Positions 1 through 64,000 of a stretch of DNA of 64,000 nucleotides are shown here, in pieces. Within the stretch, counting starts at the first letter, position 1. Each line of letters starts with the position of its first letter. Where the stretch lies: IMG/VR virus record IMGVR_UViG_3300045988_150343; one strand, written 5' to 3'. The position numbers and the translations under genes were made by a program. This DNA comes from a virus. The notes under the pieces were generated by a model. That model had not been told where the DNA came from, did not search any database, and was given only the letters and a program-made list of their open reading frames with translations.

Positions 1-1149
1 TTGCAACTGTTCCCGAACGTGTTGCTGTTGCAGTCGTTCCCGAACGTGTTGTAATAGAGTTTAAAGCCTATGAGATAATAGCAATTCACTCCGAAGCTAT
101 TCCCATAGCAGTGCTCATGAAACGTCATATTAAAGCACCCGGCGCCCCATTTGTTGCCGTACATATTTACAGCAGCCCCATTTTCTTCGTCATACGAACT
201 TAATACGATATTGTTCAGCGCTTGCGTCGCAAACGTTGTATCATCTATAAATTCGCCTATGTAATACGCCTGCATTTCATTGCAGTTGCAAGCCTTATTA
301 TAATAGGCGGATTTAAAGACCGCATTTACTTCGTTAATAAGGCTGGCATCCCTTACATCCTGCATCTGCTCCAGATATGTAAAAGTGTACAGCCATTTAT
401 AGTCTGTTTCATCTGCCGTCATATCAGCCTGGCCGTTCATGCTTGGGCTCAGAATATAATATGTGTTCGGCCATTCTGCATCGTCCACAACATTATCCAC
501 AAAATCGCCGCTTGTTAAACAGCGCTTAAACTGCACGTTTTTGAAGTCGTAGGGACAGTCGTTTCCCCACTCGTCGATAAGTCTATATATTACGCCCTTA
601 CCTGTCGCCGTATCAGCCCATTGGAAGCGTGTGGTGTCGTTGTCCAGACAATACCACACCTGCCACGACTCCAGCTTCGCGCCGGCAAAGTAGCCCGCTG
701 TGTCCCGAGCGCTGCGCATCGCCCAGGCACGCTCCGACAAGGTCCCTGCGTCAAGTGCCATTACCACCAAATCAAACGGGTGGCCGGCACTCCGTGCCTC
801 AGGGTCGTTTGCTACCGTTGTCTCATAGTCCGTTATGCGATACAGCGTCCCATCGTCCAAATGCCCGGCGTCTCGCAGTTGCTTAATCTCGGTCCATGTC
901 ACGCTCTTCACGCTAATAGCTTTCACCAGCGCCCTGATGTCCTTCGTGTGTTGCGCCACCGTCTTGTCGGTCGCTGTCTGAGCGGAATCTATGTGACCTA
1001 CTGCATCTCTCAATTCATCAACGTCGTCAGCATTCTTGCTAATACGAGCGTAAAGTGTTCCGTCAGCCGCCGCCACATCCTCGGCAGTGCCTATGTTCTG
1101 GAGCCGCTCGTCAATCTCCGGACAGGTAAAATGTTTACTTACATACATA
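1..1149 (-). CDS. Partial fibre/receptor-binding-like protein (N-terminal 383 codons present, continues past the left edge; absent from the supplied ORF track)
   Basis: My own translation of the minus strand from the ATG at 1149-1147 gives an uninterrupted frame to position 1 (MYVSKHFTCPEIDERLQNIGTAEDV...HCYGNSFGVNCYY...NTFGNDCNSNTFGNSC). It starts 10 nt after the stop of the upstream gene. The distal part has short Gly/Asn/Cys repeats, and the DNA has the 16-nt direct repeat gttcccgaacgtgttg at 9-24 and 36-51. The function is guessed only from position and repeat character. Confidence 0.6.
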
Positions 1150-1159
1150 GTAAAAGGAT

Positions 1160-1573
1160 TTATGAGTTTTTACCTAAGAAATATCCGGCATCTGACCCCC
1201 TAAAGTATTCTTCCCCCCTACCAGCGAAAGCATTCATAGGGTCGTCCAGGTTTTCGGGATTACTATCACCAGCATCCTCCACATCGCCTATTATGAAGCC
1301 AAAGAGTGGGAGCTTATTAACTCTTATCTTGACTACTTGGCCAATAGCAGGTTGTTGGATAAAACCATCCCAAGTACTAGCAAAATAATCCTGCTGGCTA
1401 GATACAAAATTCTGCCCCGTCATACTCCGGAGTATGGTAACCGAATTACCTGAACCCGCCATGTCCAGATGTACTCCGGAAGTCCCATTTAAGATTATCA
1501 ACTGACTGTCATAAGCATCAATTTGCTCTGGCGTCTGGATCTTGACAAACCTAAGTTGAAATGAGTTAGCCAT
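1160..1573 (-). CDS. Hypothetical virion/neck-region protein
   Basis: The ORF track gives 1160..1627. I prefer the internal ATG at 1573 (MANSFQLRF...) because it removes the 26-nt overlap with 1602..2078. Assigned by position in the structural operon only. Confidence 0.5.
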   Translation of the reverse strand: MANSFQLRFVKIQTPEQIDAYDSQLIILNGTSGVHLDMAGSGNSVTILRSMTGQNFVSSQQDYFASTWDGFIQQPAIGQVVKIRVNKLPLFGFIIGDVEDAGDSNPENLDDPMNAFAGRGEEYFRGSDAGYFLGKNS

Positions 1574-1601
1574 ATATAATTGTGTTAAGGTGTTAAGAGG
1601 T

Positions 1602-2078
1602 TTATATAAAATTAAGCTCCGTATCACGGTCTCTTTTCAGAATCACCATAAATACTAAAGCCTGGTCTTTTGCCTGAGCTACCTGAGTATCTCCAGAGGG
1701 TTTATAGACTATGCCATTAATAACAAACCGATCCATTGACCAATTGAAATCCCAGTAACCGTTCTTGTTAAGGTAACCAATCTTGCGAACATACTCGGTG
1801 CTAATTAAGATGGAGAGGGTCTCTTCATCAAGTTCACCTGCAATTGTAGCTTTATCAATTGGCCAGTTACGGAAAGCGTTATAGTAGCAAAGAGCTTCAA
1901 TCTCTATCGGATAATACTTGGGTATATAATCTTCACCATGAGTCAAGAGTTGGTCTACATTCTTTGCCCATATTATGGTTTGTCGACCTGCATCTTGGTC
2001 TATAAAGGTGGTGATAACTTTCTTGTACTTATCCCAGGACTTGTTTGGTACAAGAGAAGCAGGTTCTTTGGTTGACAT
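1602..2078 (-). CDS. Hypothetical virion protein
   Basis: Tightly packed minus-strand ORF in the morphogenesis block. No motif recognised. Confidence 0.5.
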   Translation of the reverse strand: MSTKEPASLVPNKSWDKYKKVITTFIDQDAGRQTIIWAKNVDQLLTHGEDYIPKYYPIEIEALCYYNAFRNWPIDKATIAGELDEETLSILISTEYVRKIGYLNKNGYWDFNWSMDRFVINGIVYKPSGDTQVAQAKDQALVFMVILKRDRDTELNFI

Positions 2079-2083
2079 AAGAA

Positions 2084-2965
2084 TTATTGGGGGATATTGC
2101 TTTCTCCACCATTAATGGGGTAAGTTGGGTTGGGTCCACCTAATAAACCTGGGTCTCTATGGTTAACAACTTTAGGAATAACCACGGTTCTATGATGTTG
2201 ACAGAACGGTAAGAATATGTTCAAACGTTCAGCTAACGTACACAGGTTCTTTTTAATTGAATCAATTAGACCACCAGGTTGAAGAGCTTTATAATAAGTA
2301 GAGTACAAGCTAGAGATGGATTCAGAAAACGTATCATAATACTGTACCTCTGTAGGGCCAGTAGTGATAGACTTGATTCGGTCTCCTCTAGAATTTCCGA
2401 CGGCATCATCATCCTCTTCGGTGATACCCGTTACATTGGATAAATATTGCCCTACTCTTGCAAGCAGATTATAAAGCTTAGTATTAAGGAAGTCCCATAC
2501 AGCCAATTCCATTATCAGCTGGTTCTCTAGTCCTTCATAGTATAATTCATTATTATATTCTTCCTTAGGAATAAAATGATCTACTAGAGGATGGATATAC
2601 AATTGCCATTTATTTATGTACAGCTGTTTCTCTTGTAGAGTCATCGAAGTTACAATCTCCTTAGGTAAGTAGTAATCAATGAGATCATAGATACTTCCGG
2701 TTAGAGAAGTCTCAGCATCAAGGTTAACTACGATGGTTTGAGAGTATGAGTATGTTTGGCTATTTTTACTATCCGTATAAGAAACGGTTACATCATAAAA
2801 GCCAGATTCATTATAGGTATGAGTAACTTGTCTTCTGTTATATTCCTCTGTAGAATCACCAAAGTCCCAATCTACGGGCATTGTAGATGGGACTTTACCG
2901 GTGAATCTGAATTTTACTGTAAGACCAGAGATAATCGGCACAAAGCCAAATTCTACTGGTGCCAT
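2084..2965 (-). CDS. PKD/Ig-like domain-containing virion protein
   Basis: The N-terminal ~70 aa (VKFRFTGKVPSTMPVDWDFGDSTEEYNRRQVTHTYNESGFYDVTVSYTD) fit the PKD signature (FDFGDG...HtY..G.Y.VtL). The rest is unassigned. Confidence 0.6.
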   Translation of the reverse strand: MAPVEFGFVPIISGLTVKFRFTGKVPSTMPVDWDFGDSTEEYNRRQVTHTYNESGFYDVTVSYTDSKNSQTYSYSQTIVVNLDAETSLTGSIYDLIDYYLPKEIVTSMTLQEKQLYINKWQLYIHPLVDHFIPKEEYNNELYYEGLENQLIMELAVWDFLNTKLYNLLARVGQYLSNVTGITEEDDDAVGNSRGDRIKSITTGPTEVQYYDTFSESISSLYSTYYKALQPGGLIDSIKKNLCTLAERLNIFLPFCQHHRTVVIPKVVNHRDPGLLGGPNPTYPINGGESNIPQ

Positions 2966-2991
2966 ATTTGAAAGTTTTTGAAAAAGGTTTT

Positions 2992-3387
2992 TTACTTGCC
3001 AGATTCCTCAAAATCGTCGAACATAGACTTGATGAGGACTTCAGCGGTGTCATTTGGGTCAACTTCAAATCCGGCTTCTTTTGCCATAAGCTGAACCTCT
3101 TCGAGAGAATAAGCTTTAACTACCTTAGAAACCTCCATGCCCTTGGCATGCTGTGCTTTGAGCTTGTTGAGTAATTTTTTGATGGCTTCTTCGGAGTATT
3201 TAGCAGCTTCGGATGGCTCCTGTACCAAAGATAGGTGGCCCTGGTTCAGGGCAGTACGAACTCGATGGGTATTGAACTGGCGGAGTGTAAGTTCTTTAAC
3301 TTCTCCTCTTGAAATAGAAAGACCGGTAGACTGATCATTAAATGAATAAGCCTTTGGTCCTAGTTGAACTTTAAATGTTTTTGCCAT
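2992..3387 (-). CDS. Hypothetical protein downstream of the capsid gene
   Basis: Minus-strand ORF between the capsid terminator hairpin and the PKD gene. No motif recognised. Confidence 0.5.
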   Translation of the reverse strand: MAKTFKVQLGPKAYSFNDQSTGLSISRGEVKELTLRQFNTHRVRTALNQGHLSLVQEPSEAAKYSEEAIKKLLNKLKAQHAKGMEVSKVVKAYSLEEVQLMAKEAGFEVDPNDTAEVLIKSMFDDFEESGK

Positions 3388-3481
3388 ATCTGTTGTTTTA
3401 TAATTATGGGTTTAAGTTAAAATAGAGGAAGTACCCCTTTATGGGCAAGTACTTCCTCTTGGCAGAAAGAAAATCAGCGGC

Positions 3482-4588
3482 TTATCCCAGATTAACCTGG
3501 AGATATGGGTCAACCGTCATAAATTCAGGGAAACCGTTGCTGCTGAACTCCTTGTTAGAAGCAAGCAGAAGTGAAGCATCCTGGTACATTTTGCTGAAGC
3601 CAGTAGTAAGACTTGCATATACAGCCTCGGTCTGGTTCGAAACGATTCGTTCAGACTCGAGCATCAACTGGCGAGCAGTAAGCTTGATGAGAGCGGCAGA
3701 ACGATCAACGAGCAAAAGTTGATTTTCAGGAGTGCCCGGATGGATGTAAAAGTTAGCTTTATTTGGGATAGGAGACTTAACATCGAGAGTTGCGGCAGTA
3801 GTACCCGATGCACGATCCTTGAACTCAGGGAGATTGAGCATCTCGATTGCCTGGTCTTCGCCACCGATCATATCTGTGAAGTTGCGGCCCATACGAGATC
3901 CACGTACCCAGATATGGAGAAGGTCTTTATAAGTGATGCCTTTTGTGGTGTTATATACACCGATTACCGGAGCAGACTCTGAACCATCTATCATGTTACC
4001 ATTCAGGAGAACATCCATAGCCAGAGTATCCATCGCATAACCGAGCTGAACGCCAAAGTCGCGAAGATAGATGCTGAGTACATCCAATGAAACGAAATTC
4101 TTTACTTCATCTGTAAGCTTGAAGCCTTTACCGATTTTGAAAAGAGATACCTGTTTCTGACCGAAGCTTACGGTACCGAGTGGGAAAGTCTCGGCTTCGT
4201 TAACCTTCGACGGAGTAGCATCCGACATGTTGATGATAGGCATAGTTGCTCGGAGACCATTGATAGGCTGGTCCGAAGCGATAATCTGAGGGTAGAACGG
4301 TGCCTGACGCATTCCAGTGGTGATTGCCTCTCGGATGATTTCCGGAACAATCCAGCGAATCTGCTGATCTGGCATAGTGAACAGATTTTCCATCGTAGTA
4401 ACGTGGGTATTGATACCCAGTTTCTCGAAGAAATCTGCCTGAGAAAGGTTGTATCGGTCGGTTACTACTTCTCCAAGTGTAACATCCACCGGGAGACGAT
4501 TGTCTGATCCTTTACGGAGAGCATCCATTTCGAGGACGGTCTCTCTCAGTGAACTAAGAAGTTCCTGTTTAGTTTTTTCCGTTGTCAT
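3482..4588 (-). CDS. Major capsid protein (HK97-fold type, inferred)
   Basis: A 368-aa ORF in the canonical order TerL-portal-protease/scaffold-decoration-capsid. It is followed immediately by a strong hairpin (3424..3459), as is typical for a highly expressed capsid gene. The assignment rests on size and synteny rather than a specific motif. Confidence 0.7.
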   Translation of the reverse strand: MTTEKTKQELLSSLRETVLEMDALRKGSDNRLPVDVTLGEVVTDRYNLSQADFFEKLGINTHVTTMENLFTMPDQQIRWIVPEIIREAITTGMRQAPFYPQIIASDQPINGLRATMPIINMSDATPSKVNEAETFPLGTVSFGQKQVSLFKIGKGFKLTDEVKNFVSLDVLSIYLRDFGVQLGYAMDTLAMDVLLNGNMIDGSESAPVIGVYNTTKGITYKDLLHIWVRGSRMGRNFTDMIGGEDQAIEMLNLPEFKDRASGTTAATLDVKSPIPNKANFYIHPGTPENQLLLVDRSAALIKLTARQLMLESERIVSNQTEAVYASLTTGFSKMYQDASLLLASNKEFSSNGFPEFMTVDPYLQVNLG

Positions 4589-4606
4589 ATATGCGTTATA
4601 TTTTAT

Positions 4607-5071
4607 TTATCGAACGAGAACTTGCATTACTTCTCCCTGAGTAGCCGGAGTAATAGCGATAAATTTAGTTTCAGTAGATGAAGCTTCATATACTACGAAG
4701 CCTCCAGCGGTAACCACTTCTGCGGTAGGTTTAACATAACCGCAGCTCTCAATTTCAGCTTTTACTGCACCATGTACGATAGCAAAACCTTCTACCATTA
4801 CCGTAACCTCGATAGGAAAGTTACGCTGAGGAGCATAAGCCGGTTTGATACTGTCAGTATGGGCAATGCCGAGATAGATACCTTCTCCAGTATATGGAGA
4901 AATTGTACCATCGGTCTCCAGTTTAACTGGCATACCTTGAGTGATGACGGCGTTCTTCTTTACCGGGAAGGCCTGATTGAGTTTGTGGCTTTCACTTTTA
5001 TATACCTTAGTGCGAGGAGTTTTCTCCTCCATCAAGGTAAGAGTCTGTGGGTTGTTGTAATTAGTTGCCAT
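4607..5071 (-). CDS. DUF2190-like head decoration/cement protein
   Basis: The ORF track gives 4607..5191. I prefer the ATG at 5071 (MATNYNNPQ...), 8 nt after the stop of 5079..6614. The ~150-aa beta-rich protein has the pattern G.PV...G.....GiA.....V.V...G....a....I..G..V, reminiscent of DUF2190, and lies directly upstream of the capsid gene. Confidence 0.5.
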   Translation of the reverse strand: MATNYNNPQTLTLMEEKTPRTKVYKSESHKLNQAFPVKKNAVITQGMPVKLETDGTISPYTGEGIYLGIAHTDSIKPAYAPQRNFPIEVTVMVEGFAIVHGAVKAEIESCGYVKPTAEVVTAGGFVVYEASSTETKFIAITPATQGEVMQVLVR

Positions 5072-5078
5072 ATTTGGA

Positions 5079-6614
5079 TTATTTTTTAAGTTTTGTATGG
5101 TAGATAGAGTCCAGGGTATTTCGAACAGTACCCTCTGAGTTAGAAGTAGTGTCCTCTTTTGACTTAGTTTCTTCATCGATAGAAGAAGCACGGCTTACAT
5201 CGTGAGAACCACATTTAGCACACTTAAGAGGGAATTTCTCCTCAAGACGAGTAGTGTAGTCCTTCTGCAGAGATTCTAGGGTTTGAACACCTGTAGTCTC
5301 AGCATTAAGCATGTTGATGATGGTATCATCAGCTTTGTCACCGTGAAGTTTACGATAAGTGGCCACGCAGTTTTCACGAAGTGAAGTAAGGTACTGAGTA
5401 CCAATAATAGCCTTTGGCTCTAATGAAGCTACCTTAGCATTGAGATTAGTGACCTGTTCCTGAAGTGAATCACGTTCAGTTGTGAGGTTAGTCACGGTCT
5501 CATTAAGAGTAGCTAGTTCAGCCTGATGATTTGACTGATCAGCTACCATAGCCTTAATAGCTGCCAAGGCATTTTCCTGAGTCTGTTCCTGGCCTTCGGC
5601 AAGAGTGAGACAACCGGTGCCGAAGAGAGACTCTAAAAATTCTTTGAGTTCTTGGTTCATTTGGGTTATGTTTGAGTTATTGTTATTTTTCGGGGACTCC
5701 TCTTGAAATTGGGTTTTACCCTTATTATTATCCGTCGGAGTATCGTCGGTATTTGGTTCTTTATAGTCCTCGAAAGTATAAATTTTATTCTTTGAATTGG
5801 TATACTCTGCATAGGAGTTCCAAGTACGGTCTGCAAAGATAGGGTTATTAAGTTTACCCCCCTCAGTAATCTTCTGAGCATAAGGGTCAGCTCCATGAGA
5901 TACTAGTGAAGTTTCATGATACCTAATGATATTTGTAACTATCCTTCGAACCAACTGGCCTTTTGAATCATAAGTTCCCAATTTATCAAGGAAGTCATTT
6001 ATACTCATACCTGGGTGAGATTGTTCCCAAGAGAACTGGACTGTTACAGAATTGGAGTGAATTGAAGGGGGTTCCATAAGAATTCCTCGGACGATTCGGG
6101 GGTTTGCCTTACCGTCAATCTTAAGCACTCCATTAATACCAGCCGGTATGTTTATTTTACCGTCTTTATAACCTTCTTGCCAAATAACCTCAGATACAGC
6201 ACCAATAGCATTACCTATATCGGTAGAATGGTCACAATTAACGGTTTGACCTAAGAGTAAGTTCATAGAGTTTTTAAGAACTCCCGGAATATGACCAAAG
6301 TCAGTAGGGTTCCAGTTCTTAGAAACGATAGTAGCAGAGAGTAGACGGAATAATGGGTAGATAAACTCATCATCTTTAGGATGAAGCTCTTCTGCAGTTA
6401 CATCGGGATAGTAAGTATGATAGTTAAGGTCACTACCAAACAAACCGAACTGAGTAATTGCTTCCGGAGTTGGCTTATTCCACTTGTAGTAATTCTCTAC
6501 GAATTTTCTAGCACCAATCTTCTCAGGTACATGAGAAGTTAAGATGCTATGACCTCCATCGATAGTTAAAGAGTCGATGTAAGTTTTTTGTTTGTGAATA
6601 ATTCCAGGGGACAT
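5079..6614 (-). CDS. Putative prohead protease / scaffolding fusion protein
   Basis: A 511-aa ORF between the portal and capsid genes. The N-terminal half is globular. The C-terminal half is Asn/Gln-rich linker plus long coiled-coil-like heptads (LKEFLESLF...ELATLNETVTNLTTERDSLQEQVTNLNAKVASLE), typical of scaffolds. The protease identity was not verified by motif. Confidence 0.5.
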   Translation of the reverse strand: MSPGIIHKQKTYIDSLTIDGGHSILTSHVPEKIGARKFVENYYKWNKPTPEAITQFGLFGSDLNYHTYYPDVTAEELHPKDDEFIYPLFRLLSATIVSKNWNPTDFGHIPGVLKNSMNLLLGQTVNCDHSTDIGNAIGAVSEVIWQEGYKDGKINIPAGINGVLKIDGKANPRIVRGILMEPPSIHSNSVTVQFSWEQSHPGMSINDFLDKLGTYDSKGQLVRRIVTNIIRYHETSLVSHGADPYAQKITEGGKLNNPIFADRTWNSYAEYTNSKNKIYTFEDYKEPNTDDTPTDNNKGKTQFQEESPKNNNNSNITQMNQELKEFLESLFGTGCLTLAEGQEQTQENALAAIKAMVADQSNHQAELATLNETVTNLTTERDSLQEQVTNLNAKVASLEPKAIIGTQYLTSLRENCVATYRKLHGDKADDTIINMLNAETTGVQTLESLQKDYTTRLEEKFPLKCAKCGSHDVSRASSIDEETKSKEDTTSNSEGTVRNTLDSIYHTKLKK

Positions 6615-6616
6615 AA

Positions 6617-8089
6617 TTATCTAGGTTTTGAGTCATTATCTTTTCTGCGAGGGTTAGGGTTAGATTTATCCCTGCCTTTTCTGTCTGATTTAGATTTGTC
6701 AGCCTGTCGTTTATCTTTATCTATACCGGTCTTATCTCCAGCAGCTGATTTGTTTGAACCATGCTGATCTTCGGCTGATACTCTAGGCTCTGATTGATCA
6801 GCTGATAGGTAACCCATAGCCCAAGCGTATTGAGATTGAGAGATGATGCCATCTCGATAAAGAGCATTAAGATTTTGTATCTTATACTGAAGAGCCTGCT
6901 GAATCTTGACATCATCAGTAACTGTTGATGGGCCCCAAGAAATAACAAGGCCTTTACAATGGAACCCGGCCAACCTAAGTTCTAAAAGGTATACCCTTTG
7001 AAGAACATAGGATACCATAAGCTGAAGGTTCTTAAGCTGAGAGATCATTTTAGAAAGAGCCGTACCAGCAGCTCCTTCTCCAGCAGCCTGATTAACGCCA
7101 ATGATGGAACCGTTAATGCCCAGACCATTAGCCACAGACTGTTGGTTAATGTTCCAGGGAGTATTAAGGTTCCCCAGTTCTTTAGTAGTAGAGTTTAGTT
7201 TAAACTCATGGTCATCTTTGAAGCCCACTACTACTCCATCTTTCATACCCTCTTTTACAGCCTTCTTCATATCTCGAAGGTATCTTTGGAGACGGTACAT
7301 GTAGGCATCTATACTCTCATTACCTCTTTGAATGGGTTTTTCTACCAGAGCTTCTAAGAAGCCAACCAAACCGGCTATCTCCATAATCTGTTTCATATTA
7401 GACCTCATATCAGACTGAGTCTTTATAGAGTCTAGAGCAGGCATAAATGGAGGAATACCGTATGGCTCATCAGTGTCATTAAAGGTGGAACAGTAGAAAT
7501 AAGTTTCGGGATTCAACTCTATATATTGCTTCTCCTTACCTGACATAAAAGAATTAATCTGGTATGGAGAGTATACACCATTATTCTCTCGCTTAAAGAT
7601 TATTCTTTCAGGCTTGAGGAATAAGATAGTAGATAACCCGTTAAGATTTTCATTCGGTACAGCTTCAACCGATATAGCACCGCCCACTAAGGCTTGAACT
7701 ATCATTCGGTTTACTAAACCGTCTATACCTGCAGAATATCTTGACCACTTAGAGGAAACCCGGTCCAGATGATTTCTCATCTGTTCGGCCTCATTATCTG
7801 TGTTATTTGGGAAAGTTACCGAATGACCTGTATTGGTTAGCTTGAACATATCTTGGACAGCTATGCCCATGTCCGGATTAACCTTATACAAATCACGGAT
7901 AAGAGGGATAATTTCTCTACGATAAGAAGGTGTAACGAACTTGGTCACACCTTCCAGATACGTGATTATCCCATTTCCCAAATTATCATCTGGAACCGAG
8001 ACTCTTCCTGGAAGAATCGGCCCTTCTTTGCCCTCTGGTTTAGGAGGACTATCAGGTTTTTTAGTCCTAAAGAGTGATAAAAAGTTCAT
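6617..8089 (-). CDS. Portal protein
   Basis: A 490-aa ORF immediately downstream of TerL, with a 4-nt overlap, and upstream of the scaffold gene. It has a highly charged Lys/Asp-rich C-terminus. Called on synteny and size. Confidence 0.75.
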   Translation of the reverse strand: MNFLSLFRTKKPDSPPKPEGKEGPILPGRVSVPDDNLGNGIITYLEGVTKFVTPSYRREIIPLIRDLYKVNPDMGIAVQDMFKLTNTGHSVTFPNNTDNEAEQMRNHLDRVSSKWSRYSAGIDGLVNRMIVQALVGGAISVEAVPNENLNGLSTILFLKPERIIFKRENNGVYSPYQINSFMSGKEKQYIELNPETYFYCSTFNDTDEPYGIPPFMPALDSIKTQSDMRSNMKQIMEIAGLVGFLEALVEKPIQRGNESIDAYMYRLQRYLRDMKKAVKEGMKDGVVVGFKDDHEFKLNSTTKELGNLNTPWNINQQSVANGLGINGSIIGVNQAAGEGAAGTALSKMISQLKNLQLMVSYVLQRVYLLELRLAGFHCKGLVISWGPSTVTDDVKIQQALQYKIQNLNALYRDGIISQSQYAWAMGYLSADQSEPRVSAEDQHGSNKSAAGDKTGIDKDKRQADKSKSDRKGRDKSNPNPRRKDNDSKPR

Positions 8090-9576
8090 TTGGGGAGTAT
8101 TATAATTTGTTCTTTACCTTTTCGTATATGGTTTGTTATAGCCTTTCCAAAAATATCATCATCGGCATAAACTTCAGCATCTGGGTCATCGGCATTGGTG
8201 TTGGCCTTATGTTTACCCATTGCTACTGGTCTATTTAAGCCATCATAGATGAAGGTATAAGCTTCGTTAACAAAGAAGGGGTCTTTAATTATGACATTTC
8301 CCTCTCTTATATCCTTTTCTAGAGCTTCAATTATAACAGGTCTATTCTTATTGGTAGTTAACCATCCAGGAGCTTTGTCGACTTCTGGGCGACTCTTACC
8401 CTTCTGTTTTATAAGTTTTTGATAATAATATAAGTTTGGATAGCCTTCAGCCTGTAACATAGAGGTTACGGCCAATCCCACATCATTAGATTCGGGGGCT
8501 AATAAGGCATAATTGAATAATTCTCCAGTATCACCTAAGAGCCTAGCATATTTATCCACTGAAATACGGCCCTTATACACAACTTGTTCTTCCCCATACC
8601 TGTCCATGACAGTGAAGGAAGAGTAGTCATTAGAACGACCAGTTGCAACGTCAGCACCAATATAATATTGTTTATCTGGTTCTGGCTCTAGAAATTGCCT
8701 ATACTGACCATTGAATCGAGTTTTAATGACCGGATAATCTGATAGACAGTCCTCAATAGCCTTAATATCTGCAAGGTCGAATACGGTGTTACCCGAAGAA
8801 AGGAAGTCACCATCTATCTCTTGGGCAGTCCTTCTTGGGCCAAGAGCTTTAGACATGGTGTGATACCAATTTTCGTCTCGTTCAGGGTGCATCTCCCAGT
8901 AGAGACGAATAGGATTGAAACCATTACCTCCAGAAATAGAGTCAACCCATTGGGAATGGTAGAAATTACCAATTCCTTTGGGTGTGGAATTAATGATAGC
9001 AGAGCCACCAGTAGATAGAGTAGGAAGAGCAGCTGCCCAAACCTCACTAGCCCATCTTACCATAGCAGCCTCATCAATCACCAAAAGAGAAAGAGACTCA
9101 GAACGACCCGCTTCTGGAGAAGTAGGGACTGACTCAATGAATGAGCCATTGGAGAACTCCATTAAGGAAGTTGAACCAAGTTCAGAAACCCTACCGTTTA
9201 TAATGGGAGTTTGTAGATACCAAGGAAGATTCTTGTACATGAACTTAATCTTCTTTAGTACCTTTTTAGCAGTAGTGTCCTTGATGGAGATGATGTTTAC
9301 CTTCTTATTGGGATGGTACATACATAGCCATAGGCAGTACATAGATATTAACTCAGTGATACCAGCCTGTCGGAACTTCAATACGATGTTGAAACGTTCC
9401 TTAACAAACTGGTATAAAACTGCCTTTTGAAAAGGGTATAGTGCGAATTGGACTTTACCTCTGGTGGGATGAATCACATAACAGAATGTACTAAATAAGA
9501 ATACATCGTTTGTGACTTTAGCTAATGTTTGTAACTCTTCCCGTGAAATAAAGGTGGGTTGAGTTGTTATTGCCAT
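8086..9576 (-). CDS. terL: Terminase large subunit
   Basis: Walker A-like LKFRQAGITELIS (compare T4 gp17 SRQLGKT), Walker B LLVIDEAAMV, and a C-terminal RNaseH-like nuclease region YIGADVATGRSNDYSSFTVM. Confidence 0.9.
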   Translation of the reverse strand: MAITTQPTFISREELQTLAKVTNDVFLFSTFCYVIHPTRGKVQFALYPFQKAVLYQFVKERFNIVLKFRQAGITELISMYCLWLCMYHPNKKVNIISIKDTTAKKVLKKIKFMYKNLPWYLQTPIINGRVSELGSTSLMEFSNGSFIESVPTSPEAGRSESLSLLVIDEAAMVRWASEVWAAALPTLSTGGSAIINSTPKGIGNFYHSQWVDSISGGNGFNPIRLYWEMHPERDENWYHTMSKALGPRRTAQEIDGDFLSSGNTVFDLADIKAIEDCLSDYPVIKTRFNGQYRQFLEPEPDKQYYIGADVATGRSNDYSSFTVMDRYGEEQVVYKGRISVDKYARLLGDTGELFNYALLAPESNDVGLAVTSMLQAEGYPNLYYYQKLIKQKGKSRPEVDKAPGWLTTNKNRPVIIEALEKDIREGNVIIKDPFFVNEAYTFIYDGLNRPVAMGKHKANTNADDPDAEVYADDDIFGKAITNHIRKGKEQIIILPK

Positions 9577-9583
9577 ACTGGGT

Positions 9584-10288
9584 TTAAAAGTTATAAGTTA
9601 TTCGGATTGTGGCATCCATCCCGGGTTTTGATTGCCACCGAGGATAATAAAAGCCACTTAATCCGAGGTTATAATTGAGGGATTTAGTCTTGAAAGATAT
9701 TCCGACTTCCAAATCCCAAAGATTATGTATAGGCCGATAAGAGAATGAGGTATAGGGGGCTAGTTTTATCCGTTTTACCAAAGGTAAACGTTTAGCGGTT
9801 AATTTCCCATCAACCCATACGTAATGATATTCATCGGGTTTTATTTTGAAGTCTGCTGAGTGTATACCCAGACTAGAGTTCTTGAAGGTGAATGTAAACT
9901 GGTTTTTGTTAAGGTCAACCCCTATAAGAGAGTCCCTAGTGGAGATGCCGGAGAAGGAGTCTGCCTCTGCAATACGAATATCCGAACTCTCCGTTAGGGA
10001 CTTACTCTCTGTGGGGTGAATAACCCGGAAGGGTTTAACTTCTGAAGGTAAGGGTTGTGGTTTCCTTAATTTTGCCGAGTCCTGATAGAGAGTATCCGTT
10101 TTGGTAAAAGGATGATCCCTTAGGAAGGCAAGTTGATTTTCTGAAGTATCAAGCTCTTCCGATAACAACCGATTGTCATTTTGAAGTTTACATGTCTTTA
10201 TAGTCACCCCGGTAATTACTATCACCAAAAGGACTAGGAGGATATCCTTGATTTTATGTTTCATCGTTTCGTGTATATACGCGCCCAT
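9584..10288 (-). CDS. Membrane-anchored protein with an OMP-like C-terminus
   Basis: N-terminal hydrophobic anchor ILLVLLVIVITGVTI (alternative start at 10264, MKHKIKD). Beta-rich C-terminal half ending ...ATIRITYNF, with a terminal aromatic residue as in outer-membrane beta-barrel signatures. Confidence 0.5.
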   Translation of the reverse strand: MGAYIHETMKHKIKDILLVLLVIVITGVTIKTCKLQNDNRLLSEELDTSENQLAFLRDHPFTKTDTLYQDSAKLRKPQPLPSEVKPFRVIHPTESKSLTESSDIRIAEADSFSGISTRDSLIGVDLNKNQFTFTFKNSSLGIHSADFKIKPDEYHYVWVDGKLTAKRLPLVKRIKLAPYTSFSYRPIHNLWDLEVGISFKTKSLNYNLGLSGFYYPRWQSKPGMDATIRITYNF

Positions 10289-10521
10289 GCGTTTAGACTA
10301 AGACTAAGTCTCTAAAAGAAAGAATATTACTCTTAGATTGGTAATTACCGAGTGTAACGAGGTATATTACCAATCTATTACCTCCGAAGGAGGTAATTCT
10401 TAATTTAGCATAGCCACCTTGTAATTACTAATTTGTAGTATATAGGTATACTTAACAATATAAGCTAAAGCTTAATAACAGTCTTTCCTAGTAAAAACTT
10501 GTAAGGCATAGTTCGACATTG

Positions 10522-11526
10522 TTATTTTAGCTTTAAAAGATGACCTCTTAGACAATCTTTGAACCAGAGACCAACTTCGCATACTGAACCCTTAGCAAGA
10601 GTATATCTAGCTTTGTTAAGTGTAGCGAGATAGTTATTACGATCGATGAACAGTTTGAAGTCAGCAGGGAATCCCATAATGGCTTTTATATCCTCTATAC
10701 CTAATGGCCACCCATCTGGCCTAAATTGACGGTCAGAAGGACGAACGGTTAAAGGGTATTGGTCTCCCTTAAGCCTATACACTCCGGGAAGGGATTTCAT
10801 CTTAGCTGTCTTGATAGGCCATTTGTATTCATTTTGGAAGTCTCCTCTCCAGAGTTTACAGATCTGTCTGATAGTGAGATTATCCTTCTTAGGAAGTTCT
10901 CGATAGTCGTACATGGCTACCTTTTTCTTCTTAGGGATATTATAATTCTCTGCCTCATTGTAAGGGTGTAGGAGTTCGTATACCTTCTTTACTTGAGCAA
11001 CCTTGAATACTCTCCTGAAAGCTCTCCTCAGGCTTTCAGATTGGTCTTTACGTACTCCTACAATGATAGAACGACATCTTGACTTTTGGGAATTTCCAAA
11101 ATCCATCACTGATACCGTGTGTATAGTGAGAACATAATCCGGGAAATTCTTATCCCAAAAATCCTTATTAAGGATGGATACCAATCTCGGAAGGTTCTCT
11201 ATCAGGAAAACTTTGGGTTTATAAAGATTAATGCTAGAAAGGACTAAGTTAATACTCTTGTTATCTTTTGGGTTTCCCAATTCTTTAGTCTTAGAGAGAC
11301 GCATTATACTACTAGCGCCACAGTCTGGACTCCCTACAATGACATCTGGTTCCCAACTTGGGTCTAATCCCTCTCTGAGAAAAGGCACGTCACCAAAATT
11401 GAACTTCCAGGTGGGGTTCCCAGGATAGTGGAATACCACTCTTGGCTCAACATTAGCAATAATTACCTGATCTCTAAACGGGAGAAGTAAAGCTCCACCT
11501 CCCGCACATACTCCAAGTATCTTCAT
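10522..11526 (-). CDS. DNA (cytosine-5)-methyltransferase-like protein
   Basis: Motif I ILGVCAGGGA, motif IV-like VGSPDCGASS (PDC instead of the canonical PPC/PCQ), motif VI FLIENLPRL, and motif VIII-like NSQKSRCRSII. Confidence 0.6.
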   Translation of the reverse strand: MKILGVCAGGGALLLPFRDQVIIANVEPRVVFHYPGNPTWKFNFGDVPFLREGLDPSWEPDVIVGSPDCGASSIMRLSKTKELGNPKDNKSINLVLSSINLYKPKVFLIENLPRLVSILNKDFWDKNFPDYVLTIHTVSVMDFGNSQKSRCRSIIVGVRKDQSESLRRAFRRVFKVAQVKKVYELLHPYNEAENYNIPKKKKVAMYDYRELPKKDNLTIRQICKLWRGDFQNEYKWPIKTAKMKSLPGVYRLKGDQYPLTVRPSDRQFRPDGWPLGIEDIKAIMGFPADFKLFIDRNNYLATLNKARYTLAKGSVCEVGLWFKDCLRGHLLKLK

Positions 11527-11528
11527 GA

Positions 11529-12128
11529 TTAGTTATTATAACCTCGGTTTACGTACTTTTTATGAGCTACAGCCAGTTTAGTGTCATACTTGTTTTGCTT
11601 ATAACCTGGCCCATTATAGGCTTTAGCAAAAGCTGCCCAGTCTTTTTTTCGAAGGGCGTTTATGCAAGCAGGGGAGTTCTTGAGGAAGTTCATCCACAAT
11701 CTGACCTGTTCTTCTTTAGATTTGCTCATCCTTTGAACAAATTCTGCTACCGAAGAGCAATCACAAAGAGCAAAATTAAAACCCATAATCTGCCCAATTC
11801 CCCATGAAGCACACATATCGGCGATAATGGGGTCTACTGAACGAGCTAATGTTAGTCTTTCCCACTCTCTACTCCCACCAAAATACTTGGTCTTATCCCA
11901 TTTTGGGTAGCATATATTAGGGAAACGAGAAGCTACCTGTTTTGCGAAGGCTTCTGACTTAGATTCCTTCAGTTTCTTGTAAAATTGGTGACCTTCAAAG
12001 AGAATTTGAGGTTTGCCGGATAGGAATCCTCCTCGACCTCCAGATTCTACTTCTTCGATTGCTTTAAGAGCGGCTGGTTCACATCCAAGATGTTGTCCAA
12101 GTTGTTTGAAAAATTCTTTGTCTTCCAT
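11529..12128 (-). CDS. Endolysin, N-acetylmuramidase (DUF3380/Muramidase family)
   Basis: EPAALKAIEEVESGGRGGFLSGKPQILFEGHQFYKKL matches the hallmark N-terminal block of this lysin family (..AVxEVESxGxGF...P.ILFErH.F..). Confidence 0.85.
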   Translation of the reverse strand: MEDKEFFKQLGQHLGCEPAALKAIEEVESGGRGGFLSGKPQILFEGHQFYKKLKESKSEAFAKQVASRFPNICYPKWDKTKYFGGSREWERLTLARSVDPIIADMCASWGIGQIMGFNFALCDCSSVAEFVQRMSKSKEEQVRLWMNFLKNSPACINALRKKDWAAFAKAYNGPGYKQNKYDTKLAVAHKKYVNRGYNN

Positions 12129-12188
12129 ATCTATATCATTTTAGAGGTTAGATATGTATTAGCTACTAGAGTATTGCACCCATCCCAT

Positions 12189-12236
12189 ACCAGCTCTACT
12201 AAAATTTGGATATATAAAACAAAATGCGTATATTTG
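12189..12236 (+). promoter_or_regulatory. Bacteroidota-type promoter with upstream ACCAGCTCT element (drives the plus-strand operon 12270-14296)
   Basis: ACCAGCTCT at 12189-12197, TTTG at 12205-12208, a 20-nt spacer, and TAtaTTTG at 12229-12236. A 31-nt stretch (ACCAGCTCTACTAAAATTTGGATATAT plus 4 flanking nt) is identical to 56687-56717. Confidence 0.7.
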
Positions 12237-12269
12237 CAGTGTAAATAATTAAAACAATAAAATAAAATT

Positions 12270-12686
12270 ATGCCAAAACGAAAAATCAAAACCAAAGTTA
12301 AAAAGCTCAAGGTTATCAACGTAACACCCACCTATTCAGTGGGCCAAGAGTTAATTTACTCAGATGAGAAATCCATAATGGAGAAAACTTCTATTGCCCA
12401 AGTTAAAGAGACGGGGTACCTCCTCTCTAATGGTATAATGGTCAACTTTGACCTTATCCGAATAGATTATTGGGCATACCCAGGACATTGCATTCTGGCT
12501 GATAAAGAAGGCTTAGAGAAGTATCAGGCATACTCTGCTCAGCAAAAAGCCTTAAAAAGCCTGGCTAAACTTGAGAAAATATTATCTAAAATGGACAAGA
12601 TGAACCTCACTCTAGAGGATGCCCAGGTAATCAATCTAGCAAATGAATTACTTAACAAAATAAACACAGCAATTAACAATGATTAA
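12270..12686 (+). CDS. Hypothetical protein (first gene of the plus-strand accessory operon)
   Basis: Plus-strand ORF 34 nt after the promoter -7 box. No motif recognised. Confidence 0.55.
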   Translation: MPKRKIKTKVKKLKVINVTPTYSVGQELIYSDEKSIMEKTSIAQVKETGYLLSNGIMVNFDLIRIDYWAYPGHCILADKEGLEKYQAYSAQQKALKSLAKLEKILSKMDKMNLTLEDAQVINLANELLNKINTAINND

Positions 12687-12870
12687 AACTCTAGCGGTAA
12701 TTTATGCTATTACCTTAATCCCCACAGTAATAGCCCTCTTGGCTTGGCCAGAGGCTAATAAAGAAGTACTTGAAGGCCGATTAGGTAAATTGGGATTTTT
12801 CCTTTCAGCCTGGATGGCATCACCCGTCATTCTCCTTTATATGCTAATCACTAAAATCCTAAGACGATGA
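12679..12870 (+). CDS. Small two-TM membrane protein
   Basis: A 63-aa ORF with two hydrophobic segments (LAVIYAITLIPTVIALLAW and LGFFLSAWMASPVILLYMLI). Its start and stop overlap the neighbouring genes. Confidence 0.5.
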   Translation: MIKTLAVIYAITLIPTVIALLAWPEANKEVLEGRLGKLGFFLSAWMASPVILLYMLITKILRR

Positions 12871-13292
12871 AACCTTTCACCGACTTGGTTCACGACGCAA
12901 TGTTCCCCTCAACTCGCATCTATCGGGATGCTGAGGGGAATTACGCCGGGAGCTCTACCGATATTACCCCAATAATACTTCTGATGGCCAGGTGTTGGGG
13001 ATTGGCCATCTTCCTATTTTATATCCTGACTCCTCTCTTGGCACCTGTATATTATGGGTTTGCCCATTGGTTCTGTCATAAGTATGATGCCTACTTCATG
13101 AAAGAAGACCCTAAAGGATGGCCAATGGATAAAGCCAGAATCCTTAAGGATTTCAGGAACATATTCTGGGGATGGATTATATTTATGGGAGTGGGATTAG
13201 CCACTAACTTTGGGGCTAATAGAACCTATGCCCCCTATTATACTCAACCCTCCGTATCTTCTGCTCAATATGTAAGAGAACACGGAAAGTAA
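12867..13292 (+). CDS. Multi-pass membrane protein
   Basis: Hydrophobic segments IILLMARCWGLAIFLFYILTPLLAPVYYGF and IFWGWIIFMGVGLATNF. ATGA overlap with the upstream gene. Confidence 0.5.
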   Translation: MKPFTDLVHDAMFPSTRIYRDAEGNYAGSSTDITPIILLMARCWGLAIFLFYILTPLLAPVYYGFAHWFCHKYDAYFMKEDPKGWPMDKARILKDFRNIFWGWIIFMGVGLATNFGANRTYAPYYTQPSVSSAQYVREHGK

Positions 13293-13325
13293 ATTGATTT
13301 TAGTAACTTATTTATCATTTAGATT

Positions 13326-13937
13326 ATGGACAAACAACCAAAGCCGATTATCGGCACACACAATTCAATGACATTCCTACGACCTGCAAAGTGGTACGGA
13401 TGGTTTATGATACCTTTCGCTCGTTGTCAAAATAAGGATATAGAGCAACAATGGGAAGCAGGGGCAAGAGTTTTTGATTTGAGGGTTAAGTTTGATAGGT
13501 ATGGACATTCATATTTCGCCCATGGCCTATACGACTGCTCATCTCGCTTCACACTGAATGACGCATTGACTTTAATCGAGCGCCTCCACCTTTACCACAT
13601 CCACTTTTACCACAAAGAAGAGGTATATGTACGTTTGATTCTTGAAGATACAAAGAATGAGAATTACCAAGCAGAGTATTTCCGCAAAGCCTGCAAACGT
13701 ATTGAAAAAGAGTTTGAGCACATTCACTTCTTCGGTGGCAATCGCAAGGGCAATTGGACGAAGCTCTACGTCTTCAAGGAAGATGTCCCCGATTCGCTCA
13801 ACAACCAATGGGTATCATCAATGGCGGATGATGCTCGATGGTATGAGAAGTTCCTACCGTTTACTTATGCACTGAGATGCAATAAGCGCAACAAAGCGAA
13901 GGTGAAACCAAAGTTTAATTTATTTGATTTTATATAA
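13326..13937 (+). CDS. PI-PLC X-domain-like phosphodiesterase
   Basis: IIGTHNSMTF ... QQWEAGARVFDLRV ... YFAHGLY ... VYVRLILED parallels Bacillus PI-PLC IPGTHDSGTF ... QMDHGARIFDIRG ... VLHHGPLY ... IIMSLKKE, including both catalytic His positions and the Arg-Asp pair (alignment from memory). Confidence 0.6.
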   Translation: MDKQPKPIIGTHNSMTFLRPAKWYGWFMIPFARCQNKDIEQQWEAGARVFDLRVKFDRYGHSYFAHGLYDCSSRFTLNDALTLIERLHLYHIHFYHKEEVYVRLILEDTKNENYQAEYFRKACKRIEKEFEHIHFFGGNRKGNWTKLYVFKEDVPDSLNNQWVSSMADDARWYEKFLPFTYALRCNKRNKAKVKPKFNLFDFI

Positions 13938-13942
13938 TAGGT

Positions 13943-14296
13943 ATGGGTTATCCGGATAGATTAATGGCCTGGGTTAGGGCAGGCGATATTGGCTTTGAGT
14001 TAAGGTTTAAAAAGACTCCCAATTTATTTGAGGAGGGGTGTTATACCCTATATTATATTAGTACGGTTATGTTGCCTAAATCCCTGATGATGGTTATACC
14101 CTATGCTGTATACCGTGAGGGTTCTATTATCATCTCTCAAGATGATAAACAGAGTCATGTACTCAAGATGGGTTATGAGATAGAGGTAAAGGAAGTATTA
14201 GATAAGGTCGATGGTAAGGTTAAGTATTATGGGAAGATCCCTAATGGGGATTCCTGGATATTGCCTCTTAAGGCTATACCTGCTAATATAAGGTAA
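13943..14296 (+). CDS. Hypothetical protein (last gene of the plus-strand operon)
   Basis: Plus-strand ORF followed by the hairpin 14322..14347. No motif recognised. Confidence 0.5.
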   Translation: MGYPDRLMAWVRAGDIGFELRFKKTPNLFEEGCYTLYYISTVMLPKSLMMVIPYAVYREGSIIISQDDKQSHVLKMGYEIEVKEVLDKVDGKVKYYGKIPNGDSWILPLKAIPANIR

Positions 14297-14321
14297 CTTA
14301 GATTGCTTTAGGTTTTGGTTT

Positions 14322-14347
14322 GGGCCTCTTGGGAAACTAGGAGGCCC
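14322..14347 (+). terminator. Hairpin after the plus-strand operon
   Basis: GGGCCTC (14322-14328) pairs with GAGGCCC (14341-14347), with a 12-nt loop, 26 nt after the stop at 14296. Confidence 0.45.
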
Positions 14348-14473
14348 TTATCGTGTGTGTAAAGGGGGTTGTAAGTAAAATTTTTGGGGTTTTCAGGGGG
14401 AGCCATTAATGTATACGTGGGAGGCCGGGGTACTGGGAGGGGGGCACGGTTTAAATAGACAAAAAAAGACATA

Positions 14474-14520
14474 AAAAAAGTAAGGGACATTGATATTTTT
14501 TTAAAATCCCTTACTTTTTT
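14474..14520. terminator. Long A/T-flanked hairpin (possible bidirectional terminator) at the left edge of the AT-rich island
   Basis: AAAAAAGTAAGGGA (14474-14487) pairs perfectly with TCCCTTACTTTTTT (14507-14520). It lies between the convergent plus operon and the minus-strand gene 14531..14722. Confidence 0.6.
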
Positions 14521-14530
14521 AAAAAAGTTT

Positions 14531-14722
14531 TTAATAAATTTTATCCTCTATTTCATCACACATAATTTCAAAATAATTATAAATTACTTTTTTTGTTAAC
14601 TCCCTTTCTTTAGGAGTGTCGTCTATTTCATACGGGTAGAACATCAACAAAAGAAGTTTAATGATGATTTTATTTAATATTAAAAATTGAAGTCTTCTGA
14701 TTTTACTTTTTAACCTTTTCAT
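14531..14722 (-). CDS. Small hypothetical protein in the AT-rich island
   Basis: A 63-aa ORF rich in Lys/Ile/Leu in a ~20-25% GC segment. Co-directional with 14736..15170. Confidence 0.4.
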   Translation of the reverse strand: MKRLKSKIRRLQFLILNKIIIKLLLLMFYPYEIDDTPKERELTKKVIYNYFEIMCDEIEDKIY

Positions 14723-14735
14723 TTTTATTCCTTTT

Positions 14736-15170
14736 TTATTTATTCTTTTTTGTGGTTTTTTGTTCCTCTAATAAAGTTTTAATTTCCGGCAAACATTTTG
14801 AAATGATTTCTTGGCTTTCCGGTTTTAATTTTCCATTTGTGACGGACTGCAAAGTATAGTCGTTTACTATATAAAATTCACTATAAAATTTCGCAAACTG
14901 AATAGCAAATTTTTTCTTTTGCTCGTTTGTTTTTTGATTTAGGAACATTTCACAAACTTCTAAAAGCATAGTTCTTAAGACTTTTCGTGCCTTTTTTGCA
15001 GTGGTTTCGTATTTTGACGGAATGATAATGCCGTTTTCAACATTTTGCGGAAACTGGTCTACCATAAATTTATCAAAAGTTTCTTTTTTGTAAACGCTAC
15101 CCGTAGAAGTCACATTTACTTTTTCAAGTCCATCAACACCGAAAAATTGATTAATGATTGAATTTTTCAT
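14736..15170 (-). CDS. Hypothetical protein in the AT-rich island
   Basis: A 144-aa ORF preceded by its own TTTG-19 nt-TAtcTTTG promoter. Its composition is very different from the flanking phage genes. No motif recognised. Confidence 0.55.
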   Translation of the reverse strand: MKNSIINQFFGVDGLEKVNVTSTGSVYKKETFDKFMVDQFPQNVENGIIIPSKYETTAKKARKVLRTMLLEVCEMFLNQKTNEQKKKFAIQFAKFYSEFYIVNDYTLQSVTNGKLKPESQEIISKCLPEIKTLLEEQKTTKKNK

Positions 15171-15248
15171 AATTAAAACATTTTTAAAAATTAATAATAA
15201 AATGATAAATACTTATGTGATTTCGGGAACTCTTTCCCTTTCACACCA

Positions 15249-15279
15249 CAAAGATACATCAAACTTTTTACATACCAAA
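15249..15279 (-). promoter_or_regulatory. Bacteroidota-type promoter for 14736..15170
   Basis: On the minus strand: TTTG (15279-15276), a 19-nt spacer, and TAtcTTTG (15256-15249). Confidence 0.55.
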
Positions 15280-15670
15280 TATTTTTGAGAATTTTTTTTT
15301 ATGTTATAAAACATATTTTTTTTAGATTAAATTTTTGCGGAAATATTTGGAAAATTAAAATATTTTATTATAGAAAAATTTTTTAAGATTTTTATGTTAA
15401 ATTTTAAAAATTTTTAAAATTCCCCAATTTGGGCAGGTATGAAGTTCCGGGGTAGGCTTGATAGCTATAATAGATTACGGGTATGATGGGTATAAGGCTG
15501 GTAGGTATGATGCAATGGGGTAAGTGCCTAAGGGGCCAAAATTCCGGTAAAAATTGGGCAAAAGCTTCCGGTAAGTTTCGGCAATAGTTAGGCCGATTTC
15601 CGGCAGTAGCTAGTGGGGAATAAGTAATTACTCGTATAGTAACTAGGGTAGGTAAGTAAGATATGCTACA

Positions 15671-15696
15671 GGGTTAGCGAAACTGGGTTAGCGATA
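15671..15696. repeat. Tandem GGGTTAGCGA x2; ACTGGGTTAGCGATA is repeated exactly at 17702-17716
   Basis: GGGTTAGCGA at 15671-15680 and 15685-15694. The 15-mer ACTGGGTTAGCGATA at 15682-15696 recurs at 17702-17716 in the second ORF-free spacer. Confidence 0.8.
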
Positions 15697-15732
15697 GCCC
15701 CTTTAGGCCTGTATGGGGTATGCCACAGAGAA

Positions 15733-15758
15733 AAGCCCAGACGGTTAGGCCTGGGCTT
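15733..15758 (-). terminator. Hairpin after 15778..16074
   Basis: AAGCCCAG (15733-15740) pairs with CTGGGCTT (15751-15758), 20 nt downstream of the minus-strand stop. Confidence 0.55.
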
Positions 15759-15777
15759 GATAGGTAGGGTATGTATT

Positions 15778-16074
15778 TTAATCTAGGGGAATACAAGATA
15801 TCTGGGCCTCATAAATGTCGATATGAGGGAAGCGATGTATGGGTTCCCGAGTTAGGATCTCCTGGTATTCAGGGGTTTCGAAAATCGGATCCTGGTCTAC
15901 GTAGCAGATGAGGCTCTCGTCTTCGTCATAGATAAACCTTTCGTTAGGAGTACCGGTAGTATAGTGATTAAGAGAAGGGAGGTTATTAATCTGGTCGGTC
16001 TCTGCCTGGGTCCAAGTATCAAGGGAGGAGTCCTGAAGGAGAGAGGAAAGGATTTGCATATTAGTCTGTGCCAT
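15778..16074 (-). CDS. Small hypothetical early protein
   Basis: A 98-aa minus-strand ORF followed by a hairpin. No motif recognised. Confidence 0.5.
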   Translation of the reverse strand: MAQTNMQILSSLLQDSSLDTWTQAETDQINNLPSLNHYTTGTPNERFIYDEDESLICYVDQDPIFETPEYQEILTREPIHRFPHIDIYEAQISCIPLD

Positions 16075-16087
16075 AGTTGGAAAGTTT

Positions 16088-16618
16088 TTAAAGGTTTATA
16101 AAAGGGTGGAGAGCTTCTCTGATTTCTTCTGGAGTATCAAGGAAGACTTGTAGGGGATTTTCGGGATCTTCGCTATACAAGGTCTTGATCAATGCCTTGA
16201 TAGAGGGATCTTCGCTATACCATTCCTTGATAGTAGGGTTCTCTGTTATTTGTTTCCAGGCCTTTTGGTAATCCTCTAGGGATTTCTGGTATGCCAGTTG
16301 GAGATACTGATTGAAGAGGTCGGGTAAATAATCATAGTAGTCGTCATCGCCGATGTAATTGTATTTGGTAAACCGTTGGATCAACTGATCGATGGTTTCC
16401 CAGGCCTTCTCTAGGTTTATGGGTTCGGTAGTGAGCCATACTGAATCGTAGTTACTTCGGGGAGTTTCGTAACCTTCCTGAACGAGAGTGAGGTTAGGGA
16501 GAATGAGATAATTTCCAGTAGTGGAAAGAATGTAAGTTTTGGTTTCTTGGGTTTTCATATCTGTAAGTTTTAGAACTTTTTTGATACCTGTAAGTTTTAG
16601 AGCTTTTTGGGTTTCCAT
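16088..16618 (-). CDS. Hypothetical early protein (start ambiguous: 16618 or 16558)
   Basis: The N-terminus METQKALKLTGIKKVLKLTDMKTQETK is encoded by three tandem copies of the leader motif CTAAAACTTACAG(A/G)TAT. The second ATG (16558) may be the real start. Confidence 0.55.
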   Translation of the reverse strand: METQKALKLTGIKKVLKLTDMKTQETKTYILSTTGNYLILPNLTLVQEGYETPRSNYDSVWLTTEPINLEKAWETIDQLIQRFTKYNYIGDDDYYDYLPDLFNQYLQLAYQKSLEDYQKAWKQITENPTIKEWYSEDPSIKALIKTLYSEDPENPLQVFLDTPEEIREALHPFINL

Positions 16619-16633
16619 ATCTGTAAGTTTTAG
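16556..16633 (-). repeat. Tandem copies of the leader/start motif CTAAAACTTACAG(A/G)TAT(G)
   Basis: The plus-strand sequence ctgtaagttttag occurs at 16561-16573, 16588-16600 and 16621-16633, and again at 16867-16879. Three of the four copies are preceded by catat, which is the reverse complement of an ATG start context. Confidence 0.85.
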
Positions 16634-16636
16634 TAG

Positions 16637-16864
16637 TTAGTAAATGTAGATGGGTAATTGGAGATCCGAGTAATCTAGAAAGCATTCAAGGTCTAGGGGA
16701 TCGAGTTCTTCGGGATCTCCGAAGCCGAGTTGCCAGGTAGCATCTTTGGGATTAATATGAATGTAGGTTGCTCGGGAGATTTCTTCTGGAGTGTATTCCT
16801 TGAAGGCAGAAATGGGGATTTCTATTTCCAGGTTAATGAGACGGGTAAGTTCTGTAGTATTCAT
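16637..16864 (-). CDS. Small early protein, paralogue of 16882..17166
   Basis: Shares ATY(I/L)(H/F)INP(K/D)DA...(F)G...EL.P....LPIYIY-stop with the neighbouring gene. The 3' ends and downstream leaders are also near-identical at the DNA level (gttagtaaatgta[g/t]atggg). Confidence 0.6.
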   Translation of the reverse strand: MNTTELTRLINLEIEIPISAFKEYTPEEISRATYIHINPKDATWQLGFGDPEELDPLDLECFLDYSDLQLPIYIY

Positions 16865-16881
16865 ATCTGTAAGTTTTAGAG

Positions 16882-17166
16882 TTAGTAAATGTATATGGGA
16901 AGGATTTTTCCGAAGTAATTGAGTTCTCCAGCATAGTAGGGTTCGATTTCCTTGAGTATATCTGGAGTGAGTTCTTCCGTTCCGAAAGTGTAATGGGCAT
17001 CATCCGGGTTTATAAAGAGATAAGTTGCTGATGATATTTTAGAGGAGAGCTCCTTGTAAGAGGAAAAGGGAGGGAAGGGACAGAGATTCGGGATAGGGTT
17101 GGGGATTGAGCAGTTTATGAGACCGTTGAGGGTTGAGAGGTTGGGGGTTGCATTTTTTGTTTTCAT
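16882..17166 (-). CDS. Small early protein, paralogue of 16637..16864
   Basis: Same features as its paralogue. It is the first gene downstream of the promoter at 17211..17242. Confidence 0.6.
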   Translation of the reverse strand: MKTKNATPNLSTLNGLINCSIPNPIPNLCPFPPFSSYKELSSKISSATYLFINPDDAHYTFGTEELTPDILKEIEPYYAGELNYFGKILPIYIY

Positions 17167-17210
17167 ATTCTTTTGAATTAAATTAATATTGATTTGAAAT
17201 TTTCATATTG

Positions 17211-17242
17211 CAAATATAATGCTTTTATTTAATTTGACCAAA
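17211..17242 (-). promoter_or_regulatory. Bacteroidota-type early promoter
   Basis: On the minus strand: TTTG (17242-17239), a 20-nt spacer, TAtaTTTG (17218-17211), followed by caATATGAAAA. Confidence 0.65.
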
Positions 17243-17293
17243 TAATATTTCAATCAATTCGGGCTAGTCTGTGGTTAATAGGGTATGCCTCCT

Positions 17294-17333
17294 AGTAATT
17301 TAGTTGGGTTTTATGCTAAGTAATTTAGTTGGG
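17294..17333. repeat. Direct repeat AGTAATTTAGTTGGG x2
   Basis: Exact 15-mers at 17294-17308 and 17319-17333 in the ORF-free spacer. Confidence 0.85.
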
Positions 17334-17996
17334 CGTTATTGGTGATATTCTAGGATATTGGGGTAGGTAAGCCCCTTTTGGGCCTGAATAAAGAGGTAGG
17401 ATTTAAGGCCTTAAGCCTTTGGAATAGGGTTGGGATTTAGGGCCTGAAGTTGCCCATAAAATTGCCCTAATCCTCGGCCCCATCTGACCGATAATTATAT
17501 TACTTGTATAATACTAATAGAGGGGCTTTAGGGGCCTTAAAGTCCTTGGGATACCTAACTTATTGATATGGCCCATATTAGGTACCTGAAGACAATAGAG
17601 CCTAAATATTGACAGGAGAGCTGGTAAGTATGATATTGGAGAGTTATAGGGGTACGTATGACAGTTTGAGAATATCCTGAAATAGCCTAAGTAGCTAAGT
17701 TACTGGGTTAGCGATATTGGGAGTTGGCCTAATTCGTAACGTAGCCGTATTTTCTAACGCCTATATAAAAGTACTTATTTGGGGGTTCGGATTGGGGCTT
17801 TGGGGTACCATTTTTGGGTAGGGTTTGGGTACCTAAAATGATGGGCCTTATGGACTATTAGGATGTGTGGAGAGAGCTGTGTGGCTTTATAGACGTGTGG
17901 GGGAGTGGGGTGTGGCCTTATAGTGCCCCCGCCTTAAGGGCCTACTGAAATCCGGCCAGAGTTTAAACCCCCGGGGATATATGTATGGAGTTGTAT

Positions 17997-18050
17997 CATT
18001 GAATAAGACTGACATTGAATAAGGACATTGAATAAGACTGAGTTAAGACT
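17997..18050. repeat. Iteron-like triple repeat CATTGAATAAG(A/G)
   Basis: CATTGAATAAGACT at 17997-18010, CATTGAATAAGGA at 18013-18025, CATTGAATAAGACT at 18026-18039, and an extra TAAGACT at 18044-18050. Confidence 0.85.
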
Positions 18051-18264
18051 GTAAGGCTTAATTGAGTTATATTTGAGATAGTAAGGATTGGTGGGTATGT
18101 ATCATGGAGGGTTATATTAAAGGTATCGGATAGGTTGATATGTTTTTCTTTTTTCTTTGTTTGGGGGGGAGGAGTGAATGGGTAAACATGAAATTAGGTA
18201 CCTTAGTCCTTCTCGGATTTGGGTACCTAGAATTAGTAGGTATTAGATTTAAGGTTGGGATTCT

Positions 18265-18669
18265 TTATTTGGTATCTGTTTGTTTAGCTATAGTCCTTTG
18301 GGTTACTTTATTGGACTTGGCTTTTAGTAGATGGGTGATCTCCTTTAGAGGCCCTTCATGAGGTAGAGTGAATATTTGGGTGTAGTAGGTTGTAGGGTCC
18401 CAGAATAGTTTTAGTAGGTCCTCTGGGGTTTGTTGGTCGGGGATGTACATGTACTGGTGGTTTGGGTGGTCGGAGACTAGGGGATGGGCTAAGTATAGGT
18501 AGTCTGCTAGTACTCTAGTTATTTTATCTCTAAGATATTTAACTGGATCATCTGCGGCTTTCTTAGAGAAAGGAGGGATCGGTTTAATGACTAGTGAGAA
18601 ATTCTTCTGGGGTTGGTGGTAGAATATTACCTGGAAGAGGTATCCTATGATAGGTTGATTAGTAGCCAT
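18265..18669 (-). CDS. Hypothetical early protein
   Basis: A 134-aa minus-strand ORF. No motif recognised. Confidence 0.5.
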   Translation of the reverse strand: MATNQPIIGYLFQVIFYHQPQKNFSLVIKPIPPFSKKAADDPVKYLRDKITRVLADYLYLAHPLVSDHPNHQYMYIPDQQTPEDLLKLFWDPTTYYTQIFTLPHEGPLKEITHLLKAKSNKVTQRTIAKQTDTK

Positions 18670-18713
18670 GATGTTGGGTTTTTGATTATTTATGAGTAGA
18701 GTTATGGTGGTTT

Positions 18714-19268
18714 TTAGAGTTCTATTTCACCGTGCCAGATAGTTTTGTCCTCTTTCCAGTCTGGCCTGAGATTTATTGCCTCTTCTCGGGTAGGTGCCAT
18801 CATATATTGGGTAGTGTAATTTAAGAGGTCCGGGAAGTCGATGCTGTGGCCCACTGATATGTAGCCTCGTTTATAAGCTGTAGCTATAGAGTCTCTCATT
18901 CTCTTAGCCCAGTAGTCGAATTGCTCGAGAACCTCATTCAGGGGCAAGGGTTTATGTAGGAGGAATCTGTCAAGAGAAATCTTTTGAAGGAGAGGGCTTT
19001 CTTCGCTGACTTTAAGCCACCAGGTGAAATCTACTTTGTGCTCGAGTTTCTCATATTCTAGAGCATCCAGTAGACACCTGAGAGTCCAATTCTCGGGTAC
19101 CCAAATGTGATGTTCCTTCAGGTAATCCAGGTGTACTTTTGATAGGGGTTCAAAGGTTTTAGCCCTGATTTCATAGGGGTCATTCCAATTGGGTTCCTCG
19201 AATTTAGGAGAGGGGTATATCTTGGGGATAGTTTCTCCCGATTGTTTTGCATATAAAAGTAACTGCAT
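18714..19268 (-). CDS. Hypothetical early protein
   Basis: A 184-aa minus-strand ORF. No motif recognised. Confidence 0.55.
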   Translation of the reverse strand: MQLLLYAKQSGETIPKIYPSPKFEEPNWNDPYEIRAKTFEPLSKVHLDYLKEHHIWVPENWTLRCLLDALEYEKLEHKVDFTWWLKVSEESPLLQKISLDRFLLHKPLPLNEVLEQFDYWAKRMRDSIATAYKRGYISVGHSIDFPDLLNYTTQYMMAPTREEAINLRPDWKEDKTIWHGEIEL

Positions 19269-19288
19269 GACTTATAGGGTTTAAAGGG

Positions 19289-19684
19289 TTAGTCGTAAAT
19301 ATGTTTTATTGTTACTACCAGGGTTACTCCATTGAAAGTGTAATCCCAATCTCCATCTCCGTTGATCTCTTCATCATTGAAGGCCATCTCGAGTAGATCC
19401 AGGATATCCCTTTGATTGAGGTCTGAGTTGAGGAATTGCCCTTTGCAGGTATATACCAGGATAAAGGTTGAATAGAATTGTGTATCGAAAGCCCAGGTAA
19501 AGAGTACCTTATTAAGATTGAAATTAATGGAGAGAAGCTTGAGGCCAAGATTCCAGTTTTTGGGTTGTGCCCAAATATTAAAGGCCTCTTCAATGGATAT
19601 CTGATCGAAGGGCAGATTCTTGTCCTTGATAGGGGTTAGGACCTCTAGTAGAGGTTTTTGGTTTTGGTTTTGGTTCTGGTTCAT
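19289..19684 (-). CDS. Hypothetical early protein with an MNQNQNQNQ N-terminus
   Basis: A 131-aa ORF. Its leader and first codons are duplicated at 25157 (aaaacatttaaaagATGAACCAGAACCAAAACC). Confidence 0.55.
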   Translation of the reverse strand: MNQNQNQNQKPLLEVLTPIKDKNLPFDQISIEEAFNIWAQPKNWNLGLKLLSINFNLNKVLFTWAFDTQFYSTFILVYTCKGQFLNSDLNQRDILDLLEMAFNDEEINGDGDWDYTFNGVTLVVTIKHIYD

Positions 19685-19717
19685 CTTTTAAATGTTTTTG
19701 AATTAATATTTATAATA

Positions 19718-19766
19718 CAAATATACACATTTATTTTAATATATCCAAATTTGCATCGAGCTGGTA
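19718..19766 (-). promoter_or_regulatory. Early promoter cassette (ACCAGCTC + TTTG + TAtaTTTG)
   Basis: On the minus strand: ACCAGCTC (19765-19758), TTTG (19749-19746), a 20-nt spacer, TAtaTTTG (19725-19718). Confidence 0.7.
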
Positions 19767-19771
19767 AGAGG

Positions 19772-20014
19772 TTATTTACCATAGACTTCATAGAGTTCCT
19801 GATAGTCATCAGTTTCGGTGAATACATCCAGGAAATAATTGTAATCTTCTTCGGTTGCCTCCTCGGGGAGCTTATTGAGGTCAATAATGCAGTAATGTTC
19901 CCAGACAGAGGTTATTATGTAGTCCTCAATATTTTGGGGTGGGAGAGGAGTAGCAGCATCAATAATGAATTTAGCAAAGAAGAAGATAGCAGCTGAGAGG
20001 AGTAACTTTTTCAT
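19772..20014 (-). CDS. Small secreted protein (signal peptide)
   Basis: The N-terminus MKKLLLSAAIFFFAKFIIDAATP looks like a cleavable signal peptide. Total length 80 aa. Confidence 0.5.
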   Translation of the reverse strand: MKKLLLSAAIFFFAKFIIDAATPLPPQNIEDYIITSVWEHYCIIDLNKLPEEATEEDYNYFLDVFTETDDYQELYEVYGK

Positions 20015-20340
20015 TGTTTTATATATTGAAAGGGGTTAATGATTTGGATGATTAGGAGGTTGCGTTCGGTTCTTATATTAGGGAGTAAGAGACCTTTAAG
20101 GTCTTCTTGTTCTGCTTCGAGTTTGTGAGCAGTAGATAAGCAATCTCGGGAGCTTTCAAAGGAGTATGTTACCCGAGCAATAGGTCGATCAGAATCACCT
20201 TGAAGGTTAATGTTCTCTATGGTGTATGGGTTGGGAGTTATCCATTGTTCCAGGCTTAAATCCTCCTGGAAGAGTTTAAAAACCTTCTTCAGTTCTAATT
20301 CTGATTGGAGAAGTTCTTTGGTGATGGTTAGTGTAGCCAT
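20011..20340 (-). CDS. Hypothetical early protein
   Basis: A 109-aa ORF downstream of the promoter at 20381..20427. Confidence 0.5.
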   Translation of the reverse strand: MATLTITKELLQSELELKKVFKLFQEDLSLEQWITPNPYTIENINLQGDSDRPIARVTYSFESSRDCLSTAHKLEAEQEDLKGLLLPNIRTERNLLIIQIINPFQYIKQ

Positions 20341-20380
20341 TGGGTTTTTATTTATTCGTTATACATTTAATTTTATATTA

Positions 20381-20427
20381 CAAAGATACAATATAATTTT
20401 TAATTACACAAATTTTGCTAGAGCTGG
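20381..20427 (-). promoter_or_regulatory. Early promoter cassette
   Basis: On the minus strand: CCAGCTCT (20427-20420), TTTG (20412-20409), a 20-nt spacer, TAtcTTTG (20388-20381). Confidence 0.7.
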
Positions 20428-20481
20428 AGGGATCATGGGTTCTTGAGACTCTCTCCGGAGATTTCTGTTGAAATTAGGGTT

Positions 20482-20598
20482 TTAGTCGAAGGCCATTCTA
20501 CCGATGGCTTGTTCTATGATTTCATATTTTTCCTGGTCCGAGATGGTGGGGTCTTTTAGCATCTCTTTTTCTTGGGGTGTAAGGCATGAGTCATCCAT
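20482..20598 (-). CDS. Possible 38-aa micro-ORF (not in the supplied track)
   Basis: My own translation gives MDDSCLTPQEKEMLKDPTISDQEKYEIIEQAIGRMAFD-stop. It lies between two copies of the 17-nt repeat AAATTAGGGTTTTAGTC. Confidence 0.3.
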   Translation of the reverse strand: MDDSCLTPQEKEMLKDPTISDQEKYEIIEQAIGRMAFD

Positions 20599-20710
20599 AG
20601 AAGTTATGTATTTTAATTATTAGAGAATGCGGCTTGGTAAGCCTCTAAAATTAGGGTTTTAGTCAACTTAGAAGCTAGCATTGATGAATTACTGGTATGA
20701 TCGTACTTTC

Positions 20711-21196
20711 TCATAGTTCGTATATTTCGTAGTTCTCTAAATAGTAAATCTCCAGAGCCCGTATTAAAGGAAGGACAAAAGTATAAACCCGAAGAGAGGA
20801 ATCTAGTCCTTTTATTAATTCTAGAGTAAGATTTACTTGGTTTGCTAGTTTGTTTTGCTCTTCGATATGCCCCTGATATGCGTATCCTGCCCCTTGTAAG
20901 TATTTAAGGAACTGCATTATTACAGGTACTAATTGAGAAGGGTGAATGGTTAAGGTATTTATATGAGAATGGTAAAGCTCATCTGTATTTGTATGCGATA
21001 TACGGTAGAAGACCTTACCCATTTCGTTGATTTCCTGTTCTGAGAGAATACCCTTACCAAGCCTAGTTGTAAATGACTCCTCGAATAAGGTGTCCCTGAT
21101 AAGGGAGTTAAGGGTGTACTCAATGCCCGTAAGGGCAGACTGGTTGAATAGTACCTTTTCCTTAGGTATATTTCTTGAGAATCTTACTTTGTTCAT
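20711..21196 (-). CDS. Hypothetical early protein
   Basis: A 161-aa minus-strand ORF. No motif recognised. Confidence 0.55.
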   Translation of the reverse strand: MNKVRFSRNIPKEKVLFNQSALTGIEYTLNSLIRDTLFEESFTTRLGKGILSEQEINEMGKVFYRISHTNTDELYHSHINTLTIHPSQLVPVIMQFLKYLQGAGYAYQGHIEEQNKLANQVNLTLELIKGLDSSLRVYTFVLPLIRALEIYYLENYEIYEL

Positions 21197-21197
21197 C

Positions 21198-21563
21198 TTA
21201 GTGTGACATTTGAGAGTAATGCGTTAGACAGTAAAATTTAAAGGCCTGGTCCCCAAAACGGCCAAGTAACTGGATAGGTTTCTTATTCTTAAGGTATTCC
21301 TCCTGATACCAGAGCCCGATGATATTCTGATTCATATCGGCATGAGCCCAGTGTTTATGCTTGAGAACTAGTACCAGTTCGGCATATTTTTTGTAGTCTG
21401 ACTTAGCCTCGAGGAGAAGTTGTTCGAGAAGAATCTTGCAGGCTTTTACTGCCTTTTGTTCGGTTTCCTGGGATTCTGCTTGAGTGAATTGTTCCCAGTA
21501 GTTGGTAAAGGGTTTATAGCCAATTAGTTCAGCCTCTACCCAGGTTTTCTTGATGTGTACCAT
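21198..21563 (-). CDS. Hypothetical early protein
   Basis: The ORF track gives 21198..21641. The ATG at 21563 (MVHIKKTWVE) sits 1 nt after the stop of 21565..21933 and removes a 77-nt overlap. Confidence 0.5.
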   Translation of the reverse strand: MVHIKKTWVEAELIGYKPFTNYWEQFTQAESQETEQKAVKACKILLEQLLLEAKSDYKKYAELVLVLKHKHWAHADMNQNIIGLWYQEEYLKNKKPIQLLGRFGDQAFKFYCLTHYSQMSH

Positions 21564-21564
21564 A

Positions 21565-21933
21565 TTAGTTGAGAGTGAAGTTTCCAAAAGGTTTTGATTT
21601 GTTGATTTCTCGAGCCAATTTCCTAAGAGTTTTGAGTTCAAGGAGAGGGAAAAAGTGTATCTCTTGGCCTATTATTGAGACCATTGCTCCCTCAGAGACT
21701 TCACTGAGAACTTCATTAAGAAGAGTGGCAAGGATTTGTTCTGCAGCCTTAAAGGCATTATCCTCGGGTTTGATACAGTCATCTATTATGTAGATGAGTT
21801 CTTCAGGAGTTGAATTCTCTTGGTCAAAGGTGACCAGTTTGAGAAGGCCTTCACCCTGTTTATTTAATCGAGCAGGGTTGCAGGAATAGAATAGCTGAAG
21901 CAGCTTCTGAGTCTGGAATACTTCTGGTGTCAT
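21565..21933 (-). CDS. Hypothetical early protein
   Basis: A 122-aa ORF downstream of the promoter at 21977..22025. Confidence 0.5.
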   Translation of the reverse strand: MTPEVFQTQKLLQLFYSCNPARLNKQGEGLLKLVTFDQENSTPEELIYIIDDCIKPEDNAFKAAEQILATLLNEVLSEVSEGAMVSIIGQEIHFFPLLELKTLRKLAREINKSKPFGNFTLN

Positions 21934-21976
21934 ATTGAATTATTATTGAATTGAACTAATTTTATTTTTCATATTA

Positions 21977-22025
21977 CAAATTTACAATAATAAATTTATA
22001 TATCCAAATTATATCTGAGCTGGTA
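21977..22025 (-). promoter_or_regulatory. Early promoter cassette
   Basis: On the minus strand: TACCAGCTC (22025-22017), TTTG (22008-22005), a 20-nt spacer, TAaaTTTG (21984-21977), followed by taATATGAAAA. Confidence 0.7.
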
Positions 22026-22048
22026 GTGGATGGTATATACACGTAGAA

Positions 22049-22074
22049 AGAGCTCAGCCTCCCGGTTGAGCTCT
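22049..22074 (-). terminator. Hairpin between 22229..23140 and the next promoter
   Basis: AGAGCTCA (22049-22056) pairs with TGAGCTCT (22067-22074). The adjacent perfect 16-bp palindrome GAACAAAATTTTGTTC lies at 22080-22095. Confidence 0.55.
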
Positions 22075-22228
22075 CCTATGAACAAAATTTTGTTCTTTTA
22101 TGTCAGTTTACACTTATTATATTTTAATATAGTTAATACCTCCTTGGGATAGAAGCCAAAGGTGGTTTCCCTGGGCTTGATGGGTGAGTTGCTCATGAGC
22201 TTGTTTGTTAGTAGTTGTGTTAAAAGGG

Positions 22229-23140
22229 TTATTGAGGAACTAAAAAAGAAGCAGTAGTAAAATCATCATTATCCTGTTCAGTTTCAGTTTCATAATAGTC
22301 TAGTTCGGGATCTTCGGCATCAAGATCTATTCTCTGCTCTATCTCTCTCCGGATTTGATGCCGTTCTTCTGAAGCTATCTTCATTGCACCTTCATAATCA
22401 TCGGTTACGGCATTGAGTTCAGCTTTAGAGAAATTTAGGCCTTCTTTAGAAGTGTCTACGGTCTGTTTAACTGCGCATACTTCGGGGAGTGACTTGAGGT
22501 CATATTGGGTCTCAAGGAGTGCAACCTCTTTAGGCCTTTCTATTGCTTGCTCAGCATTAACCTGTTGAATAAGAGTACGAGCATCTTCAATAGTAAGGTT
22601 GTTCTCGGTATGATTATCTGACTGGTCGATATTGACTTGGAATAGGTTAGTGGTAGTTCCACCTCCCATAAGAGTACGGATAATCTGAGACATATTTCCA
22701 GAAGCCTCTAGTTTTAATTTAAGAGCCTTAGTGAGTTCGGCAGATATAAAGGGTTTATAGGAATTACCCTGAGATTCTCGAAGAACATTTACCTGCTGGG
22801 CTATTTCCATACGGTCTTCTAGTAACCAAGCAAGTTGTTCTCCAAGTATACCTTGGAGCATTTCCTTTTGGTGTTCTGGATCCCATATCCTGGAATTGAG
22901 GACTTGGTCTCTCATTACTATTCGAATATCTGCAACTTGTACTGATATTGCTTGGGCAAACTTTTGGATAGGATAGGGTTGCCCGCAGAACATCATATTA
23001 TTAGCTATCCAGTAATTTATTAAGAACTTCTGAACTTTCTCTAGAACTGCTGGATTTTTAGAAGAATGGTACTCCATCATCATCTGGGTTAAACCAAATG
23101 GACGGGGTATTCTACTGTTGGGGGAGTTTGACTTTGCCAT
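22229..23140 (-). CDS. Hypothetical early protein with an acidic C-terminus
   Basis: A 303-aa ORF. No motif recognised. Confidence 0.6.
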   Translation of the reverse strand: MAKSNSPNSRIPRPFGLTQMMMEYHSSKNPAVLEKVQKFLINYWIANNMMFCGQPYPIQKFAQAISVQVADIRIVMRDQVLNSRIWDPEHQKEMLQGILGEQLAWLLEDRMEIAQQVNVLRESQGNSYKPFISAELTKALKLKLEASGNMSQIIRTLMGGGTTTNLFQVNIDQSDNHTENNLTIEDARTLIQQVNAEQAIERPKEVALLETQYDLKSLPEVCAVKQTVDTSKEGLNFSKAELNAVTDDYEGAMKIASEERHQIRREIEQRIDLDAEDPELDYYETETEQDNDDFTTASFLVPQ

Positions 23141-23417
23141 ATTTGTATTCTAATCTTATATCATACTGTTCGTAATAACCTAAGAATTTAAGTTTATATT
23201 GAATGTAAGCTCCTAAATGGGAAGCGTATAGTTGCATGATATAGTCCTTTTGGTCTGGTGAGAAGAATATACCAAAGGGTTCTTTGGTATACCGGTCAGC
23301 AGTATAACAAGGAAACCAATCCCTGGGGATACCCTCATTGGGTTTAAGGGATATCTCCCAGGTTTCGGTTAGAACCCTAAATTTCCTTCCTAAAAGGTCA
23401 ATAATTACTCGGGCCAT
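23112..23417 (-). CDS. Hypothetical early protein
   Basis: A 101-aa ORF with a 29-nt overlap with the downstream gene. Confidence 0.5.
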   Translation of the reverse strand: MARVIIDLLGRKFRVLTETWEISLKPNEGIPRDWFPCYTADRYTKEPFGIFFSPDQKDYIMQLYASHLGAYIQYKLKFLGYYEQYDIRLEYKYGKVKLPQQ

Positions 23418-23434
23418 ATATTTTGTCTTGTTGT

Positions 23435-23824
23435 TTAAGGATTAAGCTTAGCCTTGTTTGCCTTTCGGGCATTCCTCTTGGCAATCCTTTTAAGGATGGC
23501 CTCATGTTCCAAAGGAAATCTGGAGGCCCTTTCGGGAAGTATTACGTGGGCATATATGTATCCCCAAAAGCGTTTACTTAATCCCTCATGGTCTGCTCTC
23601 ATCTGAGCTCTTAGCCGGGATATGGCATTAAACTTCTGAAGGAAAGAGGCAACTATTTCTCGGAAGCGATGAAATTGCATTTTACCTTCTGAATCAAGGC
23701 CCAGTTGGTCATTATCGAGGAAATCTAGAAACTCTTCCTTAAATTGCTCAAGGAATTTAATACGGTTAAACTCATAGTTCTCTTCAGCAAGTTTAAAAGT
23801 TTTGATATAATCAATGGGTTCCAT
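23435..23824 (-). CDS. Hypothetical early protein
   Basis: A 129-aa ORF. No motif recognised. Confidence 0.5.
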   Translation of the reverse strand: MEPIDYIKTFKLAEENYEFNRIKFLEQFKEEFLDFLDNDQLGLDSEGKMQFHRFREIVASFLQKFNAISRLRAQMRADHEGLSKRFWGYIYAHVILPERASRFPLEHEAILKRIAKRNARKANKAKLNP

Positions 23825-24257
23825 AAGAATAAGCGATTGGGGTTAAGCGTGAATTACTGGGCACTACCTGAAAGAGGAAACCTTTATTATCCTGGGACTC
23901 TACATATTTGGTATAGACGGCATCCTTAAACTTATAGAAGTCTAGAGATGGAGTACTATCTGATAAGCCCGTTATGAGAAGAAAATGGTCTGGATTAGTT
24001 CTGCTTTTTGGGTTTCTTTTTGAGTTTAGGATAAAAAGACCTTCTGGATGGTAGCGTCCTGGGATAAGAATGTCCGGATAGTAATCTCTTCTTGGGATAG
24101 AGTTGTCTAAGGTAAAATCCAGAGGATTGCTCGGGTTAGGCCGATATCTGTTGGTTACGGTAGAGAAGGGTAACTTCTCCGATATAGGGACCAGGTTTTT
24201 AAAAAGCCTGAGACCTGAAGTATATATGGGTAGTGCTTCGATAGTTTCTAGGTACAT
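23811..24257 (-). CDS. Hypothetical early protein
   Basis: A 148-aa ORF. No motif recognised. Confidence 0.5.
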   Translation of the reverse strand: MYLETIEALPIYTSGLRLFKNLVPISEKLPFSTVTNRYRPNPSNPLDFTLDNSIPRRDYYPDILIPGRYHPEGLFILNSKRNPKSRTNPDHFLLITGLSDSTPSLDFYKFKDAVYTKYVESQDNKGFLFQVVPSNSRLTPIAYSYGTH

Positions 24258-24261
24258 ATCT

Positions 24262-24561
24262 TTATTTTATTTTGTTAGACTTTCGTGTTCGCTTTTTGGG
24301 TTTCTTTTGGGGATAAATATCTCCTATCTCGTCAAGCTTGTCTTGGACTAAGGCTTTAACGAAAATTCGAATGGGTTTATTGAAGTAGCATAGAATGTTT
24401 CCGGGAGTTATATACCTGTCGTATAAAGCAAAGAACTTATTCCTTGTGTTAACCCTATAACTACACTGGATAAGATAAGTGGTTATACATCTCTTATGTA
24501 ATTCTATGTTCTCTTTTTGCCATTTCTCGATTACTTTGGGTGATAATGGGATGTAAGCCAT
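24262..24561 (-). CDS. Hypothetical early protein with a basic C-terminus
   Basis: A 99-aa ORF ending KKPKKRTRKSNKIK. Confidence 0.5.
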   Translation of the reverse strand: MAYIPLSPKVIEKWQKENIELHKRCITTYLIQCSYRVNTRNKFFALYDRYITPGNILCYFNKPIRIFVKALVQDKLDEIGDIYPQKKPKKRTRKSNKIK

Positions 24562-24573
24562 AATATTATAAAG

Positions 24574-24611
24574 AATACCCGAGAGATCTGAGAGATAACC
24601 TCTCGGGTATT
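24574..24611 (-). terminator. Hairpin after 24624..25157
   Basis: AATACCCGAGAG (24574-24585) pairs perfectly with CTCTCGGGTATT (24600-24611). Confidence 0.65.
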
Positions 24612-24623
24612 ATATTTTATAGG

Positions 24624-25157
24624 TTAAACGGCTTGAGCAGGTTTGAGAACTGAGTCCCGGAATTCCTCGTAGGCTTTCTTGGCCTTTTTGAACTCCTTGG
24701 AGTTTTGATCCTGGATACGGAGCATATCCCTTTCAAGAGTGCGGAGTTTGTTTCGGGTTTTCTGTCTCCAGGTTTTTCTGGAGAGAGTATCAGTTACATC
24801 CTCAGGGTAAAGGTATTTTACATCCCGGTGGGAGATAACCTCTTCCATAATAGAAGGCTTCTGTTGTTTGGCAGTTTCTGTAACTGCCTTGGCTTTAGCA
24901 GATTTTTTCTTTTTAAGTTTCACCTCTTTAGTGATTTCAGGAGCGGTTTCTCCTTTGATCTTTTTGGCCTTTTCGGGAGCAGCCGTTTCTTGAGCAGTTT
25001 TCTTAGCCTTAGCTGCTTTGTTTTTCTTAGCCTTCTTTACTTTGGTTTCTGTTGCAGTTGTGGTAACGAGTTCCTCGATAGGAAGTTCCTGTTTAGCAAC
25101 TTTGGCCTGGATTGCCTGGGTTGAAGCGATTGCTTCTGGGTTTTGGTTCTGGTTCAT
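24624..25157 (-). CDS. Lys/Ala-rich H1-like basic protein
   Basis: The N-terminal half KVKKAKKNKAAKAKKTAQETAAPEKAKKIKGE...KLKKKKSAKAKA is low-complexity K/A/E. The C-terminal ~70 aa look structured. It has its own promoter and terminator. Confidence 0.6.
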   Translation of the reverse strand: MNQNQNPEAIASTQAIQAKVAKQELPIEELVTTTATETKVKKAKKNKAAKAKKTAQETAAPEKAKKIKGETAPEITKEVKLKKKKSAKAKAVTETAKQQKPSIMEEVISHRDVKYLYPEDVTDTLSRKTWRQKTRNKLRTLERDMLRIQDQNSKEFKKAKKAYEEFRDSVLKPAQAV

Positions 25158-25215
25158 CTTTTAAATGTTTTTAAATTAATATTGAATTGAACTATTGTAA
25201 TTTTTAATTACACTG

Positions 25216-25285
25216 CAAATATAACGCCTTATTTTGAACTGACCAAATTTTTAACGAATTATTTTCAAAATTGCCAGAGCGGGTA
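25216..25285 (-). promoter_or_regulatory. Early promoter cassette (variant with extra spacing to the ACCCGCTCT element)
   Basis: On the minus strand: TACCCGCTCT (25285-25276), TTTG (25247-25244), a 20-nt spacer, TAtaTTTG (25223-25216). Confidence 0.65.
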
Positions 25286-25303
25286 ATGAAGTTCTGTAAA
25301 GCG

Positions 25304-25846
25304 TTAGTCTTGGAGGAAGTCGAAGATTTCCGGGGGAAACTCGGATTCATCCTCAGGATCGGCAAGGTACTCATCCAAACGATCATTGTATTCATCGGCA
25401 TCACATTTCCGGGAGGAAGTGGATTTTTGGGATGGTGTTGATTGGACTTTGTACTGCTTCATTCTAGAGTAATTTGAAAGGATATAGTTAAACCTCGCTT
25501 CTTCGGTGGGAAGGTATTCATCCATATCCCAAATGTAGGTGCCATTAATTTCGGAAATATCGGAAGAGGTTTTCTTTAACCGTACTTCTCCATTAATTAA
25601 TGTTTGTTGCTCATAGGTTTCCCAATCCCGTCTAGCATCCGAAATAGTAACAACATAATGATATTTACCTCTAGCGGGTAAATCATTACTAGCATTTTCC
25701 TTGGGTTGCTCAATTGGATACGAAATTGCCTCCTGTTTTGGTGTAACGGGAGGCAATGACTTAGGTTGGTTGAGATGGGAAATGCCCCAAGCACCTAATA
25801 ATACGCATCCACCTAAAAGGAAGGTTTTAGTTACTGAGGCTCCCAT
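25304..25846 (-). CDS. Exported/membrane-anchored protein
   Basis: The N-terminus MGASVTKTFLLGGCVLLGAWGI is a hydrophobic signal or anchor with a possible LGGC lipobox. Confidence 0.5.
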   Translation of the reverse strand: MGASVTKTFLLGGCVLLGAWGISHLNQPKSLPPVTPKQEAISYPIEQPKENASNDLPARGKYHYVVTISDARRDWETYEQQTLINGEVRLKKTSSDISEINGTYIWDMDEYLPTEEARFNYILSNYSRMKQYKVQSTPSQKSTSSRKCDADEYNDRLDEYLADPEDESEFPPEIFDFLQD

Positions 25847-25848
25847 GA

Positions 25849-26136
25849 TTACTTCAAATTAAGGGGTGATTTACAAATGACGTATTCCTTAATGATATCC
25901 GAGAAGAACTTCCCTTTGGACTCGGCCTGAAGGAAATTGTTGTAAACGATGGGGTTTACCTTATACTGGTATACCCATTTGGGCATTTCACCGGGTTTAT
26001 AGGGTTTGAAAACCAGGTAGAGTCTTTTAGACTTTTCGTCATAGCCTTGGAGGTAAAGATTTGAGGAGTCTACTTCCTCAAACTTAATCCCCAGAATGCC
26101 CGAGAGATGTTGGATTAATTTTTCTGTGGTAACCAT
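25849..26136 (-). CDS. Hypothetical early protein
   Basis: A 95-aa ORF. No motif recognised. Confidence 0.5.
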   Translation of the reverse strand: MVTTEKLIQHLSGILGIKFEEVDSSNLYLQGYDEKSKRLYLVFKPYKPGEMPKWVYQYKVNPIVYNNFLQAESKGKFFSDIIKEYVICKSPLNLK

Positions 26137-26489
26137 ATTAGTTTGATTTCTGGGTGAAACTTCTTGTACATTTCATCAAAGAGGTCCCACATAGCAATTA
26201 CTCCATCTACATTGGTTTGAACCCAAGTTTCTTCCATGACGAATAGTATGTGGACGCATATCCCAAGTTGGTATTCTGGGATCCCGGTGATAGCCTCAGG
26301 CATTTCCTTGATAAACTGCCAGTACCTAATTCTTCGATCCAGTACCTCTAAGATATCATTGTTATTAAATTCAATGAGTTCGTTAAGTTGGTACTGATCA
26401 ACTGAATTAGGTACTGCCTTGAGTTTCTCAAAGGAAGTAATCTGGATATCAGCCAGCTCTTGGATTAATGTTTTTAATTCTTTTTTCAT
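26115..26489 (-). CDS. Hypothetical early protein (possibly a leaderless mRNA)
   Basis: The ATG at 26489 lies only 4 nt downstream of the -7 box TAaaTTTG (26501-26494). Confidence 0.55.
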   Translation of the reverse strand: MKKELKTLIQELADIQITSFEKLKAVPNSVDQYQLNELIEFNNNDILEVLDRRIRYWQFIKEMPEAITGIPEYQLGICVHILFVMEETWVQTNVDGVIAMWDLFDEMYKKFHPEIKLIWLPQKN

Positions 26490-26493
26490 ATTG

Positions 26494-26542
26494 CAAATTT
26501 AATTATTTATTTTATAATATGCAAATTTAATCAGAGCTGGTA
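26494..26542 (-). promoter_or_regulatory. Early promoter cassette
   Basis: On the minus strand: TACCAGCTCT (26542-26533), TTTG (26525-26522), a 20-nt spacer, TAaaTTTG (26501-26494). Confidence 0.7.
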
Positions 26543-26553
26543 GTAGATAGAAC

Positions 26554-27420
26554 TTACTGTGGAAGACATTTAAGATTAGGAACCCGTTCCTTAAGAGTTT
26601 CATAAACATTCTTGGGTACCTGAACCTCCCCCGCCCATCTGATGAAGAATTTAGATGGAACTTTTTCGGGGTTAAGGAATAGTGCTCGTTGTTCAGCAGA
26701 GAACTTAATGCGTTCTGCTTCCTGCATATAAGGAGGCATCTTAGTAAATTCTACCTGATTAGGAGTGATAGCGGATTTACCCAAAGCGATTCGCAAAGGC
26801 TTCTGTCTCTCTCTGTACAAGTATGGTACTACCTTCTTAGAGGGGCCTTCCAGAATAGAAAATCCGAAGAGGATAAGAGGATCAAACTTATCAGCTTTTG
26901 GGTCTTTTGCTCGTTTTACGCATCTTACCATCCAGGAGAGGGATTTCGGGAACTGGTGATTACCGTTAGGATCTCCCACATCCTTCTTATTGAATTGGAA
27001 GTCTGGGAAGTGAACCAAGAAGTCTTCGGTAAGTATGAATACAAACCCAAGTTCTCTAAGAGCCTTGATAATCTGGGTCTGGTTCTTCCCCTCATTGTTC
27101 ATTTGGATTATTTGCTGAAGGATATCCTCTCGGGGGGATTCAATTTCCTTAGCAGCTGCACCTCCTGTTGAAGGTCTACCCCTACCAGTTACCTCTCGGA
27201 GAGGTAGTTCTCCTCGAAGTTGGTCCAGGTATTTTTTGAAGGAGTCTACATCCTGTTGAGAAGTAAGGGTTACCTCAAATCGGGTAGGTCCTTTATGTAC
27301 TTGTTTAGGACCGGCATTATATTCAGTATAGGCATCTACCAAGCGATCTCCAAGGATTGCTCCATTGTTATCCAGGTGAGTAATTCTTAATTTAGGTTTG
27401 AAATTTATATCGTTTGCCAT
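26554..27420 (-). CDS. Hypothetical early protein
   Basis: A 288-aa ORF. No motif recognised. Confidence 0.6.
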   Translation of the reverse strand: MANDINFKPKLRITHLDNNGAILGDRLVDAYTEYNAGPKQVHKGPTRFEVTLTSQQDVDSFKKYLDQLRGELPLREVTGRGRPSTGGAAAKEIESPREDILQQIIQMNNEGKNQTQIIKALRELGFVFILTEDFLVHFPDFQFNKKDVGDPNGNHQFPKSLSWMVRCVKRAKDPKADKFDPLILFGFSILEGPSKKVVPYLYRERQKPLRIALGKSAITPNQVEFTKMPPYMQEAERIKFSAEQRALFLNPEKVPSKFFIRWAGEVQVPKNVYETLKERVPNLKCLPQ

Positions 27421-27440
27421 AGTGTATATTTTACATGAAT

Positions 27441-27482
27441 GAAGGAGATGAGGCTGGAAACTTCCAAATCCCCACCTCCTTC
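27441..27482 (-). terminator. Strand-specific hairpin after 27523..28116
   Basis: A 13-bp stem that is perfect only in the minus-strand RNA: GAAGGAGGUGGGG pairs with CCUCAUCUCCUUC using two G-U wobbles. The same two positions are A-C mismatches in the plus-strand RNA. Confidence 0.55.
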
Positions 27483-27522
27483 GGTGAAACTACCTAAACT
27501 TAATTAACTTTAATCATTAACT

Positions 27523-28116
27523 TTAATCTTCGTCCTTGGCTTTAGATTTCTTTTTATCCTTTTTAGCCTTCTTCTCTTTTAAAGGCTTTTCAGGAACAGC
27601 CGGTACTTTTTTAGCAGCCTTAGCCTCCTTTTCCTTTTTGGGTTTTGCTTCGCCTTTATTAGCGAGGCGACGTTGTTCGGCTCGATACTTTTTCTTTTCA
27701 TCGGCAGTCATCTCTCGGCCATCGATGAGAGGATAGTTATACTTGGTAGGAGTTGCAGCCTTAGCCTTTTTCTCCTTTTGAGCCTTTTCAGTTTCCTCTT
27801 TCTTAGGGGCTTTAGCCACATTGGCAGTAGCTTCCTTTGCAGCCTTCTTGGCTTTCTTGGCCTCTTTTTCGGCCTTTTGCTTCTTTTCTTTCATTTTAAC
27901 TAATTTAGTTTCGTTATGTATGTCATTATAAGGATAGTTATCCAGTACCTTATCCCGTTCAAGGTTTAACCTAGTGACCAAACGGGTTACTTCTTTGCCA
28001 TTAACTTTATCCTTTCTCCAGTCTTTCATTGGATTAAGGTTATGCCTCTTAAGATAATCTTTAAGAGCATTCTTAGCTTGAAGTAAAGCAGTTGTTTTTG
28101 TTTTGGCTGATTCCAT
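27523..28116 (-). CDS. Lys/Ala/Glu-rich H1-like basic protein
   Basis: KEKKQKAEKEAKKAKKAAKEATANVAKAPKKEETEKAQKEKKAKAA ... KPKKEKEAKAAKKVPAVPEKPLKEKKAKKDKKKSKAK. The N-terminal ~70 aa are non-repetitive. Confidence 0.6.
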   Translation of the reverse strand: MESAKTKTTALLQAKNALKDYLKRHNLNPMKDWRKDKVNGKEVTRLVTRLNLERDKVLDNYPYNDIHNETKLVKMKEKKQKAEKEAKKAKKAAKEATANVAKAPKKEETEKAQKEKKAKAATPTKYNYPLIDGREMTADEKKKYRAEQRRLANKGEAKPKKEKEAKAAKKVPAVPEKPLKEKKAKKDKKKSKAKDED

Positions 28117-28137
28117 ATAATTGGGATATGTATAATC

Positions 28138-28527
28138 CTATAGTGGGAGTTCCTTTATAAAAGTTGGGATTTCCCGGATTTCTAGGATAACTATTTTTGG
28201 TCCTTCCCTTGTATCATTCATTTGCCTAACAAAATATTCAAAATCGTCTTGGGATATATCCGTAAGAACTGCCCTAAACTTTCTATCGGGTAGACCTGGA
28301 AAGGCCTGAATATAGGTAACATCTAGAATATGTCCCTTAAATACAACTAATTTAATTGATTGAGTTAAATGCTTAATTCTAGATATCAACTGGTTCCTCC
28401 TAATACGGGAGGATTGAGACTTCCCAGGAGAATCCTTATATTGAACTGCCCTGACTAATTCAGAGGATAATTCATCTAAGGTTTCCTTAAGCCTTAAGAT
28501 GTAGGTTCTGATGTTTGATTTATCCAT
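28138..28527 (-). CDS. Hypothetical early protein
   Basis: A 129-aa ORF. No motif recognised. Confidence 0.5.
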   Translation of the reverse strand: MDKSNIRTYILRLKETLDELSSELVRAVQYKDSPGKSQSSRIRRNQLISRIKHLTQSIKLVVFKGHILDVTYIQAFPGLPDRKFRAVLTDISQDDFEYFVRQMNDTREGPKIVILEIREIPTFIKELPL

Positions 28528-28730
28528 AAAATAGAGAATATTTCTTGTTGAACGGGTTCAGGTAGTTGTTGGAGTTTCATTTTAAGAAGATAAACAGCCC
28601 TATCATGAACATCATAAAAGGCCATCTTATCCTCTTGGGTTTCTAAAACAAAATCCTCTTGGGTTAATTGCCTTCGGTAAGTTTTAATCAAACAATCCAA
28701 AGCAAGTACTTCAATAAGCAGATCTTCCAT
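28494..28730 (-). CDS. Hypothetical early protein
   Basis: A 78-aa ORF. No motif recognised. Confidence 0.45.
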   Translation of the reverse strand: MEDLLIEVLALDCLIKTYRRQLTQEDFVLETQEDKMAFYDVHDRAVYLLKMKLQQLPEPVQQEIFSILWINQTSEPTS

Positions 28731-28747
28731 ACCTCTAGAAATAAAAA

Positions 28748-28784
28748 GAGGGAGAGCCTATCCTCTTTTAGGTGGCTCTCCCTC
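28748..28784 (-). terminator. Hairpin after 28826..29242
   Basis: GAGGGAGAGCC (28748-28758) pairs perfectly with GGCTCTCCCTC (28774-28784). Confidence 0.65.
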
Positions 28785-28825
28785 GACCTTGATTATTTTA
28801 TGAGTAAAGTAAGGGTTTTTCGGAT

Positions 28826-29242
28826 TTAGTCCTCACCGGTAATATCCCCCTCCTCGTCTGAGTCTTCTTCCTCTACCTGGCCCTTTTTGTGTTTAGGTTT
28901 AGAGAAATTGCCATGATTCTTCTTCGACTTGATGGTGAGTTCTCCTGGGACGAATGTTGTGCTGGTTCCGATTACGTTGCCCTCGGCATCAGTAACTACT
29001 GAAGTAACCAGGACTCCCATATAGGTACCACCTACCTTAACCGGATGACCGTAGTTAGTAACTTTGGTACCGTTTGCGCCAAAGATAACATCGATGGATT
29101 TCGAGTTAGGTCGCTGCTCGGCAGGACGATTCTTAATTGCTTCGAGACGAGCTTTTTTCTTTGCAGCCTTCTCTTCAGGAGTCATAACCTTTTTGGTTGA
29201 TGCCTTAGGGGCATCCTTTTTTGTAGCTTTCTTTGTAGCCAT
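28826..29242 (-). CDS. Protein with a basic K/A-rich N-terminus, beta-rich core and acidic tail
   Basis: MATKKATKKDAPKASTKKVMTPEEKAAKKKARLEAIKNRP... then a globular region, then ...KKGQVEEEDSDEEGDITGED. Confidence 0.6.
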   Translation of the reverse strand: MATKKATKKDAPKASTKKVMTPEEKAAKKKARLEAIKNRPAEQRPNSKSIDVIFGANGTKVTNYGHPVKVGGTYMGVLVTSVVTDAEGNVIGTSTTFVPGELTIKSKKNHGNFSKPKHKKGQVEEEDSDEEGDITGED

Positions 29243-29299
29243 TTTGTGTTGAGTTTTGTTTAGTTTATAAATATAAGTTAATTGGGTTTAAGTTAAGGA

Positions 29300-29339
29300 A
29301 GCTAACCCAACCTTTCGGAAGGATATAGTTGGGTTAGCT
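29300..29339 (-). terminator. Hairpin after 29362..30021
   Basis: AGCTAACCCAAC (29300-29311) pairs perfectly with GTTGGGTTAGCT (29328-29339). Confidence 0.65.
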
Positions 29340-29361
29340 AATTTTAGGAATGAAGTCTAGA

Positions 29362-30021
29362 TTACTTCTTTCCCTTTTTACCTTTATTGGCTTTAGGAAG
29401 AGAAATCCCCATTTCCTTGGCTATTGCCTTGCGGAGCTTCTCTACATCGTCTTCGTCAAAGTCATCTGGGTCAGTTTCGAGTTCATGATCATCGCATACA
29501 TCCTCGAGTTCCTCGAAGTCCATATCGGCGAGATCCTCTCCGGTAAGTTCTTCGTCGGAGTCGTCGTCTTCTTCTTCCTCCTCGTCTTCGTCGGAGTCGT
29601 CGTCGTCTTCTTCCTCCTCCTCGTCTTCGTCGGAGTCTTCATCATCTTCTTCCTCCTCGTCTTCGTCTTCTTCGTCTTCGTCTTCGTCGTCTTCTTCGTC
29701 TTCGTCTTCGTCGGAGTCTTCGTCGTCTTCTTCGTCTTCGTCGGAGTCGTCGTCTTCCTCCTCGTCGGAGTCGTCGTCTTCCTCCTCGTCGTCTTCGTCC
29801 TCGTCGTCTTCGTCCTCGTCGTCCTCGTCGTCTTCGTCCTCGTCGTCGTCGGAGTCTTCGTCGGAACCGAAGAAAGAAGATACCTGTTCTGCAGTAAGTT
29901 TAATAGGATTAGGTATAAACTGAAGAGTACCATCTTCGAATTTGATGATAACTCCGCCCTCAACTTCCAGGCGTTCTACTTCAGCAACTGCTGCCTTCTT
30001 TTCTGTTTTTTTCTTTGCCAT
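29362..30021 (-). CDS. Polyacidic protein (~115-residue Asp/Glu/Ser tract)
   Basis: A basic/beta N-terminus (MAKKKTEKKAAVAEVERLEVEGGVIIKFEDGTLQF...), then SDEDSDDDEDEDDEDDEDEDD...DDDSDEE, then an acidic-helical end and a basic tail (KANKGKKGKK). The gene is bracketed by its own terminator. The other-frame and antisense ORFs here are repeat shadows. Confidence 0.7.
   Translation of the reverse strand: MAKKKTEKKAAVAEVERLEVEGGVIIKFEDGTLQFIPNPIKLTAEQVSSFFGSDEDSDDDEDEDDEDDEDEDDEDEDDEEEDDDSDEEEDDDSDEDEEDDEDSDEDEDEEDDEDEDEEDEDEEEEDDEDSDEDEEEEEDDDDSDEDEEEEEDDDSDEELTGEDLADMDFEELEDVCDDHELETDPDDFDEDDVEKLRKAIAKEMGISLPKANKGKKGKK
29545..29870. repeat. Low-complexity GAN-codon (gtc/ttc/ctc on the plus strand) tract
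   Basis: About 325 nt of degenerate trinucleotide repeats encoding the D/E/S tract. Open in several frames. Confidence 0.9.
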
Positions 30022-30055
30022 TTCTGTATGGTTTAAAATGTTAATATATGGTTTA

Positions 30056-30307
30056 TTAATTCTCTGCTTTGATGAGCTTCCTTAATTGAGGTCCCTCATT
30101 TCCGAAAGCATTATTCTCATCTCCGAAAGTATCATTATATTTGATAACCTCATCATTATATTTGATAACCTCATCTAGAATAGCTTGAAACTCTATTTGA
30201 GAAGTAATTTCTCGCCTTTCTATTACTTGACTTGGATCATCCTTCAGGCATATTATATAGGTACCTGAGTAGGGATTTGGGGTTTTAACTGTTTGAACGT
30301 TGGGCAT
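30056..30307 (-). CDS. Small hypothetical protein containing a 7-aa tandem duplication
   Basis: An 83-aa ORF. DEVIKYN-DEVIKYN is encoded by a perfect 2 x 21-bp repeat. Confidence 0.5.
   Translation of the reverse strand: MPNVQTVKTPNPYSGTYIICLKDDPSQVIERREITSQIEFQAILDEVIKYNDEVIKYNDTFGDENNAFGNEGPQLRKLIKAEN
30131..30172. repeat. Perfect 21-bp tandem duplication
   Basis: atcattatatttgataacctc at 30131-30151 and again at 30152-30172. Confidence 0.95.
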
Positions 30308-30953
30308 TTTGAGCTCTTTTTAAGTTTTTAATTTCGTTGGTGTACCAGGTTCGAGTATACCCAGGTATTTTCCCTCCGCCTTCAAATTGGTACCAAAGGA
30401 ACCTTTTATCGGGTTTCTGCCCTGGCCTGGAACTCATGTAGAGTTTCTTTGGATAAATATATGTTACCCCTTCAATAGTCTGGCTTGAAGTTATATAAGC
30501 CGGGCAATAAGAGTTACCCTTAAAATCTTTCGGGGTTTCATCTACATCCTTGAACTCTGAGAGAGGTACAAAGCCATAGAATAGGAATTGTTTAGCTATG
30601 CACTTTAACCTATGATTAGATACTTCATAACTAGAGGTTTCTCGGCATACTTCATTGAATTGGTTCCAAAGCTTTTCCCTATATTTTCTAGCAATTCTAA
30701 AGGCCTTATGAAGGGAGATTTGTTTTTTGTTTCGGGCATATAGGAATAATGCCAGATCGGCAACTAACCATCGGAGAGGTCTAATTCGACCATCATGACC
30801 TATAGGTCCATATTCTGGGGTTTCCTTAAATTCTATCCAGAAGTCAGTTTGGCCTTTATCGGAAAGTCTATTATAGACTCTGTAAGATAGCCTTACGCAA
30901 TTGATATCTCTTTTCCTTTCGATATCTAATATCAAGTCCTTCATTGTACCCAT
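30285..30953 (-). CDS. Hypothetical protein
   Basis: A 222-aa ORF. No motif recognised. Confidence 0.55.
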   Translation of the reverse strand: MGTMKDLILDIERKRDINCVRLSYRVYNRLSDKGQTDFWIEFKETPEYGPIGHDGRIRPLRWLVADLALFLYARNKKQISLHKAFRIARKYREKLWNQFNEVCRETSSYEVSNHRLKCIAKQFLFYGFVPLSEFKDVDETPKDFKGNSYCPAYITSSQTIEGVTYIYPKKLYMSSRPGQKPDKRFLWYQFEGGGKIPGYTRTWYTNEIKNLKRAQNAQRSNS

Positions 30954-31386
30954 AGAGAGCTAGAGCATAAAAGTTATTAAAATTCTTTCTTCCCAATCGA
31001 ATAGCTCGATACATTCTAGTACGGTAATATCTTCTCCGATGTTTATCCACCAAATACTCAGGGGGAGTAATAAATCGGGGTGTAATCTTAGGATGGCCCT
31101 TGAAAAAGATGTGTCTACCCCACTTCTTTTGAAAATGAGTTATACCCATTTTAATAAGGTTTTTACCCTTAATAATATGGATATAACTCAAGACATCAAC
31201 TCCAAAGTAAATGGATAAAGTTCGCTTAGCATGAAATCGAGTAAAATAGGGAGTAGAACAGAAGTGCTTCTTGTATAAGAACTTCTTCTTTTCGGGAGAA
31301 TACTTCCAATATTCCTTAGGCCTCCATGTCCAAACATAATAATAGTTCGGATTTACTATGCCGTATGTCTCCCGAATCCTTGTCAT
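30871..31386 (-). CDS. Very basic hypothetical protein
   Basis: A 171-aa Arg/Lys/Tyr-rich ORF. It overlaps the downstream ORF by 83 nt, so one of the two starts is uncertain. Confidence 0.5.
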   Translation of the reverse strand: MTRIRETYGIVNPNYYYVWTWRPKEYWKYSPEKKKFLYKKHFCSTPYFTRFHAKRTLSIYFGVDVLSYIHIIKGKNLIKMGITHFQKKWGRHIFFKGHPKITPRFITPPEYLVDKHRRRYYRTRMYRAIRLGRKNFNNFYALALYGYNEGLDIRYRKEKRYQLRKAILQSL

Positions 31387-31709
31387 TCTGCAGCTTCCTC
31401 CTCTTTTTTAGGGTTGGTGTCGGAAGCTTTTGTTTCTCTAGCCTTAAAAGGAGCTAAGGAGTTAAGATTTACTCCCACCAGCATAAGAGTTTCTCTGGCT
31501 GCCTGGAAAATTCCGGCATTAAATCCGCAGCTGAAAGCTTCGAATAGTTCATCACTCTTCTCTTTAGGAACTTCGGCTATTCCCTGAGGAAACTTTACCT
31601 GAAGGAACTTGTCGAATGATGCAACATGGAGCTTGAGCAGATAACTTTTGGCTGCCTCTTCAAGGCTGATCCCCTGATTAGGGGTTGGGTTGGTTTTTTC
31701 TGTACTCAT
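31383..31709 (-). CDS. Hypothetical protein
   Basis: A 108-aa ORF with a 4-nt overlap with the next gene. Confidence 0.5.
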   Translation of the reverse strand: MSTEKTNPTPNQGISLEEAAKSYLLKLHVASFDKFLQVKFPQGIAEVPKEKSDELFEAFSCGFNAGIFQAARETLMLVGVNLNSLAPFKARETKASDTNPKKEEEAAE

Positions 31710-31718
31710 TTTTTTTAA

Positions 31719-32300
31719 TTATTTAGATGTTTGTTGTGCCTGGCGTATTTTGCGTTTAGCAGCTGTATGCCAGAGTTTAATAGATTTCTCGTTAGCATCG
31801 GGGAACTTCTTGAGGACTCTTCTCTTAATACGTTCTATATCGTAACCCTTTGAAGTAAGTTCAAAGACATAAGATTTTTTGGTGCCTTTTATAAGGTTAT
31901 GTTCATCCCTTTCCCGAGGAGCTTTCTTTGTCCGAGGTTTGGGAATTCCTCTAACCCTTTTTCTTCGAGGCTCTCCCGTTTCTGGATCTTCTCCAAGATA
32001 ACCCAATCGAAGTCGGTTACTTCTTAATGGGTCCTTTTCACTGTAACCCAGTGAAGCAAGGTGTTCATCCATCCAGTCGTCATATTTATCTAGTAAAGTT
32101 GGGTCTGGAGCTTGGTTTGCCCGGTTAATGTAGAATTGGAGTCTTCCCCAATCAGAGTTTACCACATCTACAAAGGGCATACCCAGAACGACTGCCATTC
32201 TTTGAGCATCTTTGAAAGTGTGAGCAGAACCCATTCGTCCAAGAAGCTTAGCCTTTCCAGGGTGCATATTCTGGAGCTTGGATTGTTTTTTCTTTGCCAT
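31719..32300 (-). CDS. Hypothetical basic protein
   Basis: A 193-aa ORF, the first gene after the promoter at 32335..32392. Confidence 0.55.
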   Translation of the reverse strand: MAKKKQSKLQNMHPGKAKLLGRMGSAHTFKDAQRMAVVLGMPFVDVVNSDWGRLQFYINRANQAPDPTLLDKYDDWMDEHLASLGYSEKDPLRSNRLRLGYLGEDPETGEPRRKRVRGIPKPRTKKAPRERDEHNLIKGTKKSYVFELTSKGYDIERIKRRVLKKFPDANEKSIKLWHTAAKRKIRQAQQTSK

Positions 32301-32334
32301 ATTTAAAATATTATTGAGTTAAATTTTTACTTTG

Positions 32335-32392
32335 CAAATTTAGATATAATTTTTGAATTGACAAAATTATTTTTCACAATTCAAGAGCTGGT
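32335..32392 (-). promoter_or_regulatory. Early promoter cassette (overlaps the 3' end of 32367..33353)
   Basis: On the minus strand: ACCAGCTCT (32392-32384), TTTG (32365-32362), a 19-nt spacer, TAaaTTTG (32342-32335). Confidence 0.65.
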
Positions 32393-33353
32393 CTGGAGCT
32401 CGTTCTACACCAGTAGAGGGAGTTTTCTTCTTTTTAGGTTTAGGCCTATGCTCCATATAGGCATTATCAAGAGACTTTACACTGAAGTCAATATTGTTCA
32501 CCTCATTGTAGTTAACAGCCCTCTTAATAATATCAATGAAAGTAGGCCAAAAACCTTGACCTAATCGGACATTTGCTGTTTTAGCCCTATATTTAGTGAC
32601 CATAAAACCAAAATCCTCGGCATCTTGTTTTGTTGAAAATACATAGAGATAGAATCTACTCATTTCGTCTATGATTTCTCTTTCTTGACGAATCGGTAAT
32701 AGTGAAAAACCCTTTTCTGGGTATAACAATTCAGATACCAGACATACCCAATATTTGGGTTTTGAGGGTTTTACCTTATAGTAAAATCTTTCTCGGATTT
32801 TCTCTATGAACCAAGGTTTGTTTCTGTCAAGGGTATACTTAATGTATATCTTGTACTTCTTATTTACTCTACGTTTGAAAGCTGAGGGTTGTTGTATCAG
32901 TCTTGGGAGGATACGATAATTATTCCATCGGTCAAACTCCATAATTAAATTCCAAGTGTCCTTATCCCAGGAGTCTCCAGACTCTTTAAGTCTTTTCATA
33001 TTCCGGATGAGGTTCTCTTGGGTCACAGAATTTACTAAAAGAGAGGATTCTCCTACAAAGGCAGATGCTTCAGACCGTTTCATCCTCTTCTCAAGGCAAG
33101 CATACATAAAATCCCGGAAGGTTTCTTCTACTGCTCCATTAGGCCTAAATAGGTCTGAATGAGTTTCATAGAACTCGGTGAACATTTTGAAGAACTTCTG
33201 GGATCTGTCTTTAATCTCTAAGTATTTATAATGAGATATACCCATCATCTCTCCGGCTTCCCAAGAGGATTTCCCTTGGGAAAGTTGAAGGAACAGAGAG
33301 TTCTGTTCCTTCTGAGTTAAGCAATTCCACGCTTTTTCTTGAGCTTCTGTCAT
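32367..33353 (-). CDS. Putative transcription regulator with an N-terminal sigma-70 region-4/LuxR-like HTH
   Basis: LTQKEQNSLFLQLSQGKSSWEAGEMMGISHYKYLEIKDRSQKFF resembles the region-4 pattern L...e..v..l....g.s..EIae.lgiS..tV......a...l. The remaining ~270 aa are unassigned. Confidence 0.45.
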   Translation of the reverse strand: MTEAQEKAWNCLTQKEQNSLFLQLSQGKSSWEAGEMMGISHYKYLEIKDRSQKFFKMFTEFYETHSDLFRPNGAVEETFRDFMYACLEKRMKRSEASAFVGESSLLVNSVTQENLIRNMKRLKESGDSWDKDTWNLIMEFDRWNNYRILPRLIQQPSAFKRRVNKKYKIYIKYTLDRNKPWFIEKIRERFYYKVKPSKPKYWVCLVSELLYPEKGFSLLPIRQEREIIDEMSRFYLYVFSTKQDAEDFGFMVTKYRAKTANVRLGQGFWPTFIDIIKRAVNYNEVNNIDFSVKSLDNAYMEHRPKPKKKKTPSTGVERAPDQLLNCEK

Positions 33354-34054
33354 AATCGTCTGGTATTATAGGATTCTTCTACTGACTCTGATGTAACTCG
33401 ATTGGGGTCAACCTCTAAAGGGTTGACAAATAAAGCTTCTGGGTCAAAGTTATGATAGACACTGTAGAGCACATTATCTAAGGGCAAGGTTACTTCCATT
33501 GTACCCATTAAAGGGTATAAGGTAAGAGTTACTATCCTGTCCCTCTTATTTATTTTCTTAATGATGGCATCTACTCCCTCATAGGGGTAAGTATTCAGGG
33601 TTACGTAGTCTCCCACTTTAAGTTTAGCAATATCTTCAAGAGAATATTTCCGATTAGCTCTAGCAATCTTCCTAAATCTCCTGACTTCCGACTTTGGACA
33701 AGTTGCTACTATTGAAAAATCGTCAAAATCCTCGGCATTGTCTATCCTTCTCTTCTTCTTTCGGGGAAACATAGTTTGGGTAGATTTAAGGAAAGTCCTT
33801 ATACCTGATATATTTCTCCTGAGTTTAACTAAGAAATTCCTGGAATAGGCTAACTCAACGGGCATTCTCATAAAGCCATAGTTAAACAGTACTGGTACCT
33901 CCTCATAGTAGGTTTTTCCCTTAATGGCTTTTTTGAGTATTCTAACTTCCGGAACTATAGCCCTGATTTTATTATAACCCTTAGCCTTAAGTTCTTCGTT
34001 TATTTTATGATAGAACTTTCTCTCTATGTAAAAGATACAGTATACGTATTTCAT
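33350..34054 (-). CDS. NusG-like transcription elongation/antitermination factor (NGN + KOW)
   Basis: NGN-like VYCIFYIERKFYHKINEELKAKGYNKIRAIVPEVRILKKAIKGKTYYEEVPVLFNYGFMRM (compare NusG WYVV...E..V...L......VMVPTEEV....G.....E...FPGYVLVQM). KOW-like LKVGDYVTLNTYPYEGVDAIIKKINKRDRIVTLTLYPLMGTMEVTLPLDNV (compare [51 protein letters not shown]). Confidence 0.65.
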   Translation of the reverse strand: MKYVYCIFYIERKFYHKINEELKAKGYNKIRAIVPEVRILKKAIKGKTYYEEVPVLFNYGFMRMPVELAYSRNFLVKLRRNISGIRTFLKSTQTMFPRKKKRRIDNAEDFDDFSIVATCPKSEVRRFRKIARANRKYSLEDIAKLKVGDYVTLNTYPYEGVDAIIKKINKRDRIVTLTLYPLMGTMEVTLPLDNVLYSVYHNFDPEALFVNPLEVDPNRVTSESVEESYNTRRL

Positions 34055-34569
34055 GGCTTCAAAGATAGTTTAGCTTGTTTATGTACTTGTTTATAATCCA
34101 CCTGTTCTAGAACTTCTGAGGCCATGAAGATATATAAGCGATATCCCTTGCAGAGTATACCCATTTGTGTGGGGCAATCCAGAAAGCAGTCCACTAATCG
34201 GTCGTCTACCACAAAAAAGAACTCCTCAGCGGGCAAGGAGTTATACCTCATACAAAGGATGGGTATTTTTTTACTTCTCTGGCCATCTTCTCTTGCTTGG
34301 TTCCAGAACCGAAGAATATCACATTTCTTACGTTGAGCACTGAGTAATAAGTGTTCAAACCGTATATCCTTATAGCTTTTACACTCTACGGATATCTTGC
34401 ATCGATGAGCATGTCTCTCGTCAACACAGGTAATGTCAGAGGCAGCATCTCTATTAGAATGCCAAGCCCCCGACATTGGAACTCGATTGAAGGTATAACC
34501 AGTCCATTTTGTGAACCATTTTGACACCTTCAACTCGAATCTACTGCCTTTTCGTTTACTGTTTGCCAT
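34051..34569 (-). CDS. PD-(D/E)XK nuclease, Hjc-like Holliday-junction resolvase candidate
   Basis: KRKGSRFELKV...NRVPMSGAW...DITCVD...KISVECKSYK fits the Hjc-type pattern KG..fE..v....R.p.SG....D......iE.Ks.K. Confidence 0.55.
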   Translation of the reverse strand: MANSKRKGSRFELKVSKWFTKWTGYTFNRVPMSGAWHSNRDAASDITCVDERHAHRCKISVECKSYKDIRFEHLLLSAQRKKCDILRFWNQAREDGQRSKKIPILCMRYNSLPAEEFFFVVDDRLVDCFLDCPTQMGILCKGYRLYIFMASEVLEQVDYKQVHKQAKLSLKP

Positions 34570-34590
34570 TGTTGGTTATTGGTGTTGTAT

Positions 34591-36297
34591 TTATAAATGG
34601 CTATAGTGGGTTTGGCCATTATTTTTGCTGACTTCTAGAGTCTTACAATTACCAAAAGGCAAGTTTTCAATATGGGAAATTAAAAATACCGTTTTACCTT
34701 CACTTAATGTTCTGATGAGTGAGATTACGAGTTCAATATTATCCCGGTCCAGGTTCTCAAATACCTCGTCCAGGAGTAGGAGATTTACATCCTTACTAAG
34801 AGTTAAAGTCTCATGTAAAGCTAAGCACATAGTTAAGTTAACCAAGCCCTTTTCACCTCCTGATAATTCATCATAATCACTAATAGCTCCGTCTTTCTCT
34901 ATGAGAGTAACAAAATCTTTTCGAGCAGAATCCAGGTCTACTTCAAAGCTAATCCTGAAACCAAGTACCTCGGCATACCTTTCAAGGTTATCATTTAAGG
35001 CTTGTAGGGATGAATCGAATAAGAAAGCTTTTATACCATTATTAGATAAAGGGTCGCTTAATACCCAACTATAATCATCCAGCTTCTCTTCTAGAGAACT
35101 TTTAATACTTTTCAGAGAAGATAGTTTAGATTTAATCTTAGCTATCTTCTTAAGATACTTAGGAGAAGTCTCTTTAACCTTTGAAGACTTTAGTTCCTCG
35201 ATTAAATCTTTGAAATATTTAATCCGGTTTCGAATATCTTCTACCTCATCCTCAAGTTTTTCCTGTTCACGGTATTTAGCTCGTACCTCCTCTAAAGCTT
35301 CCCGAGTTTTTTCGAGTTGTCCCTGAAGAGAGATTACTTGTTGGAAAGCCGTATGAACCTTCTTAAGGGTTTTTAGGGCTTTATTTACCTCCCTGGACTC
35401 TAATAGCTTGATGGTACTTTCTACTACCTCAATTAGGGGTATGTCATAGAGTTGTTCGGCCTCTTGGATGGAATCCTGTAGGTCTTGGATGTCTTTTTTA
35501 AGCTTTTGGTAGGTTTCACCATAATCCTCCTGACTAACTTTGGCCTTTAAAGCTTTTAGCTCATTCTGTAGTTTTTTAAAGCTTTGCTTATGTTTTTGAA
35601 TATTCTTAAGGTTAACTTCGTTGAAGGTGTCCTCTTTCTCTTTAAGCTCTTTGTAGGTCTTTTGGAGTATAGTTATCTCCTTCTCGAAGGAAGAGGTTTG
35701 ATGCTCTACTTCTCGGTACTCTTCATAGAGGGCATTTCTCTCTTCTTGGGCAATGCTCCGAGCTGTGGTAAGATACTCTAGATTAAAAATCTCCTCAAAT
35801 ATCTTCTTCTTATCCGAGTTATCTTCTTGTATTAGTCTCTTCATACCTTGACCAAACATGATAGAAGAAACGAATAGTTCGTAAGAAAATCCAAGAGCTT
35901 TATTTATAGCCTGTTGGATATTTACCTTACCTTTGACTTTTAGGGGTTCACCATCCTTAACTAGAATAACCCTATCTCCACCCTTACTACCATCGTCCAG
36001 TTTACCTGTATACTTTTGACACCGAGTTACTCGAAATATACTCTTATCTGATACCCAAGTCACAATTACCTTAGTACCCTTATAATCGGCAGGCTGGTAT
36101 TTTTTCCAAGTAGTGGCCGAGACTTTCCCTTTTGGGTTCTTGCCATATAGTCCCCAAGTTATAGCCGAGAAAAGAGTAGATTTCCCAAAGCCATTTGGGG
36201 CTTTAATTAAAATGGTACCTCCTAAATCTAAGTTTAAGGTTTGAGGCTCTACTATTGAGCAAAAACCTTCCATGTGTACATTCAATATCTTTAGCAT
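34591..36297 (-). CDS. sbcC: SbcC/Rad50-like ATPase (T4 gp46 analogue)
   Basis: Walker A KAPNGFGKSTLF, a long central coiled coil, ABC signature LSGGEKGL, and Walker B LLLLDEVFENLD. It overlaps the SbcD-like gene. Confidence 0.8.
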   Translation of the reverse strand: MLKILNVHMEGFCSIVEPQTLNLDLGGTILIKAPNGFGKSTLFSAITWGLYGKNPKGKVSATTWKKYQPADYKGTKVIVTWVSDKSIFRVTRCQKYTGKLDDGSKGGDRVILVKDGEPLKVKGKVNIQQAINKALGFSYELFVSSIMFGQGMKRLIQEDNSDKKKIFEEIFNLEYLTTARSIAQEERNALYEEYREVEHQTSSFEKEITILQKTYKELKEKEDTFNEVNLKNIQKHKQSFKKLQNELKALKAKVSQEDYGETYQKLKKDIQDLQDSIQEAEQLYDIPLIEVVESTIKLLESREVNKALKTLKKVHTAFQQVISLQGQLEKTREALEEVRAKYREQEKLEDEVEDIRNRIKYFKDLIEELKSSKVKETSPKYLKKIAKIKSKLSSLKSIKSSLEEKLDDYSWVLSDPLSNNGIKAFLFDSSLQALNDNLERYAEVLGFRISFEVDLDSARKDFVTLIEKDGAISDYDELSGGEKGLVNLTMCLALHETLTLSKDVNLLLLDEVFENLDRDNIELVISLIRTLSEGKTVFLISHIENLPFGNCKTLEVSKNNGQTHYSHL

Positions 36298-37295
36298 GAC
36301 TCTGTCTTGATTAGAATATCAGTTAATAACTTCTGTTTGTTCTTATCTTTTATGCCTTTAGCCTTCATATATTTTCTAGCTAGCGCTTTCTTAGATAACC
36401 GCTTAGTAATTTTATGGGTGGTTACTTCCTCTTTTCTGGGTTTAGGAGGTATTACAGTATAATAATTACCATCGTCTTTGATTTCCTCCTCGGATTCTAC
36501 ATCTATAAACTTAGGAAAGCCTTTTAATTCTTTAAAAGCCATGGTAAGGTTTCCGGAGGGTTCAGAATATAGTTCCCAATACCCAAGCTTACAGTGCATA
36601 TCGGTTCTACGCTGTTGGATTGGACACCCAACCATATAAACCTTTTTAGATAGTTTCTGGGGTTTATGAATATGGCCGCAGAGAATTAAGTCAAACTTGT
36701 TCAGGAGATTGGGGTTGATAGCATTAGTGGCCTCTACTTCTCTACCATCAGTATCCTTAGCACCGGGGTATGTAGTATGAAGCATAAGTATGTGTTTATA
36801 CTTACTACCTTTACCTATATGATGATTGTCAATCAACTGAGTTAGGTATTCATTTATACCCGCATTGTCATCAATGTATGGTATCCCATGAACTTTTATG
36901 AGAGTAAGGTCTCCCAGTTTTTCTGATTTGAAATTCAAATCCTTCATCCACCTCTTTCTAAGTAAAGTAGCCAAGCTCTTTTGGGGTTTATCTACGGTAT
37001 TCCGGTGTTTTAGAGAATGGTTACCGTCTATATACCACATCTCCCACCTATAGGGTTCAGAATTAGGATTTCCTGGCTCGAACTCTTGCCACATCTCCAA
37101 TAGGTCTGTATCTATGGACTCTGACTTATGGAATAAGTCTCCACAAAATAATGCCGGAACTTTTGGGTACTTATTTGCCAAAAAAGAAAGGACCCGAAAA
37201 GATTCTCGGGTCCTTTTCATATTTTGGTTAAACTTTGTCCAAAGGTTGAGATGTAAGTCCGAGAATACTATAGCTAGTAGTTCTCTTTTTTTCAT
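36291..37295 (-). CDS. sbcD: SbcD/Mre11-like metallophosphoesterase nuclease (T4 gp47 analogue)
   Basis: Calcineurin-like motifs FSDLHL, GDLFH, GNHS and GHIH, in the canonical order. Confidence 0.8.
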   Translation of the reverse strand: MKKRELLAIVFSDLHLNLWTKFNQNMKRTRESFRVLSFLANKYPKVPALFCGDLFHKSESIDTDLLEMWQEFEPGNPNSEPYRWEMWYIDGNHSLKHRNTVDKPQKSLATLLRKRWMKDLNFKSEKLGDLTLIKVHGIPYIDDNAGINEYLTQLIDNHHIGKGSKYKHILMLHTTYPGAKDTDGREVEATNAINPNLLNKFDLILCGHIHKPQKLSKKVYMVGCPIQQRRTDMHCKLGYWELYSEPSGNLTMAFKELKGFPKFIDVESEEEIKDDGNYYTVIPPKPRKEEVTTHKITKRLSKKALARKYMKAKGIKDKNKQKLLTDILIKTESC

Positions 37296-38014
37296 CGTTT
37301 ATTTAGGATATAAGTTAACAATTCTTGTCTGTTCTCCAGATTAACCTCATTAAGGATAAATACTCGGGTAGACCCATAAGGAGTAATCAAATCTCCATAA
37401 GTTACACCATAGTCATAGGCTCGATTAATAAAGAAACCTTTACCTATAGCATTGATTTTACCCTTTTTTCTGAATCCCCATATCTCGAGTATCATGGACA
37501 TGATAGTTGATATTTCCATCTGGAAGTACCTTGATGTGATACGTTTACCATTATCCTCGGTTATCCAACCATTATACATCGGCATATTGAATGGTACCAA
37601 GATAAGGTGAGAACAAGTCTGTGTCAAGCACATCAGACACATATTGAGGAAGTGTTCTACTTCACATTGGGGAAGTTTATCGGCCTGCTTATAAAGGAAG
37701 TAAGCAGCAGAGTCCAGAAAACTTCTGTCAGAAACAAAATTACCTGACTCCTCTATAGTTTTACGGAATAGCTTTTGTCTGAGATTGAGAATCTGGAAGT
37801 CCTCTAAAAATAAAACCTTTGAGTCCCTTGCAAGCATTTCCTTATGAGGAATACTTGCTGTATCGGGTAGTAAATCAGATACTGAACCAGAGATAAACTT
37901 TAGAGGGTTATCCACAGTTCCAATATTCGAACTTACAAAGTTTGCTAAGGTGGTTTTTCCTGTACCACTGGGACCGGCAAACATGATACGTAAATCTTTG
38001 GGGGAATTTTTCAT
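37292..38014 (-). CDS. P-loop nucleotide/nucleoside kinase-like protein
   Basis: Walker A FAGPSGTGKTTL and a dNK-like DRSFLDSAAYF block (compare ERS..sd..vF). Confidence 0.5.
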   Translation of the reverse strand: MKNSPKDLRIMFAGPSGTGKTTLANFVSSNIGTVDNPLKFISGSVSDLLPDTASIPHKEMLARDSKVLFLEDFQILNLRQKLFRKTIEESGNFVSDRSFLDSAAYFLYKQADKLPQCEVEHFLNMCLMCLTQTCSHLILVPFNMPMYNGWITEDNGKRITSRYFQMEISTIMSMILEIWGFRKKGKINAIGKGFFINRAYDYGVTYGDLITPYGSTRVFILNEVNLENRQELLTYILNKR

Positions 38015-38016
38015 AC

Positions 38017-38580
38017 TTATTCTATTGTTATGAGTTGTTCAGCAAAAGGGAGAGTCTTTATCCAATCGCAGAATTGATGCCAAATCGGTAAACGGTGATT
38101 TCTACGTTGGAAATAGATTCTTCTTAATGTTTGATATGAAATAGTATCTACGGTTCTCTGTTGGTGACCAGTCTTTATCTCATCTTTTGCTGCCATTAGT
38201 TCTTCTCCTGATAAACCCTTACAATCTATGTGCATAGTGCTTTCAGATGAGAGCCTGTCCCTACCTATACCATAGGTTTCAAGTTCCCGATAGAACCAGA
38301 TAGGAGCTTTAATGATTACTCCTACTCGTATACCCCGAATACATTTGGCATGTTCATCTCCGGCTTTTATCAGACGGGTCATAAGCTGCATCTCCTTCGG
38401 AGATATCTTTACGAAGTATTTTTCTTGTATTATTGCGTTATTACCCTCTCCAGTAATGGGCATAAACTGAACAAGTACTTCTGGCGTATAATTTGGGTCC
38501 TTACCCATAGGGAGGTGAAGTGCCGTGATAGCACTTGCAAAACCTCCCACTTCGATAGTCTTAATCGATAATCTTTCCAT
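38017..38580 (-). CDS. ThyX-fold protein with a non-canonical signature
   Basis: LIKAGDEHAKCIRGIRVGVIIKAPIWFYRELETYGIGRDRLSSES parallels T. maritima ThyX [44 protein letters not shown]. The RHRxxS motif is RDRLSS after a 5-aa insertion, and the downstream SxR is missing. Only 187 aa. Confidence 0.45.
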   Translation of the reverse strand: MERLSIKTIEVGGFASAITALHLPMGKDPNYTPEVLVQFMPITGEGNNAIIQEKYFVKISPKEMQLMTRLIKAGDEHAKCIRGIRVGVIIKAPIWFYRELETYGIGRDRLSSESTMHIDCKGLSGEELMAAKDEIKTGHQQRTVDTISYQTLRRIYFQRRNHRLPIWHQFCDWIKTLPFAEQLITIE

Positions 38581-39469
38581 TAGTAATTTGTTTAAAAGGT
38601 TCGAGGAACAAAGAAGTCCTCATAGAATTTAATGAGTATTTTACACAGATTTCGTTGTATTTAGTATAATTGGGGTCTTTTCTAGAATAAACTATTGGAA
38701 GTTCAGTAGAATTCAGAGGGAATTTTTCAATAAAGAACTTCAAATCGATTAGGAGTCTATTCCTTTCGAAAATATCTTTAGCCTCCTGTTCGTCCTTCCA
38801 AAAGTTAATACCAAAGGAGTCCTCTATAGAGTCAAACCTATCTAAGAACTGCCTTGCCTTTACTGGACCAATACCTTTGAAGCCTGGGATGTCATCCGAA
38901 CTATCTCCCACTAAGGAAAGGTAATCTGCCGTTTCTTCAGGCTCATACCCAAATAACTCTTTACAGTTATGGATGTTTACCCTTTCATCTTTACCGGGAT
39001 TAAATACCTGGACATCTTTATTAATAAGCTGATTAAAATCCTTATCTGAGGAAACTATCAGTACTTTACCAGGAGCATTAAAGGTTAACCAGGCCAAGAA
39101 GTCATCCCCCTCATATAGGGTAGATTTACTCTTATCGAATATATAGGGTATTCTCAAGTACCCCAATAACTTATGGATGGTTCTCTTCTGTTTCTGAAGA
39201 GCCTTGTAGTCTAAGGAAATATTTTTCCTATGTCCCTTGTAATTAGGTAATACTTTCACCCTTTCAGGGGAATGCCCATTATCAAAGGTAATAATAATCC
39301 GATCTGGTCGAAACCGGGTTACCATATAATGGAGGGACTTAAAGAACCCGAAGATGGCTCCAGTAGGTTTACCCTCATGAGTCCTTAGATTGGCAAATTT
39401 ATGAAAGCTTCTATGGAGAAGGTTTTCTCCATCTACTAGCATTAGAAGTTCTTTAGGGGTTTTACTCAT
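38561..39469 (-). CDS. 5'-3' exonuclease / flap endonuclease (T4 RNase H-like)
   Basis: LMLVDGENLLHRSFH, FDNGHS..R...PNYKGHR, VSSDKDFNQL, and the H3TH block GDSSDDIPGFKGIGPVKA. Confidence 0.85.
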   Translation of the reverse strand: MSKTPKELLMLVDGENLLHRSFHKFANLRTHEGKPTGAIFGFFKSLHYMVTRFRPDRIIITFDNGHSPERVKVLPNYKGHRKNISLDYKALQKQKRTIHKLLGYLRIPYIFDKSKSTLYEGDDFLAWLTFNAPGKVLIVSSDKDFNQLINKDVQVFNPGKDERVNIHNCKELFGYEPEETADYLSLVGDSSDDIPGFKGIGPVKARQFLDRFDSIEDSFGINFWKDEQEAKDIFERNRLLIDLKFFIEKFPLNSTELPIVYSRKDPNYTKYNEICVKYSLNSMRTSLFLEPFKQITNGKIID

Positions 39470-39851
39470 TGCGGTAATATTTTATTAAGTCCTGAAGGAT
39501 AATTTCTACTTTATACCAGTCCTCTCTAAGAATAGCCTTCATAAGTAATACGAAATCTGGGTATTTCTCTCCGTACATCTCTTGGTACTGTTCGAGAAAC
39601 TCAGGATAATAACTTATAAAGCGTTGCTCTCTTTTAGAGGTTGGCGTTTGGTACTTCTTTGCAATAGAGAGAGCCTTATATAAATCCTGTATACCGCCCT
39701 TTTTAGGCCATCGGCAAACGTATTTAGAAATCTCTCCTTGTGCCCAAGTAACATTGAGTCTTCTAAACTCGTCCCAGGGCTGGATTTTGTTTTGGTAGTG
39801 GGTTCCCCCCACCTGTTGAACACTATTCATCATATTCCTCATTTTCTTCAT
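39462..39851 (-). CDS. DUF3310-like protein
   Basis: GGTHYQ..IQPWDEF.....W.QGEISKYVCRWPKKGG..DLYKA..... fits the DUF3310 pattern HY...iepi.......f..gN.iKY..R...K....DL.KA. Confidence 0.55.
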   Translation of the reverse strand: MKKMRNMMNSVQQVGGTHYQNKIQPWDEFRRLNVTWAQGEISKYVCRWPKKGGIQDLYKALSIAKKYQTPTSKREQRFISYYPEFLEQYQEMYGEKYPDFVLLMKAILREDWYKVEIILQDLIKYYRNE

Positions 39852-40977
39852 CCTCAGCTGAGTCGTAGTTTTCGTATTCTACCCCATCAACAGGATAAAA
39901 GTTAGTACTTAGCTCTTCCAGTTTTCTTTTGGTTGAACCTATGGTGTTTATCTCGGCTCTTTTTAAGAGTTTTCTTCTGAGAGCATCATCCTCCTCGAGA
40001 AGTGCTTGGAATTTTTCCTCTCCTCTTGCAAGTGACTTCCCTTTATATTTATAAACTCCTCCTGAACTCTTTTCGATGATATCGTTTTCAACTAATACAT
40101 CCTCAAGAGCAAAACAACGGTCAAAACCTACCTCATGAAACTTAGGGTTAAAGTAAACCGGGCATTTTGATAAAGTTGGTCTTGGTGGAGCTACCTTGTT
40201 TTTGATAACTCTGATGGTTACTAATTTACCAGATTTACGTTCTTTACCTTTTTGTTTGATTGTAAGAGTTCTACCAGCATAGAAAGCAAGTCTCTGAGAG
40301 GCATAGAATTTAAGAGCAGCTCCTCCCGTAGTAGTAGTGTTATCCTTTCCAAAACCCACATTAAGAGCTGTTCTAAGCTGATTAATGTAAATTTGAGTTA
40401 CTCCCAGTTTATAAAAGAGTTCATTGCGTATCCGGAAGTATTTATACAAAGCCTTAGCTCGTCCACCCATCTCAGCTTTACCCTCTATCATCTTGGCATC
40501 TATGTTATCTGCACAATCCATAGCAGCAACTGAATCTACTACCAGTAGTATGGGCTCGTTATGGGTTAATTGGGAACGGAGAAGAATTGCTAAATCAGCA
40601 ACTATGTCTGCAACATACTCAATTCGGGTATCATTTACTAGAGTAACCTTTTCGGGGTCTACTCCATTAGTCTCTGCCCAAGAGTTCATCCAAGATTGTT
40701 CGGCATCCACCCATATTACATGGCCTCCAAGTTGTTGAGTAGCATAAGCGAAGTCGTAAGCAATTAGAGACTTGCCCGAGGATTCTTCTCCGGCTACTTC
40801 CAGGATTTTCCCATAGGGTATACCTCCACCCAAAGTGTAATTAAGAGCAAGGAATTTGGATGGGAGCCATAAACCAGTCTCCTTACTGGTTGAGGCTTTT
40901 TGAATAAGGTTCCCATATTTTCTGAGAAGCTCGTTCTGTGTTGGTACCTTAATACCTATTTTAGATTTCTTTGCCAT
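39823..40977 (-). CDS. recA: RecA/UvsX-like recombinase
   Basis: Walker A EVAGEESSGKSLIA, RecA block LLVVDSVAAM, and an acidic C-terminal tail. I prefer the ATG at 40977 (MAKKSKIG), which leaves the hairpin 40998..41046 intergenic. The ORF track start is 41010. Confidence 0.9.
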   Translation of the reverse strand: MAKKSKIGIKVPTQNELLRKYGNLIQKASTSKETGLWLPSKFLALNYTLGGGIPYGKILEVAGEESSGKSLIAYDFAYATQQLGGHVIWVDAEQSWMNSWAETNGVDPEKVTLVNDTRIEYVADIVADLAILLRSQLTHNEPILLVVDSVAAMDCADNIDAKMIEGKAEMGGRAKALYKYFRIRNELFYKLGVTQIYINQLRTALNVGFGKDNTTTTGGAALKFYASQRLAFYAGRTLTIKQKGKERKSGKLVTIRVIKNKVAPPRPTLSKCPVYFNPKFHEVGFDRCFALEDVLVENDIIEKSSGGVYKYKGKSLARGEEKFQALLEEDDALRRKLLKRAEINTIGSTKRKLEELSTNFYPVDGVEYENYDSAEDEENEEYDE

Positions 40978-40997
40978 AGTGTATTTATATACAAGAA

Positions 40998-41046
40998 AGG
41001 GAGATACCAAGGTTAGTAGCCTTTGAATATCTCCCTCGGGGTTTCA
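40998..41046 (-). terminator. Hairpin after the SSB-like gene
   Basis: AGGGAGATA (40998-41006) pairs with TATCTCCCT (41038-41046). The loop is long (31 nt). Confidence 0.4.
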
Positions 41047-41058
41047 TAATAGTTATAC

Positions 41059-41847
41059 TTAAATGTCAGTAGCTTTTTTCTTTTTCTTCTTTGATACCAC
41101 CTTGTCGGATGATAAGGATGACTTCTTCTTTTTAGGACGGGGTTCATCTTCATCCTCCTCCTCTGATGATTCATTAAGATAACTCTTGAGTATTTCTTCG
41201 AGTTCATCATAGGATTTGATTTGAGCCCTTACCATTTTCTCAAGTTCTACAGGCTTAGTATACTTCTTGTCTAGTTGAGTTGGTTTGCAGTTCATTACCG
41301 AATAAGTGGTATCAAATTGACCCTTACCTGTACGGGTAATCTTAATATCATAACCCGTTTTTGGATCGGTCATATCACCAGCCTCATCTTCATCGAGATA
41401 GAGATTGATGATATCCTGATATACTTGAGCAGTTACCAGGATTACTCTATCCTGACCATCATATCCGATGTGTTTACCTTTCTCATCATCATAAACCAGT
41501 CCGCCTACTACATATCGGCGTTTAGGAATAAGTTTTTTTGCCAGTTCTTTATCATCCGGATCAGATGAATTATGGAGTTCCTGATACTTCTCCATAATTG
41601 GACAGGGTTCTCCAAAAGTCTGGGGAGAATATACCGAACCGATGTTCGGACCAAGATAAAACTGAATTAATTCAAGGCCAAGTTCTTCGTCCTCTCCAGG
41701 ACTTTTAATCCTAATACGGGTTACACCTTCTTTACAGAAGATAAAACCAGAGTTTTTACCTTTCTCTTCTAGTTTCTTCTTTCTAGCCAGCATCTTCTCC
41801 TTAGTGGTCATACCAGTAGAAGATAGCTTTTTCTTTTTTTCTTTCAT
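41059..41847 (-). CDS. gp32-like single-stranded DNA-binding protein
   Basis: Its architecture parallels T4 gp32 (from memory): RIRIKSPGE vs IRFLPS; EPCPIMEKYQELHNSSDPDDKELAKKLIPKRRYVVGGLVYDD vs [39 protein letters not shown]. It has an acidic tail ESSEEEDEDE and lies next to recA. Confidence 0.55.
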   Translation of the reverse strand: MKEKKKKLSSTGMTTKEKMLARKKKLEEKGKNSGFIFCKEGVTRIRIKSPGEDEELGLELIQFYLGPNIGSVYSPQTFGEPCPIMEKYQELHNSSDPDDKELAKKLIPKRRYVVGGLVYDDEKGKHIGYDGQDRVILVTAQVYQDIINLYLDEDEAGDMTDPKTGYDIKITRTGKGQFDTTYSVMNCKPTQLDKKYTKPVELEKMVRAQIKSYDELEEILKSYLNESSEEEDEDEPRPKKKKSSLSSDKVVSKKKKKKATDI

Positions 41848-41855
41848 ATAATATA

Positions 41856-42233
41856 TTAGTTATTGGTTTCTATGTAAACTATCTCAGATTCTGAAAGAAT
41901 CGTAAACTTATAGTCCTTGAGATTTATGAACGGCAGAGTGTCTTCATCAAAGTTGACCTCTTTTCCGGCATACATACCATAAGTAACGATTGTACCAACC
42001 ATAAGTTGTTCCTTCGGGAAAAGTTCCAAATTATTACTTTGAATAATAACGCCTTTTCGAGGAAGGTCTTTTTCATTAATTACTGAAGATAGAATTATGC
42101 CACTCTGAGTGGTAATCTCTCCCGAAGGAGTACAGATAAGGACCTTTCCGGGAGAAGGGAGACCCTTACCTTTAAGTACCCTAGCTATTTGTTTAGCTAA
42201 GCATACTGGGATTTGTCTGTTAGGAAGATTCAT
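41856..42233 (-). CDS. GroES/Cpn10-like co-chaperonin
   Basis: KVLICTPSGEITTQSGIILSSVINEKDLPRKGVIIQSNN ... VGTIVTYGMYAGKEVNFD ... FTILSESEIVYIE parallels E. coli GroES [38 protein letters not shown] ... VGDIVIFNDGYGVKSEKID ... VLIMSESDILAIVE. Confidence 0.65.
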   Translation of the reverse strand: MNLPNRQIPVCLAKQIARVLKGKGLPSPGKVLICTPSGEITTQSGIILSSVINEKDLPRKGVIIQSNNLELFPKEQLMVGTIVTYGMYAGKEVNFDEDTLPFINLKDYKFTILSESEIVYIETNN

Positions 42234-42267
42234 TGTATCAACTTATTTAGTTTATATTTAAAAATAG

Positions 42268-42684
42268 TTATCCTTTTCTCAGGTTCGCATTCAAAGAACG
42301 GAGTATAGCTTCTCGGTTTTCATAAGCTCTACAGATGGCTATGAATTGATTTGCCTTATCCACAGCCTTGAGATATCGAGTGTATATTTGCCCATATTTT
42401 TTATGGGAATTAACCCTATGAGAAACATATTCATTTGACCACCTCTCATTAGCTTCCTTGAAATATATCCAGAGCTCAGAATAGGTAGCATCTTTTTCTC
42501 TTTCTAGCATATCCCGTCTTTTTATATATTTATCTCTCAGAGAGCATAGTATATAATAACTAGAGGGAGAAGCTTTAAGCTGGGAATTGATTAAATTCTC
42601 AGATATGCTTAGTTCTTTTTGAAGGTTTATTTCTAAGGTTCTACCTTGGAACTTTACCTTCAGGTTGTTAATCTCGGTTTTCAT
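42268..42684 (-). CDS. Hypothetical protein
   Basis: A 138-aa ORF. No motif recognised. Confidence 0.5.
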   Translation of the reverse strand: MKTEINNLKVKFQGRTLEINLQKELSISENLINSQLKASPSSYYILCSLRDKYIKRRDMLEREKDATYSELWIYFKEANERWSNEYVSHRVNSHKKYGQIYTRYLKAVDKANQFIAICRAYENREAILRSLNANLRKG

Positions 42685-42938
42685 CCGTGCATAATACTTT
42701 GATAGGGTTTGTTGTGGGTATGGGTTATAAAATAATCACTGGGTATTAAAAATCCACAGATAACGCAGGGTAACCCCTTAGGGGCTAATGTATCACGAAA
42801 ATACTGCAACTTGCTTACAGGGATGTAATTATTATGTTTACATCTCGGGCAGGTTGCAGTAATATTATCAGGTATGTTCTTGGATGAACTGTTGCTCATA
42901 TTGCTTAATCTCTTTACTGAAAACTTTTGGGTATTCAC
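42681..42938 (-). CDS. Small zinc-ribbon protein
   Basis: CPRC...(21 aa)...CVIC is a four-Cys arrangement. The ORF overlaps the 3' end of polA by 32-71 nt, depending on which start is used. Confidence 0.45.
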   Translation of the reverse strand: MNTQKFSVKRLSNMSNSSSKNIPDNITATCPRCKHNNYIPVSKLQYFRDTLAPKGLPCVICGFLIPSDYFITHTHNKPYQSIMHG

Positions 42939-45900
42939 TAATATCTAAACTCTTGTATTTCCTATGCTCTTCCATATATTCCTCTACTGAAAAATTTGGT
43001 TCAAGCATTTTTCTATAGTCATATAGAGGTATGAAAGGTAGTTCCTCTGCCATGGTCCTCCCGATAGAAAAGTCCATAGACATATTAACATCATCTATCT
43101 GAAAGCCAAAGTAATGTTTAGTACTTGGGTTCCTTAATATATTCCAGATAGTGTATACCGTCCATACATTTATGTACTGTGGTAGAGTATACTGATAAAC
43201 AGAGTCATGTACTGTGCAGCATTCCTCCATCCGGGGAAGTTTACCTTGCCTCATTAACCAATAAATGAGTACTGACCCAAAGTTAGTCATATTAGCTGCA
43301 GCTCCTTGACAATTACCGGTTATGATAGTTCGGTATCTTTTATCCTCCCCAATAACTCGAGTAAAGAAAGCTCCAGAAGGTACTGTGGGACACCATACTT
43401 TACCCTCATAGGGTTCTTTAGATAAATTATTCTCCGAGTTATAAGAGTTTCGGGTATTAACCGACTTACGGAAATTAGAGAACCTAACCCCATAACTTGT
43501 TTGGGTAGCCGTTATTGATTCTTGACCATATTTAGTTGGCTCTTTGAAGTAAGAGGTATCACCCTCATGAGATAACTCGAACATTGAGGAAGAGTTATTG
43601 CAGAGTACTGCAATAGCTTGTACAAGTTCAGCTTGGTCTCTTTTATTAGAAGCAAATATACTCCACCCATCTCCTAATCTCAAACTAGTTAACAAGAGCT
43701 CTAACTGATTCTGAGGTAAGGAGGAGATAAACTTCATGTCCATCCTTTTGCCCGGTACAATAGCATCTATCCTTTGTACAAAATCCTTGTCTAGGATAGT
43801 CCATACTTTGATATCACCGTGATGGGCTAAGTGTTCAGAGTACCTTACCCCTAAACTTTGTATCAACTCATCTATGATGTCTACCTTTTCCTTATTTGAT
43901 TTGATACTCTGAGTTATTCGGATATTACCTCTCCTCATCATATGACCATCAGTTAAATACCAACCTATAAAAGATATCCAAGCATCAGGGTATATTTTAA
44001 CATTAAGATTGTTATGTTCTGCTCTAATGGGTATAGCTAAACTCCTTCTAGAATTTAGTAACTCCTCAGAAGTTTTAATCCTTGTAGAAGTTAAGTCACT
44101 AATTCTTTTAGTAGAACTAACCACCCATCTATGGTCTGGAGTAGATAGTACGTCCAAATGTTTAGTCTTAAACCTTACCAATTCGCCCTTGTAATCAAAA
44201 ATATTTACCGAGATTACTGGCTGCCACTCAGATTTACCTGTTTCTCTATTGAAGGCAAGTATTTCATCTCCACGTTCTAGCTCCTCATAATTAACCCAAC
44301 CCTTAGTCTTACTTAATGCTTGAGATGTTGGAGTTAAACAGGGGAAATTAAGGCCAAGGCGTATGGCATAAGCCTGCTGTTCATGATCATCGCCCCATAT
44401 CTCAGGAAGTCTTCTCTTTGTTCCGAACAACTGTCGATAATAACCGTGCTTACGAAGGAATCTCTCTTGTTTATCCTTAAATTTCTTGATTTTAGGATGT
44501 TCTTCAAAAAACTCATCCATAATCTGTTTAGCCTCATCCTTAGTAACTACAAGCCCCTCTTTTGGGTCTGATAGTTTCTCAGCAAGTAGGCCAGGACCAA
44601 TACCATAAATAAGACCAAACGCAATCTGTTTAGCCTGTTTACGTCTACCTTTCCATAATTTATAATCCGGATGTTGTTCATCATTATAAGCAGCAATCGC
44701 TTCAGCGGGATCAGCATGATACTTATTAATAGCAATGGCAAGGTGAGGATCAACCCCTTCTCTAAATGCCTTAAGATAGGTCTCATCTCCTGAAAGATGA
44801 GCCATCATTCTTAACTCAGCCTGAGAATAGTCATATGCCAAGTAAAGTCTTCCTTTTGGAGCTATAAGTTGCTTTTTAATATTGGGGTCTACAGAGGTTT
44901 TAGGTATCTGTTGTAGATTGGGTTCTGCAGATGAATATCTATTAGAGTCGGTACCTATAATATTTATTCGCCCATGAAGACGAGAGTCAGATTGTACTTT
45001 CTCGTGCCAACCCAATATATAGGTCTTATACATCTTCTCTAAACCTCTAAGTTCAAGGAGTTTATCCAGAAAGATAGCTTTAGGAGAATTTGAGTTTTCA
45101 ACAGTTAGCCTTAACTTAATCAGGGTTTCCTCATCTGTACTTATCCCCCCAGAATCCGTGTTTTTTATAACAGGGAACTTAAACCCTTTTGGGTGAGTAA
45201 ACATAAGTAGAGGGAGAGTTACATTGGAATTAAGGTTGGGAGGATCTAGTAATGCTAACTCAGTCTTGGTCGTAAATACTCCAGCCCGTATATTTGCTAT
45301 CTTCTGCTCCCTCAAGGCAATCTTTCTAGCATTCTTTGGGTCACTGTAGTCCATTTCATCCAATTCATCCTGAATCTTTTGAAGATAAGTATCTATCTTC
45401 TCTTGAGCTAATAGTTTGGAGAACTTAACTACTCGGGGGAGTGACATAACAGTTTCCCTAGCAGCATCTATCTTTTCCTTGTAGGAGTGTAGAAGTTCCT
45501 CATTGAACTGGGTATCTATGTATAAACCACATTTTTCAAGGGAAGTTAGTACTCTTGAGCCAGTAGCAAATAGGTTACGGTAAGTATTATACATACCTAT
45601 ATCCATAAGCTTTTTCTCGAAGAACATACAAAGTCTGAGAGTATAGTCGGTATCCTGACAACCATAAAAACAAAGCGGTACGAGTTCCTTTCTATCCCAG
45701 GGTATCTTGTCGAATTGTTCTGCCTTTTCATAATCTCCCATACTTGGGAGGTATCTTCTAACCATTTCCTTTAGACCGTGAGGTTTCTCCTCGTTCAGCA
45801 AGTATTTCATTATCATGCCGTCTAATAGAGCTCCTCGATAAAATATCTTAAATAGATGTTCCCATATCTGACCATCAAACTTAAAGTTCCAAGCACATTT

Positions 45901-46203
45901 AGTGATATTGGGGTTTTCTATGAGTTGATGACCTATCCATTTGAGAGCTTTAAGCCTTTGTTTTCGGGGAAATTGTATACCCTTTGAAGCATAATACTCA
46001 TCAGCTTGGAAATGGTCAAGAGGTATAGCACAACCAAACCCAGGCATAAAGGATACCGATAGGATAGTTACCCTAAAGGTATCTTTATATATAGGCTCTG
46101 CATTCGTCTCAAAGTCGTTGCAGCAATAACCCATTTTCTTACAGGCTTTTATAAGCTGTTTAACCTCTTTTAGTGAGCTTAATATTTTATATCTTGTTTC
46201 CAT
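42868..46203 (-). CDS. polA: Family A DNA polymerase with 3'-5' exonuclease domain, interrupted by an intein
   Basis: Exo motifs CNDFETNA, NFKFDGQIW and YGCQDTDYTLRL. Pol motif A YDYSQAELRMMAHLSGD, motif B RRKQAKQIAFGLIYGIG, motif C TVHDSVY. The conserved N-F-P-x-Q-G-x-A-A block is split as LNFP / intein / CQGAAANM. Confidence 0.95.
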   Translation of the reverse strand: METRYKILSSLKEVKQLIKACKKMGYCCNDFETNAEPIYKDTFRVTILSVSFMPGFGCAIPLDHFQADEYYASKGIQFPRKQRLKALKWIGHQLIENPNITKCAWNFKFDGQIWEHLFKIFYRGALLDGMIMKYLLNEEKPHGLKEMVRRYLPSMGDYEKAEQFDKIPWDRKELVPLCFYGCQDTDYTLRLCMFFEKKLMDIGMYNTYRNLFATGSRVLTSLEKCGLYIDTQFNEELLHSYKEKIDAARETVMSLPRVVKFSKLLAQEKIDTYLQKIQDELDEMDYSDPKNARKIALREQKIANIRAGVFTTKTELALLDPPNLNSNVTLPLLMFTHPKGFKFPVIKNTDSGGISTDEETLIKLRLTVENSNSPKAIFLDKLLELRGLEKMYKTYILGWHEKVQSDSRLHGRINIIGTDSNRYSSAEPNLQQIPKTSVDPNIKKQLIAPKGRLYLAYDYSQAELRMMAHLSGDETYLKAFREGVDPHLAIAINKYHADPAEAIAAYNDEQHPDYKLWKGRRKQAKQIAFGLIYGIGPGLLAEKLSDPKEGLVVTKDEAKQIMDEFFEEHPKIKKFKDKQERFLRKHGYYRQLFGTKRRLPEIWGDDHEQQAYAIRLGLNFPCLTPTSQALSKTKGWVNYEELERGDEILAFNRETGKSEWQPVISVNIFDYKGELVRFKTKHLDVLSTPDHRWVVSSTKRISDLTSTRIKTSEELLNSRRSLAIPIRAEHNNLNVKIYPDAWISFIGWYLTDGHMMRRGNIRITQSIKSNKEKVDIIDELIQSLGVRYSEHLAHHGDIKVWTILDKDFVQRIDAIVPGKRMDMKFISSLPQNQLELLLTSLRLGDGWSIFASNKRDQAELVQAIAVLCNNSSSMFELSHEGDTSYFKEPTKYGQESITATQTSYGVRFSNFRKSVNTRNSYNSENNLSKEPYEGKVWCPTVPSGAFFTRVIGEDKRYRTIITGNCQGAAANMTNFGSVLIYWLMRQGKLPRMEECCTVHDSVYQYTLPQYINVWTVYTIWNILRNPSTKHYFGFQIDDVNMSMDFSIGRTMAEELPFIPLYDYRKMLEPNFSVEEYMEEHRKYKSLDISEYPKVFSKEIKQYEQQFIQEHT
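43312..44340 (-). mobile_element. 343-aa intein with a LAGLIDADG homing-endonuclease domain, inside polA
   Basis: Cys1 codon at 44340-44338 (LNFP|CLTPTSQAL). Block B TPDHRW. Two LAGLIDADG-type motifs FIGWYLTDGHMM and LLTSLRLGDGWS. C-terminal ...RTIITGN|CQGAAANM, with the Asn codon at 43314-43312 and a +1 Cys. In frame, 1029 nt. Confidence 0.85.
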
Positions 46204-46216
46204 ATAATAACATAGT

Positions 46217-46254
46217 AAGAGGAGACACCCAAAGAGTATTGGATATCTCCTCTT
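46217..46254 (-). terminator. Hairpin between the ThyA-like gene and polA
   Basis: AAGAGGAGA (46217-46225) pairs with TCTCCTCTT (46246-46254). Confidence 0.45.
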
Positions 46255-46277
46255 ATATTCATACTGAGTATGGGGGT

Positions 46278-47123
46278 TTAAATTTTATTCTTGAGTACGT
46301 CATCTATGTTGGATTTAAGGAATACCCAATCCTTTTTATAGGCATGAAGAGAATCAATGGTGTGATAGAGATAACCCACTTCTACCGCATCTTCATCAGA
46401 TTTTTTGTATCTATTTATGAGTTCAACCATATATTCCATGAGTTTCCAGGCCAAGTATACATCATTACCAAAATGCTGAACAAAGTCAGAACTTCTTTGA
46501 TGATAACAGATGTTCAGTTTACCATTACGGAGAAGGAAGTCGAAGTACATAGAGCAGGGAATGCGATGTGCACCATCCATGAAGTCTATGTCCCTTTCAA
46601 TGGTATAGCCATTAGGACATCCGTGACCTTCCTCGTCGTGATTGTAACGAGTATAGGTTCCATAGATTGGGAGAATTGCTTTGCGAGTATCGGGGTCTTC
46701 TGCCAGTTGGATAGCTATTGCCTCGATGAGTTTGTGGATACCCCCCTTATAGGTTACTGCCTGATTGATGCGTTCACCATAGGAGTAGTCGAAACGGAGG
46801 AGACCCTCTCCATCCTGAACCAGGAATTCCTCCCACATTTCAGGACGAAGTTTATATGCAGAACCAGGGTTTATTTCGCCTTTGATGCGTTCTGCAAATT
46901 CAGCCTCAGCCCAGGCTTTATCTTTGGTGAATGCGAACAGATACTGAACTTCATCGAGAGAAGTTAAGCAGTACTGCTCACATATTAATTCTTTAGTTAC
47001 AAAGTCATCATTACCTTCAATGTTCTTGTTTTGATAGGTCTTGGGTTTAACTTCTTTGCCCATTTCCCAGAGGTCTCTGCCCATTTCAGACATGAGCTCT
47101 TCGCAGTTTTCGTATATTCTCAT
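46278..47123 (-). CDS. ThyA-fold pyrimidine dNMP hydroxymethylase/thymidylate-synthase family protein (dCMP-hydroxymethylase-like specificity residue)
   Basis: DPDTRKAILPIY (compare T4 gp42 NPDSRRGIMIY). Catalytic Cys in IPCSMYF, followed exactly 20 residues later by HQRSSD. There is an Asp at +11 from that Arg (HFGND), the position that is Asn177 in E. coli ThyA and Asp179 in T4 gp42. Confidence 0.75.
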   Translation of the reverse strand: MRIYENCEELMSEMGRDLWEMGKEVKPKTYQNKNIEGNDDFVTKELICEQYCLTSLDEVQYLFAFTKDKAWAEAEFAERIKGEINPGSAYKLRPEMWEEFLVQDGEGLLRFDYSYGERINQAVTYKGGIHKLIEAIAIQLAEDPDTRKAILPIYGTYTRYNHDEEGHGCPNGYTIERDIDFMDGAHRIPCSMYFDFLLRNGKLNICYHQRSSDFVQHFGNDVYLAWKLMEYMVELINRYKKSDEDAVEVGYLYHTIDSLHAYKKDWVFLKSNIDDVLKNKI

Positions 47124-47127
47124 TGTT

Positions 47128-47469
47128 CTAAGAATTTAATTTGAGATATTGTTGATTAATTATGGGATATAATAGTTTAGCTGCTTCTATAGGTGTAACC
47201 GGCTTAAATCGGGGTTCATTTGAATAGGGTTTATTTTCTAAGAACATACCCATAGGCCTAGCCCAAGTTTGAGTTGGATGGAAGTCCTCTAACTCGGGTA
47301 CATATTCCTTGTACAGGTAAAGAGTTTCTCCAGTCTCTGAATGTATAGCTTCTCCTACCTTAGCTACAAGCTTACCCTTAAAGTGTACATATAAGTTACC
47401 CCAATCTTTAAGCCACTTTTCAATTTGATAGAGGGGTACTTCGTCTAACTTATTTACGAACTCCATCAT
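47128..47469 (-). CDS. DUF1653-like protein
   Basis: LYVHFKGKLVAKVGEAIHSETGETLYLYKEY...TWARPMGMFLE fits DUF1653 (YrHyKG..Y.v...a.hsEt.e..VvY......w.RP..mF.e). Confidence 0.6.
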   Translation of the reverse strand: MMEFVNKLDEVPLYQIEKWLKDWGNLYVHFKGKLVAKVGEAIHSETGETLYLYKEYVPELEDFHPTQTWARPMGMFLENKPYSNEPRFKPVTPIEAAKLLYPIINQQYLKLNS

Positions 47470-48382
47470 TAGCCTCCTTTCTTAGTTTTGCTAAATACTT
47501 TTGCTTGTACTTTCTCCTCTGAGAATAAGATATGCACTCTTCTGGGTATTCTATATCTTCATCCTCGATAGTTAAGTCTTTTGCCAGTAGAGGTTTATAA
47601 GGATAATTATCTCTTCGGATAACCTTATAAGATCTGAAAAATACCTTGAAACGAGAAAATTCGCTTTCAGGACCATTCATGAATTTCTTGAATATCTCCA
47701 TTACCCTTTGATACCAAGGGTTACTCTTATCCATACCTTTCATAACCTTTTTAATGGATTTATAGGTATTATACATGAGCAATGTTTCAACATTGCCATA
47801 CATCTGACAAGCAAAGATATTAATCTGAACTGGCTGGTCGGGCCCATATACGTATTCAGCCATCCTTTGAACAAGTAGAAGGTCAAAAGCCAGCCTCTTA
47901 GTAACCTCGGATGCTCTTAAGTGTATGGTGATTACTGGGGTATCCTGCTGGAACCTTTTAGAGAAAGTAGCCGTTAGTAGGCATTGCTTACCATTATCAT
48001 GGGTGTTATGAAATACGTAGGGTAAATTATAATTCTGGTTATACTTCTGCTTCATACAACGGATTCGGCTTCTAAGTAAGTCTAACTTATTGAAGTCGAT
48101 ATAATTGTTAAGCAGAGTAGTCCACTTACTATCCGTGTAATTAAAGTACTTACCGAAATCAAATTCGGGGTCCATCCATGCCCTCTTTATTCTAACGAAG
48201 ATGTTATAAGATACAGATACACCTGAATTAGCCGTACCTCCCTGATCGAATAAAGAAGGGTCGAGACGAATAAATGCCTCATTTATACCTTCCCAAGCCT
48301 GTTGAGAAGTATGGAACTCGAGATGATGGCATGTTTCATCCGTGTTCATCTCGAGCCCCAAGGGTTTATTCCATCCTGCCAT
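47450..48382 (-). CDS. Second, highly diverged ThyA/HMase-fold candidate
   Basis: GKQCLLTATFSKR...ITIHLRASEVTKRLAFDLLLVQRM. A Cys lies 22 residues before an R-A-S-E block, and an Asp lies at +11 (AFD, compare PFN in ThyA and RND in gp42). The similarity is weak and was judged by eye only. Confidence 0.4.
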   Translation of the reverse strand: MAGWNKPLGLEMNTDETCHHLEFHTSQQAWEGINEAFIRLDPSLFDQGGTANSGVSVSYNIFVRIKRAWMDPEFDFGKYFNYTDSKWTTLLNNYIDFNKLDLLRSRIRCMKQKYNQNYNLPYVFHNTHDNGKQCLLTATFSKRFQQDTPVITIHLRASEVTKRLAFDLLLVQRMAEYVYGPDQPVQINIFACQMYGNVETLLMYNTYKSIKKVMKGMDKSNPWYQRVMEIFKKFMNGPESEFSRFKVFFRSYKVIRRDNYPYKPLLAKDLTIEDEDIEYPEECISYSQRRKYKQKYLAKLRKEANDGVRK

Positions 48383-49257
48383 TAGTAGTTAGATTTTTGG
48401 CGAAAGCGATTAACCCGGTTCTTCTTAAAGAAGAGATAATAGAGATTTTCAGGTGTAATCCCCATTATTACGTGATAACCAAATAGTTTAGCTATGCCCT
48501 GGAAAAGGTGTTCAAAGTATGGAGCTTCATCAGAAAGTTCTCCACTCTGTTTCCAAGGTTTATTTTTTAGAAAGTTTCTACCAACTCCCAGGTGATACTG
48601 TATCTGCCATAGGTAGCTCATTTCTCGGTGATGAAAAAGTGAGGATAGGTTATGAAATCCAGGGCAATAGGATTTTACCTTAAGATAATCCTCGGCATTC
48701 TCAAAACGGTCTATGGATAACAGTTCATATTGAAGACTCCCGGTATCTTCTAGTATAACAGAATCAAACGAATTAAGTAACTTAGTTCCCGTTATCATAA
48801 GTAACTCTAGAAGTGGACGACTTTCACATTCTGAGTCTTCTGGTAATTGGCTTAATGCCCATTCCCTCAAATCCTGTGGAGTAATTCCGGCATATATGAG
48901 AAGCTCAAGGAAGAATGCCGAGGCATCTGCCTGTTCCTCATTGGAGTTCTGTATATGGTTAAGGAGCATCTTATACTCCTTATTAGATAAGAGGTCTAAG
49001 TTCCAACCGACTTTCTCCATCATTTCTACGGCATAATGGGTAGATTCATAACCCTCTGCCAATTCTTCTACTACTCGAGAAGCAAAATCCTTGAGAACTA
49101 CCTGAGACTTTTTAGAGTTGATGTTAATAGGGTATTGAGGTAGCCCCTCAATACGGATATAGCCTTCCATTAACTCTTTCTGCAGGTCGAACATTTTCTC
49201 GAGATAAGCTCCACCCTCTACTTTGGGTGGTTCCTCTTTGATGTTTCGAATATCCAT
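48382..49257 (-). CDS. All-alpha (dimeric dUTPase/T4 gp56 dCTPase-like) dNTP pyrophosphatase
   Basis: Metal-binding helices RVVEELAEGYES and EEQADASAFFLELLIYAGI. The C-terminus GITPENLYYLFFKKNRVNRFRQKSNY closely parallels the remembered T4 gp56 end GMNAEEIFKLYYLKNKENFARQDRGY. Confidence 0.6.
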   Translation of the reverse strand: MDIRNIKEEPPKVEGGAYLEKMFDLQKELMEGYIRIEGLPQYPININSKKSQVVLKDFASRVVEELAEGYESTHYAVEMMEKVGWNLDLLSNKEYKMLLNHIQNSNEEQADASAFFLELLIYAGITPQDLREWALSQLPEDSECESRPLLELLMITGTKLLNSFDSVILEDTGSLQYELLSIDRFENAEDYLKVKSYCPGFHNLSSLFHHREMSYLWQIQYHLGVGRNFLKNKPWKQSGELSDEAPYFEHLFQGIAKLFGYHVIMGITPENLYYLFFKKNRVNRFRQKSNY

Positions 49258-49296
49258 ATAAAATCTGTTTATTTGAATGTTAAGTTAGAATAGTCC

Positions 49297-49959
49297 TTAG
49301 ATCGAGTAATGGGCATCACGTAATGCGAGTTCGTCTTCTAAGGAAAGTTTCACACCGTCGCTTGAACCAAAACCTTTATCTCCTCGGGTCCCCCAGTTCT
49401 TAGCCATATCTTCGTATAACTGTTTAGGTATCTCCTCTGGTTCGGTATCAAAAATGGGTACATGAATAAACTGTACTATCTTTTCTCCGGGTTTCAGAGT
49501 TACGTTAGAATTACTAGTATTTATGAGAGAGATGTGTACTTCTCCAGTATAAGGAGAGTCTACTATCTCAGCTCCAAAAATAAGACCCTTTTTAGTGCAT
49601 ACTCCTGACTTATTAGCTGCCATAAACATAGATTGCTTGGGTTCGAGTAATACCCGAATACCAGAGGGGATAAGGATACGAGCATGAGGTCTGATTGTTA
49701 CAGCATCAATGGGCTGATCATATAAGTATAGAGGATCATTTTGGCCTGAATCATGGACCCAACCATGGGCCCAGGTATCTTTTCCCACGGTAAATTCTAA
49801 CCCATAAGTATTAAGTACCTGTTCAGCTTGTTTTTCTAAAAGCTGGTTGACTGTTAAATCTTCGGGGAAGAAGAAGTCAAGTCCAGCATCCCCCGAATTT
49901 GCCCGGGCTAAAGGTTTTACCTTTCGTACTCGGGTGTAACGAATGGATGGTCTGTTCAT
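49297..49959 (-). CDS. dut: Trimeric dUTPase
   Basis: All five motifs in order: SGDAGLDF, RILIPSGIRV, KSGV..KGLIFGAEIVDSPYTGEV, GEKIVQFI and RGDKGFGSS. Confidence 0.85.
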   Translation of the reverse strand: MNRPSIRYTRVRKVKPLARANSGDAGLDFFFPEDLTVNQLLEKQAEQVLNTYGLEFTVGKDTWAHGWVHDSGQNDPLYLYDQPIDAVTIRPHARILIPSGIRVLLEPKQSMFMAANKSGVCTKKGLIFGAEIVDSPYTGEVHISLINTSNSNVTLKPGEKIVQFIHVPIFDTEPEEIPKQLYEDMAKNWGTRGDKGFGSSDGVKLSLEDELALRDAHYSI

Positions 49960-50351
49960 TGTTTTAATTCTTTATATATTTTGCGTACGATTTTCTTAGG
50001 CACTTCAAACTTCTCAGAGGTTTTAATTATAATCTCCTTACGTTCTTTACCTTTCCGGATTAATCCTCTCATGTACTTCTTCATCCCTGCTACATCTTCC
50101 AGAATATCCAGATCCTTGTATTGGTTTTTCTCTTCAAGTTCCTTGCGAGTAACCTTCAGCATCTGAGACATTTTGATAGCACATAATTCGGAGTCTCCAC
50201 AGAGTTTACATTCCTTAGTGGAAAGGTCGTATGCTTTACCAAAGCAGGGGTCGGAATTAATATCCCCGATTTCCTTCAGGTTAAGCGGAGTAAGAGGATC
50301 ATGTTTAGTAAGTATTTCCTCTGAAGTTTTCTTCTTAAGTTTCTTAGCCAT
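49956..50351 (-). CDS. Hypothetical Cys-containing basic protein
   Basis: The ORF track start is 50375. I prefer the ATG at 50351 (MAKKLKKK). It contains CFGK...CKLCGDSELC. Confidence 0.5.
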   Translation of the reverse strand: MAKKLKKKTSEEILTKHDPLTPLNLKEIGDINSDPCFGKAYDLSTKECKLCGDSELCAIKMSQMLKVTRKELEEKNQYKDLDILEDVAGMKKYMRGLIRKGKERKEIIIKTSEKFEVPKKIVRKIYKELKQ

Positions 50352-50384
50352 GATAATTGTGTTTAATAGGTACAACCCAAAATC

Positions 50385-50708
50385 TTAGTAGTCATCTAGT
50401 TTTCTGAGTTGTGGAGTATAACATTTAATTAATAGTCCTGAGATATTCAATGAGGCGGGAAAGAGCCTTCTCCACCACTTCAAACTATTTATAGCCTTTA
50501 TGTGTAGATTATAAATGAAGAGATCCTTTTCTGGCTCCATAGGTTTACCCTCTTCTATGGGCACTACTTGAGTAAGTTCTATGATTATAGAGGGGTAGAT
50601 ACATTGGAAGGAGTATTCCCGGGTAACTCCAGTACTGTTGTGGCATATTCTGGGAGTTACGGTTATTAAGTTCTTCAGATTAAGTCTGTTGTAATGCACG
50701 GGTTTCAT
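50385..50708 (-). CDS. Hypothetical protein
   Basis: A 107-aa ORF. No motif recognised. Confidence 0.45.
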   Translation of the reverse strand: MKPVHYNRLNLKNLITVTPRICHNSTGVTREYSFQCIYPSIIIELTQVVPIEEGKPMEPEKDLFIYNLHIKAINSLKWWRRLFPASLNISGLLIKCYTPQLRKLDDY

Positions 50709-51202
50709 AGTTTGAGAGACTTTTCTATGTATTTATCCATTACCGCATGAAGCCCATCTATTAGGGATTCATCATCAAGAAGGACTTCACTAAGTTTTGG
50801 AGCTTTATCAGTTATAAGCTTAGATGCAAGGGCATTAGCCGCCTTGCATACTGCATTGGACTCTTCTGAGAGAGAATCCACCAGAATACCCATTGAATTG
50901 AGCCTATCTTTGAGCTCAAACATACAGTCATAAAGATAGTCTGAAGCAAGGGATACTTTCACCAACATCTTATGGATATTATTCCTTTCTATTTCATCTT
51001 TGGGTAATAGTTCTCTCAGAGTCTTTTTCTCTGAGTAATACCTATCTTCCTCAGTTTTCTGTATTGCTAAGAGCTCAGCCTTGATTTTATTGATCTTAGG
51101 CTGTAACTGCATAGCCTGAACCATTTGATTCTGTCTGAAAAGCTCAGACTGCTTCTTTTTTAGTTCCTCAAATTGTTTAAGGAGTTTTCCGGGTCTAGCC
51201 AT
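50705..51202 (-). CDS. Hypothetical coiled-coil protein
   Basis: A 165-aa helical-looking ORF. No motif recognised. Confidence 0.5.
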   Translation of the reverse strand: MARPGKLLKQFEELKKKQSELFRQNQMVQAMQLQPKINKIKAELLAIQKTEEDRYYSEKKTLRELLPKDEIERNNIHKMLVKVSLASDYLYDCMFELKDRLNSMGILVDSLSEESNAVCKAANALASKLITDKAPKLSEVLLDDESLIDGLHAVMDKYIEKSLKL

Positions 51203-51379
51203 AATTACATAAATTTATAAGAGTTAATTTAATATAGGAGGAGAAAACTCCTCAGAGTAAGAGATAATCATCTCAATGAGTAAATTAGGGGCTTATTAGA
51301 AGAATTATAGAATGAGTTATAGTTCCTGTCTTTTCTGGATTAGGGATTAGGGGATATGCCCCGGGTTTATGCTTAAGTG

Positions 51380-51412
51380 AATACTCTTTTCTCGAAACTC
51401 GAAAAGAGTATT
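51380..51412 (-). terminator. Hairpin after the SF2 helicase gene
   Basis: AATACTCTTTTC (51380-51391) pairs perfectly with GAAAAGAGTATT (51401-51412), 35 nt after the stop at 51447. Confidence 0.65.
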
Positions 51413-51446
51413 ACTCTTTAGTCTATCCAATAGAAAAGGCGTACCT

Positions 51447-52928
51447 TTAATCTCTATCCTTCTTATCTCCATACGTGATACGAATAACTTTAAGTCCCTG
51501 TTCTTGATAATATCTTCTTCTACTTTTACCGTGATTATCCAGGTATTTCCCAGGATAATGAATATCATCCAAATAGGCCTTAGTTTTAGAGGCATGACTT
51601 CTAACTAATCGGCCAAGGAATTGGATGGACTTCTCCTGGGCTTTCATAGACCCAGCATTTATCATAGCTCGGAGTAGGGGGAAGTTTTTACCTCGAGCTA
51701 TGATGGTAGTAGATACCAGGATTTGGATCTTACCCGACCTAAAATCCTGCATTATTCTTTTACGCTCTTTATTGGGAGTTTTAACATGTACACAGGCAAT
51801 ATTATAGGTATCTGCTAGTATTTCTCTAATTAAATCTCTTAGTAGTTCAGCATGTTTAACAAACTTGCATACTACGAGCATAGGGATTCTACCTTGTTCG
51901 GCATTGAAAGATACCCGTTTAAGTATAGGTATAACCGACCATGGGCTCTCTAAGATACACCGGGTATAGATATCTCGATAGGTATTACCTAAGGTACATT
52001 CAGGGTCCCGTACCTTAAGCCATTTACCAATCTCAATCATCTTTACCACAACATTAGTAGAGTAGCCTTTTTTGATGGATTCCTTGAGAGTGAATCGACC
52101 GATTACTTCCCCAAAGAAAGACATAAGGTTCATGTTCTTTACCTTATCCTTAGCCAATTTACTCATGTAAATGGTACCTGATAATCCAATACGGACTCGG
52201 GTATTATATAAATGAGTGAGGACATTCTGATATTGCCTACTTCCCGCTTGGTCGGCTTCATCCACAAACACCATATCTATCTTTGACATCTCATTCTGAT
52301 AGAACTTCATATTACGGGAGAGGGATTGTACCATACCAATATTAAACTGGGTCCAAGGTTTTTTACTTCGGCCTTGAATAAAGGATATGTCTTCTCCTGG
52401 GAGATATTCCTGGAACTCCTCCTTAGCCTGGTTAAGCCAATCGGAGTCGTTGGTAATAAGTAGGGTTTTTAATTCTCTTTTGAAAGATAAGTAAGTAGCC
52501 GCCATAATCAGAGTCTTACCCGCATTTACGGTATAATCTAGTACTCCTATATGGAAAGGTTGATGGTCTATCTGATTAAAGCATATACGTTCTACTGCTT
52601 CTTTTTGCTCGGGTCTAAGAGTAAACTTCCCGACTTTGGTTATTACTTTCTTTACTTTAGGTACAGGCCGTCTCAAATCTATTACTTTCACAGATAAGCC
52701 GTACTCCTTACATTTAGTGAGTACGGCTGGGAGCAGTCCTATCTTAAAGAGTCCGGACTTATTGATGTATTTTATTTTGCCATCCCAATCCTGCATACCT
52801 CTTACCCTTGTTTTAAGGTAGAAAGCTCCCGGGTGTCTGATGGCAAAATCCTGATAAAGTTTTTGCGCATATTTCAGAGGAATGTCCAATTCGCACTGAT
52901 TGCAGTTCTTGATAATTATACTAGCCAT
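51447..52928 (-). CDS. Superfamily-2 DNA helicase (UvsW/ResIII-like)
   Basis: Motif I VNAGKTLI, motif II VFVDEADQ, motif III LSGT, and C-terminal helicase motifs STTIIARGKNFP and QFLGRLVR. Confidence 0.75.
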   Translation of the reverse strand: MASIIIKNCNQCELDIPLKYAQKLYQDFAIRHPGAFYLKTRVRGMQDWDGKIKYINKSGLFKIGLLPAVLTKCKEYGLSVKVIDLRRPVPKVKKVITKVGKFTLRPEQKEAVERICFNQIDHQPFHIGVLDYTVNAGKTLIMAATYLSFKRELKTLLITNDSDWLNQAKEEFQEYLPGEDISFIQGRSKKPWTQFNIGMVQSLSRNMKFYQNEMSKIDMVFVDEADQAGSRQYQNVLTHLYNTRVRIGLSGTIYMSKLAKDKVKNMNLMSFFGEVIGRFTLKESIKKGYSTNVVVKMIEIGKWLKVRDPECTLGNTYRDIYTRCILESPWSVIPILKRVSFNAEQGRIPMLVVCKFVKHAELLRDLIREILADTYNIACVHVKTPNKERKRIMQDFRSGKIQILVSTTIIARGKNFPLLRAMINAGSMKAQEKSIQFLGRLVRSHASKTKAYLDDIHYPGKYLDNHGKSRRRYYQEQGLKVIRITYGDKKDRD

Positions 52929-52929
52929 T

Positions 52930-53763
52930 TTATTTATTCATTAAATCCCAAATGGAACCCGATACTTTAGGCTCCGAGTGTTGGGCGTTATTACCTTGTT
53001 TATATATATACTTCTGGTACCTATCTATAGCTTTTTGACCATAAAGATTATGAGTTTCTGGTATACCATTACACCAAGCCATAGCTTCGAACTGAGCTTC
53101 TATAAAGTCTTCTCCATCCCAACCCTGGGATTCTAGAAGTTTCCTAAGTTGGATGAAGTCAAGATGTTGTTCTGGGTTCTCCTCGAGGGAACGACTCTCA
53201 ACTATGCCTGTAGCATCTGCAATCTTTCGATGGTAGATAGCATAAAGTCGAGCAGTTTCCCGAGGGTTATTATCATCCCGAGACTCTTGAAGTGAACCGT
53301 AATAGTTGAATACGTTCTCGGACATAGAAATTAGTCGGGGTAACCAGTTTCGGAGATTACGACCCATCCTATTGAAACATATCGTGATATAGGTTATAAA
53401 AGCCTCACGAACATTTTCAAAATTATAGGTCTCTGCAAATTGGTTGCAGATACTTGTGAGCTCCTTACATAAAGTCCAGTCTCTTCGATTGAACTCGGTT
53501 ATCTTTCGGATTCCTCTATGCTTAAGTTTGATACGTACAGCATAGATGATATCAGCGGTTAGCTGAGTATCCCCTTTAGAGGCTAGTAAAACTTTAGAAA
53601 CTTGCTTAGTTACTTTTTTATTCGTAACTGTTATAGCTCTAGTATTTAGAGCACGTTTAGCTGCCTGACTAAAAAAGGCATCCACTGGGAATGCCTTTAT
53701 ATCTAGTCCATCCAGGATTTGGATGAACTGTGATTTGGTTATATGCACACTGGGTTCTCTCAT
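52930..53763 (-). CDS. Hypothetical replication-module protein
   Basis: A 277-aa ORF between the helicase and primase genes. No motif recognised. Confidence 0.55.
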   Translation of the reverse strand: MREPSVHITKSQFIQILDGLDIKAFPVDAFFSQAAKRALNTRAITVTNKKVTKQVSKVLLASKGDTQLTADIIYAVRIKLKHRGIRKITEFNRRDWTLCKELTSICNQFAETYNFENVREAFITYITICFNRMGRNLRNWLPRLISMSENVFNYYGSLQESRDDNNPRETARLYAIYHRKIADATGIVESRSLEENPEQHLDFIQLRKLLESQGWDGEDFIEAQFEAMAWCNGIPETHNLYGQKAIDRYQKYIYKQGNNAQHSEPKVSGSIWDLMNK

Positions 53764-53767
53764 TTTA

Positions 53768-54136
53768 CTAAGTTAATAAGTATATAAGTGCATAGATAAT
53801 CCCTATCCAGAGAAGCAGAATAAGAATATATCTTATGAAATACATGACCTTGTAACCGAGGGAGGCTTCGAGATAAACTATCTCTATCACCTTACCCTCA
53901 TTGTTAGTGAAACGAGCTTTAGGGAAATGCCTGTGTAACTTCCCCTCGAAGTGCCAAGCACAGTTCCGATACTCGTATATTTTATTATAAAACTCTCCCC
54001 AGATATAACCTTTATTAGGATTATTGATTACTTCGGGGATAAAGGCAAAAGCAGGGACTTGTTTGATGTCATATTCCTTATTGCCTGTTTTGTGAACATT
54101 GAATATCATAATTAACCAACTTAGATGATTAAACAT
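53768..54136 (-). CDS. Hypothetical protein with a C-terminal TM anchor
   Basis: C-terminal hydrophobic segment YILILLLWIGIIYALIYLL. Confidence 0.45.
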   Translation of the reverse strand: MFNHLSWLIMIFNVHKTGNKEYDIKQVPAFAFIPEVINNPNKGYIWGEFYNKIYEYRNCAWHFEGKLHRHFPKARFTNNEGKVIEIVYLEASLGYKVMYFIRYILILLLWIGIIYALIYLLT

Positions 54137-54204
54137 AAGAGCATAAGCCTTACGAAAAGGATGCCCTATAAGAACTGATTCTCAAAGGTTTAGCTTTTCA
54201 TTTT

Positions 54205-55155
54205 TCATATCGAGTTTCTTAATTTTATTAAGTCATTGTAATCTTGATAACGAGTAGAGTATACATAGCTAAGAGTTCTAGAACGGCCCAAATCATTTAC
54301 ATCCTTATCGTCGGGGAGAAATACTACCTTAACTTTTTTGTAGGGTGCTAATTTAAGCCCAAGATTAATAGCTTGGGCTTTGGCATCGGAGTCGAGAAGT
54401 ATAATAAAGCGTTCGACGGGACTCTTAATGAGTTCGTTAATTTGATAAGCTGAGACGGCTTTACCCATAGTCGCAATAGCCCTCTCCCCGAGAGTAAGAG
54501 CATTGAGGGCTCCTTCGCATATAAAGAGAGAGTTATATAGACTAAGAGCATCATGGTTATATATGATAAATTCCTTGCCTACCCCAGTAATATCCGTCGT
54601 GGGATTATTATATCTTGGCCCATGGCCGTATACTTGCCGTGCATTATAATACCGAAGTTGGCCACGATAGTAGAAAGGGATAATGAGGTAACCAAAGAAA
54701 TCTCCCGAGTTGCAGTAACCAACTCCGGCTTTAACCATTTGGTCAAGTCGAAACCCTCTCTTAGTAACATATCCTCGTATTGATTGAGAAAGTTGACTGC
54801 TTCCCTGGTTGATAAGTTTGAAACCCTCAGGGAGGTAAAACATTTTTCTTTCACGGAGTTGAACCCTCTCTTCCGTGAAAGTATATTCGGTGTATTCGGC
54901 ATTATCTAGTAGTTTTAGAAGTTCATTATAAGTGTTTAATCCTTCTACATCCATAATAAACTGCGAGGGATTAGAATGATACCCGCACTTGAAGCAATTG
55001 GTCCTATACGTGTTAAGGTTTATGCCAAGCTTTTTTTCCCTCCCACAAAAGGGGCAGACTGGGACCTTAAGCCACCCATTACGGTACTTGTAGGCACCCA
55101 ATCTTTTTACGAAATAGGTATAAAGCTTAGACTTGAAGGAGCTCGTTACTTTCAT
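54205..55155 (-). CDS. dnaG: DnaG-like DNA primase (zinc finger + TOPRIM)
   Basis: Zinc ribbon CPFCGREKKLGINLNTYRTNCFKCGYH. TOPRIM acidic motifs LFICEGALNALTL and IILLDSDAKA, plus DDKDVNDL. Confidence 0.8.
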   Translation of the reverse strand: MKVTSSFKSKLYTYFVKRLGAYKYRNGWLKVPVCPFCGREKKLGINLNTYRTNCFKCGYHSNPSQFIMDVEGLNTYNELLKLLDNAEYTEYTFTEERVQLRERKMFYLPEGFKLINQGSSQLSQSIRGYVTKRGFRLDQMVKAGVGYCNSGDFFGYLIIPFYYRGQLRYYNARQVYGHGPRYNNPTTDITGVGKEFIIYNHDALSLYNSLFICEGALNALTLGERAIATMGKAVSAYQINELIKSPVERFIILLDSDAKAQAINLGLKLAPYKKVKVVFLPDDKDVNDLGRSRTLSYVYSTRYQDYNDLIKLRNSI

Positions 55156-55157
55156 AC

Positions 55158-56600
55158 TTAAATATCTCCATGATTGTCGGGTTTAGGGGTCTTAGACTTT
55201 TTCACTGAAGGGTCACCATCCGATTTACGGATAGCATCTTCTAGTTTTCCGGCATAGACTTGGTCGTAACCCTTACGTTCTTCTCGGGTGAACTCTACTG
55301 CTTTCTGTTGGTCTACATTAACTTTGAATAGTGCCCTTCCAGAAGGTTTACCATCTCGTTGAACTACTAATTCCAGGCGTTGTATACCATCGGCTTCTTC
55401 CTGGGCAGTTGCATTTAAACCAAGAATAACCTGGGCATTACGAACAATTGAAATAGCTCCAGATATATCATTTTCTTGATAACGAGTAGCCCTATGCTTA
55501 CTGCCCTCTCGAGTTATATGGTTAGCGGTCCATATACAATCCAGGTTGAGTTCTTCAGCCATGTCCTGGATATCGATGTATACATTTGAGATACGCTCAA
55601 AATCATCCCGATCTCCTTTGATACTGCCCATCTTAGCAGCATAGTCGATCATTACCACTCGGATATCTATGCCCTTAGCTCTTTGTTCCAGGATTAAATC
55701 CCGAATCTGATTAGCTGTGGTTAACATAGCAGGGAGACGTTGTACTACAAACTCGACTCCCAATCGGGCTAATTTCTTAACGTGTTTTAACTCAGCTTTA
55801 TCGAACAGCCCCGAGTAAACTTCCTTTTTACTCTTACTAATTGAAGCCTGAGTTAATCGGTCCATAATTTGGGCTTTACCATTCTCAAGGTCTACATAAA
55901 GAACCGACTTTTTCATACGAAGATAACCTTTAGCAAGGTTAACCAAGAAGAAGGTTTTCTTTGCCTTGGGTTTATCTAAGAGAACCATAACACTAGCTGC
56001 AGGAAAACCTCCAGCATTGGTAAGTTCATTTAACTGCCAATAAGGACAGGGTATAATATCGGTATCAGTTTGTCTCCTTAATTGTCTATCAATCACGCCT
56101 CGAATGAAATAAAGGGGTTCATCCTTTTTAGCAGGTCGGGAGTTCTGGAGAATAGTGTCGACCTTTTTAGAATATTCAGAATATTGTTCGAAGTTATTAA
56201 GGTCCAAAGAATCGTTCAGATTCTTCATTTCTACATAGGTAGAAAATTGCCATATCTTCTCTTGAATGTATTCAGAGTCCTGAAGGGGTTTACTATATAG
56301 GTCTTTTATAATGGCCTTGATAGTAGGTATGTCCTCCTTAGTTACCAGGTCTACATAATTCTTAGATTGTAACATATCCGAGACTACCTGTTTAAGGACA
56401 TTTTCTGAGGGTATCTTCTTTTTCTTCTTGAAATAAGATAAGATACCCTCTGCAATTATACTGTGCTCAATCAAGGTAAGATAACTTGATTTGATACGGG
56501 ATAAAGCAATGGGTCCTTCAGGGTCCCGGATGATGTATCTAAGTATTTCGAGTTGGAACTCGGGAGTAAACTCGAATTTAATCTTAGGTGGTTTTTTCAT
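55158..56600 (-). CDS. dnaB: DnaB-like replicative helicase
   Basis: The C-terminal RecA-like domain has a degenerate P-loop LDKPKAKKTFFL, the DnaB-type block VVMIDYAAKMG, NHITREGSK and DISGAISIVRNAQVILGL. It lies adjacent to the primase gene. Confidence 0.75.
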   Translation of the reverse strand: MKKPPKIKFEFTPEFQLEILRYIIRDPEGPIALSRIKSSYLTLIEHSIIAEGILSYFKKKKKIPSENVLKQVVSDMLQSKNYVDLVTKEDIPTIKAIIKDLYSKPLQDSEYIQEKIWQFSTYVEMKNLNDSLDLNNFEQYSEYSKKVDTILQNSRPAKKDEPLYFIRGVIDRQLRRQTDTDIIPCPYWQLNELTNAGGFPAASVMVLLDKPKAKKTFFLVNLAKGYLRMKKSVLYVDLENGKAQIMDRLTQASISKSKKEVYSGLFDKAELKHVKKLARLGVEFVVQRLPAMLTTANQIRDLILEQRAKGIDIRVVMIDYAAKMGSIKGDRDDFERISNVYIDIQDMAEELNLDCIWTANHITREGSKHRATRYQENDISGAISIVRNAQVILGLNATAQEEADGIQRLELVVQRDGKPSGRALFKVNVDQQKAVEFTREERKGYDQVYAGKLEDAIRKSDGDPSVKKSKTPKPDNHGDI

Positions 56601-56688
56601 CTTGTTCTGGGTTTAAATTTATATAGTTATAGTGGACTTGTTCTCATGTGTATAGTAGCTCAATCTAGAGGGTGTATCATACTCCTCT

Positions 56689-56736
56689 ACCAGCTCTACT
56701 AAAATTTGGATATATTAAAATAATGTCTTAAATTTG
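56689..56736 (+). promoter_or_regulatory. Bacteroidota-type promoter with ACCAGCTCT element (drives 56777..57433)
   Basis: ACCAGCTCT at 56689-56697, TTTG at 56705-56708, a 20-nt spacer, and TAaaTTTG at 56729-56736. Near-identical to the promoter at 12189..12236. Confidence 0.7.
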
Positions 56737-56776
56737 CATTGTAAAAAATTTAATAAATTTTAATTCAATATTACTA

Positions 56777-57433
56777 ATGAAACCTAAAGAAGAACGAAAC
56801 GGTTCCGAGATACACAGGTTAACTGGAATGCCCGAGAATTATGACCGGGAACTTTTTCAGAGATTATACCGGGTTACTCGCCCAGTAATTAGAAACCTCA
56901 CCAGAACCATTGACCATAGGAGATTTAATGTAACTCCGGATATTATTGCCTCTTACTTTGATGACAAGTTCTTATTTGTCTTCAACAAGTATTATGGTAC
57001 TTGTTCAGAAGAACATTTACAGGCAAATATCTTGAGAGCATTATCCACTTTTAAGAATAAACTTCTCAGAAGTGCTTACGGAGAAAAAGCTGAGTACAAC
57101 CAGAGTTTAACTTCAATGGAAGACTTATTTGATAATAGTAAGGAACTTGAGGATGACTCTGAAGAAGTAGAAGTTAAAGAAGAACACATGAAAATGATTG
57201 AGGATTACATGAGGAAGAATCTATCTCCGGATGCTTTCCTTATCTTCCAATTAACCATGGACCCTCCCGAGGTTTTACTTCCTACGGATGAACGAGGGAA
57301 AAGAATACCCAATATTACTTTTGTGGATTTCTTTGAATTGCCCAGGACCCGGTCCTCAGTTAATTATATTGCAGATCTCCGTAAGGATATAGAATACTGG
57401 ATTCATCAAGCCCAAAAGGAATTAAAATATTAA
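56777..57433 (+). CDS. Possible phage sigma-like/transcription factor
   Basis: YDRELFQRLYRVTRPVIRNLTRTIDHRRFNVTPDIIASYFDDKFLFVFNKY loosely resembles sigma-70/ECF region 2. It has an acidic central linker and a possible C-terminal HTH. It is an isolated plus-strand gene with its own promoter and terminator. Confidence 0.35.
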   Translation: MKPKEERNGSEIHRLTGMPENYDRELFQRLYRVTRPVIRNLTRTIDHRRFNVTPDIIASYFDDKFLFVFNKYYGTCSEEHLQANILRALSTFKNKLLRSAYGEKAEYNQSLTSMEDLFDNSKELEDDSEEVEVKEEHMKMIEDYMRKNLSPDAFLIFQLTMDPPEVLLPTDERGKRIPNITFVDFFELPRTRSSVNYIADLRKDIEYWIHQAQKELKY

Positions 57434-57462
57434 CTCTTTTTCTATCTCTGGTTCATCATGCG

Positions 57463-57494
57463 AAAATGCCCCGGCTTCACAGTCAGGGCATTTT
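57463..57494. terminator. Bidirectional hairpin between convergent genes
   Basis: AAAATGCCC (57463-57471) pairs with GGGCATTTT (57486-57494), flanked by A- and T-runs. It lies between 56777..57433 (+) and 57533..58774 (-). Confidence 0.65.
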
Positions 57495-57532
57495 CTTTGT
57501 TATGAGTAGTCAAAAAGGAATAGTATCTTTTA

Positions 57533-58774
57533 TTATCGTATTCGCATAATATATAGTAAAGTGAAATACTGGGGGAGAGTAGGAACCGGGGTTGGGTTAT
57601 CAGAACCCTCATAGTCAGTATAACTTCCGTTCAGGGCATCTTTATTTACATATAGGGCCATTGCCCAGCTAGTATTAGTTGATGCATTATCACCCTTATT
57701 GTTTCGAAGGTAAGGTATTCCCCCGTGCCTATGTCTAGGCATATGAGCTGTAGTAAGGGTTACCTCATTCTGACCTCCTTTATCTCCGGGCTTAAATCCT
57801 CCGCCTCCACCCCGGATAAACTTACCCGTGAGATCAGGAGTTCCCTGGTTACCATCGCAGATTGCCCAGCCTTCTGGAACCGAAGTACCATACCAAGCGA
57901 TGATACCCCCGATAGGTATAGTCCCAAGAACCTCTTTATCTTTAGTATCTCCTATATCTCCCAAACGATAGTCGATGTAGGCTTTGAGTGAAGTATAGCC
58001 CGTTAGCCCATTTAATACGAAGTCATTCAGATAAGAAAGGACCCTTTTGAGTTTGAAATAGTAGTCCGGGGTAAACGGTAGAGACTGAGGGAATACTCCA
58101 CCGTATGGTACCAAAGCAAAATCTTCGTTGTCGTTGGTATATACATTAGTACCAGTACCATATATACCGATTAGTACTGCCGTATTAGAACTGTTATACC
58201 AGTCTCCAACAGCAGCAATGACTTTTTTCTCAAGGTCTTCAAAGCTTATATGGGAGCTTTGCCAAGGGTCTATGTCCAGACTGGTATTCTCAGTTTTTCC
58301 ATAGTCTTGGTCTATAGACTGTTTCCAGTACTCATAGAAGGATTGCTGAGAAGAGTTCCAATATGCCACAAGAGTAGGCATATTGTTTATGGGTTCCTGA
58401 ACATCTTGGAATACTGCGAATACCAAGACCTCGTTCCAAGCCCCCTTACTACCTCGAATGTTATCAATTACAAGGTTGGGTTGAGTAGAAACCCAAATGT
58501 GTCCGCTTCGGTTAATTAAACCGAAACTGGGTAGAGCACTTTCTCCTCGGAGAGTAACTCTCCTAGCAAGTACTCGGTCATTGATATCCTTATAATAAGG
58601 AGAAGGTTTAGTAGTAGCCAGTTCACCTGGGGAACGGGGTGAAAGGGTTATTGAAGTGTTGGTTACTTGTGCAGAACCAAAGCCCATGAAAGGGCCAAGG
58701 CCAACAGGAAAAGCAATGGCCTCAGCCACTTCCTTACTGCCTATTTGACCTTCGTAAGTAAAGTACGTTTTCAT
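57533..58774 (-). CDS. Tail fibre protein with a phage tail-collar domain
   Basis: GTIPIGGIIAWYGTSVPEGWAICDGNQGTPDLTGKFIRGGG matches the Phage_Tail_Collar pattern G.I......P.GW..CDG....PDL.g.F..G. Confidence 0.75.
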   Translation of the reverse strand: MKTYFTYEGQIGSKEVAEAIAFPVGLGPFMGFGSAQVTNTSITLSPRSPGELATTKPSPYYKDINDRVLARRVTLRGESALPSFGLINRSGHIWVSTQPNLVIDNIRGSKGAWNEVLVFAVFQDVQEPINNMPTLVAYWNSSQQSFYEYWKQSIDQDYGKTENTSLDIDPWQSSHISFEDLEKKVIAAVGDWYNSSNTAVLIGIYGTGTNVYTNDNEDFALVPYGGVFPQSLPFTPDYYFKLKRVLSYLNDFVLNGLTGYTSLKAYIDYRLGDIGDTKDKEVLGTIPIGGIIAWYGTSVPEGWAICDGNQGTPDLTGKFIRGGGGGFKPGDKGGQNEVTLTTAHMPRHRHGGIPYLRNNKGDNASTNTSWAMALYVNKDALNGSYTDYEGSDNPTPVPTLPQYFTLLYIMRIR

Positions 58775-59313
58775 ATCTTTTCTTCTTCTTCGTTAGGATT
58801 AAGTGGTGCTTGTAAATTATCTGTTTCACTTTTGTTGATAGTAATATTCTCTAATTCTCTAAGTTCTCTGACCCGGAGGGTGAGTATTAGCCATAGAACT
58901 TTGAATATTGAGATTTCTTTTTTAGCTCCATGAAGGAAACATATATGTGAATAAATAGAGTCTATCTCAAAGGTGTAACAGAGGATAAGAATGCCTGATG
59001 AAATATATAAAGGGTTAATATCCCAAGGCTGAGCAATAGCCATTGCCAGCGTAGTCCCTAGAACGATATATAGAATATAATCTATAAACTTATTAAAAGT
59101 TCTTCTTCCTGCACTAGAACGTCTAATTTCTAAACCTTTTTTACGGGATACTTGAATACCAAACCATAGGTCGGCTAAGATGAGAGCAAAAGCTGCCAGT
59201 ATAAACCACCGTAGCTCAAATAATACCGAGCCGATTTCTCCTAATAAAGTGGTCATAGAGAGTTTTAGTCCTCGAGATACAGTTTCTGTAATGTGTACTT
59301 CTTCATTCAACAT
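58771..59313 (-). CDS. Multi-TM holin-like membrane protein
   Basis: There are 3-4 TM segments. ILADLWFGIQVSRKKGLEIRRSSAGRRTFNKFIDYILYIVLG resembles the D.itG......k...S..g..G..KK........ block of the TcdE/phage holin_4 family. Confidence 0.4.
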   Translation of the reverse strand: MLNEEVHITETVSRGLKLSMTTLLGEIGSVLFELRWFILAAFALILADLWFGIQVSRKKGLEIRRSSAGRRTFNKFIDYILYIVLGTTLAMAIAQPWDINPLYISSGILILCYTFEIDSIYSHICFLHGAKKEISIFKVLWLILTLRVRELRELENITINKSETDNLQAPLNPNEEEEKI

Positions 59314-59316
59314 AAT

Positions 59317-62040
59317 TTATACTTCTATTATGGGTGGTAGATTCTCTTCTGTGATAGTTACGAGTACATTAGTTGGTACCTTGATGTCTATGGTGCGCTC
59401 GGAGGTGTCACGGGAATCCCATACTAAGAAGTCCCTACTTACTTGGAGGCCAGTGTTAATAGTGCTGTCTACCACAAAAGTAGCCTCTTTAGTAGGATCA
59501 TCTAGGGCGGTGAATACGTGAGTACCGGGATCACTAGTCTTAAAGATATACTCGGGATTAGCTACATAAATACTAGCTTCACCGTCTATCTTAAACCTAA
59601 ATAATTCGGATTTATTAGTGGTACCGGTTACTCTAGTAGAAACGACTCTCTGGTTTTCAGTGAGAGTACCACTAGTGGGATTACAACTAATAGTAACTAC
59701 TGCAGGATAATCCCGAAGTATCACGGTAAGAGTAATGCCGGTAGAAGTTTGGAAGTTTAGAGTTTGATCTCCTTGAACTTCTATCTCTATGGTATCATCT
59801 TCACTATTAGCCACAAAATATATTTGACCATTAGGTCCCACTATCTCCCCCGAATAATTTCCTTCAAAAGTAAACTTAGCTATATTTTTACCGGGTTCAG
59901 CTTGGAAGGTTAGTCGAATATCCCTAGTCGAGTCATTGGGATCCATACCAGACCACTGAGCTCTTTGACTCCTATTAGGAGAGATGTATAAAACTTCTGA
60001 GGGCTTTTCCGTTATAACTGATACGGTGTCCCGTAGATTAGGGTTTTCTTTAGCATAGAAAATTAGTTGATATGGCTCTAGAGTATCACCACCATTATGA
60101 GTAACCGTGAAAGAGTATTTAGCTAAGCCACCTACGTACTCTTTGAATGTACAGTTTATCTCTTGTTTCTTCTCCTGCCCCGTTCTAGAATCCTCCATCA
60201 CAACTACTGGATTATAATTTTGGGCAGCGGTTTGAGTAAGGTTGGCAATAATTAATTCTCCTCCTAAAGTTCTTTGGGATGGGGTGCTGGAGTATTGGAA
60301 AGTTAAGGGATTAGGAGATACACTTATGCTCCTAAAGATAGGTCTGAGAACTTGTTCAGAGTCGGATAATACCCGTAATACTACATCTTCACTTACTTGG
60401 TCCATTAGGATAGCCCTAAAGGTATAAGAACCAGCTCCTCTAGAAAAAGGTATGAAAGACTGGCCAGATTTATATTTTAAAAAGGTATTAGAAATGTCTA
60501 CTACGGAGGCCTGAGGTTGTTCTACACCCTCCCTGTTGGTTACTCTGAAAGTAGTTTCGAATTTATGAGATGTCCAAGTTGCTCCGTCTTCACTAGCATA
60601 GATACCGGGAGCTAACTTTGATATGTCTGTACCAGAACCTATACCAGGCTCAAAATTATTATCTTTAATAAGAAGGTATTTGGGGTCTAAGTTCAGGATA
60701 AGTACCTCTAATTCTGCTTTATACTCGGCAGTAGCATCAATATAAATGTTTGCTTTTCGGCTTCGGTAATCCTGAACACTGAAGGTCTGTGTACCGTAAT
60801 AGTCTACCGTAACTTTAGCAGTACCATTACCAAAGACTTGGCCAGTGTTATCCCAATGAATGGCAGGGTTTTTAGTTGAGACATGGATTCTTACCCCATT
60901 GAGGTATGTATAAATGTTCTCGACAGCCTTTACATTTATCTCTATGGTTTTCTTTTTACTAGATAGTATTCGGTCTCCAGCAGCTAAGGGTGACACTATC
61001 CAGATCATATACTGACTGGTAGTGTACATTTCATTAACTTTTACACTTACCGGAGAGGAACCAAGGGCCTTAGCAACGGGCCTAAACCAATAACTTTTAT
61101 TACCTAAGTATATGGTATAATTTGGATCCGTATATTCTTGAAGACCCCAATCTTCTTGGGTAGGGGTTTCATCAAGGCCAACCACAGCAACCTGGTAAGC
61201 TAGAGATACCAAAGGGTTATCCTTTACCACTGGGCTGACCTTTACTTGTACAGTAGCTTTCTCGTCTAAGTTCAAATCCATTTCTTTAGTTGAAACAGAA
61301 ATAGTTACTTGACTTAGGCTTGCTTGACCCACTACTCGGATAATCGGGTTAATGTAAAAGGGTACAAACCGTTCGATGAAAGCCTTAACCTGTTTAATGT
61401 AGGGTAATAATTGGCTTTGAGTCCAAGTCTTAAGGTACTCGGGGATGGTAAGGCTGAAGGTAACATCTAAGCAATTCTGGCACCTATAGTAGTTATCAAG
61501 AGTAGCCTTATCGAACTGAGTATCCTCTAAATCGAATCGAGTGGTATGATCTTTTAAGAAAGGGTTCTCATCTATGGGGGAAATTATGCCGATATCTAGC
61601 CCATACAGCCGGAACATTATCTCAAAGAATTGTTGGGTACCCCTTATCTTAAAAAGGGATACTGAGTATTTTATCAAAGCCCGGTAGTCCAGGTTAGCTT
61701 TTCCGGTATAGGGTTGAGTAGACCGGGTAGCTTGTTGAATTGCCTCATCAAAATTAAACCCCGTAAAGGTTTTGGTGAAAATTTCACCATCTATGATGGG
61801 GCCCTGAGCAAAAGGCAGCTCTCCAAAGAATTTCCAAAAGTTTTGAATAAATATAACATTAGTCTGGTTAACGTCTAGAATTTCTAGGAAGTTATCCAAG
61901 TCTTTTACCGGGTACTCCTGAAAATAGTTTCCGCAAATATTTAGAAACCTTTCCAAGAGCCCTTGCCCATTTACCTTATAGGAGTCATTCTCCTTAAAGT
62001 AGTACGGGAAAAAGTCTATGAGGTTGTTTAAGTCTATCAT
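59317..62040 (-). CDS. Large baseplate/tail-fibre-associated structural protein
   Basis: A 907-aa beta-rich ORF directly downstream of the baseplate J-like gene, with a 4-nt overlap. This is the position of P2 gpI / T4 wedge-distal proteins. No specific motif was verified. Confidence 0.55.
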   Translation of the reverse strand: MIDLNNLIDFFPYYFKENDSYKVNGQGLLERFLNICGNYFQEYPVKDLDNFLEILDVNQTNVIFIQNFWKFFGELPFAQGPIIDGEIFTKTFTGFNFDEAIQQATRSTQPYTGKANLDYRALIKYSVSLFKIRGTQQFFEIMFRLYGLDIGIISPIDENPFLKDHTTRFDLEDTQFDKATLDNYYRCQNCLDVTFSLTIPEYLKTWTQSQLLPYIKQVKAFIERFVPFYINPIIRVVGQASLSQVTISVSTKEMDLNLDEKATVQVKVSPVVKDNPLVSLAYQVAVVGLDETPTQEDWGLQEYTDPNYTIYLGNKSYWFRPVAKALGSSPVSVKVNEMYTTSQYMIWIVSPLAAGDRILSSKKKTIEINVKAVENIYTYLNGVRIHVSTKNPAIHWDNTGQVFGNGTAKVTVDYYGTQTFSVQDYRSRKANIYIDATAEYKAELEVLILNLDPKYLLIKDNNFEPGIGSGTDISKLAPGIYASEDGATWTSHKFETTFRVTNREGVEQPQASVVDISNTFLKYKSGQSFIPFSRGAGSYTFRAILMDQVSEDVVLRVLSDSEQVLRPIFRSISVSPNPLTFQYSSTPSQRTLGGELIIANLTQTAAQNYNPVVVMEDSRTGQEKKQEINCTFKEYVGGLAKYSFTVTHNGGDTLEPYQLIFYAKENPNLRDTVSVITEKPSEVLYISPNRSQRAQWSGMDPNDSTRDIRLTFQAEPGKNIAKFTFEGNYSGEIVGPNGQIYFVANSEDDTIEIEVQGDQTLNFQTSTGITLTVILRDYPAVVTISCNPTSGTLTENQRVVSTRVTGTTNKSELFRFKIDGEASIYVANPEYIFKTSDPGTHVFTALDDPTKEATFVVDSTINTGLQVSRDFLVWDSRDTSERTIDIKVPTNVLVTITEENLPPIIEV

Positions 62041-63743
62041 GTCGTTTCAGTGATGTTAAGTGTAAGGTTATTAACGTCAAATACCGGGATGTTAAACCCT
62101 GCCTGCTCATAATCTGAGTTAGTATCTGCTACGGTGAACTCATACTTATATCCCCCATGGAAACCTTTACCACCCAATTGGATATCGAAGTCAAAGCCAT
62201 TAGGGTAGTTAACATTTAGAGATTGACCAAGAGTACCTTCAAACTGTTGGTAACTAGCTTCCTGGTTTGATGAAAAAGTGGTGATGTTATCCTGGGGCAG
62301 TATTCTAAATTGAGAGCCCGTTATAAACTCTACTAGATACTTAGCCTGACCGTTAGTAGATTTTATATTGAAATCATTAACGGTTAACTGGGCATTACCA
62401 AAAATAACCTTAGGCCAAGGCATAACATAAAAGGTCTTAATGTGTAGGTAGTCTACAGGAGGTTGGTTGTCAATTAAAGCGTAGATATCGGATAGCCTTA
62501 CTTTTCCTCCAATAGGCCCATCTATCGGATAAGCCTTACTTAATGCCGAAACAATTGAGTTTCGGATATCATCGGACTTATATGAGGGTTTACCCACTAC
62601 ATCTACTTTAAGGACCATCTTACTTTGTTCAGCAAAATAAACCTTAAGCCAAGTGTTCATAGGAGAACGAAGCCTAAGGTAATTAAGTACCTTGGAGGTC
62701 AAACCGGAGGGCTGACCTCCGCCCATAGCCGATATATAGATATTAAGTTTCCTACCACAGATATACTCCAAAGCAGCCTGTGACACTTCTGGGATTTGTT
62801 GGGTTAAGTCTATGTAGTCCTGTTTAGTGATAGCTACTCCAAGAGTCTTAACACTTAAAGGTATCCTCTTTTTCAGGGTCTCAAAGTCCTCATAGTCAGA
62901 ACCACCCCCACCTGAAAGGTTTGAGTAAGAGCATCCCTCATAAGTACCTGTAATAGCAGCTGGGCTAATATTCCCCCTAGCCCCTTGAGTTATATAAATA
63001 TTACCAGTAACACTTTGACCAACCAAGGGCTTTTTACCAAATACCCCGTCACCAAATACCATGTCTAGTCCCCCCGCAGAATTGGACTCTATGATAAAGT
63101 GGGTATCTGTGGGTTTGGAGTAAGCAAAAGTTTCTACTTCACTATAAGCTACTCCACCAACTTTTACGTCGTTGGAGCTTAGGTGTTCATAGCCTGATTG
63201 TATACCTGATAATGAGGCCTTCAAGTTCCCCTTTTCATCTTTACCCACTGTGGTAGATATACCGTTAGTTATGAGTTGATGTTGAATAAAGGGTACAGTA
63301 ACCTGTGAGGTATTAGCGGGCATAGTAACCCTGGTTAAAGCCATCCAAGTATTACCATTATCATCATTCAGGGTTAAACCTTGGGGAATGGTTAAGGGGT
63401 TTATGGAGTCTGTTATAGAACGGGTAAATACTACATCGCATAACGCGGCTATGGCCGCCTTAGGATGGTAATCCACGAGGCGGCCATGTTTAACTACTGA
63501 GTCATACCTTCTAGCCGAAGTTAAGAAGGTTTCTCTTGCAACATTGTCTATGTATACATGGATAACTTCTGCTATGCCTGAAAAGAGGGATAGGATAAGT
63601 ACTAAGATGTTGCCCTCTGTATTATCCGTAATTAAAGTGTTGCCCTCTTTATCTTTTAAAGCTAACAGCTTATCCACAAGTTTTTGCTTGATTTGCTGAT
63701 ACCCTCTTTCCAAAGGGGACAGCCAGGGATTCTGTATTGCCAT
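62037..63743 (-). CDS. Baseplate J (P2 gpJ / T4 gp6)-like wedge protein
   Basis: The N-terminal block NILVLILSLFSGIAEVIHVYIDNVARETFLTSARRYDSVVKHGRLVDYHPKAAIAA fits the Baseplate_J pattern (...l......a......y.d....E.fl.tA.....l..l..l.gy.p..a..A). It follows a gp25-like gene. Confidence 0.7.
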   Translation of the reverse strand: MAIQNPWLSPLERGYQQIKQKLVDKLLALKDKEGNTLITDNTEGNILVLILSLFSGIAEVIHVYIDNVARETFLTSARRYDSVVKHGRLVDYHPKAAIAALCDVVFTRSITDSINPLTIPQGLTLNDDNGNTWMALTRVTMPANTSQVTVPFIQHQLITNGISTTVGKDEKGNLKASLSGIQSGYEHLSSNDVKVGGVAYSEVETFAYSKPTDTHFIIESNSAGGLDMVFGDGVFGKKPLVGQSVTGNIYITQGARGNISPAAITGTYEGCSYSNLSGGGGSDYEDFETLKKRIPLSVKTLGVAITKQDYIDLTQQIPEVSQAALEYICGRKLNIYISAMGGGQPSGLTSKVLNYLRLRSPMNTWLKVYFAEQSKMVLKVDVVGKPSYKSDDIRNSIVSALSKAYPIDGPIGGKVRLSDIYALIDNQPPVDYLHIKTFYVMPWPKVIFGNAQLTVNDFNIKSTNGQAKYLVEFITGSQFRILPQDNITTFSSNQEASYQQFEGTLGQSLNVNYPNGFDFDIQLGGKGFHGGYKYEFTVADTNSDYEQAGFNIPVFDVNNLTLNITETT

Positions 63744-63745
63744 AG

Positions 63746-64000
63746 TTATGTGGGTCTAGTGATTGATGTACTCAAATTATCATTTAAGGCCGTCAAGTTA
63801 ATACCATAGTTTATCTGGAAAAGGAGTTGATCCTCCCTTTGAGCCATATAAAGATTTTGGTAGGTTATTCGTGGTTCAAATTGTTGAATACCATTAAGTA
63901 TGAAAGCCTTAATATAAAACCTAAGGGCTTGTGTATTAGGCTCCTCTAAACAGGAGGTAATATGGGTCCCATAGTCTTCTTGTCTAAACCTGAACCCAAT
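63746..64000 (-). CDS. Baseplate wedge gp25/GpW-like protein, partial (C-terminal 84 codons; not in the ORF track)
   Basis: My own translation gives ...IGFRFRQEDYGTHITSCLEEPNTQALRFYIKAFILNGIQQFEPRITYQNLYMAQREDQLLFQINYGINL...RPT-stop. The EPRI...v....d.l.f.I.Y block is typical of the GPW_gp25 family. Confidence 0.6.
   Translation of the reverse strand: MGFRFRQEDYGTHITSCLEEPNTQALRFYIKAFILNGIQQFEPRITYQNLYMAQREDQLLFQINYGINLTALNDNLSTSITRPT

Follow-up and report, generated by a model that had tools for sequence, protein, structure and literature searches.

The genes for three mutually unrelated lysine-rich proteins, A, B, and C, and for a neighboring poly-Asp/Glu protein are, as judged from gene order and homolog alignments, a set of four that is deeply conserved in a common family of human-gut phages not yet cultured. 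The window analyzed, a 64-kb stretch of DNA, belongs to an uncultured human-gut phage with a 'Flandersviridae'-like layout and Bacteroidota-type promoters. Phages of the 'Flandersviridae' type, whose hosts are Bacteroidota, belong to the most prevalent human-gut phages; their colinear genomes of approximately 85 kb carry a structural block, a DnaB/DnaG/PolA block, and an approximately 20-kb 'dark' locus of unknown ORFs without assigned functions (PMC8008677). Gene order and gene content in the window agree with this layout, and related contigs measure 78–88 kb. All four genes sit in the ~20-kb dark locus, a multi-promoter region of small orphan genes.

The order acidic, C, B, A is kept in 71 of 81 related loci and extends to a relative at approximately 30% identity (locus L090), in which the set adjoins DnaB. 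The quartet is also syntenic in MT121964, an unannotated genome that was the only relative returned when annotated or cultured relatives were sought by megablast and tblastn against 50,697 GenBank phages. Among 185,579 species genomes, cellular homologs were limited to three MAG contigs and one 277-nt isolate contig, and the A, B, and C families were not found in any isolate bacterial chromosome. A literature search for expression studies or virion proteomes of Flandersviridae or Gubaphage found none.

The first-pass annotation had described three genes with K/A/E/P low-complexity tracts fused to different small domains, adjoining a polyacidic protein. All three ORFs are present on the minus strand, as are all features of the locus given below, at 24624..25157 (A), 27523..28116 (B), and 28826..29242 (C), and both peptides quoted for them were recovered. 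Ranking of the 90 minus-strand ATG ORFs of at least 60 aa by their best 30-residue K+A+E+P window gave these three genes the top three places (values of 0.90, 0.80, and 0.73 in order of rank; next 0.60), which bears out the tracts. Each protein carries its own conserved module, and paralogy was ruled out, since every pair gave a BLASTP E value of at least 0.28 and an hhalign probability below 1%. The acidic neighbor is equally real, at 219 aa with a net charge of −109.

The proposed resemblance of the tracts to H1, Hc1, and AlgP tails was not upheld. The C-terminal tail of H1 is a near-pure polycation with approximately 40% Lys, rich in Ala and Pro, almost free of acidic residues, and marked by S/TPKK motifs. 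The lysine tracts of A, B, and C contain 0.32–0.42 K but also 0.10–0.20 D+E and only 0.02–0.09 P, with an NCPR of +0.22 to +0.26; in relatives, alanine is approximately 0.10–0.16 and D+E approximately 0.20. S/TPKK, KPAA, and PAKK(A) motifs were absent from the tracts, and TRF detected no tandem periodicity in them apart from a single 24-nt unit (2.2 copies) in A. No match to Pfam Linker_histone (PF00538) was obtained at E ≤ 0.1 with whole proteins or at E ≤ 1 with trimmed modules; the Hc1 domain (PF07432) was not matched in Pfam or NCBIfam scans, nor was the HU/IHF fold (PF00216) in Pfam, PHROG, or NCBIfam. More broadly, Pfam, PHROG, NCBIfam, and PDB yielded no relatives of the three proteins. 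PDB profile searches and Foldseek of the B and C models against PDB returned no significant fold match, winged-helix/H1 folds included, and none of these family, sequence, or structure searches revealed a DNA- or RNA-binding domain or fold. Matches below the cut-off (YnzC, E 0.42; Sds3, 0.008; FlgM, 0.036) were dismissed as noise. A, B, and C demonstrably lie outside the H1, Hc1, AlgP, and HU families, and the 'H1-like' label is compositional only. What they have in common with H1 tails, chlamydial Hc1, Pseudomonas AlgP, and mycobacterial Hlp and Ku is Lys and Ala enrichment, high pI, low complexity, and, plausibly, electrostatic affinity for DNA. However, they lack the Hc1, Linker_histone, and HU domains, the repeats, and the periodicity of those proteins, are low in Pro, and do not conserve the Ala enrichment. 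Lysine-rich low-complexity tails reportedly influence how bacterial proteins bind DNA, one example being the PAKKA tail of Ku from M. smegmatis (PMC3553676).

Gene A encodes 177 aa (pI 9.95, net charge +19) and has 1946 homologs, none of them annotated. Alignment of these homologs separates a variable N-terminal K/A/E tract (residues 38–98, 24864–25046) from a strongly conserved C-terminal domain of approximately 80 aa (residues 99–177, 24627–24863), whose invariant residues include V113, K114, Y115, Y117, P118, W130, R131, and R135. The tract itself is poorly conserved, and its lysine-rich character is largely lost in relatives. As a separate observation, the pattern 'KYxYP + [YW]RxxxR' occurs in the invariant columns of only A and B among 80 ORFs; it is an unexplained micro-motif, and homology through a shared A–B module was rejected (hhalign probability 0.4%).

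Gene B (197 aa, 27% Lys, pI 9.98, net charge +30; 722 homologs) comprises a helical N-domain in the AF2 model (residues 1–76, 27889–28116), a K/A/E tract 1 defined by composition (residues 72–122, 27751–27903), the invariant motif KYxYPLIDGREMTxxEKKKYRAEQRR from the homolog alignment (residues 123–152, 27661–27750), and, by composition and AF2 model, a K-rich disordered tail ending in -DED (residues 153–197, 27526–27660). Across 183 family members, tract 1 varies freely from 0 to 55 aa and the tail from 34 to 81 aa, with median NCPRs of +0.20 and +0.21, respectively; the median Lys content of the tracts stays at 37–43% across deep divergence, and a C-terminal ED is found in 179 of the 183. On these alignments, the conserved trait of the B tracts is their charge density of about +0.2, neither sequence nor length. 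In the AF2 model, helix 66–100 runs on into tract 1 while pLDDT falls from 83 to 65, and 10 of 15 charged i/i+4 pairs in tract 1 are of opposite sign; other parts of the tracts are predicted to be disordered. A charged single alpha-helix (ER/K) spacer is a long, stable helix that has i/i+4 Glu–Lys/Arg pairs but lacks a hydrophobic core. Owing to the modeled helix continuation, a spacer fits tract 1 as well as a DNA-binding tail does. An exhaustive profile search with the N-domain gave 107 representative clusters, and sampled members keep the B architecture save for a few outliers (P0416, a TPR protein; P0423 and P0463, repeat proteins; P0391, a fusion), which were judged uninformative. Two small genes of 78 and 129 aa lie between C and B (28138..28730), and relatives have a similar distance between C and B.

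Gene C (138 aa, pI 9.42; 681 homologs) begins with a K-rich N-terminus and an invariant basic helix (residues 1–37, 29132–29242), with invariant columns continuing to S47 in the alignment. The helix, KAAKRKARxEAIKNRPAxQRPNSK, is rich in K, R, N, and Q. It is followed by a confidently modeled beta-rich core (residues 48–114, 28901–29101; pLDDT ~90) and, by composition, an acidic tail ending in -ED (residues 115–138, 28829–28900). This arrangement of basic N-segment, beta-rich core, and acidic tail with a conserved tip is reminiscent of T4 gp32, with its basic N-terminus and acidic C-terminus, and of the acidic-tailed T7 gp2.5. However, Foldseek of the C model against PDB found no OB-fold match at E ≤ 0.001, and the phage already encodes a gp32-type SSB (41059..41847); C was therefore rejected as an SSB. 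The best PDB neighbor, at a non-significant E of 0.03, was Lockin, a small phage ligand-sponge protein, and the only significant match across PDB and BFVD was an uncharacterized C homolog in BFVD.

The acidic partner gene (29362..30021) encodes a poly-D/E core at residues 53–170 that is 87% D+E, specified by a tandem array (29549–29862) with periods of 24, 36, and 39 nt. The core is preceded by a MAKKK start and a small beta-hairpin unit and followed by a conserved acidic helical C-domain and a basic KGKKGKK tip; the KGKK C-terminal tip is present in 68 of 71 relatives. B and C are the only two of 80 ORFs with an -ED C-terminus, so that the termini carry charges opposite to those of their proteins: acidic -ED on basic B and C, basic KGKK on the acidic protein. 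MAKKK/MATKK starts are found on C and the acidic protein. In the test for a polyelectrolyte pair, the acidic core had an NCPR of −0.87 over 118 aa, the basic tracts stood at about +0.2 with pLDDT below 50, and net charges were comparable, the medians in relatives being −58 for the acidic protein and +55 for A, B, and C summed. The poly-D/E length in relatives ranges from approximately 12 to approximately 118 residues, and co-variation of the acidic with the basic charge was not significant (rho −0.21, p ~0.1); charge balance as a sign of a stoichiometric acidic–basic complex was therefore rejected. The earlier idea that the three genes form a set with a polyacidic partner is strengthened by strict synteny; the set also has oppositely charged tips and a common promoter sub-class.

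A scan for sigma-70 promoters stayed at chance level (22 found vs 21 expected), whereas the Bacteroidota −33/−7 motif that replaced it, taken from the published consensus (PMC12632263), was highly enriched. Gene A has its own Bacteroidota-type promoter (25216..25247; TTTGGTCA...N...TATATTTG, TTTG-N20-TAtaTTTG) of a sub-class without the CCAGCTC box, and the host-type promoter heading the acidic-C-B unit (32335..32365) is of the same sub-class. Every host-consensus −7 element that lies between genes and close to a minus-strand gene start falls within 15.2–32.4 kb, and host-consensus promoters are absent from the structural and replication blocks. This distribution makes an early or host-RNAP-driven class plausible, and A, B, and C are presumably early genes.

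As the first-pass annotation had noted, gene A is closed by a terminator of its own and strong hairpins follow B and C. Directly after A lies a terminator-like 15-bp stem-loop (24574..24611; −23.5 kcal/mol, z −4.96), and after C a terminator-like hairpin with an 11-pair stem and a U-rich run (28748..28784; z −5.2 in the shuffle control). The stem-loop after B has 18 pairs and no U-run (27441..27482; z −4.35) and is possibly an RNA-stability or processing element, and another of 13 pairs follows the polyacidic gene (29300..29339; z −4.27). In a separate shuffle control over 24 intergenic gaps of at least 35 nt, the four hairpins ranked second to fifth by z (−6.7, −5.2, −4.2, and −3.4). They recur in relatives, with z below −3 in 60–75% of cases vs 24% for control genes. 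The consensus promoter, the MAKKK/MATKK starts, and the hairpin-bounded transcripts are consistent with a high output of the set.

Our leading explanation, which draws on analogy and is put forward tentatively, is that A, B, and C are abundantly made polycations that bind nucleic acid without sequence specificity and are buffered by a polyanionic partner. The three small basic proteins are phage-specific, unrelated to one another, and transcribed from host-type (Bacteroidota sigma-A) promoters, and each pairs a conserved module, with invariant Arg, Lys, Asn, and Gln on helices, with lysine-rich mixed-charge tracts that are disordered or form single helices. The sequence and length of the tracts are free to vary in B and C, whereas their net charge density stays close to +0.2. 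The target would be host or phage DNA, for which the tracts could supply electrostatic affinity and the conserved basic helices docking; coating or compaction of DNA by the three proteins, as first suggested, is what we hypothesize. The proteins would probably be plentiful, bind nucleic acid, and contact their acidic neighbor. The polyacidic protein, with its basic tips, may act as a polyanionic chaperone or competitor, as prothymosin-alpha does to linker histone H1. It might maintain the solubility of the polycations, load them, or displace from DNA either them or the basic nucleoid proteins of the host. As for the acidic -ED tips, they could inhibit B and C by folding back on the basic regions of these proteins, or they could dock a common partner.

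Known systems offer partial parallels. ProT-alpha has a net charge of −44 and H1 of +53 (PMC7661507). As in that pair, a strong polyanion is combined here with lysine-rich polycations of similar total charge, and the charged regions are disordered. However, there is no sequence or fold kinship, three basic proteins are involved, all of which bear a conserved module of their own, the basic tracts are 10–20% acidic, and the acidic protein has basic tips and end domains that look folded; co-variation of charge falls short of significance. Like phi29 p6 and SPO1 TF1, which are plentiful early phage proteins that bind DNA in the manner of nucleoid proteins, A, B, and C are small and apparently highly expressed phage proteins, gene A being monocistronic with a consensus promoter and terminator; nevertheless, they share no homology with either, TF1 is an HU-family protein whereas no HU match was obtained here, and DNA binding by A, B, and C is putative.

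The binder-and-buffer explanation is favored by composition and charge, by a charge density kept despite free length, and by invariant basic residues in the modules. It also draws on quartet synteny, reciprocal tip charges, the common promoter sub-class, the confinement of host promoters to 15–32 kb, gene-specific conserved hairpins, net charges of ProT-alpha/H1 size, and the reported precedent of the Ku tail (PMC3553676). Against it stand the lack of a nucleic-acid-binding fold in our searches, the polyampholytic nature of the tracts, which makes them weaker polycations than H1, the loss of lysine richness in the A tract, and poly-D/E lengths that swing without significant co-variation. Furthermore, B tract 1 may be a helical spacer, a gp32-type SSB is already encoded, and no cultured relative was found.

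A less probable but still serious alternative is that A, B, and C are independent host-takeover effectors. The C-domain of A, the N-domain of B with its YDYPLIDGREM motif, and the helix and beta-core of C would each have a particular host protein as target, for example RNA polymerase, a component of the replisome, or a factor of defense or secretion; the tracts would serve as solubility tags and as spacers, either flexible or single-helix, and would play no joint part on DNA, and clustering with the acidic protein would reflect shared timing only. The unrelatedness of the three families, the short, motif-like, and nearly invariant character of their conserved parts, and the poor conservation of the A tract suit this account, as do the linker-like 0–55-aa range of B tract 1 and its modeled helix extension with mostly opposite-charge i/i+4 pairs. 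Lockin as the nearest structural neighbor of C (not significant) and a locus filled with small orphan genes, typical of takeover modules, point the same way. However, a neutral spacer has no need of the narrow band of charge density and Lys content seen in the B tracts, the quartet remains intact and keeps its gene order throughout the family, and the opposite-charge tips, the -ED ends of B and C, and the restriction of KYxYP to A and B suggest a common partner.

The charge features that favor DNA binding apply equally to RNA, and the basic tails and helices might instead bind rRNA or mRNA as RNA chaperones or translation redirectors, with the acidic protein as an RNA mimic or buffer. Among ribosome-associated factors, mixed-charge tails rich in Lys and Glu are common, and the C helix may resemble RNA-contacting extensions. 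We consider this unlikely, as the searches gave no ribosomal-protein or RNA-binding family match and no RNA-binding fold, no translation-related genes were seen in the neighborhood of the four genes, and the 64-kb window holds no tRNA genes.

Slightly less probable still is that these are packaged, virion-internal proteins that travel with capsid DNA and are ejected into the host, the basic tracts neutralizing DNA and the polyacidic protein serving as a scaffold-like or internal filler. The head of T4 contains basic proteins mixed with acidic polypeptide, and the set recalls T4 IPI, IPII, and IPIII and the acidic internal peptides in combining several small basic proteins with an acidic polypeptide away from the main head genes; high-output signals and hairpin-bounded genes would also fit stoichiometric amounts. 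However, the genes lie in an orphan locus and neither in nor beside the head module at 1–12 kb, their promoters are of the host-consensus kind, which is missing from the structural and replication blocks, no N-terminal targeting or cleavage sequence common to A, B, and C is evident (T4 internal proteins have a capsid-targeting sequence that the prohead protease cleaves), and in the distant L090 locus the set stands beside DnaB. That the tracts are functionless compositional drift in fast-evolving orphan genes is very improbable: the coding strand here is indeed A-rich (plus-strand AT skew of −0.19 to −0.23) and tract sequence and length are poorly conserved, but such density occurs in only 3 of 90 ORFs, and Lys fraction, charge density, and the terminal -ED are kept across hundreds of diverged homologs.

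Returning to polycations buffered by a polyanion, a more speculative extension, to which we assign a low probability, is that one tunable polyanion and three polycations with reciprocal tips undergo complex coacervation in the infected Bacteroides cell, whether or not DNA takes part, and so form a condensate. Its effect could be to remodel the host nucleoid or shut it down, or phage DNA could be housed in it as in a membrane-less compartment, and it would be a prokaryotic-virus counterpart of histone-chaperone/linker-histone chemistry in a very prevalent gut phage family.

The 'dark' locus now holds a defined four-gene module with boundaries, regulatory signals, and invariant motifs, which makes it experimentally approachable. 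Should the proteins not coat nucleic acid, YDYPLIDGREM, the -ED tips, and KNRPAxQRPNSK remain handles toward host targets. If they do coat or condense nucleic acid under the control of a polyanion, phages of Bacteroidota would have a new way of taking over the nucleoid or protecting the genome, and chaperoning by disordered polyelectrolytes would have an example among bacterial viruses.

The first-pass annotation proposed that three histone-H1-like proteins and a polyacidic neighbour form a system for coating or condensing DNA. The three lysine-rich open reading frames, genes A (24624..25157), B (27523..28116), and C (28826..29242), are present on the minus strand as described; their products hold the first three ranks for K+A+E+P density among 90 minus-strand ORFs and have pI values between 9.4 and 10.0. 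The polyacidic neighbour was also recovered, as a 219-aa minus-strand ORF (29362..30021) with a net charge of -109 and a core of 87% Asp+Glu coded by a genuine tandem array (29549-29862; periods of 24, 36, and 39 nt). Synteny was assessed in 81 loci with matches, comprising 80 IMG/VR viral-contig loci and the unannotated human-faeces phage MT121964, with B identities of approximately 45-53%. The order acidic gene, C, two small genes, B, and, farther on, A was found in 71 of them; the other 10 hold a subset (seven lack only the acidic call and three lack A), and some of these are cut at the locus end. Locus L090, a contig of a much more distant clade whose B protein scores 1.6e-21 against the family profile, carries these four genes with their order unchanged, immediately downstream of DnaB. 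The ends of the proteins are also distinctive. An -ED ending occurs in only two of 80 ORFs in the window, B and C, and recurs in 52 of 52 B proteins and in 35 of 37 listed C endings, while the acidic protein of relatives starts with MAKKK (64/71) and ends with KGKK (68/71); the polycations thus carry acidic tips and the polyanion basic tips. A, B, C, and the acidic protein likely constitute a coordinated charged-protein set.

The poly-D/E core of the acidic protein is hypervariable in length, giving a protein of 127 aa in the relative L083 (1822-2205), 150-186 aa in 71 IMG/VR relatives, 209 aa in the relative L084 (199-828), and 219 aa in the window, and the domains flanking the core are conserved. 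Another basic protein, encoded by the first gene after promoter P32.3k (31719..32300), has 193 aa, starts with MAKKKQSK, and is R/K-rich in its centre and C-terminus; no family matches were found for it, and it may belong with the charged set. In the immediate surroundings, Pfam recognises one gene only (25849..26136), whose small product carries a KTSC domain (PF13619, E 5e-10).

Repeat families read on the minus strand resolve into TTTG-N17-21-TAnnTTTG, the Bacteroidota -33/-7 promoter consensus (PMC12632263). Nine minus-strand matches were found against 0.46 expected from shuffles, eight of them between 15.2 and 32.4 kb. A relaxed search of intergenic DNA for the -7 element alone identified none upstream of replication or structural genes, and a generic sigma-70 scan of the window remained at chance level. 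Gene A stands alone between a promoter (25216-25247) and a terminator with a 15-bp stem (24574-24611), and stable stem-loops lie 3' of B, C, and the acidic gene, in agreement with the initial description. When the 24 intergenic gaps of 35 nt or more are ordered by z-score, the hairpins of these four genes hold ranks 2-5, and at equivalent positions in diverged relatives z falls below -3 in 60-75% of cases, compared with 24% for control genes. The promoter of A and that heading the acidic/C/B unit share one sub-class, with a TTTG(G)TCA -33 region and no CCAGCTC.

Among the host-type promoters overall (15249-32365, minus strand; named by kb position), two sub-classes were observed: in P19.7k, P20.4k, P22.0k, and P26.5k, the -33 element is immediately preceded by a conserved CCAGCTC box, and P17.2k, P25.2k, and P32.3k have TTTG(G)TCA in place of this box. 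In P26.5k (26494-26525), only about 3 nt separate the end of the -7 element from the ATG called at 26489, and gene 26115..26489 either yields a leaderless transcript or has its true start codon further downstream. Perfect plus-strand motifs at 12205-12236 and 56705-56736 precede rare plus-strand genes (13326..13937 and 56777..57433). Additionally, a 45-nt minus-strand stretch spanning the 5'UTR, start codon, and first six codons is 98% identical between gene 19289..19684 (19666-19710; MNQNQNQNQKP) and the unrelated gene A (25139-25183; MNQNQNPE), indicating that a promoter-proximal/5'UTR/start cassette was duplicated onto two different genes.

Families A, B, and C comprise 1946, 722, and 681 matches, respectively, all unannotated and on phage contigs. 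In B, AlphaFold confidently models a helical N-domain (residues 1-76), and the first K/A/E tract is partly modelled as a long-helix extension; alignment reveals the nearly invariant motif KYDYPLIDGREMTxxEKKKYRAEQRR, and the disordered, lysine-rich tail ends in -DED or -EED. The start of C is rich in K and is followed by an invariant basic helix (EKAAKRKARxEAIKNRPAxQRPNSK); its core of six beta strands is modelled with confidence (pLDDT about 90), and its acidic tail ends in -ED. The N-terminal tract of A is poorly conserved and its C-terminal domain of ~80 aa strongly conserved. No module matched Pfam, PHROGs, NCBIfam, PDB sequences, or PDB folds significantly, nor did significant database matches appear once low-complexity parts were removed; the sole significant structural match, in BFVD, was to a homolog of C that is itself uncharacterised. 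When a profile of the B N-domain was searched exhaustively against 1.84 billion representative proteins, only 107 clusters were returned, and the distant members sampled retain the architecture in full, with lysine-rich regions, the acidic C-terminal tip, and the motif Y[DE]YP..G.PM...KKK[YF]R all present. Across 185,579 species genomes, the B family was restricted to one 277-nt isolate contig and three MAG contigs from unrelated taxa, which are probably mis-binned phage DNA. Of 80 ORFs, only A (residue 114) and B (residue 125) contain KYxYP followed by [YW]RxxxR, at invariant alignment columns in both; a homologous origin of this pattern is not supported by profile comparison, and it may represent a shared short linear motif.

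Whereas the proposed grouping of these charged proteins likely stands, membership among H1, Hc1, AlgP, or HU proteins failed on every feature tested, and the tracts are H1-like in a loose compositional sense only. In the window, they contain 0.32-0.42 K, 0.16-0.25 A, 0.10-0.20 D+E, and only 0.02-0.09 Pro, with a net charge per residue of +0.22 to +0.26. S/TPKK, KPAA, and PAKK motifs and tandem periodicity were absent from the tracts, and Linker_histone, Hc1, and HU models did not match A, B, or C. The tracts of relatives are poorer in alanine (~10%) and richer in acidic residues (~20%), and that of family A has largely lost its lysine richness there.

We tentatively favour a joint reading, somewhat short of an even chance, in which host RNA polymerase would drive A, B, and C to abundance. 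From this point onward, we infer that the three proteins would bind nucleic acid non-specifically, with conserved basic helices docking and lysine-rich tracts adding electrostatic affinity; the acidic protein would serve as a polyanionic chaperone or competitor, and the -ED tips might act as auto-inhibitors of the basic regions or dock a shared partner. No DNA-binding fold was found. The closest functional analogy is prothymosin-alpha with histone H1, whose charges are -44 and +53 (PMC7661507); medians in the relatives here are of similar size, at -58 for the acidic protein and +55 for A+B+C. A simple stoichiometric complex is disfavoured because the poly-D/E run varies from ~12 residues (L083) to ~118 (window) and acidic charge does not co-vary significantly with summed A+B+C charge (rho -0.21, p about 0.1). 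Pairwise comparison showed the three families to be unrelated, and they could alternatively be independent host-takeover effectors with tracts as spacers, which we consider unlikely. That they are directed at RNA or the ribosome appears distinctly improbable, and their being packaged as virion-internal proteins is doubtful to a similar degree. Functionless compositional drift is highly improbable, since across 183 B members lysine (median 37-43% in first tract and tail), net charge density (medians +0.20 and +0.21, a narrow band), and the ED terminus (179/183) are kept while the first tract ranges over 0-55 residues and the tail over 34-81. What persists in B is a property, not a sequence, and the pattern fits a functional positively biased polyampholyte.

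The window's genes lie nearly all on the minus strand, and hallmark proteins identify a contractile-tailed phage. It encodes terminase, portal, prohead protease, baseplate J, and a tail-collar fibre; Pol A, DnaB, primase, SF2 helicase, SbcCD, RusA, a UvsX-like recombinase, and a gp32-type SSB; and thymidylate synthase and dUTPase. No close GenBank phage was found at the DNA level; the large terminase shares 71% identity with that of MT121964 and 38% with its nearest cultured relatives, Flavobacterium myophages. The Pol A protein (42868..46203, 1111 aa) has exonuclease and polymerase Pfam domains over residues 6-621 only, leaving ~490 C-terminal aa with no assigned domain. Thymidylate-synthase-like, NTP-pyrophosphohydrolase (MazG-like), and dUTPase-like genes cluster in the replication block (46278..50351), a possible sign that nucleotide pools are altered or bases modified. 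The strongest intergenic hairpin of the window (~46204-46277; z -8.2, -32 kcal/mol, 74-nt gap) lies 3' of the thymidylate-synthase-like gene (46278..47123), directly upstream of Pol A.

A structural block, a DnaB/primase/PolA block, and ~20 kb of orphan ORFs follow one another, and homologs occur on 78-88 kb contigs; in both respects the phage appears to match the published description of 'Flandersviridae', a candidate family of abundant Bacteroides and Parabacteroides phages of the gut (PMC8008677). The four families contain no annotated members, and no description of a conserved polyanion-plus-three-polycation arrangement with reciprocal tips was found in the searchable phage literature. The set compares with low-complexity charged proteins for which nucleic-acid binding is presumed. 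Putative in function, the charged four-gene module is well defined and belongs to a very prevalent gut phage group.

What the first reader, a model, noticed from the sequence alone, without database searches (positions are those of the whole stretch)
29362..30021. Stand-alone gene for an extreme polyacidic protein (DNA-mimic or histone-chaperone-like)
This 219-aa protein has a middle section of ~115 residues made almost entirely of Asp/Glu with periodic Ser (…SDEDSDDDEDEDDEDDEDEDD…DDDSDEE). That section sits between a short basic beta-like N-terminus and an acidic helical C-terminus ending in KGKKGKK. The gene is immediately followed by a perfect 12-bp hairpin and is one of a run of early genes. 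Charge density of this kind is characteristic of DNA mimics (the Ocr/ArdA anti-restriction logic) and of nucleoplasmin-type chaperones for basic DNA-binding proteins. Three lysine-rich H1-like proteins are encoded within 5 kb of it. The repeat DNA (degenerate GAN codons) is also likely to vary in length between isolates.
Basis: partly seen in the sequence, partly recalled or inferred. Interest (0 to 1): 0.7.

Follow-up and report, generated by a model that had tools for sequence, protein, structure and literature searches.

The report
Hypervariable polyacidic protein with SSB-tail module
A very common type of human-gut phage encodes a conserved small protein whose middle is a run of about 5 to 106 acidic residues that changes length between strains, and whose folded end is the same module found on the tails of phage single-stranded-DNA-binding proteins; this suggests a role in DNA replication or recombination, not a classic anti-restriction DNA mimic.

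Summary
Window 29362..30021 (-) encodes a 219-aa protein with 106 consecutive Asp/Glu/Ser residues and a net charge of -109. A perfect 12-bp hairpin follows the stop codon.

The gene is conserved and under purifying selection in thousands of metagenomic relatives. They come from ~79-88-kb phage genomes whose layout fits the published "Flandersviridae"/Gubaphage description.

The protein has four parts:
- a Lys-rich arm plus a small three-strand and helix domain;
- a polyacidic linker that varies widely in length. It is 29-68 aa in 78 IMG/VR genomes, and 35-47 aa in genomes 98-99% identical to the window, against 106 aa here;
- a strongly conserved acidic three-helix module of 51 aa;
- a Lys-rich tip.

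The new result concerns the C-module. It is homologous (hhalign 98.8%, E 8e-17) to a module present in 1-3 copies in the C-terminal tails of gp32-fold phage SSBs. The window's own gp32-like SSB has only a ~10-residue acidic tail and no such module.

Best reading (inferred, confidence about 0.4): an SSB-tail-like acidic adaptor acting on DNA-metabolism proteins. Rival readings are a flexible DNA mimic of the SPO1 Gp44 type and a partner of the neighbouring Lys-rich proteins. Membership of Ocr/ArdA or nucleoplasmin is not supported.

The parts
29362..30021 (-). Complete CDS of the 219-aa polyacidic protein (net charge -109)
   Evidence: ORF list and sequence. Charge. At least 8000 metagenomic homologues. 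In frame in 78/78 complete IMG/VR loci. dN is far below dS.
29866..30021 (-). N-terminal part, aa 1-52: Lys-rich arm (MAKKKTEKK) plus a small three-strand and one-helix domain
   Evidence: AlphaFold model of homologue P0018, pLDDT 81-87. Seen outside this family only as a resemblance to junctions of MBG_2 repeats. dN ~0.4 with saturated dS.
29548..29865 (-). Polyacidic linker, aa 53-158: 52 D, 46 E, 8 S. A coding cryptic repeat of GAC/GAA(/TCC) units that varies in length
   Evidence: TRF periods of 15/24/36/39 nt at ~75% match. Asp codons are 96% GAC against 37% in reference genes; Ser codons are 100% TCC. The tract is 35-47 aa in genomes 98-99% identical and 29-68 aa in IMG/VR.
29395..29547 (-). 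C-module, aa 159-209 (LTGEDLADMDFEELEDVCDDHELETDPDDFDEDDVEKLRKAIAKEMGISLP): acidic three-helix module homologous to modules in gp32-type SSB tails
   Evidence: pLDDT ~90. phrog_34306 positions 252-346. hhalign 98.8%, E 8.4e-17 against SSB-tail modules. dN ~0.15. It is the only copy in the window.
29362..29394 (-). Lys-rich C-terminal tip (KANKGKKGKK) and stop codon
   Evidence: Sequence. A K-rich tip is kept in all homologues, including distant two-module forms and several SSB tails.
29300..29339 (-). Stem-loop 22 nt after the stop (12-bp perfect arms, 16-nt loop). Probably a partial terminator or an RNA 3'-end stabiliser
   Evidence: A stem-loop is kept at this position in all lineages, with different stem sequences. 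No U-run follows in this lineage.
32335..32365 (-). Bacteroidetes-type promoter match (TTTG..TAAATTTG). It probably starts the transcription unit that ends with the target gene
   Evidence: Pattern search found 12 matches against 3.3 expected. No promoter match lies between it and the target, and the gap to the upstream gene is 34 nt. The unit itself is inferred, not shown.
28826..29242 (-). Downstream 138-aa protein (K-rich N-terminus, beta core, acidic tail). Possibly co-transcribed by read-through of the hairpin
   Evidence: Syntenic in MT121964.1 and L002. No promoter match before it. A canonical terminator follows at 28748-28784 plus a T-run.
27523..28116 (-). 197-aa Lys-rich protein (27% K, net +30). 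Context for the chaperone rival
   Evidence: A homologue with the shared motif KY.YP...KKKYR occurs in the distant relative L007 at 8964..9383.
41059..41847 (-). The phage's own gp32-like SSB (262 aa). Its tail is short (..ESSEEEDEDEPRPKKKK..KKKKKKATDI) and has no C-module. It lies next to a RecA-like gene at 39823..41010
   Evidence: phrog_1192 E 1.5e-27. Sequence. BLASTP to the P0250 core, E 2e-6. No C-module hit. RecA Pfam match.

Best explanation
The gene encodes a conserved modular protein of a Flandersviridae/Gubaphage-like gut phage. The protein has four parts:
1. a Lys-rich arm with a tiny beta/alpha domain;
2. a disordered poly-Asp/Glu linker that expands and contracts by slippage of GAC/GAA units. 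Its length is not critical;
3. a folded, very acidic 51-aa three-helix module. It is the same module that gp32-fold phage SSBs carry, in one to three copies, in their C-terminal tails;
4. a Lys-rich tip.

Most likely it works like an SSB tail supplied as a separate polypeptide. The acidic linker and C-module would engage basic DNA-binding surfaces or partner proteins of the phage's DNA replication and recombination machinery. This is what the acidic C-domain of T4 gp32 and the tail of T7 gp2.5 do. The N-domain would supply a second contact.

Shown here: the anatomy, conservation, length hypervariability, homology of the C-module to SSB tails, and the short tail of the phage's own SSB.

Inferred: the binding partners and the replication/recombination role.
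For: Homology of the C-module to SSB tails:
- The only library family hit of the target is phrog_34306, to profile positions 252-346 of 388.
- phrog_34306 is a gp32-type SSB family. P0250, P0271, P0272 and P0273 match it end to end and also match phrog_1192 'single strand DNA binding protein'.
- P0250 matches Pfam gp32.
- The AlphaFold model of P0272 matches the RB69 and T4 gp32 cores, Foldseek E 1e-7 to 1e-6.
- Profile-profile comparison of target-family C-modules with SSB-tail modules gives 98.8% probability, E 8.4e-17, over 52 columns.

Occurrence of SSB-plus-module proteins:
- One lies on a 69-kb contig next to a RecA-like gene.
- One is in the GenBank record of Vibrio phage B1_1.
- Other gp32-like SSBs, for example that of Bacillus phage SP-10, have long polyacidic tails ending in K-rich tips.

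The window itself:
- Its own gp32-like SSB has a 10-residue acidic patch and no module.
- The target lies just downstream of the SbcCD/PDDEXK/RecA/SSB block. This synteny is kept in distant relatives.
- The C-module is the most constrained part (dN 0.15, dS saturated).

Known functions of SSB acidic tails: PMC5892887 (the gp32 C-domain binds the core's ssDNA site) and PMC10359462 (the gp2.5 tail binds replisome partners and competes with DNA).
Against: - No partner is identified and no experiment exists.
- The N-domain has no link to SSBs.
- The gene sits in the ~20-kb block of unknown genes, which carries host-type promoters. That would also fit a host-takeover role.
- The census of proteins carrying the C-module is incomplete. 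Only 150 of 545 hits could be inspected. A further search with the module alone returned nothing.
- Homology of one module does not fix the function of the whole protein.
Confidence: 0.4

Rival explanations
1. Flexible DNA (ssDNA-like) mimic used for host takeover or anti-defence. The polyacidic disordered region, anchored by the small N-domain, would occupy nucleic-acid-binding clefts of host proteins such as RNA polymerase, HU, R-M or other defence nucleases. SPO1 Gp44 does this, and Ocr and ArdA do so in rigid form.
For: - Extreme charge: net -109, and the linker has almost no basic residues.
- The architecture parallels SPO1 Gp44: a folded ~55-aa N-domain, then a 57% D/E disordered middle without basic residues, then a C-terminal part. 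Gp44 binds RNAP beta/beta' (PMC8208478).
- The gene lies in a block of small unknown genes with eight Bacteroidetes-type promoter matches. This is as expected for genes read by host RNAP.
- SSB acidic tails themselves act by competing with DNA (PMC5892887).
Against: - There is no Pfam match to Ocr, ArdA or any family. There is no structural match.
- tblastn of the target against 50,697 phage records hits only its own relative.
- Tract length is unconstrained: 5-59 aa with identical flanks, up to 106 aa here. Distant homologues have mixed-charge linkers. The mimic would therefore have no defined size.
- The folded part of the N-domain is net acidic, so it is not an obvious DNA anchor (read from the sequence).
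- The most conserved element is shared with phage SSBs of unrelated hosts. That argues for a conserved partner, not a host-specific one.
Confidence: 0.25
2. Charge-neutralising partner or chaperone (nucleoplasmin-like logic) for the Lys-rich proteins encoded next to it. It would keep them soluble and off nucleic acid until they are needed.
For: - Lys-rich proteins lie at 28826..29242, 27523..28116 and 24624..25157.
- The 138-aa gene is adjacent, syntenic and possibly co-transcribed.
- The 197-aa K-rich family co-occurs with the acidic protein in a distant relative.
- The layout of an N-terminal beta domain, an acidic tract and a basic tail is reminiscent of nucleoplasmin.
Against: - There is no nucleoplasmin core. 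The N-domain has three strands and a helix, with no Pfam or Foldseek match.
- BLAST finds no homologue of the 138-aa protein in the distant relatives L004 and L007, which keep the acidic protein.
- The idea does not explain why the C-module is shared with SSB tails.
- No interaction data exist.
Confidence: 0.15
3. Packaged internal or scaffolding-type acidic protein of the virion.
For: Phage scaffolds and some internal head proteins are acidic. The basic termini could contact DNA. No tool result speaks for this reading.
Against: - The gene lies outside the head module (terminase, portal, protease and major capsid protein at 3.5-9.6 kb). It is separated from it by about 20 kb of small genes.
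- It sits in a unit with a host-type promoter.
- Its C-module is shared with SSBs.
Confidence: 0.05
4. Not a functional protein: low-complexity DNA that happens to be open in several frames.
For: The same DNA is open in two other frames: 228 aa on the + strand and 173 aa on the - strand.
Against: - Only the 219-aa frame has conserved N- and C-terminal domains. These are found in thousands of relatives.
- 78 of 78 complete loci are in frame.
- dN is far below dS.
- The domains fold with confidence.
Confidence: 0.01

Closest known systems
C-terminal tails of gp32-fold phage SSBs (phrog_34306 family; Vibrio phage B1_1 SSB; by function, the acidic C-domain of T4 gp32)
   Same: The 51-aa acidic three-helix module is homologous (hhalign 98.8%; PHROG match). 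In both, an acidic or polyampholyte disordered segment precedes it and a basic tip often follows.
   Different: The target has no gp32 OB/Zn core. It carries a ~50-aa beta/alpha domain instead. Its linker is almost purely D/E and far more variable in length. T4 gp32 itself was not shown to contain this module.
T7 gp2.5 and bacterial SSB acidic C-terminal tails
   Same: A disordered acidic tail that competes with DNA for a binding cleft and recruits replisome partners (PMC10359462). The layout of domain, linker and acidic end is shared.
   Different: There is no sequence relation. Those tails are short (about 10-26 aa) and end in an acidic/aromatic tip. This protein ends in a folded module and a Lys-rich tip.
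SPO1 Gp44 (flexible DNA-mimic inhibitor of host RNA polymerase)
   Same: A stand-alone phage protein of similar size (237 aa). It has a small folded N-terminal domain, a disordered middle of ~57% D/E with no basic residues, and a further C-terminal part (PMC8208478).
   Different: No detectable sequence similarity. The Gp44 N-domain binds dsDNA, whereas the folded part of the target's N-domain is net acidic. The Gp44 C-terminus is unstructured, whereas the target's is a conserved helical module shared with SSBs.
Ocr (T7 gp0.3) and ArdA anti-restriction DNA mimics
   Same: Very acidic phage or plasmid proteins that act through charge mimicry of DNA.
   Different: Those are rigid folded mimics of defined length. 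Here the acidic part has a low-complexity D/E/S composition and ranges from 5 to 106 residues. There is no profile or fold match.
Nucleoplasmin/NPM2, and acidic tails of HMGB1-type proteins
   Same: The order beta domain, polyacidic tract, basic tail is shared. Ser-Asp/Glu punctuation of the tract resembles eukaryotic acidic IDRs.
   Different: There is no pentameric eight-stranded core and no homology. The setting is bacterial-viral, with no known histone-like client.

Membership tests
gp32-type SSB (Pfam PF08804; phrog_1192, phrog_34306) | gp32 OB-fold DNA-binding core | tested here: not met
   The target has no Pfam hit. It matches only positions 252-346 of phrog_34306, the tail region. Its N-domain is three strands and a helix. 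The target is not an SSB.
gp32-type SSB (Pfam PF08804; phrog_1192, phrog_34306) | Acidic C-terminal tail containing the ~52-aa helical module | tested here: met
   hhalign gives 98.8%, E 8.4e-17. The carriers of the module are gp32-fold proteins.
Ocr (PF08684) / ArdA (PF07275) DNA-mimic anti-restriction proteins | Profile or sequence match to the family | tested here: not met
   The Pfam scan at E <= 0.1 returned no family. The PDB sequence search gave nothing relevant.
Ocr (PF08684) / ArdA (PF07275) DNA-mimic anti-restriction proteins | Rigid fold displaying carboxylates with B-DNA-like spacing and a fixed length | tested here: not met
   The acidic part is a length-variable low-complexity tract: 5-59 aa with identical flanks, and 106 aa here. 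Foldseek against PDB found no match.
Ocr (PF08684) / ArdA (PF07275) DNA-mimic anti-restriction proteins | Inhibits type I restriction-modification enzymes | not testable with these tools
   This needs an in vivo restriction assay or in vitro binding.
Nucleoplasmin-type histone chaperones (PF03066) | N-terminal eight-stranded beta-sandwich core forming pentamers | tested here: not met
   No Pfam hit. The model has three strands and a helix in ~40 residues. No Foldseek match.
Nucleoplasmin-type histone chaperones (PF03066) | Polyacidic tracts followed by a basic C-terminal tail | tested here: met
   A 106-aa D/E/S tract and the KANKGKKGKK tip. This is resemblance only.
Nucleoplasmin-type histone chaperones (PF03066) | Binds and chaperones basic DNA-binding proteins | not testable with these tools
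   K-rich neighbours exist, but no interaction could be computed.
SPO1 Gp44-type flexible DNA mimic | Small folded N-domain, then a D/E-rich disordered middle without basic residues, then a C-terminal region | tested here: met
   compared with PMC8208478.
SPO1 Gp44-type flexible DNA mimic | Sequence homology to Gp44 | tested here: not met
   tblastn of the target against 50,697 GenBank phage records matched only MT121964.1. I did not check that the SPO1 record is in that collection.
SPO1 Gp44-type flexible DNA mimic | N-domain binds dsDNA; acidic region binds RNAP beta/beta' | not testable with these tools
   This needs biochemistry.
MBG_2 repeat (PF18676) | Match to the Pfam model above the gathering score | tested here: not met
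   The target has no Pfam hit. Its N-domain profile resembles the junction between successive MBG_2 repeats in giant surface proteins.
'Flandersviridae' / Gubaphage (assignment of the window's genome) | Genome of ~80-85 kb ordered as structural block, then DnaB/primase/PolA replication block, then a ~20-kb block of unknown ORFs | tested here: met
   Gene content. Relatives' contigs are 79-88 kb. Published descriptions: PMC8008677 and PMC7895897.
'Flandersviridae' / Gubaphage (assignment of the window's genome) | TerL and PolA phylogenetic placement within the named clade | not tested
   No named reference genome of the clade was compared.

The most novel reading that the evidence does not exclude
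A 'split SSB'. In this phage lineage the long acidic interaction tail that related gp32-type SSBs carry in cis (polyacidic linker, C-module, basic tip) would be encoded as a separate polypeptide. That polypeptide would dock through its small N-domain onto the nearly tail-less SSB or onto the replisome. Tail length could then vary freely by repeat slippage without disturbing the DNA-binding core. This would be a trans-acting, length-polymorphic SSB tail, an arrangement I have not seen described for any SSB system.
Probability: 0.15. Interest if true: 0.75.

Novelty: new variant of a known kind. Interest (0 to 1): 0.55.

Why it matters
- Phages with this genome layout (Flandersviridae/Gubaphage-like) are among the most prevalent phages of the human gut. 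About 20 kb of their genome has no functional annotation (PMC8008677, PMC7895897). This gene is a conserved, probably well-expressed member of that block. It now has a first homology-based functional lead.
- The work defines a previously unnamed ~52-aa acidic helical module shared by stand-alone proteins and by the tails of gp32-fold SSBs. It also re-annotates phrog_34306 ('unknown function') as an SSB family.
- The polyacidic linker is a natural length-polymorphic coding repeat. It could serve as a strain marker. It also breaks or chimerises short-read assemblies at this locus, which matters for gut-virome genome quality.
- If the trans-acting-tail idea is right, it would give a simple system for studying how the length of an acidic disordered tail tunes SSB-partner interactions.

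Tried and rejected
- Megablast of 6 kb around the gene against GenBank phages: no match.
- Pfam on the target and 9 neighbours: nothing meaningful. Pfam on 10 more genes of the block: only a KTSC domain.
- PDB sequence searches with a homologue and with the C-module profile: nothing.
- Foldseek of the target-family model against PDB: best E 0.3, TM ~0.2. Against BFVD: only two family members, one with a misleading automatic name.
- Exact-sequence look-up of the window protein: not on record.
- P0178, an OB/SSB-like N-terminus fused through poly-E to the C-module at the same locus. I considered it as support. I set it aside because it sits on a 1.5-kb contig, and many metagenome proteins are demonstrably chimeric at the tract.
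- The strong hits of the N-domain profile to giant MBG_2 proteins. I judged these a short-motif resemblance across a repeat junction. They are not evidence of function.
The third homologue search with that alignment returned nothing. The census of other architectures carrying the C-module is therefore incomplete.
- A scan of GTDB genomes found only two mis-binned MAG contigs. It gave no prophage and no host information.
- Not attempted: a test of whether the C-module docks on the SSB core (no coordinates or PAE were returned for the models), and multimer prediction (no such tool on hand).
Full report
**1. Observation**

The minus strand of the window carries an ATG-initiated ORF at 29362..30021 encoding 219 aa.
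- Residues 53-158 are 106 consecutive residues drawn only from Asp (52), Glu (46) and Ser (8).
- The protein is 58% D+E with a net charge of -109. This is by far the most extreme in the region.
- D+E+S make up 19.1% of ten reference proteins of the window, so a run of 106 has a chance probability near 1e-76.
- The next longest acidic run in any frame of the 64 kb is 10 residues. It is the tail of the phage's own SSB.
- The other two ORFs open over the same DNA (228 aa on +, 173 aa on -) are by-products of the low-complexity sequence. Only the 219-aa frame has conserved ends.

A perfect 12-bp inverted repeat (29300-29311 / 29328-29339, 16-nt loop) starts 22 nt after the stop codon. It folds at -19.7 kcal/mol, z = -3.9. 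No U-run follows, and the terminator scan did not call it.

**2. What genome this is**

The window encodes:
- terminase, portal, protease and major capsid protein at 3.5-9.6 kb;
- baseplate proteins at 59-64 kb;
- DnaB-like and other helicases, and a 1111-aa family A polymerase;
- a gp32-like SSB, a RecA-like protein, a 5'-3' exonuclease, SbcCD and a PDDEXK nuclease.

Between 14 and 33 kb lies a block of small genes without annotation. Nearly all genes are on the minus strand.

Relatives of the target sit on contigs of 79-88 kb from human-gut samples. The closest GenBank record is a human-faeces phage fragment, MT121964.1. This layout fits the published descriptions of 'Flandersviridae' and Gubaphage:
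- 'Flandersviridae' has a median genome of 85.2 kb ordered as structural block, then DnaB/DnaG/PolA, then ~20 kb of unknown ORFs (PMC8008677).
- Gubaphage is described in PMC7895897.

I did not test the TerL or PolA phylogeny, so the assignment is inferred.

**3. The protein is real, conserved and modular**

An exhaustive profile search of 1.84 billion cluster representatives found 545 hits.

An AlphaFold model of a short-tract member gives the following (pLDDT about 80-90):
- a Lys-rich arm;
- three short strands and a helix (residues 14-51);
- after the linker, three helices.

Between lineages, dS is saturated. dN is about 0.15 in the C-terminal module and about 0.4 in the N-domain. All 78 complete IMG/VR loci keep the frame.

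**4. The acidic tract is a hypervariable linker**

- Among the 120 best hits, 85 proteins have identical N- and C-terminal flanks. Their tracts range from 5 to 59 residues.
- In 78 complete loci from IMG/VR contigs the linker is 29-68 residues, median 51. It is 90% D+E, with four basic residues in about 3,900 positions.
- Two MEGAHIT contigs are 98-99% identical to the window over 10 kb of flanks. They carry tracts of 35 and 47 residues against 106 here. The window allele is the longest seen.
- In the window tract, 96% of Asp codons are GAC (37% in reference genes) and all Ser codons are TCC (14% in reference genes). In other lineages the tract uses GAT 68% of the time. The tract therefore grew by lineage-specific amplification of a few codon units. 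TRF periods are 15-39 nt at ~75% match.
- Distant homologues have linkers of mixed charge rich in Pro, Lys and Glu. Polyacidity is therefore not a family-wide requirement.

Caveat: many metagenome proteins are chimeric exactly at the tract.
- The tract therefore disturbs short-read assembly.
- Some of the very short alleles, and conceivably the long one here, could be artefacts.
- The longest exact internal repeat in the window tract is only 30 nt. This argues against a simple assembly expansion.

**5. The key new result: the C-module is an SSB-tail module**

The only family in any library that the target hits is phrog_34306 ('unknown function'). The hit covers only profile positions 252-346 of 388.

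The evidence that this PHROG is a gp32-type SSB family, and that the module is shared, is as follows:
- The profile search picked up P0250 (483 aa). It has a gp32-like core (Pfam gp32, E 5.6e-5) followed by three copies of the C-module.
- P0250 lies on a 69-kb contig between a clamp-loader-like gene and a RecA-like gene.
- P0250, P0271, P0272 and P0273 match phrog_34306 from end to end. Three of them (P0250, P0272, P0273) also match phrog_1192 'single strand DNA binding protein'.
- An AlphaFold model of P0272 has a core with pLDDT > 90, a disordered linker and a confident C-module. It matches the RB69 and T4 gp32 cores with Foldseek E 1e-7 to 1e-6.
- Profile-profile comparison of C-modules from the target family with modules from SSB tails gives 98.8% probability, E 8.4e-17, over 52 columns.
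- A GenBank record, Vibrio phage B1_1 (Mardecavirus), encodes a 382-aa gp32-like SSB with one module.
- Other members of this SSB family carry long polyacidic or polyampholyte tails ending in Lys-rich tips. The named SSB of Bacillus phage SP-10 is one.
- Distant relatives of the target carry the small N-domain followed by two C-modules.

The module is therefore a portable unit. No solved structure matches it.

**6. Context in this phage**

The window's own gp32-like SSB (41059..41847, next to the RecA-like gene) ends in ..ESSEEEDEDEPRPKKKK..KKKKKKATDI. That is a 10-residue acidic patch with no C-module. The target holds the only C-module in the 64 kb.

The gene order SbcD, SbcC, PDDEXK, two conserved unknowns, a few small genes, then the acidic protein is kept in distant relatives.

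The Bacteroidetes promoter consensus TTTG-N15-23-TAnnTTTG occurs 12 times against 3.3 expected. Eight matches sit in minus-strand intergenic gaps of the 14-33 kb block. The target has no match of its own. It follows the upstream gene after 34 nt. It is probably the sixth gene of a unit starting at 32335-32365. The elements that follow it are:
- the hairpin, which has no U-run in this lineage. A strong stem-loop with a different sequence occupies the same position in all lineages, often with a T-run;
- the 138-aa gene;
- a canonical terminator at 28748-28784 plus a T-run.

It is not proof of timing.

**7. How it most likely works**

*Shown:* the anatomy, conservation, length polymorphism, homology of the C-module to SSB tails, and the short tail of the resident SSB.

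*From established knowledge:*
- The acidic C-domain of T4 gp32 folds back on the ssDNA-binding surface of the core (PMC5892887). It also contacts other replication and recombination proteins.
- The acidic tail of T7 gp2.5 competes with DNA and recruits polymerase and helicase (PMC10359462).

*Inferred:* the target acts as an SSB-tail-like acidic adaptor. The disordered polyacidic linker and the folded acidic module would engage basic DNA-binding surfaces or partner proteins of the phage's DNA metabolism. The N-domain would provide a second contact. I put this at about 0.4.

A sharper version is that the protein is the SSB's missing tail supplied in trans. The evidence does not exclude it (about 0.15).

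**8. Rivals**

- *A flexible DNA mimic for host takeover or anti-defence (0.25).* It has a good architectural precedent in SPO1 Gp44 (PMC8208478) and fits the host-type promoters. Several points count against it. Ocr and ArdA membership fails. Tract length is unconstrained. The best-conserved part is shared with SSBs of phages from unrelated hosts.
- *A chaperone of the neighbouring Lys-rich proteins (0.15).* This rests on adjacency and on co-occurrence of the 197-aa family in a distant relative. The nucleoplasmin core is absent. BLAST finds no homologue of the 138-aa protein in distant relatives.
- *A virion protein (0.05).* Gene position argues against it.
- *A non-coding artefact (0.01).* The conservation data refute it.

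**9. Novelty and score**

Acidic tails that regulate and connect SSBs are well known. Flexible acidic DNA mimics have a precedent. Three things are new here:
- the recognition of a specific conserved module shared by stand-alone proteins and gp32-fold SSB tails;
- its occurrence as a separate protein in one of the commonest gut phage groups;
- the extreme, strain-level length polymorphism of the linker.

I class it as a new variant of a known kind, with interest 0.55.

Noticed in passing
window 15249-15279, 17211-17242, 19718-19749, 20381-20412, 21977-22008, 25216-25247, 26494-26525, 32335-32365 (-); 12205-12236 and 56705-56736 (+): The Bacteroidetes-type promoter consensus TTTG-N15-23-TAnnTTTG occurs 12 times against 3.3 expected. 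Most of the matches share an extended sequence of the form TTTGGATATAT..AAAATAA..TATATTTG. They sit directly upstream of genes of the unannotated 14-33 kb block and of two + strand gene starts (12270 and 56777). No intergenic match precedes the replication or structural genes.
   Followed up: partly
window 14000-22000: GC skew of the + strand jumps to +0.17..+0.33 in this stretch. It is near zero in the rest of the window. AT-rich palindromes lie at 14448-14546 and 15341-15421, next to the only cluster of + strand genes (12270-13937).
   Followed up: no
window 29866-29960 (aa ~20-52 of the target): The N-domain motif (INGxIIIxYEDGSxxIIPxPIxLTAxxxxxxFG) resembles the junction between successive MBG_2 (PF18676) repeats. 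These repeats occur in giant secreted or surface proteins with up to 23 copies. About 40% identity over 33 residues, by my own count from the sequences. Homology or convergence is unresolved.
   Followed up: partly
phrog_34306; proteins P0250, P0271, P0272, P0273: This PHROG is labelled 'unknown function' but is a gp32-fold SSB family. Its members also hit phrog_1192 and Pfam gp32. A model matches RB69 and T4 gp32 cores.
   Followed up: yes
window 41059-41847 (-), 41856-42233 (-), 39823-41010 (-): A gp32-like SSB with an unusually short tail is flanked by a GroES-like small protein (phrog_3188) and a RecA-like recombinase.
   Followed up: partly
window 30285-30953 and 30871-31386 (-): Two ORFs (222 and 171 aa) upstream of the target overlap by 83 nt. 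MT121964.1 has a similar overlapping pair. Distant relatives have a single 297-298-aa ORF at this position. This could be a split gene or a programmed frameshift.
   Followed up: no
window 42868-46203 (-): The 1111-aa family A DNA polymerase matches its closest relatives (MT836181.1, MT121964.1) in 2-3 separate pieces covering 72%. This suggests an insertion or deletion, perhaps a mobile element, in one of them. A weak thymidylate-synthase PHROG hit lies at residues 631-700.
   Followed up: no
window 32367-33353 (-): This 328-aa protein is conserved in all relatives, including distant ones. From reading its sequence, its N-terminus looks like a helix-turn-helix or sigma region-4-like segment. 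No library match. It sits just upstream of the promoter match at 32335-32365.
   Followed up: no
metagenome proteins P0182-P0211, P0143, P0270; L002 (P0178): Many predicted proteins consist of the N-domain and part of the acidic tract joined to unrelated sequence. The tract is therefore a frequent chimera or breakpoint site in short-read assemblies. One 1.5-kb contig joins an SSB-like OB fold to the tract and C-module at the same locus.
   Followed up: partly
window 27523-28116 (-); L007 8964-9383: The 197-aa Lys-rich protein shares the motif KY.YP......KKKYR..RR with a 139-aa protein of a distant relative. Both end in a short acidic tip. No function is known.
   Followed up: no
window 28748-28784 and 24564-24621: Further strong intergenic stem-loops follow neighbouring small genes. 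The first is followed by TTTTTATTT, a canonical terminator.
   Followed up: partly
L094, L095 (GTDB MAGs labelled Collinsella sp. and Romboutsia sp.): The only genome-collection hits to the family are contigs binned into Actinobacteria and Firmicutes MAGs. One is an 82-kb contig that looks like a whole phage genome. They are probably mis-binned.
   Followed up: no
BFVD entry A0A8S5NA12 (Myoviridae sp. ctx322): A 153-aa family member (54% identical to the modelled homologue P0018) carries an automatic name listing SPT20, SPT3 and histone acetyltransferase. The name presumably arose from matches of the acidic tract and is misleading.
   Followed up: no
window 25849-26136 (-): A 95-aa protein with a KTSC domain (PF13619, E 5e-10). 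It is the only Pfam hit among the 20 proteins scanned from the 14-33.4 kb stretch.
   Followed up: no
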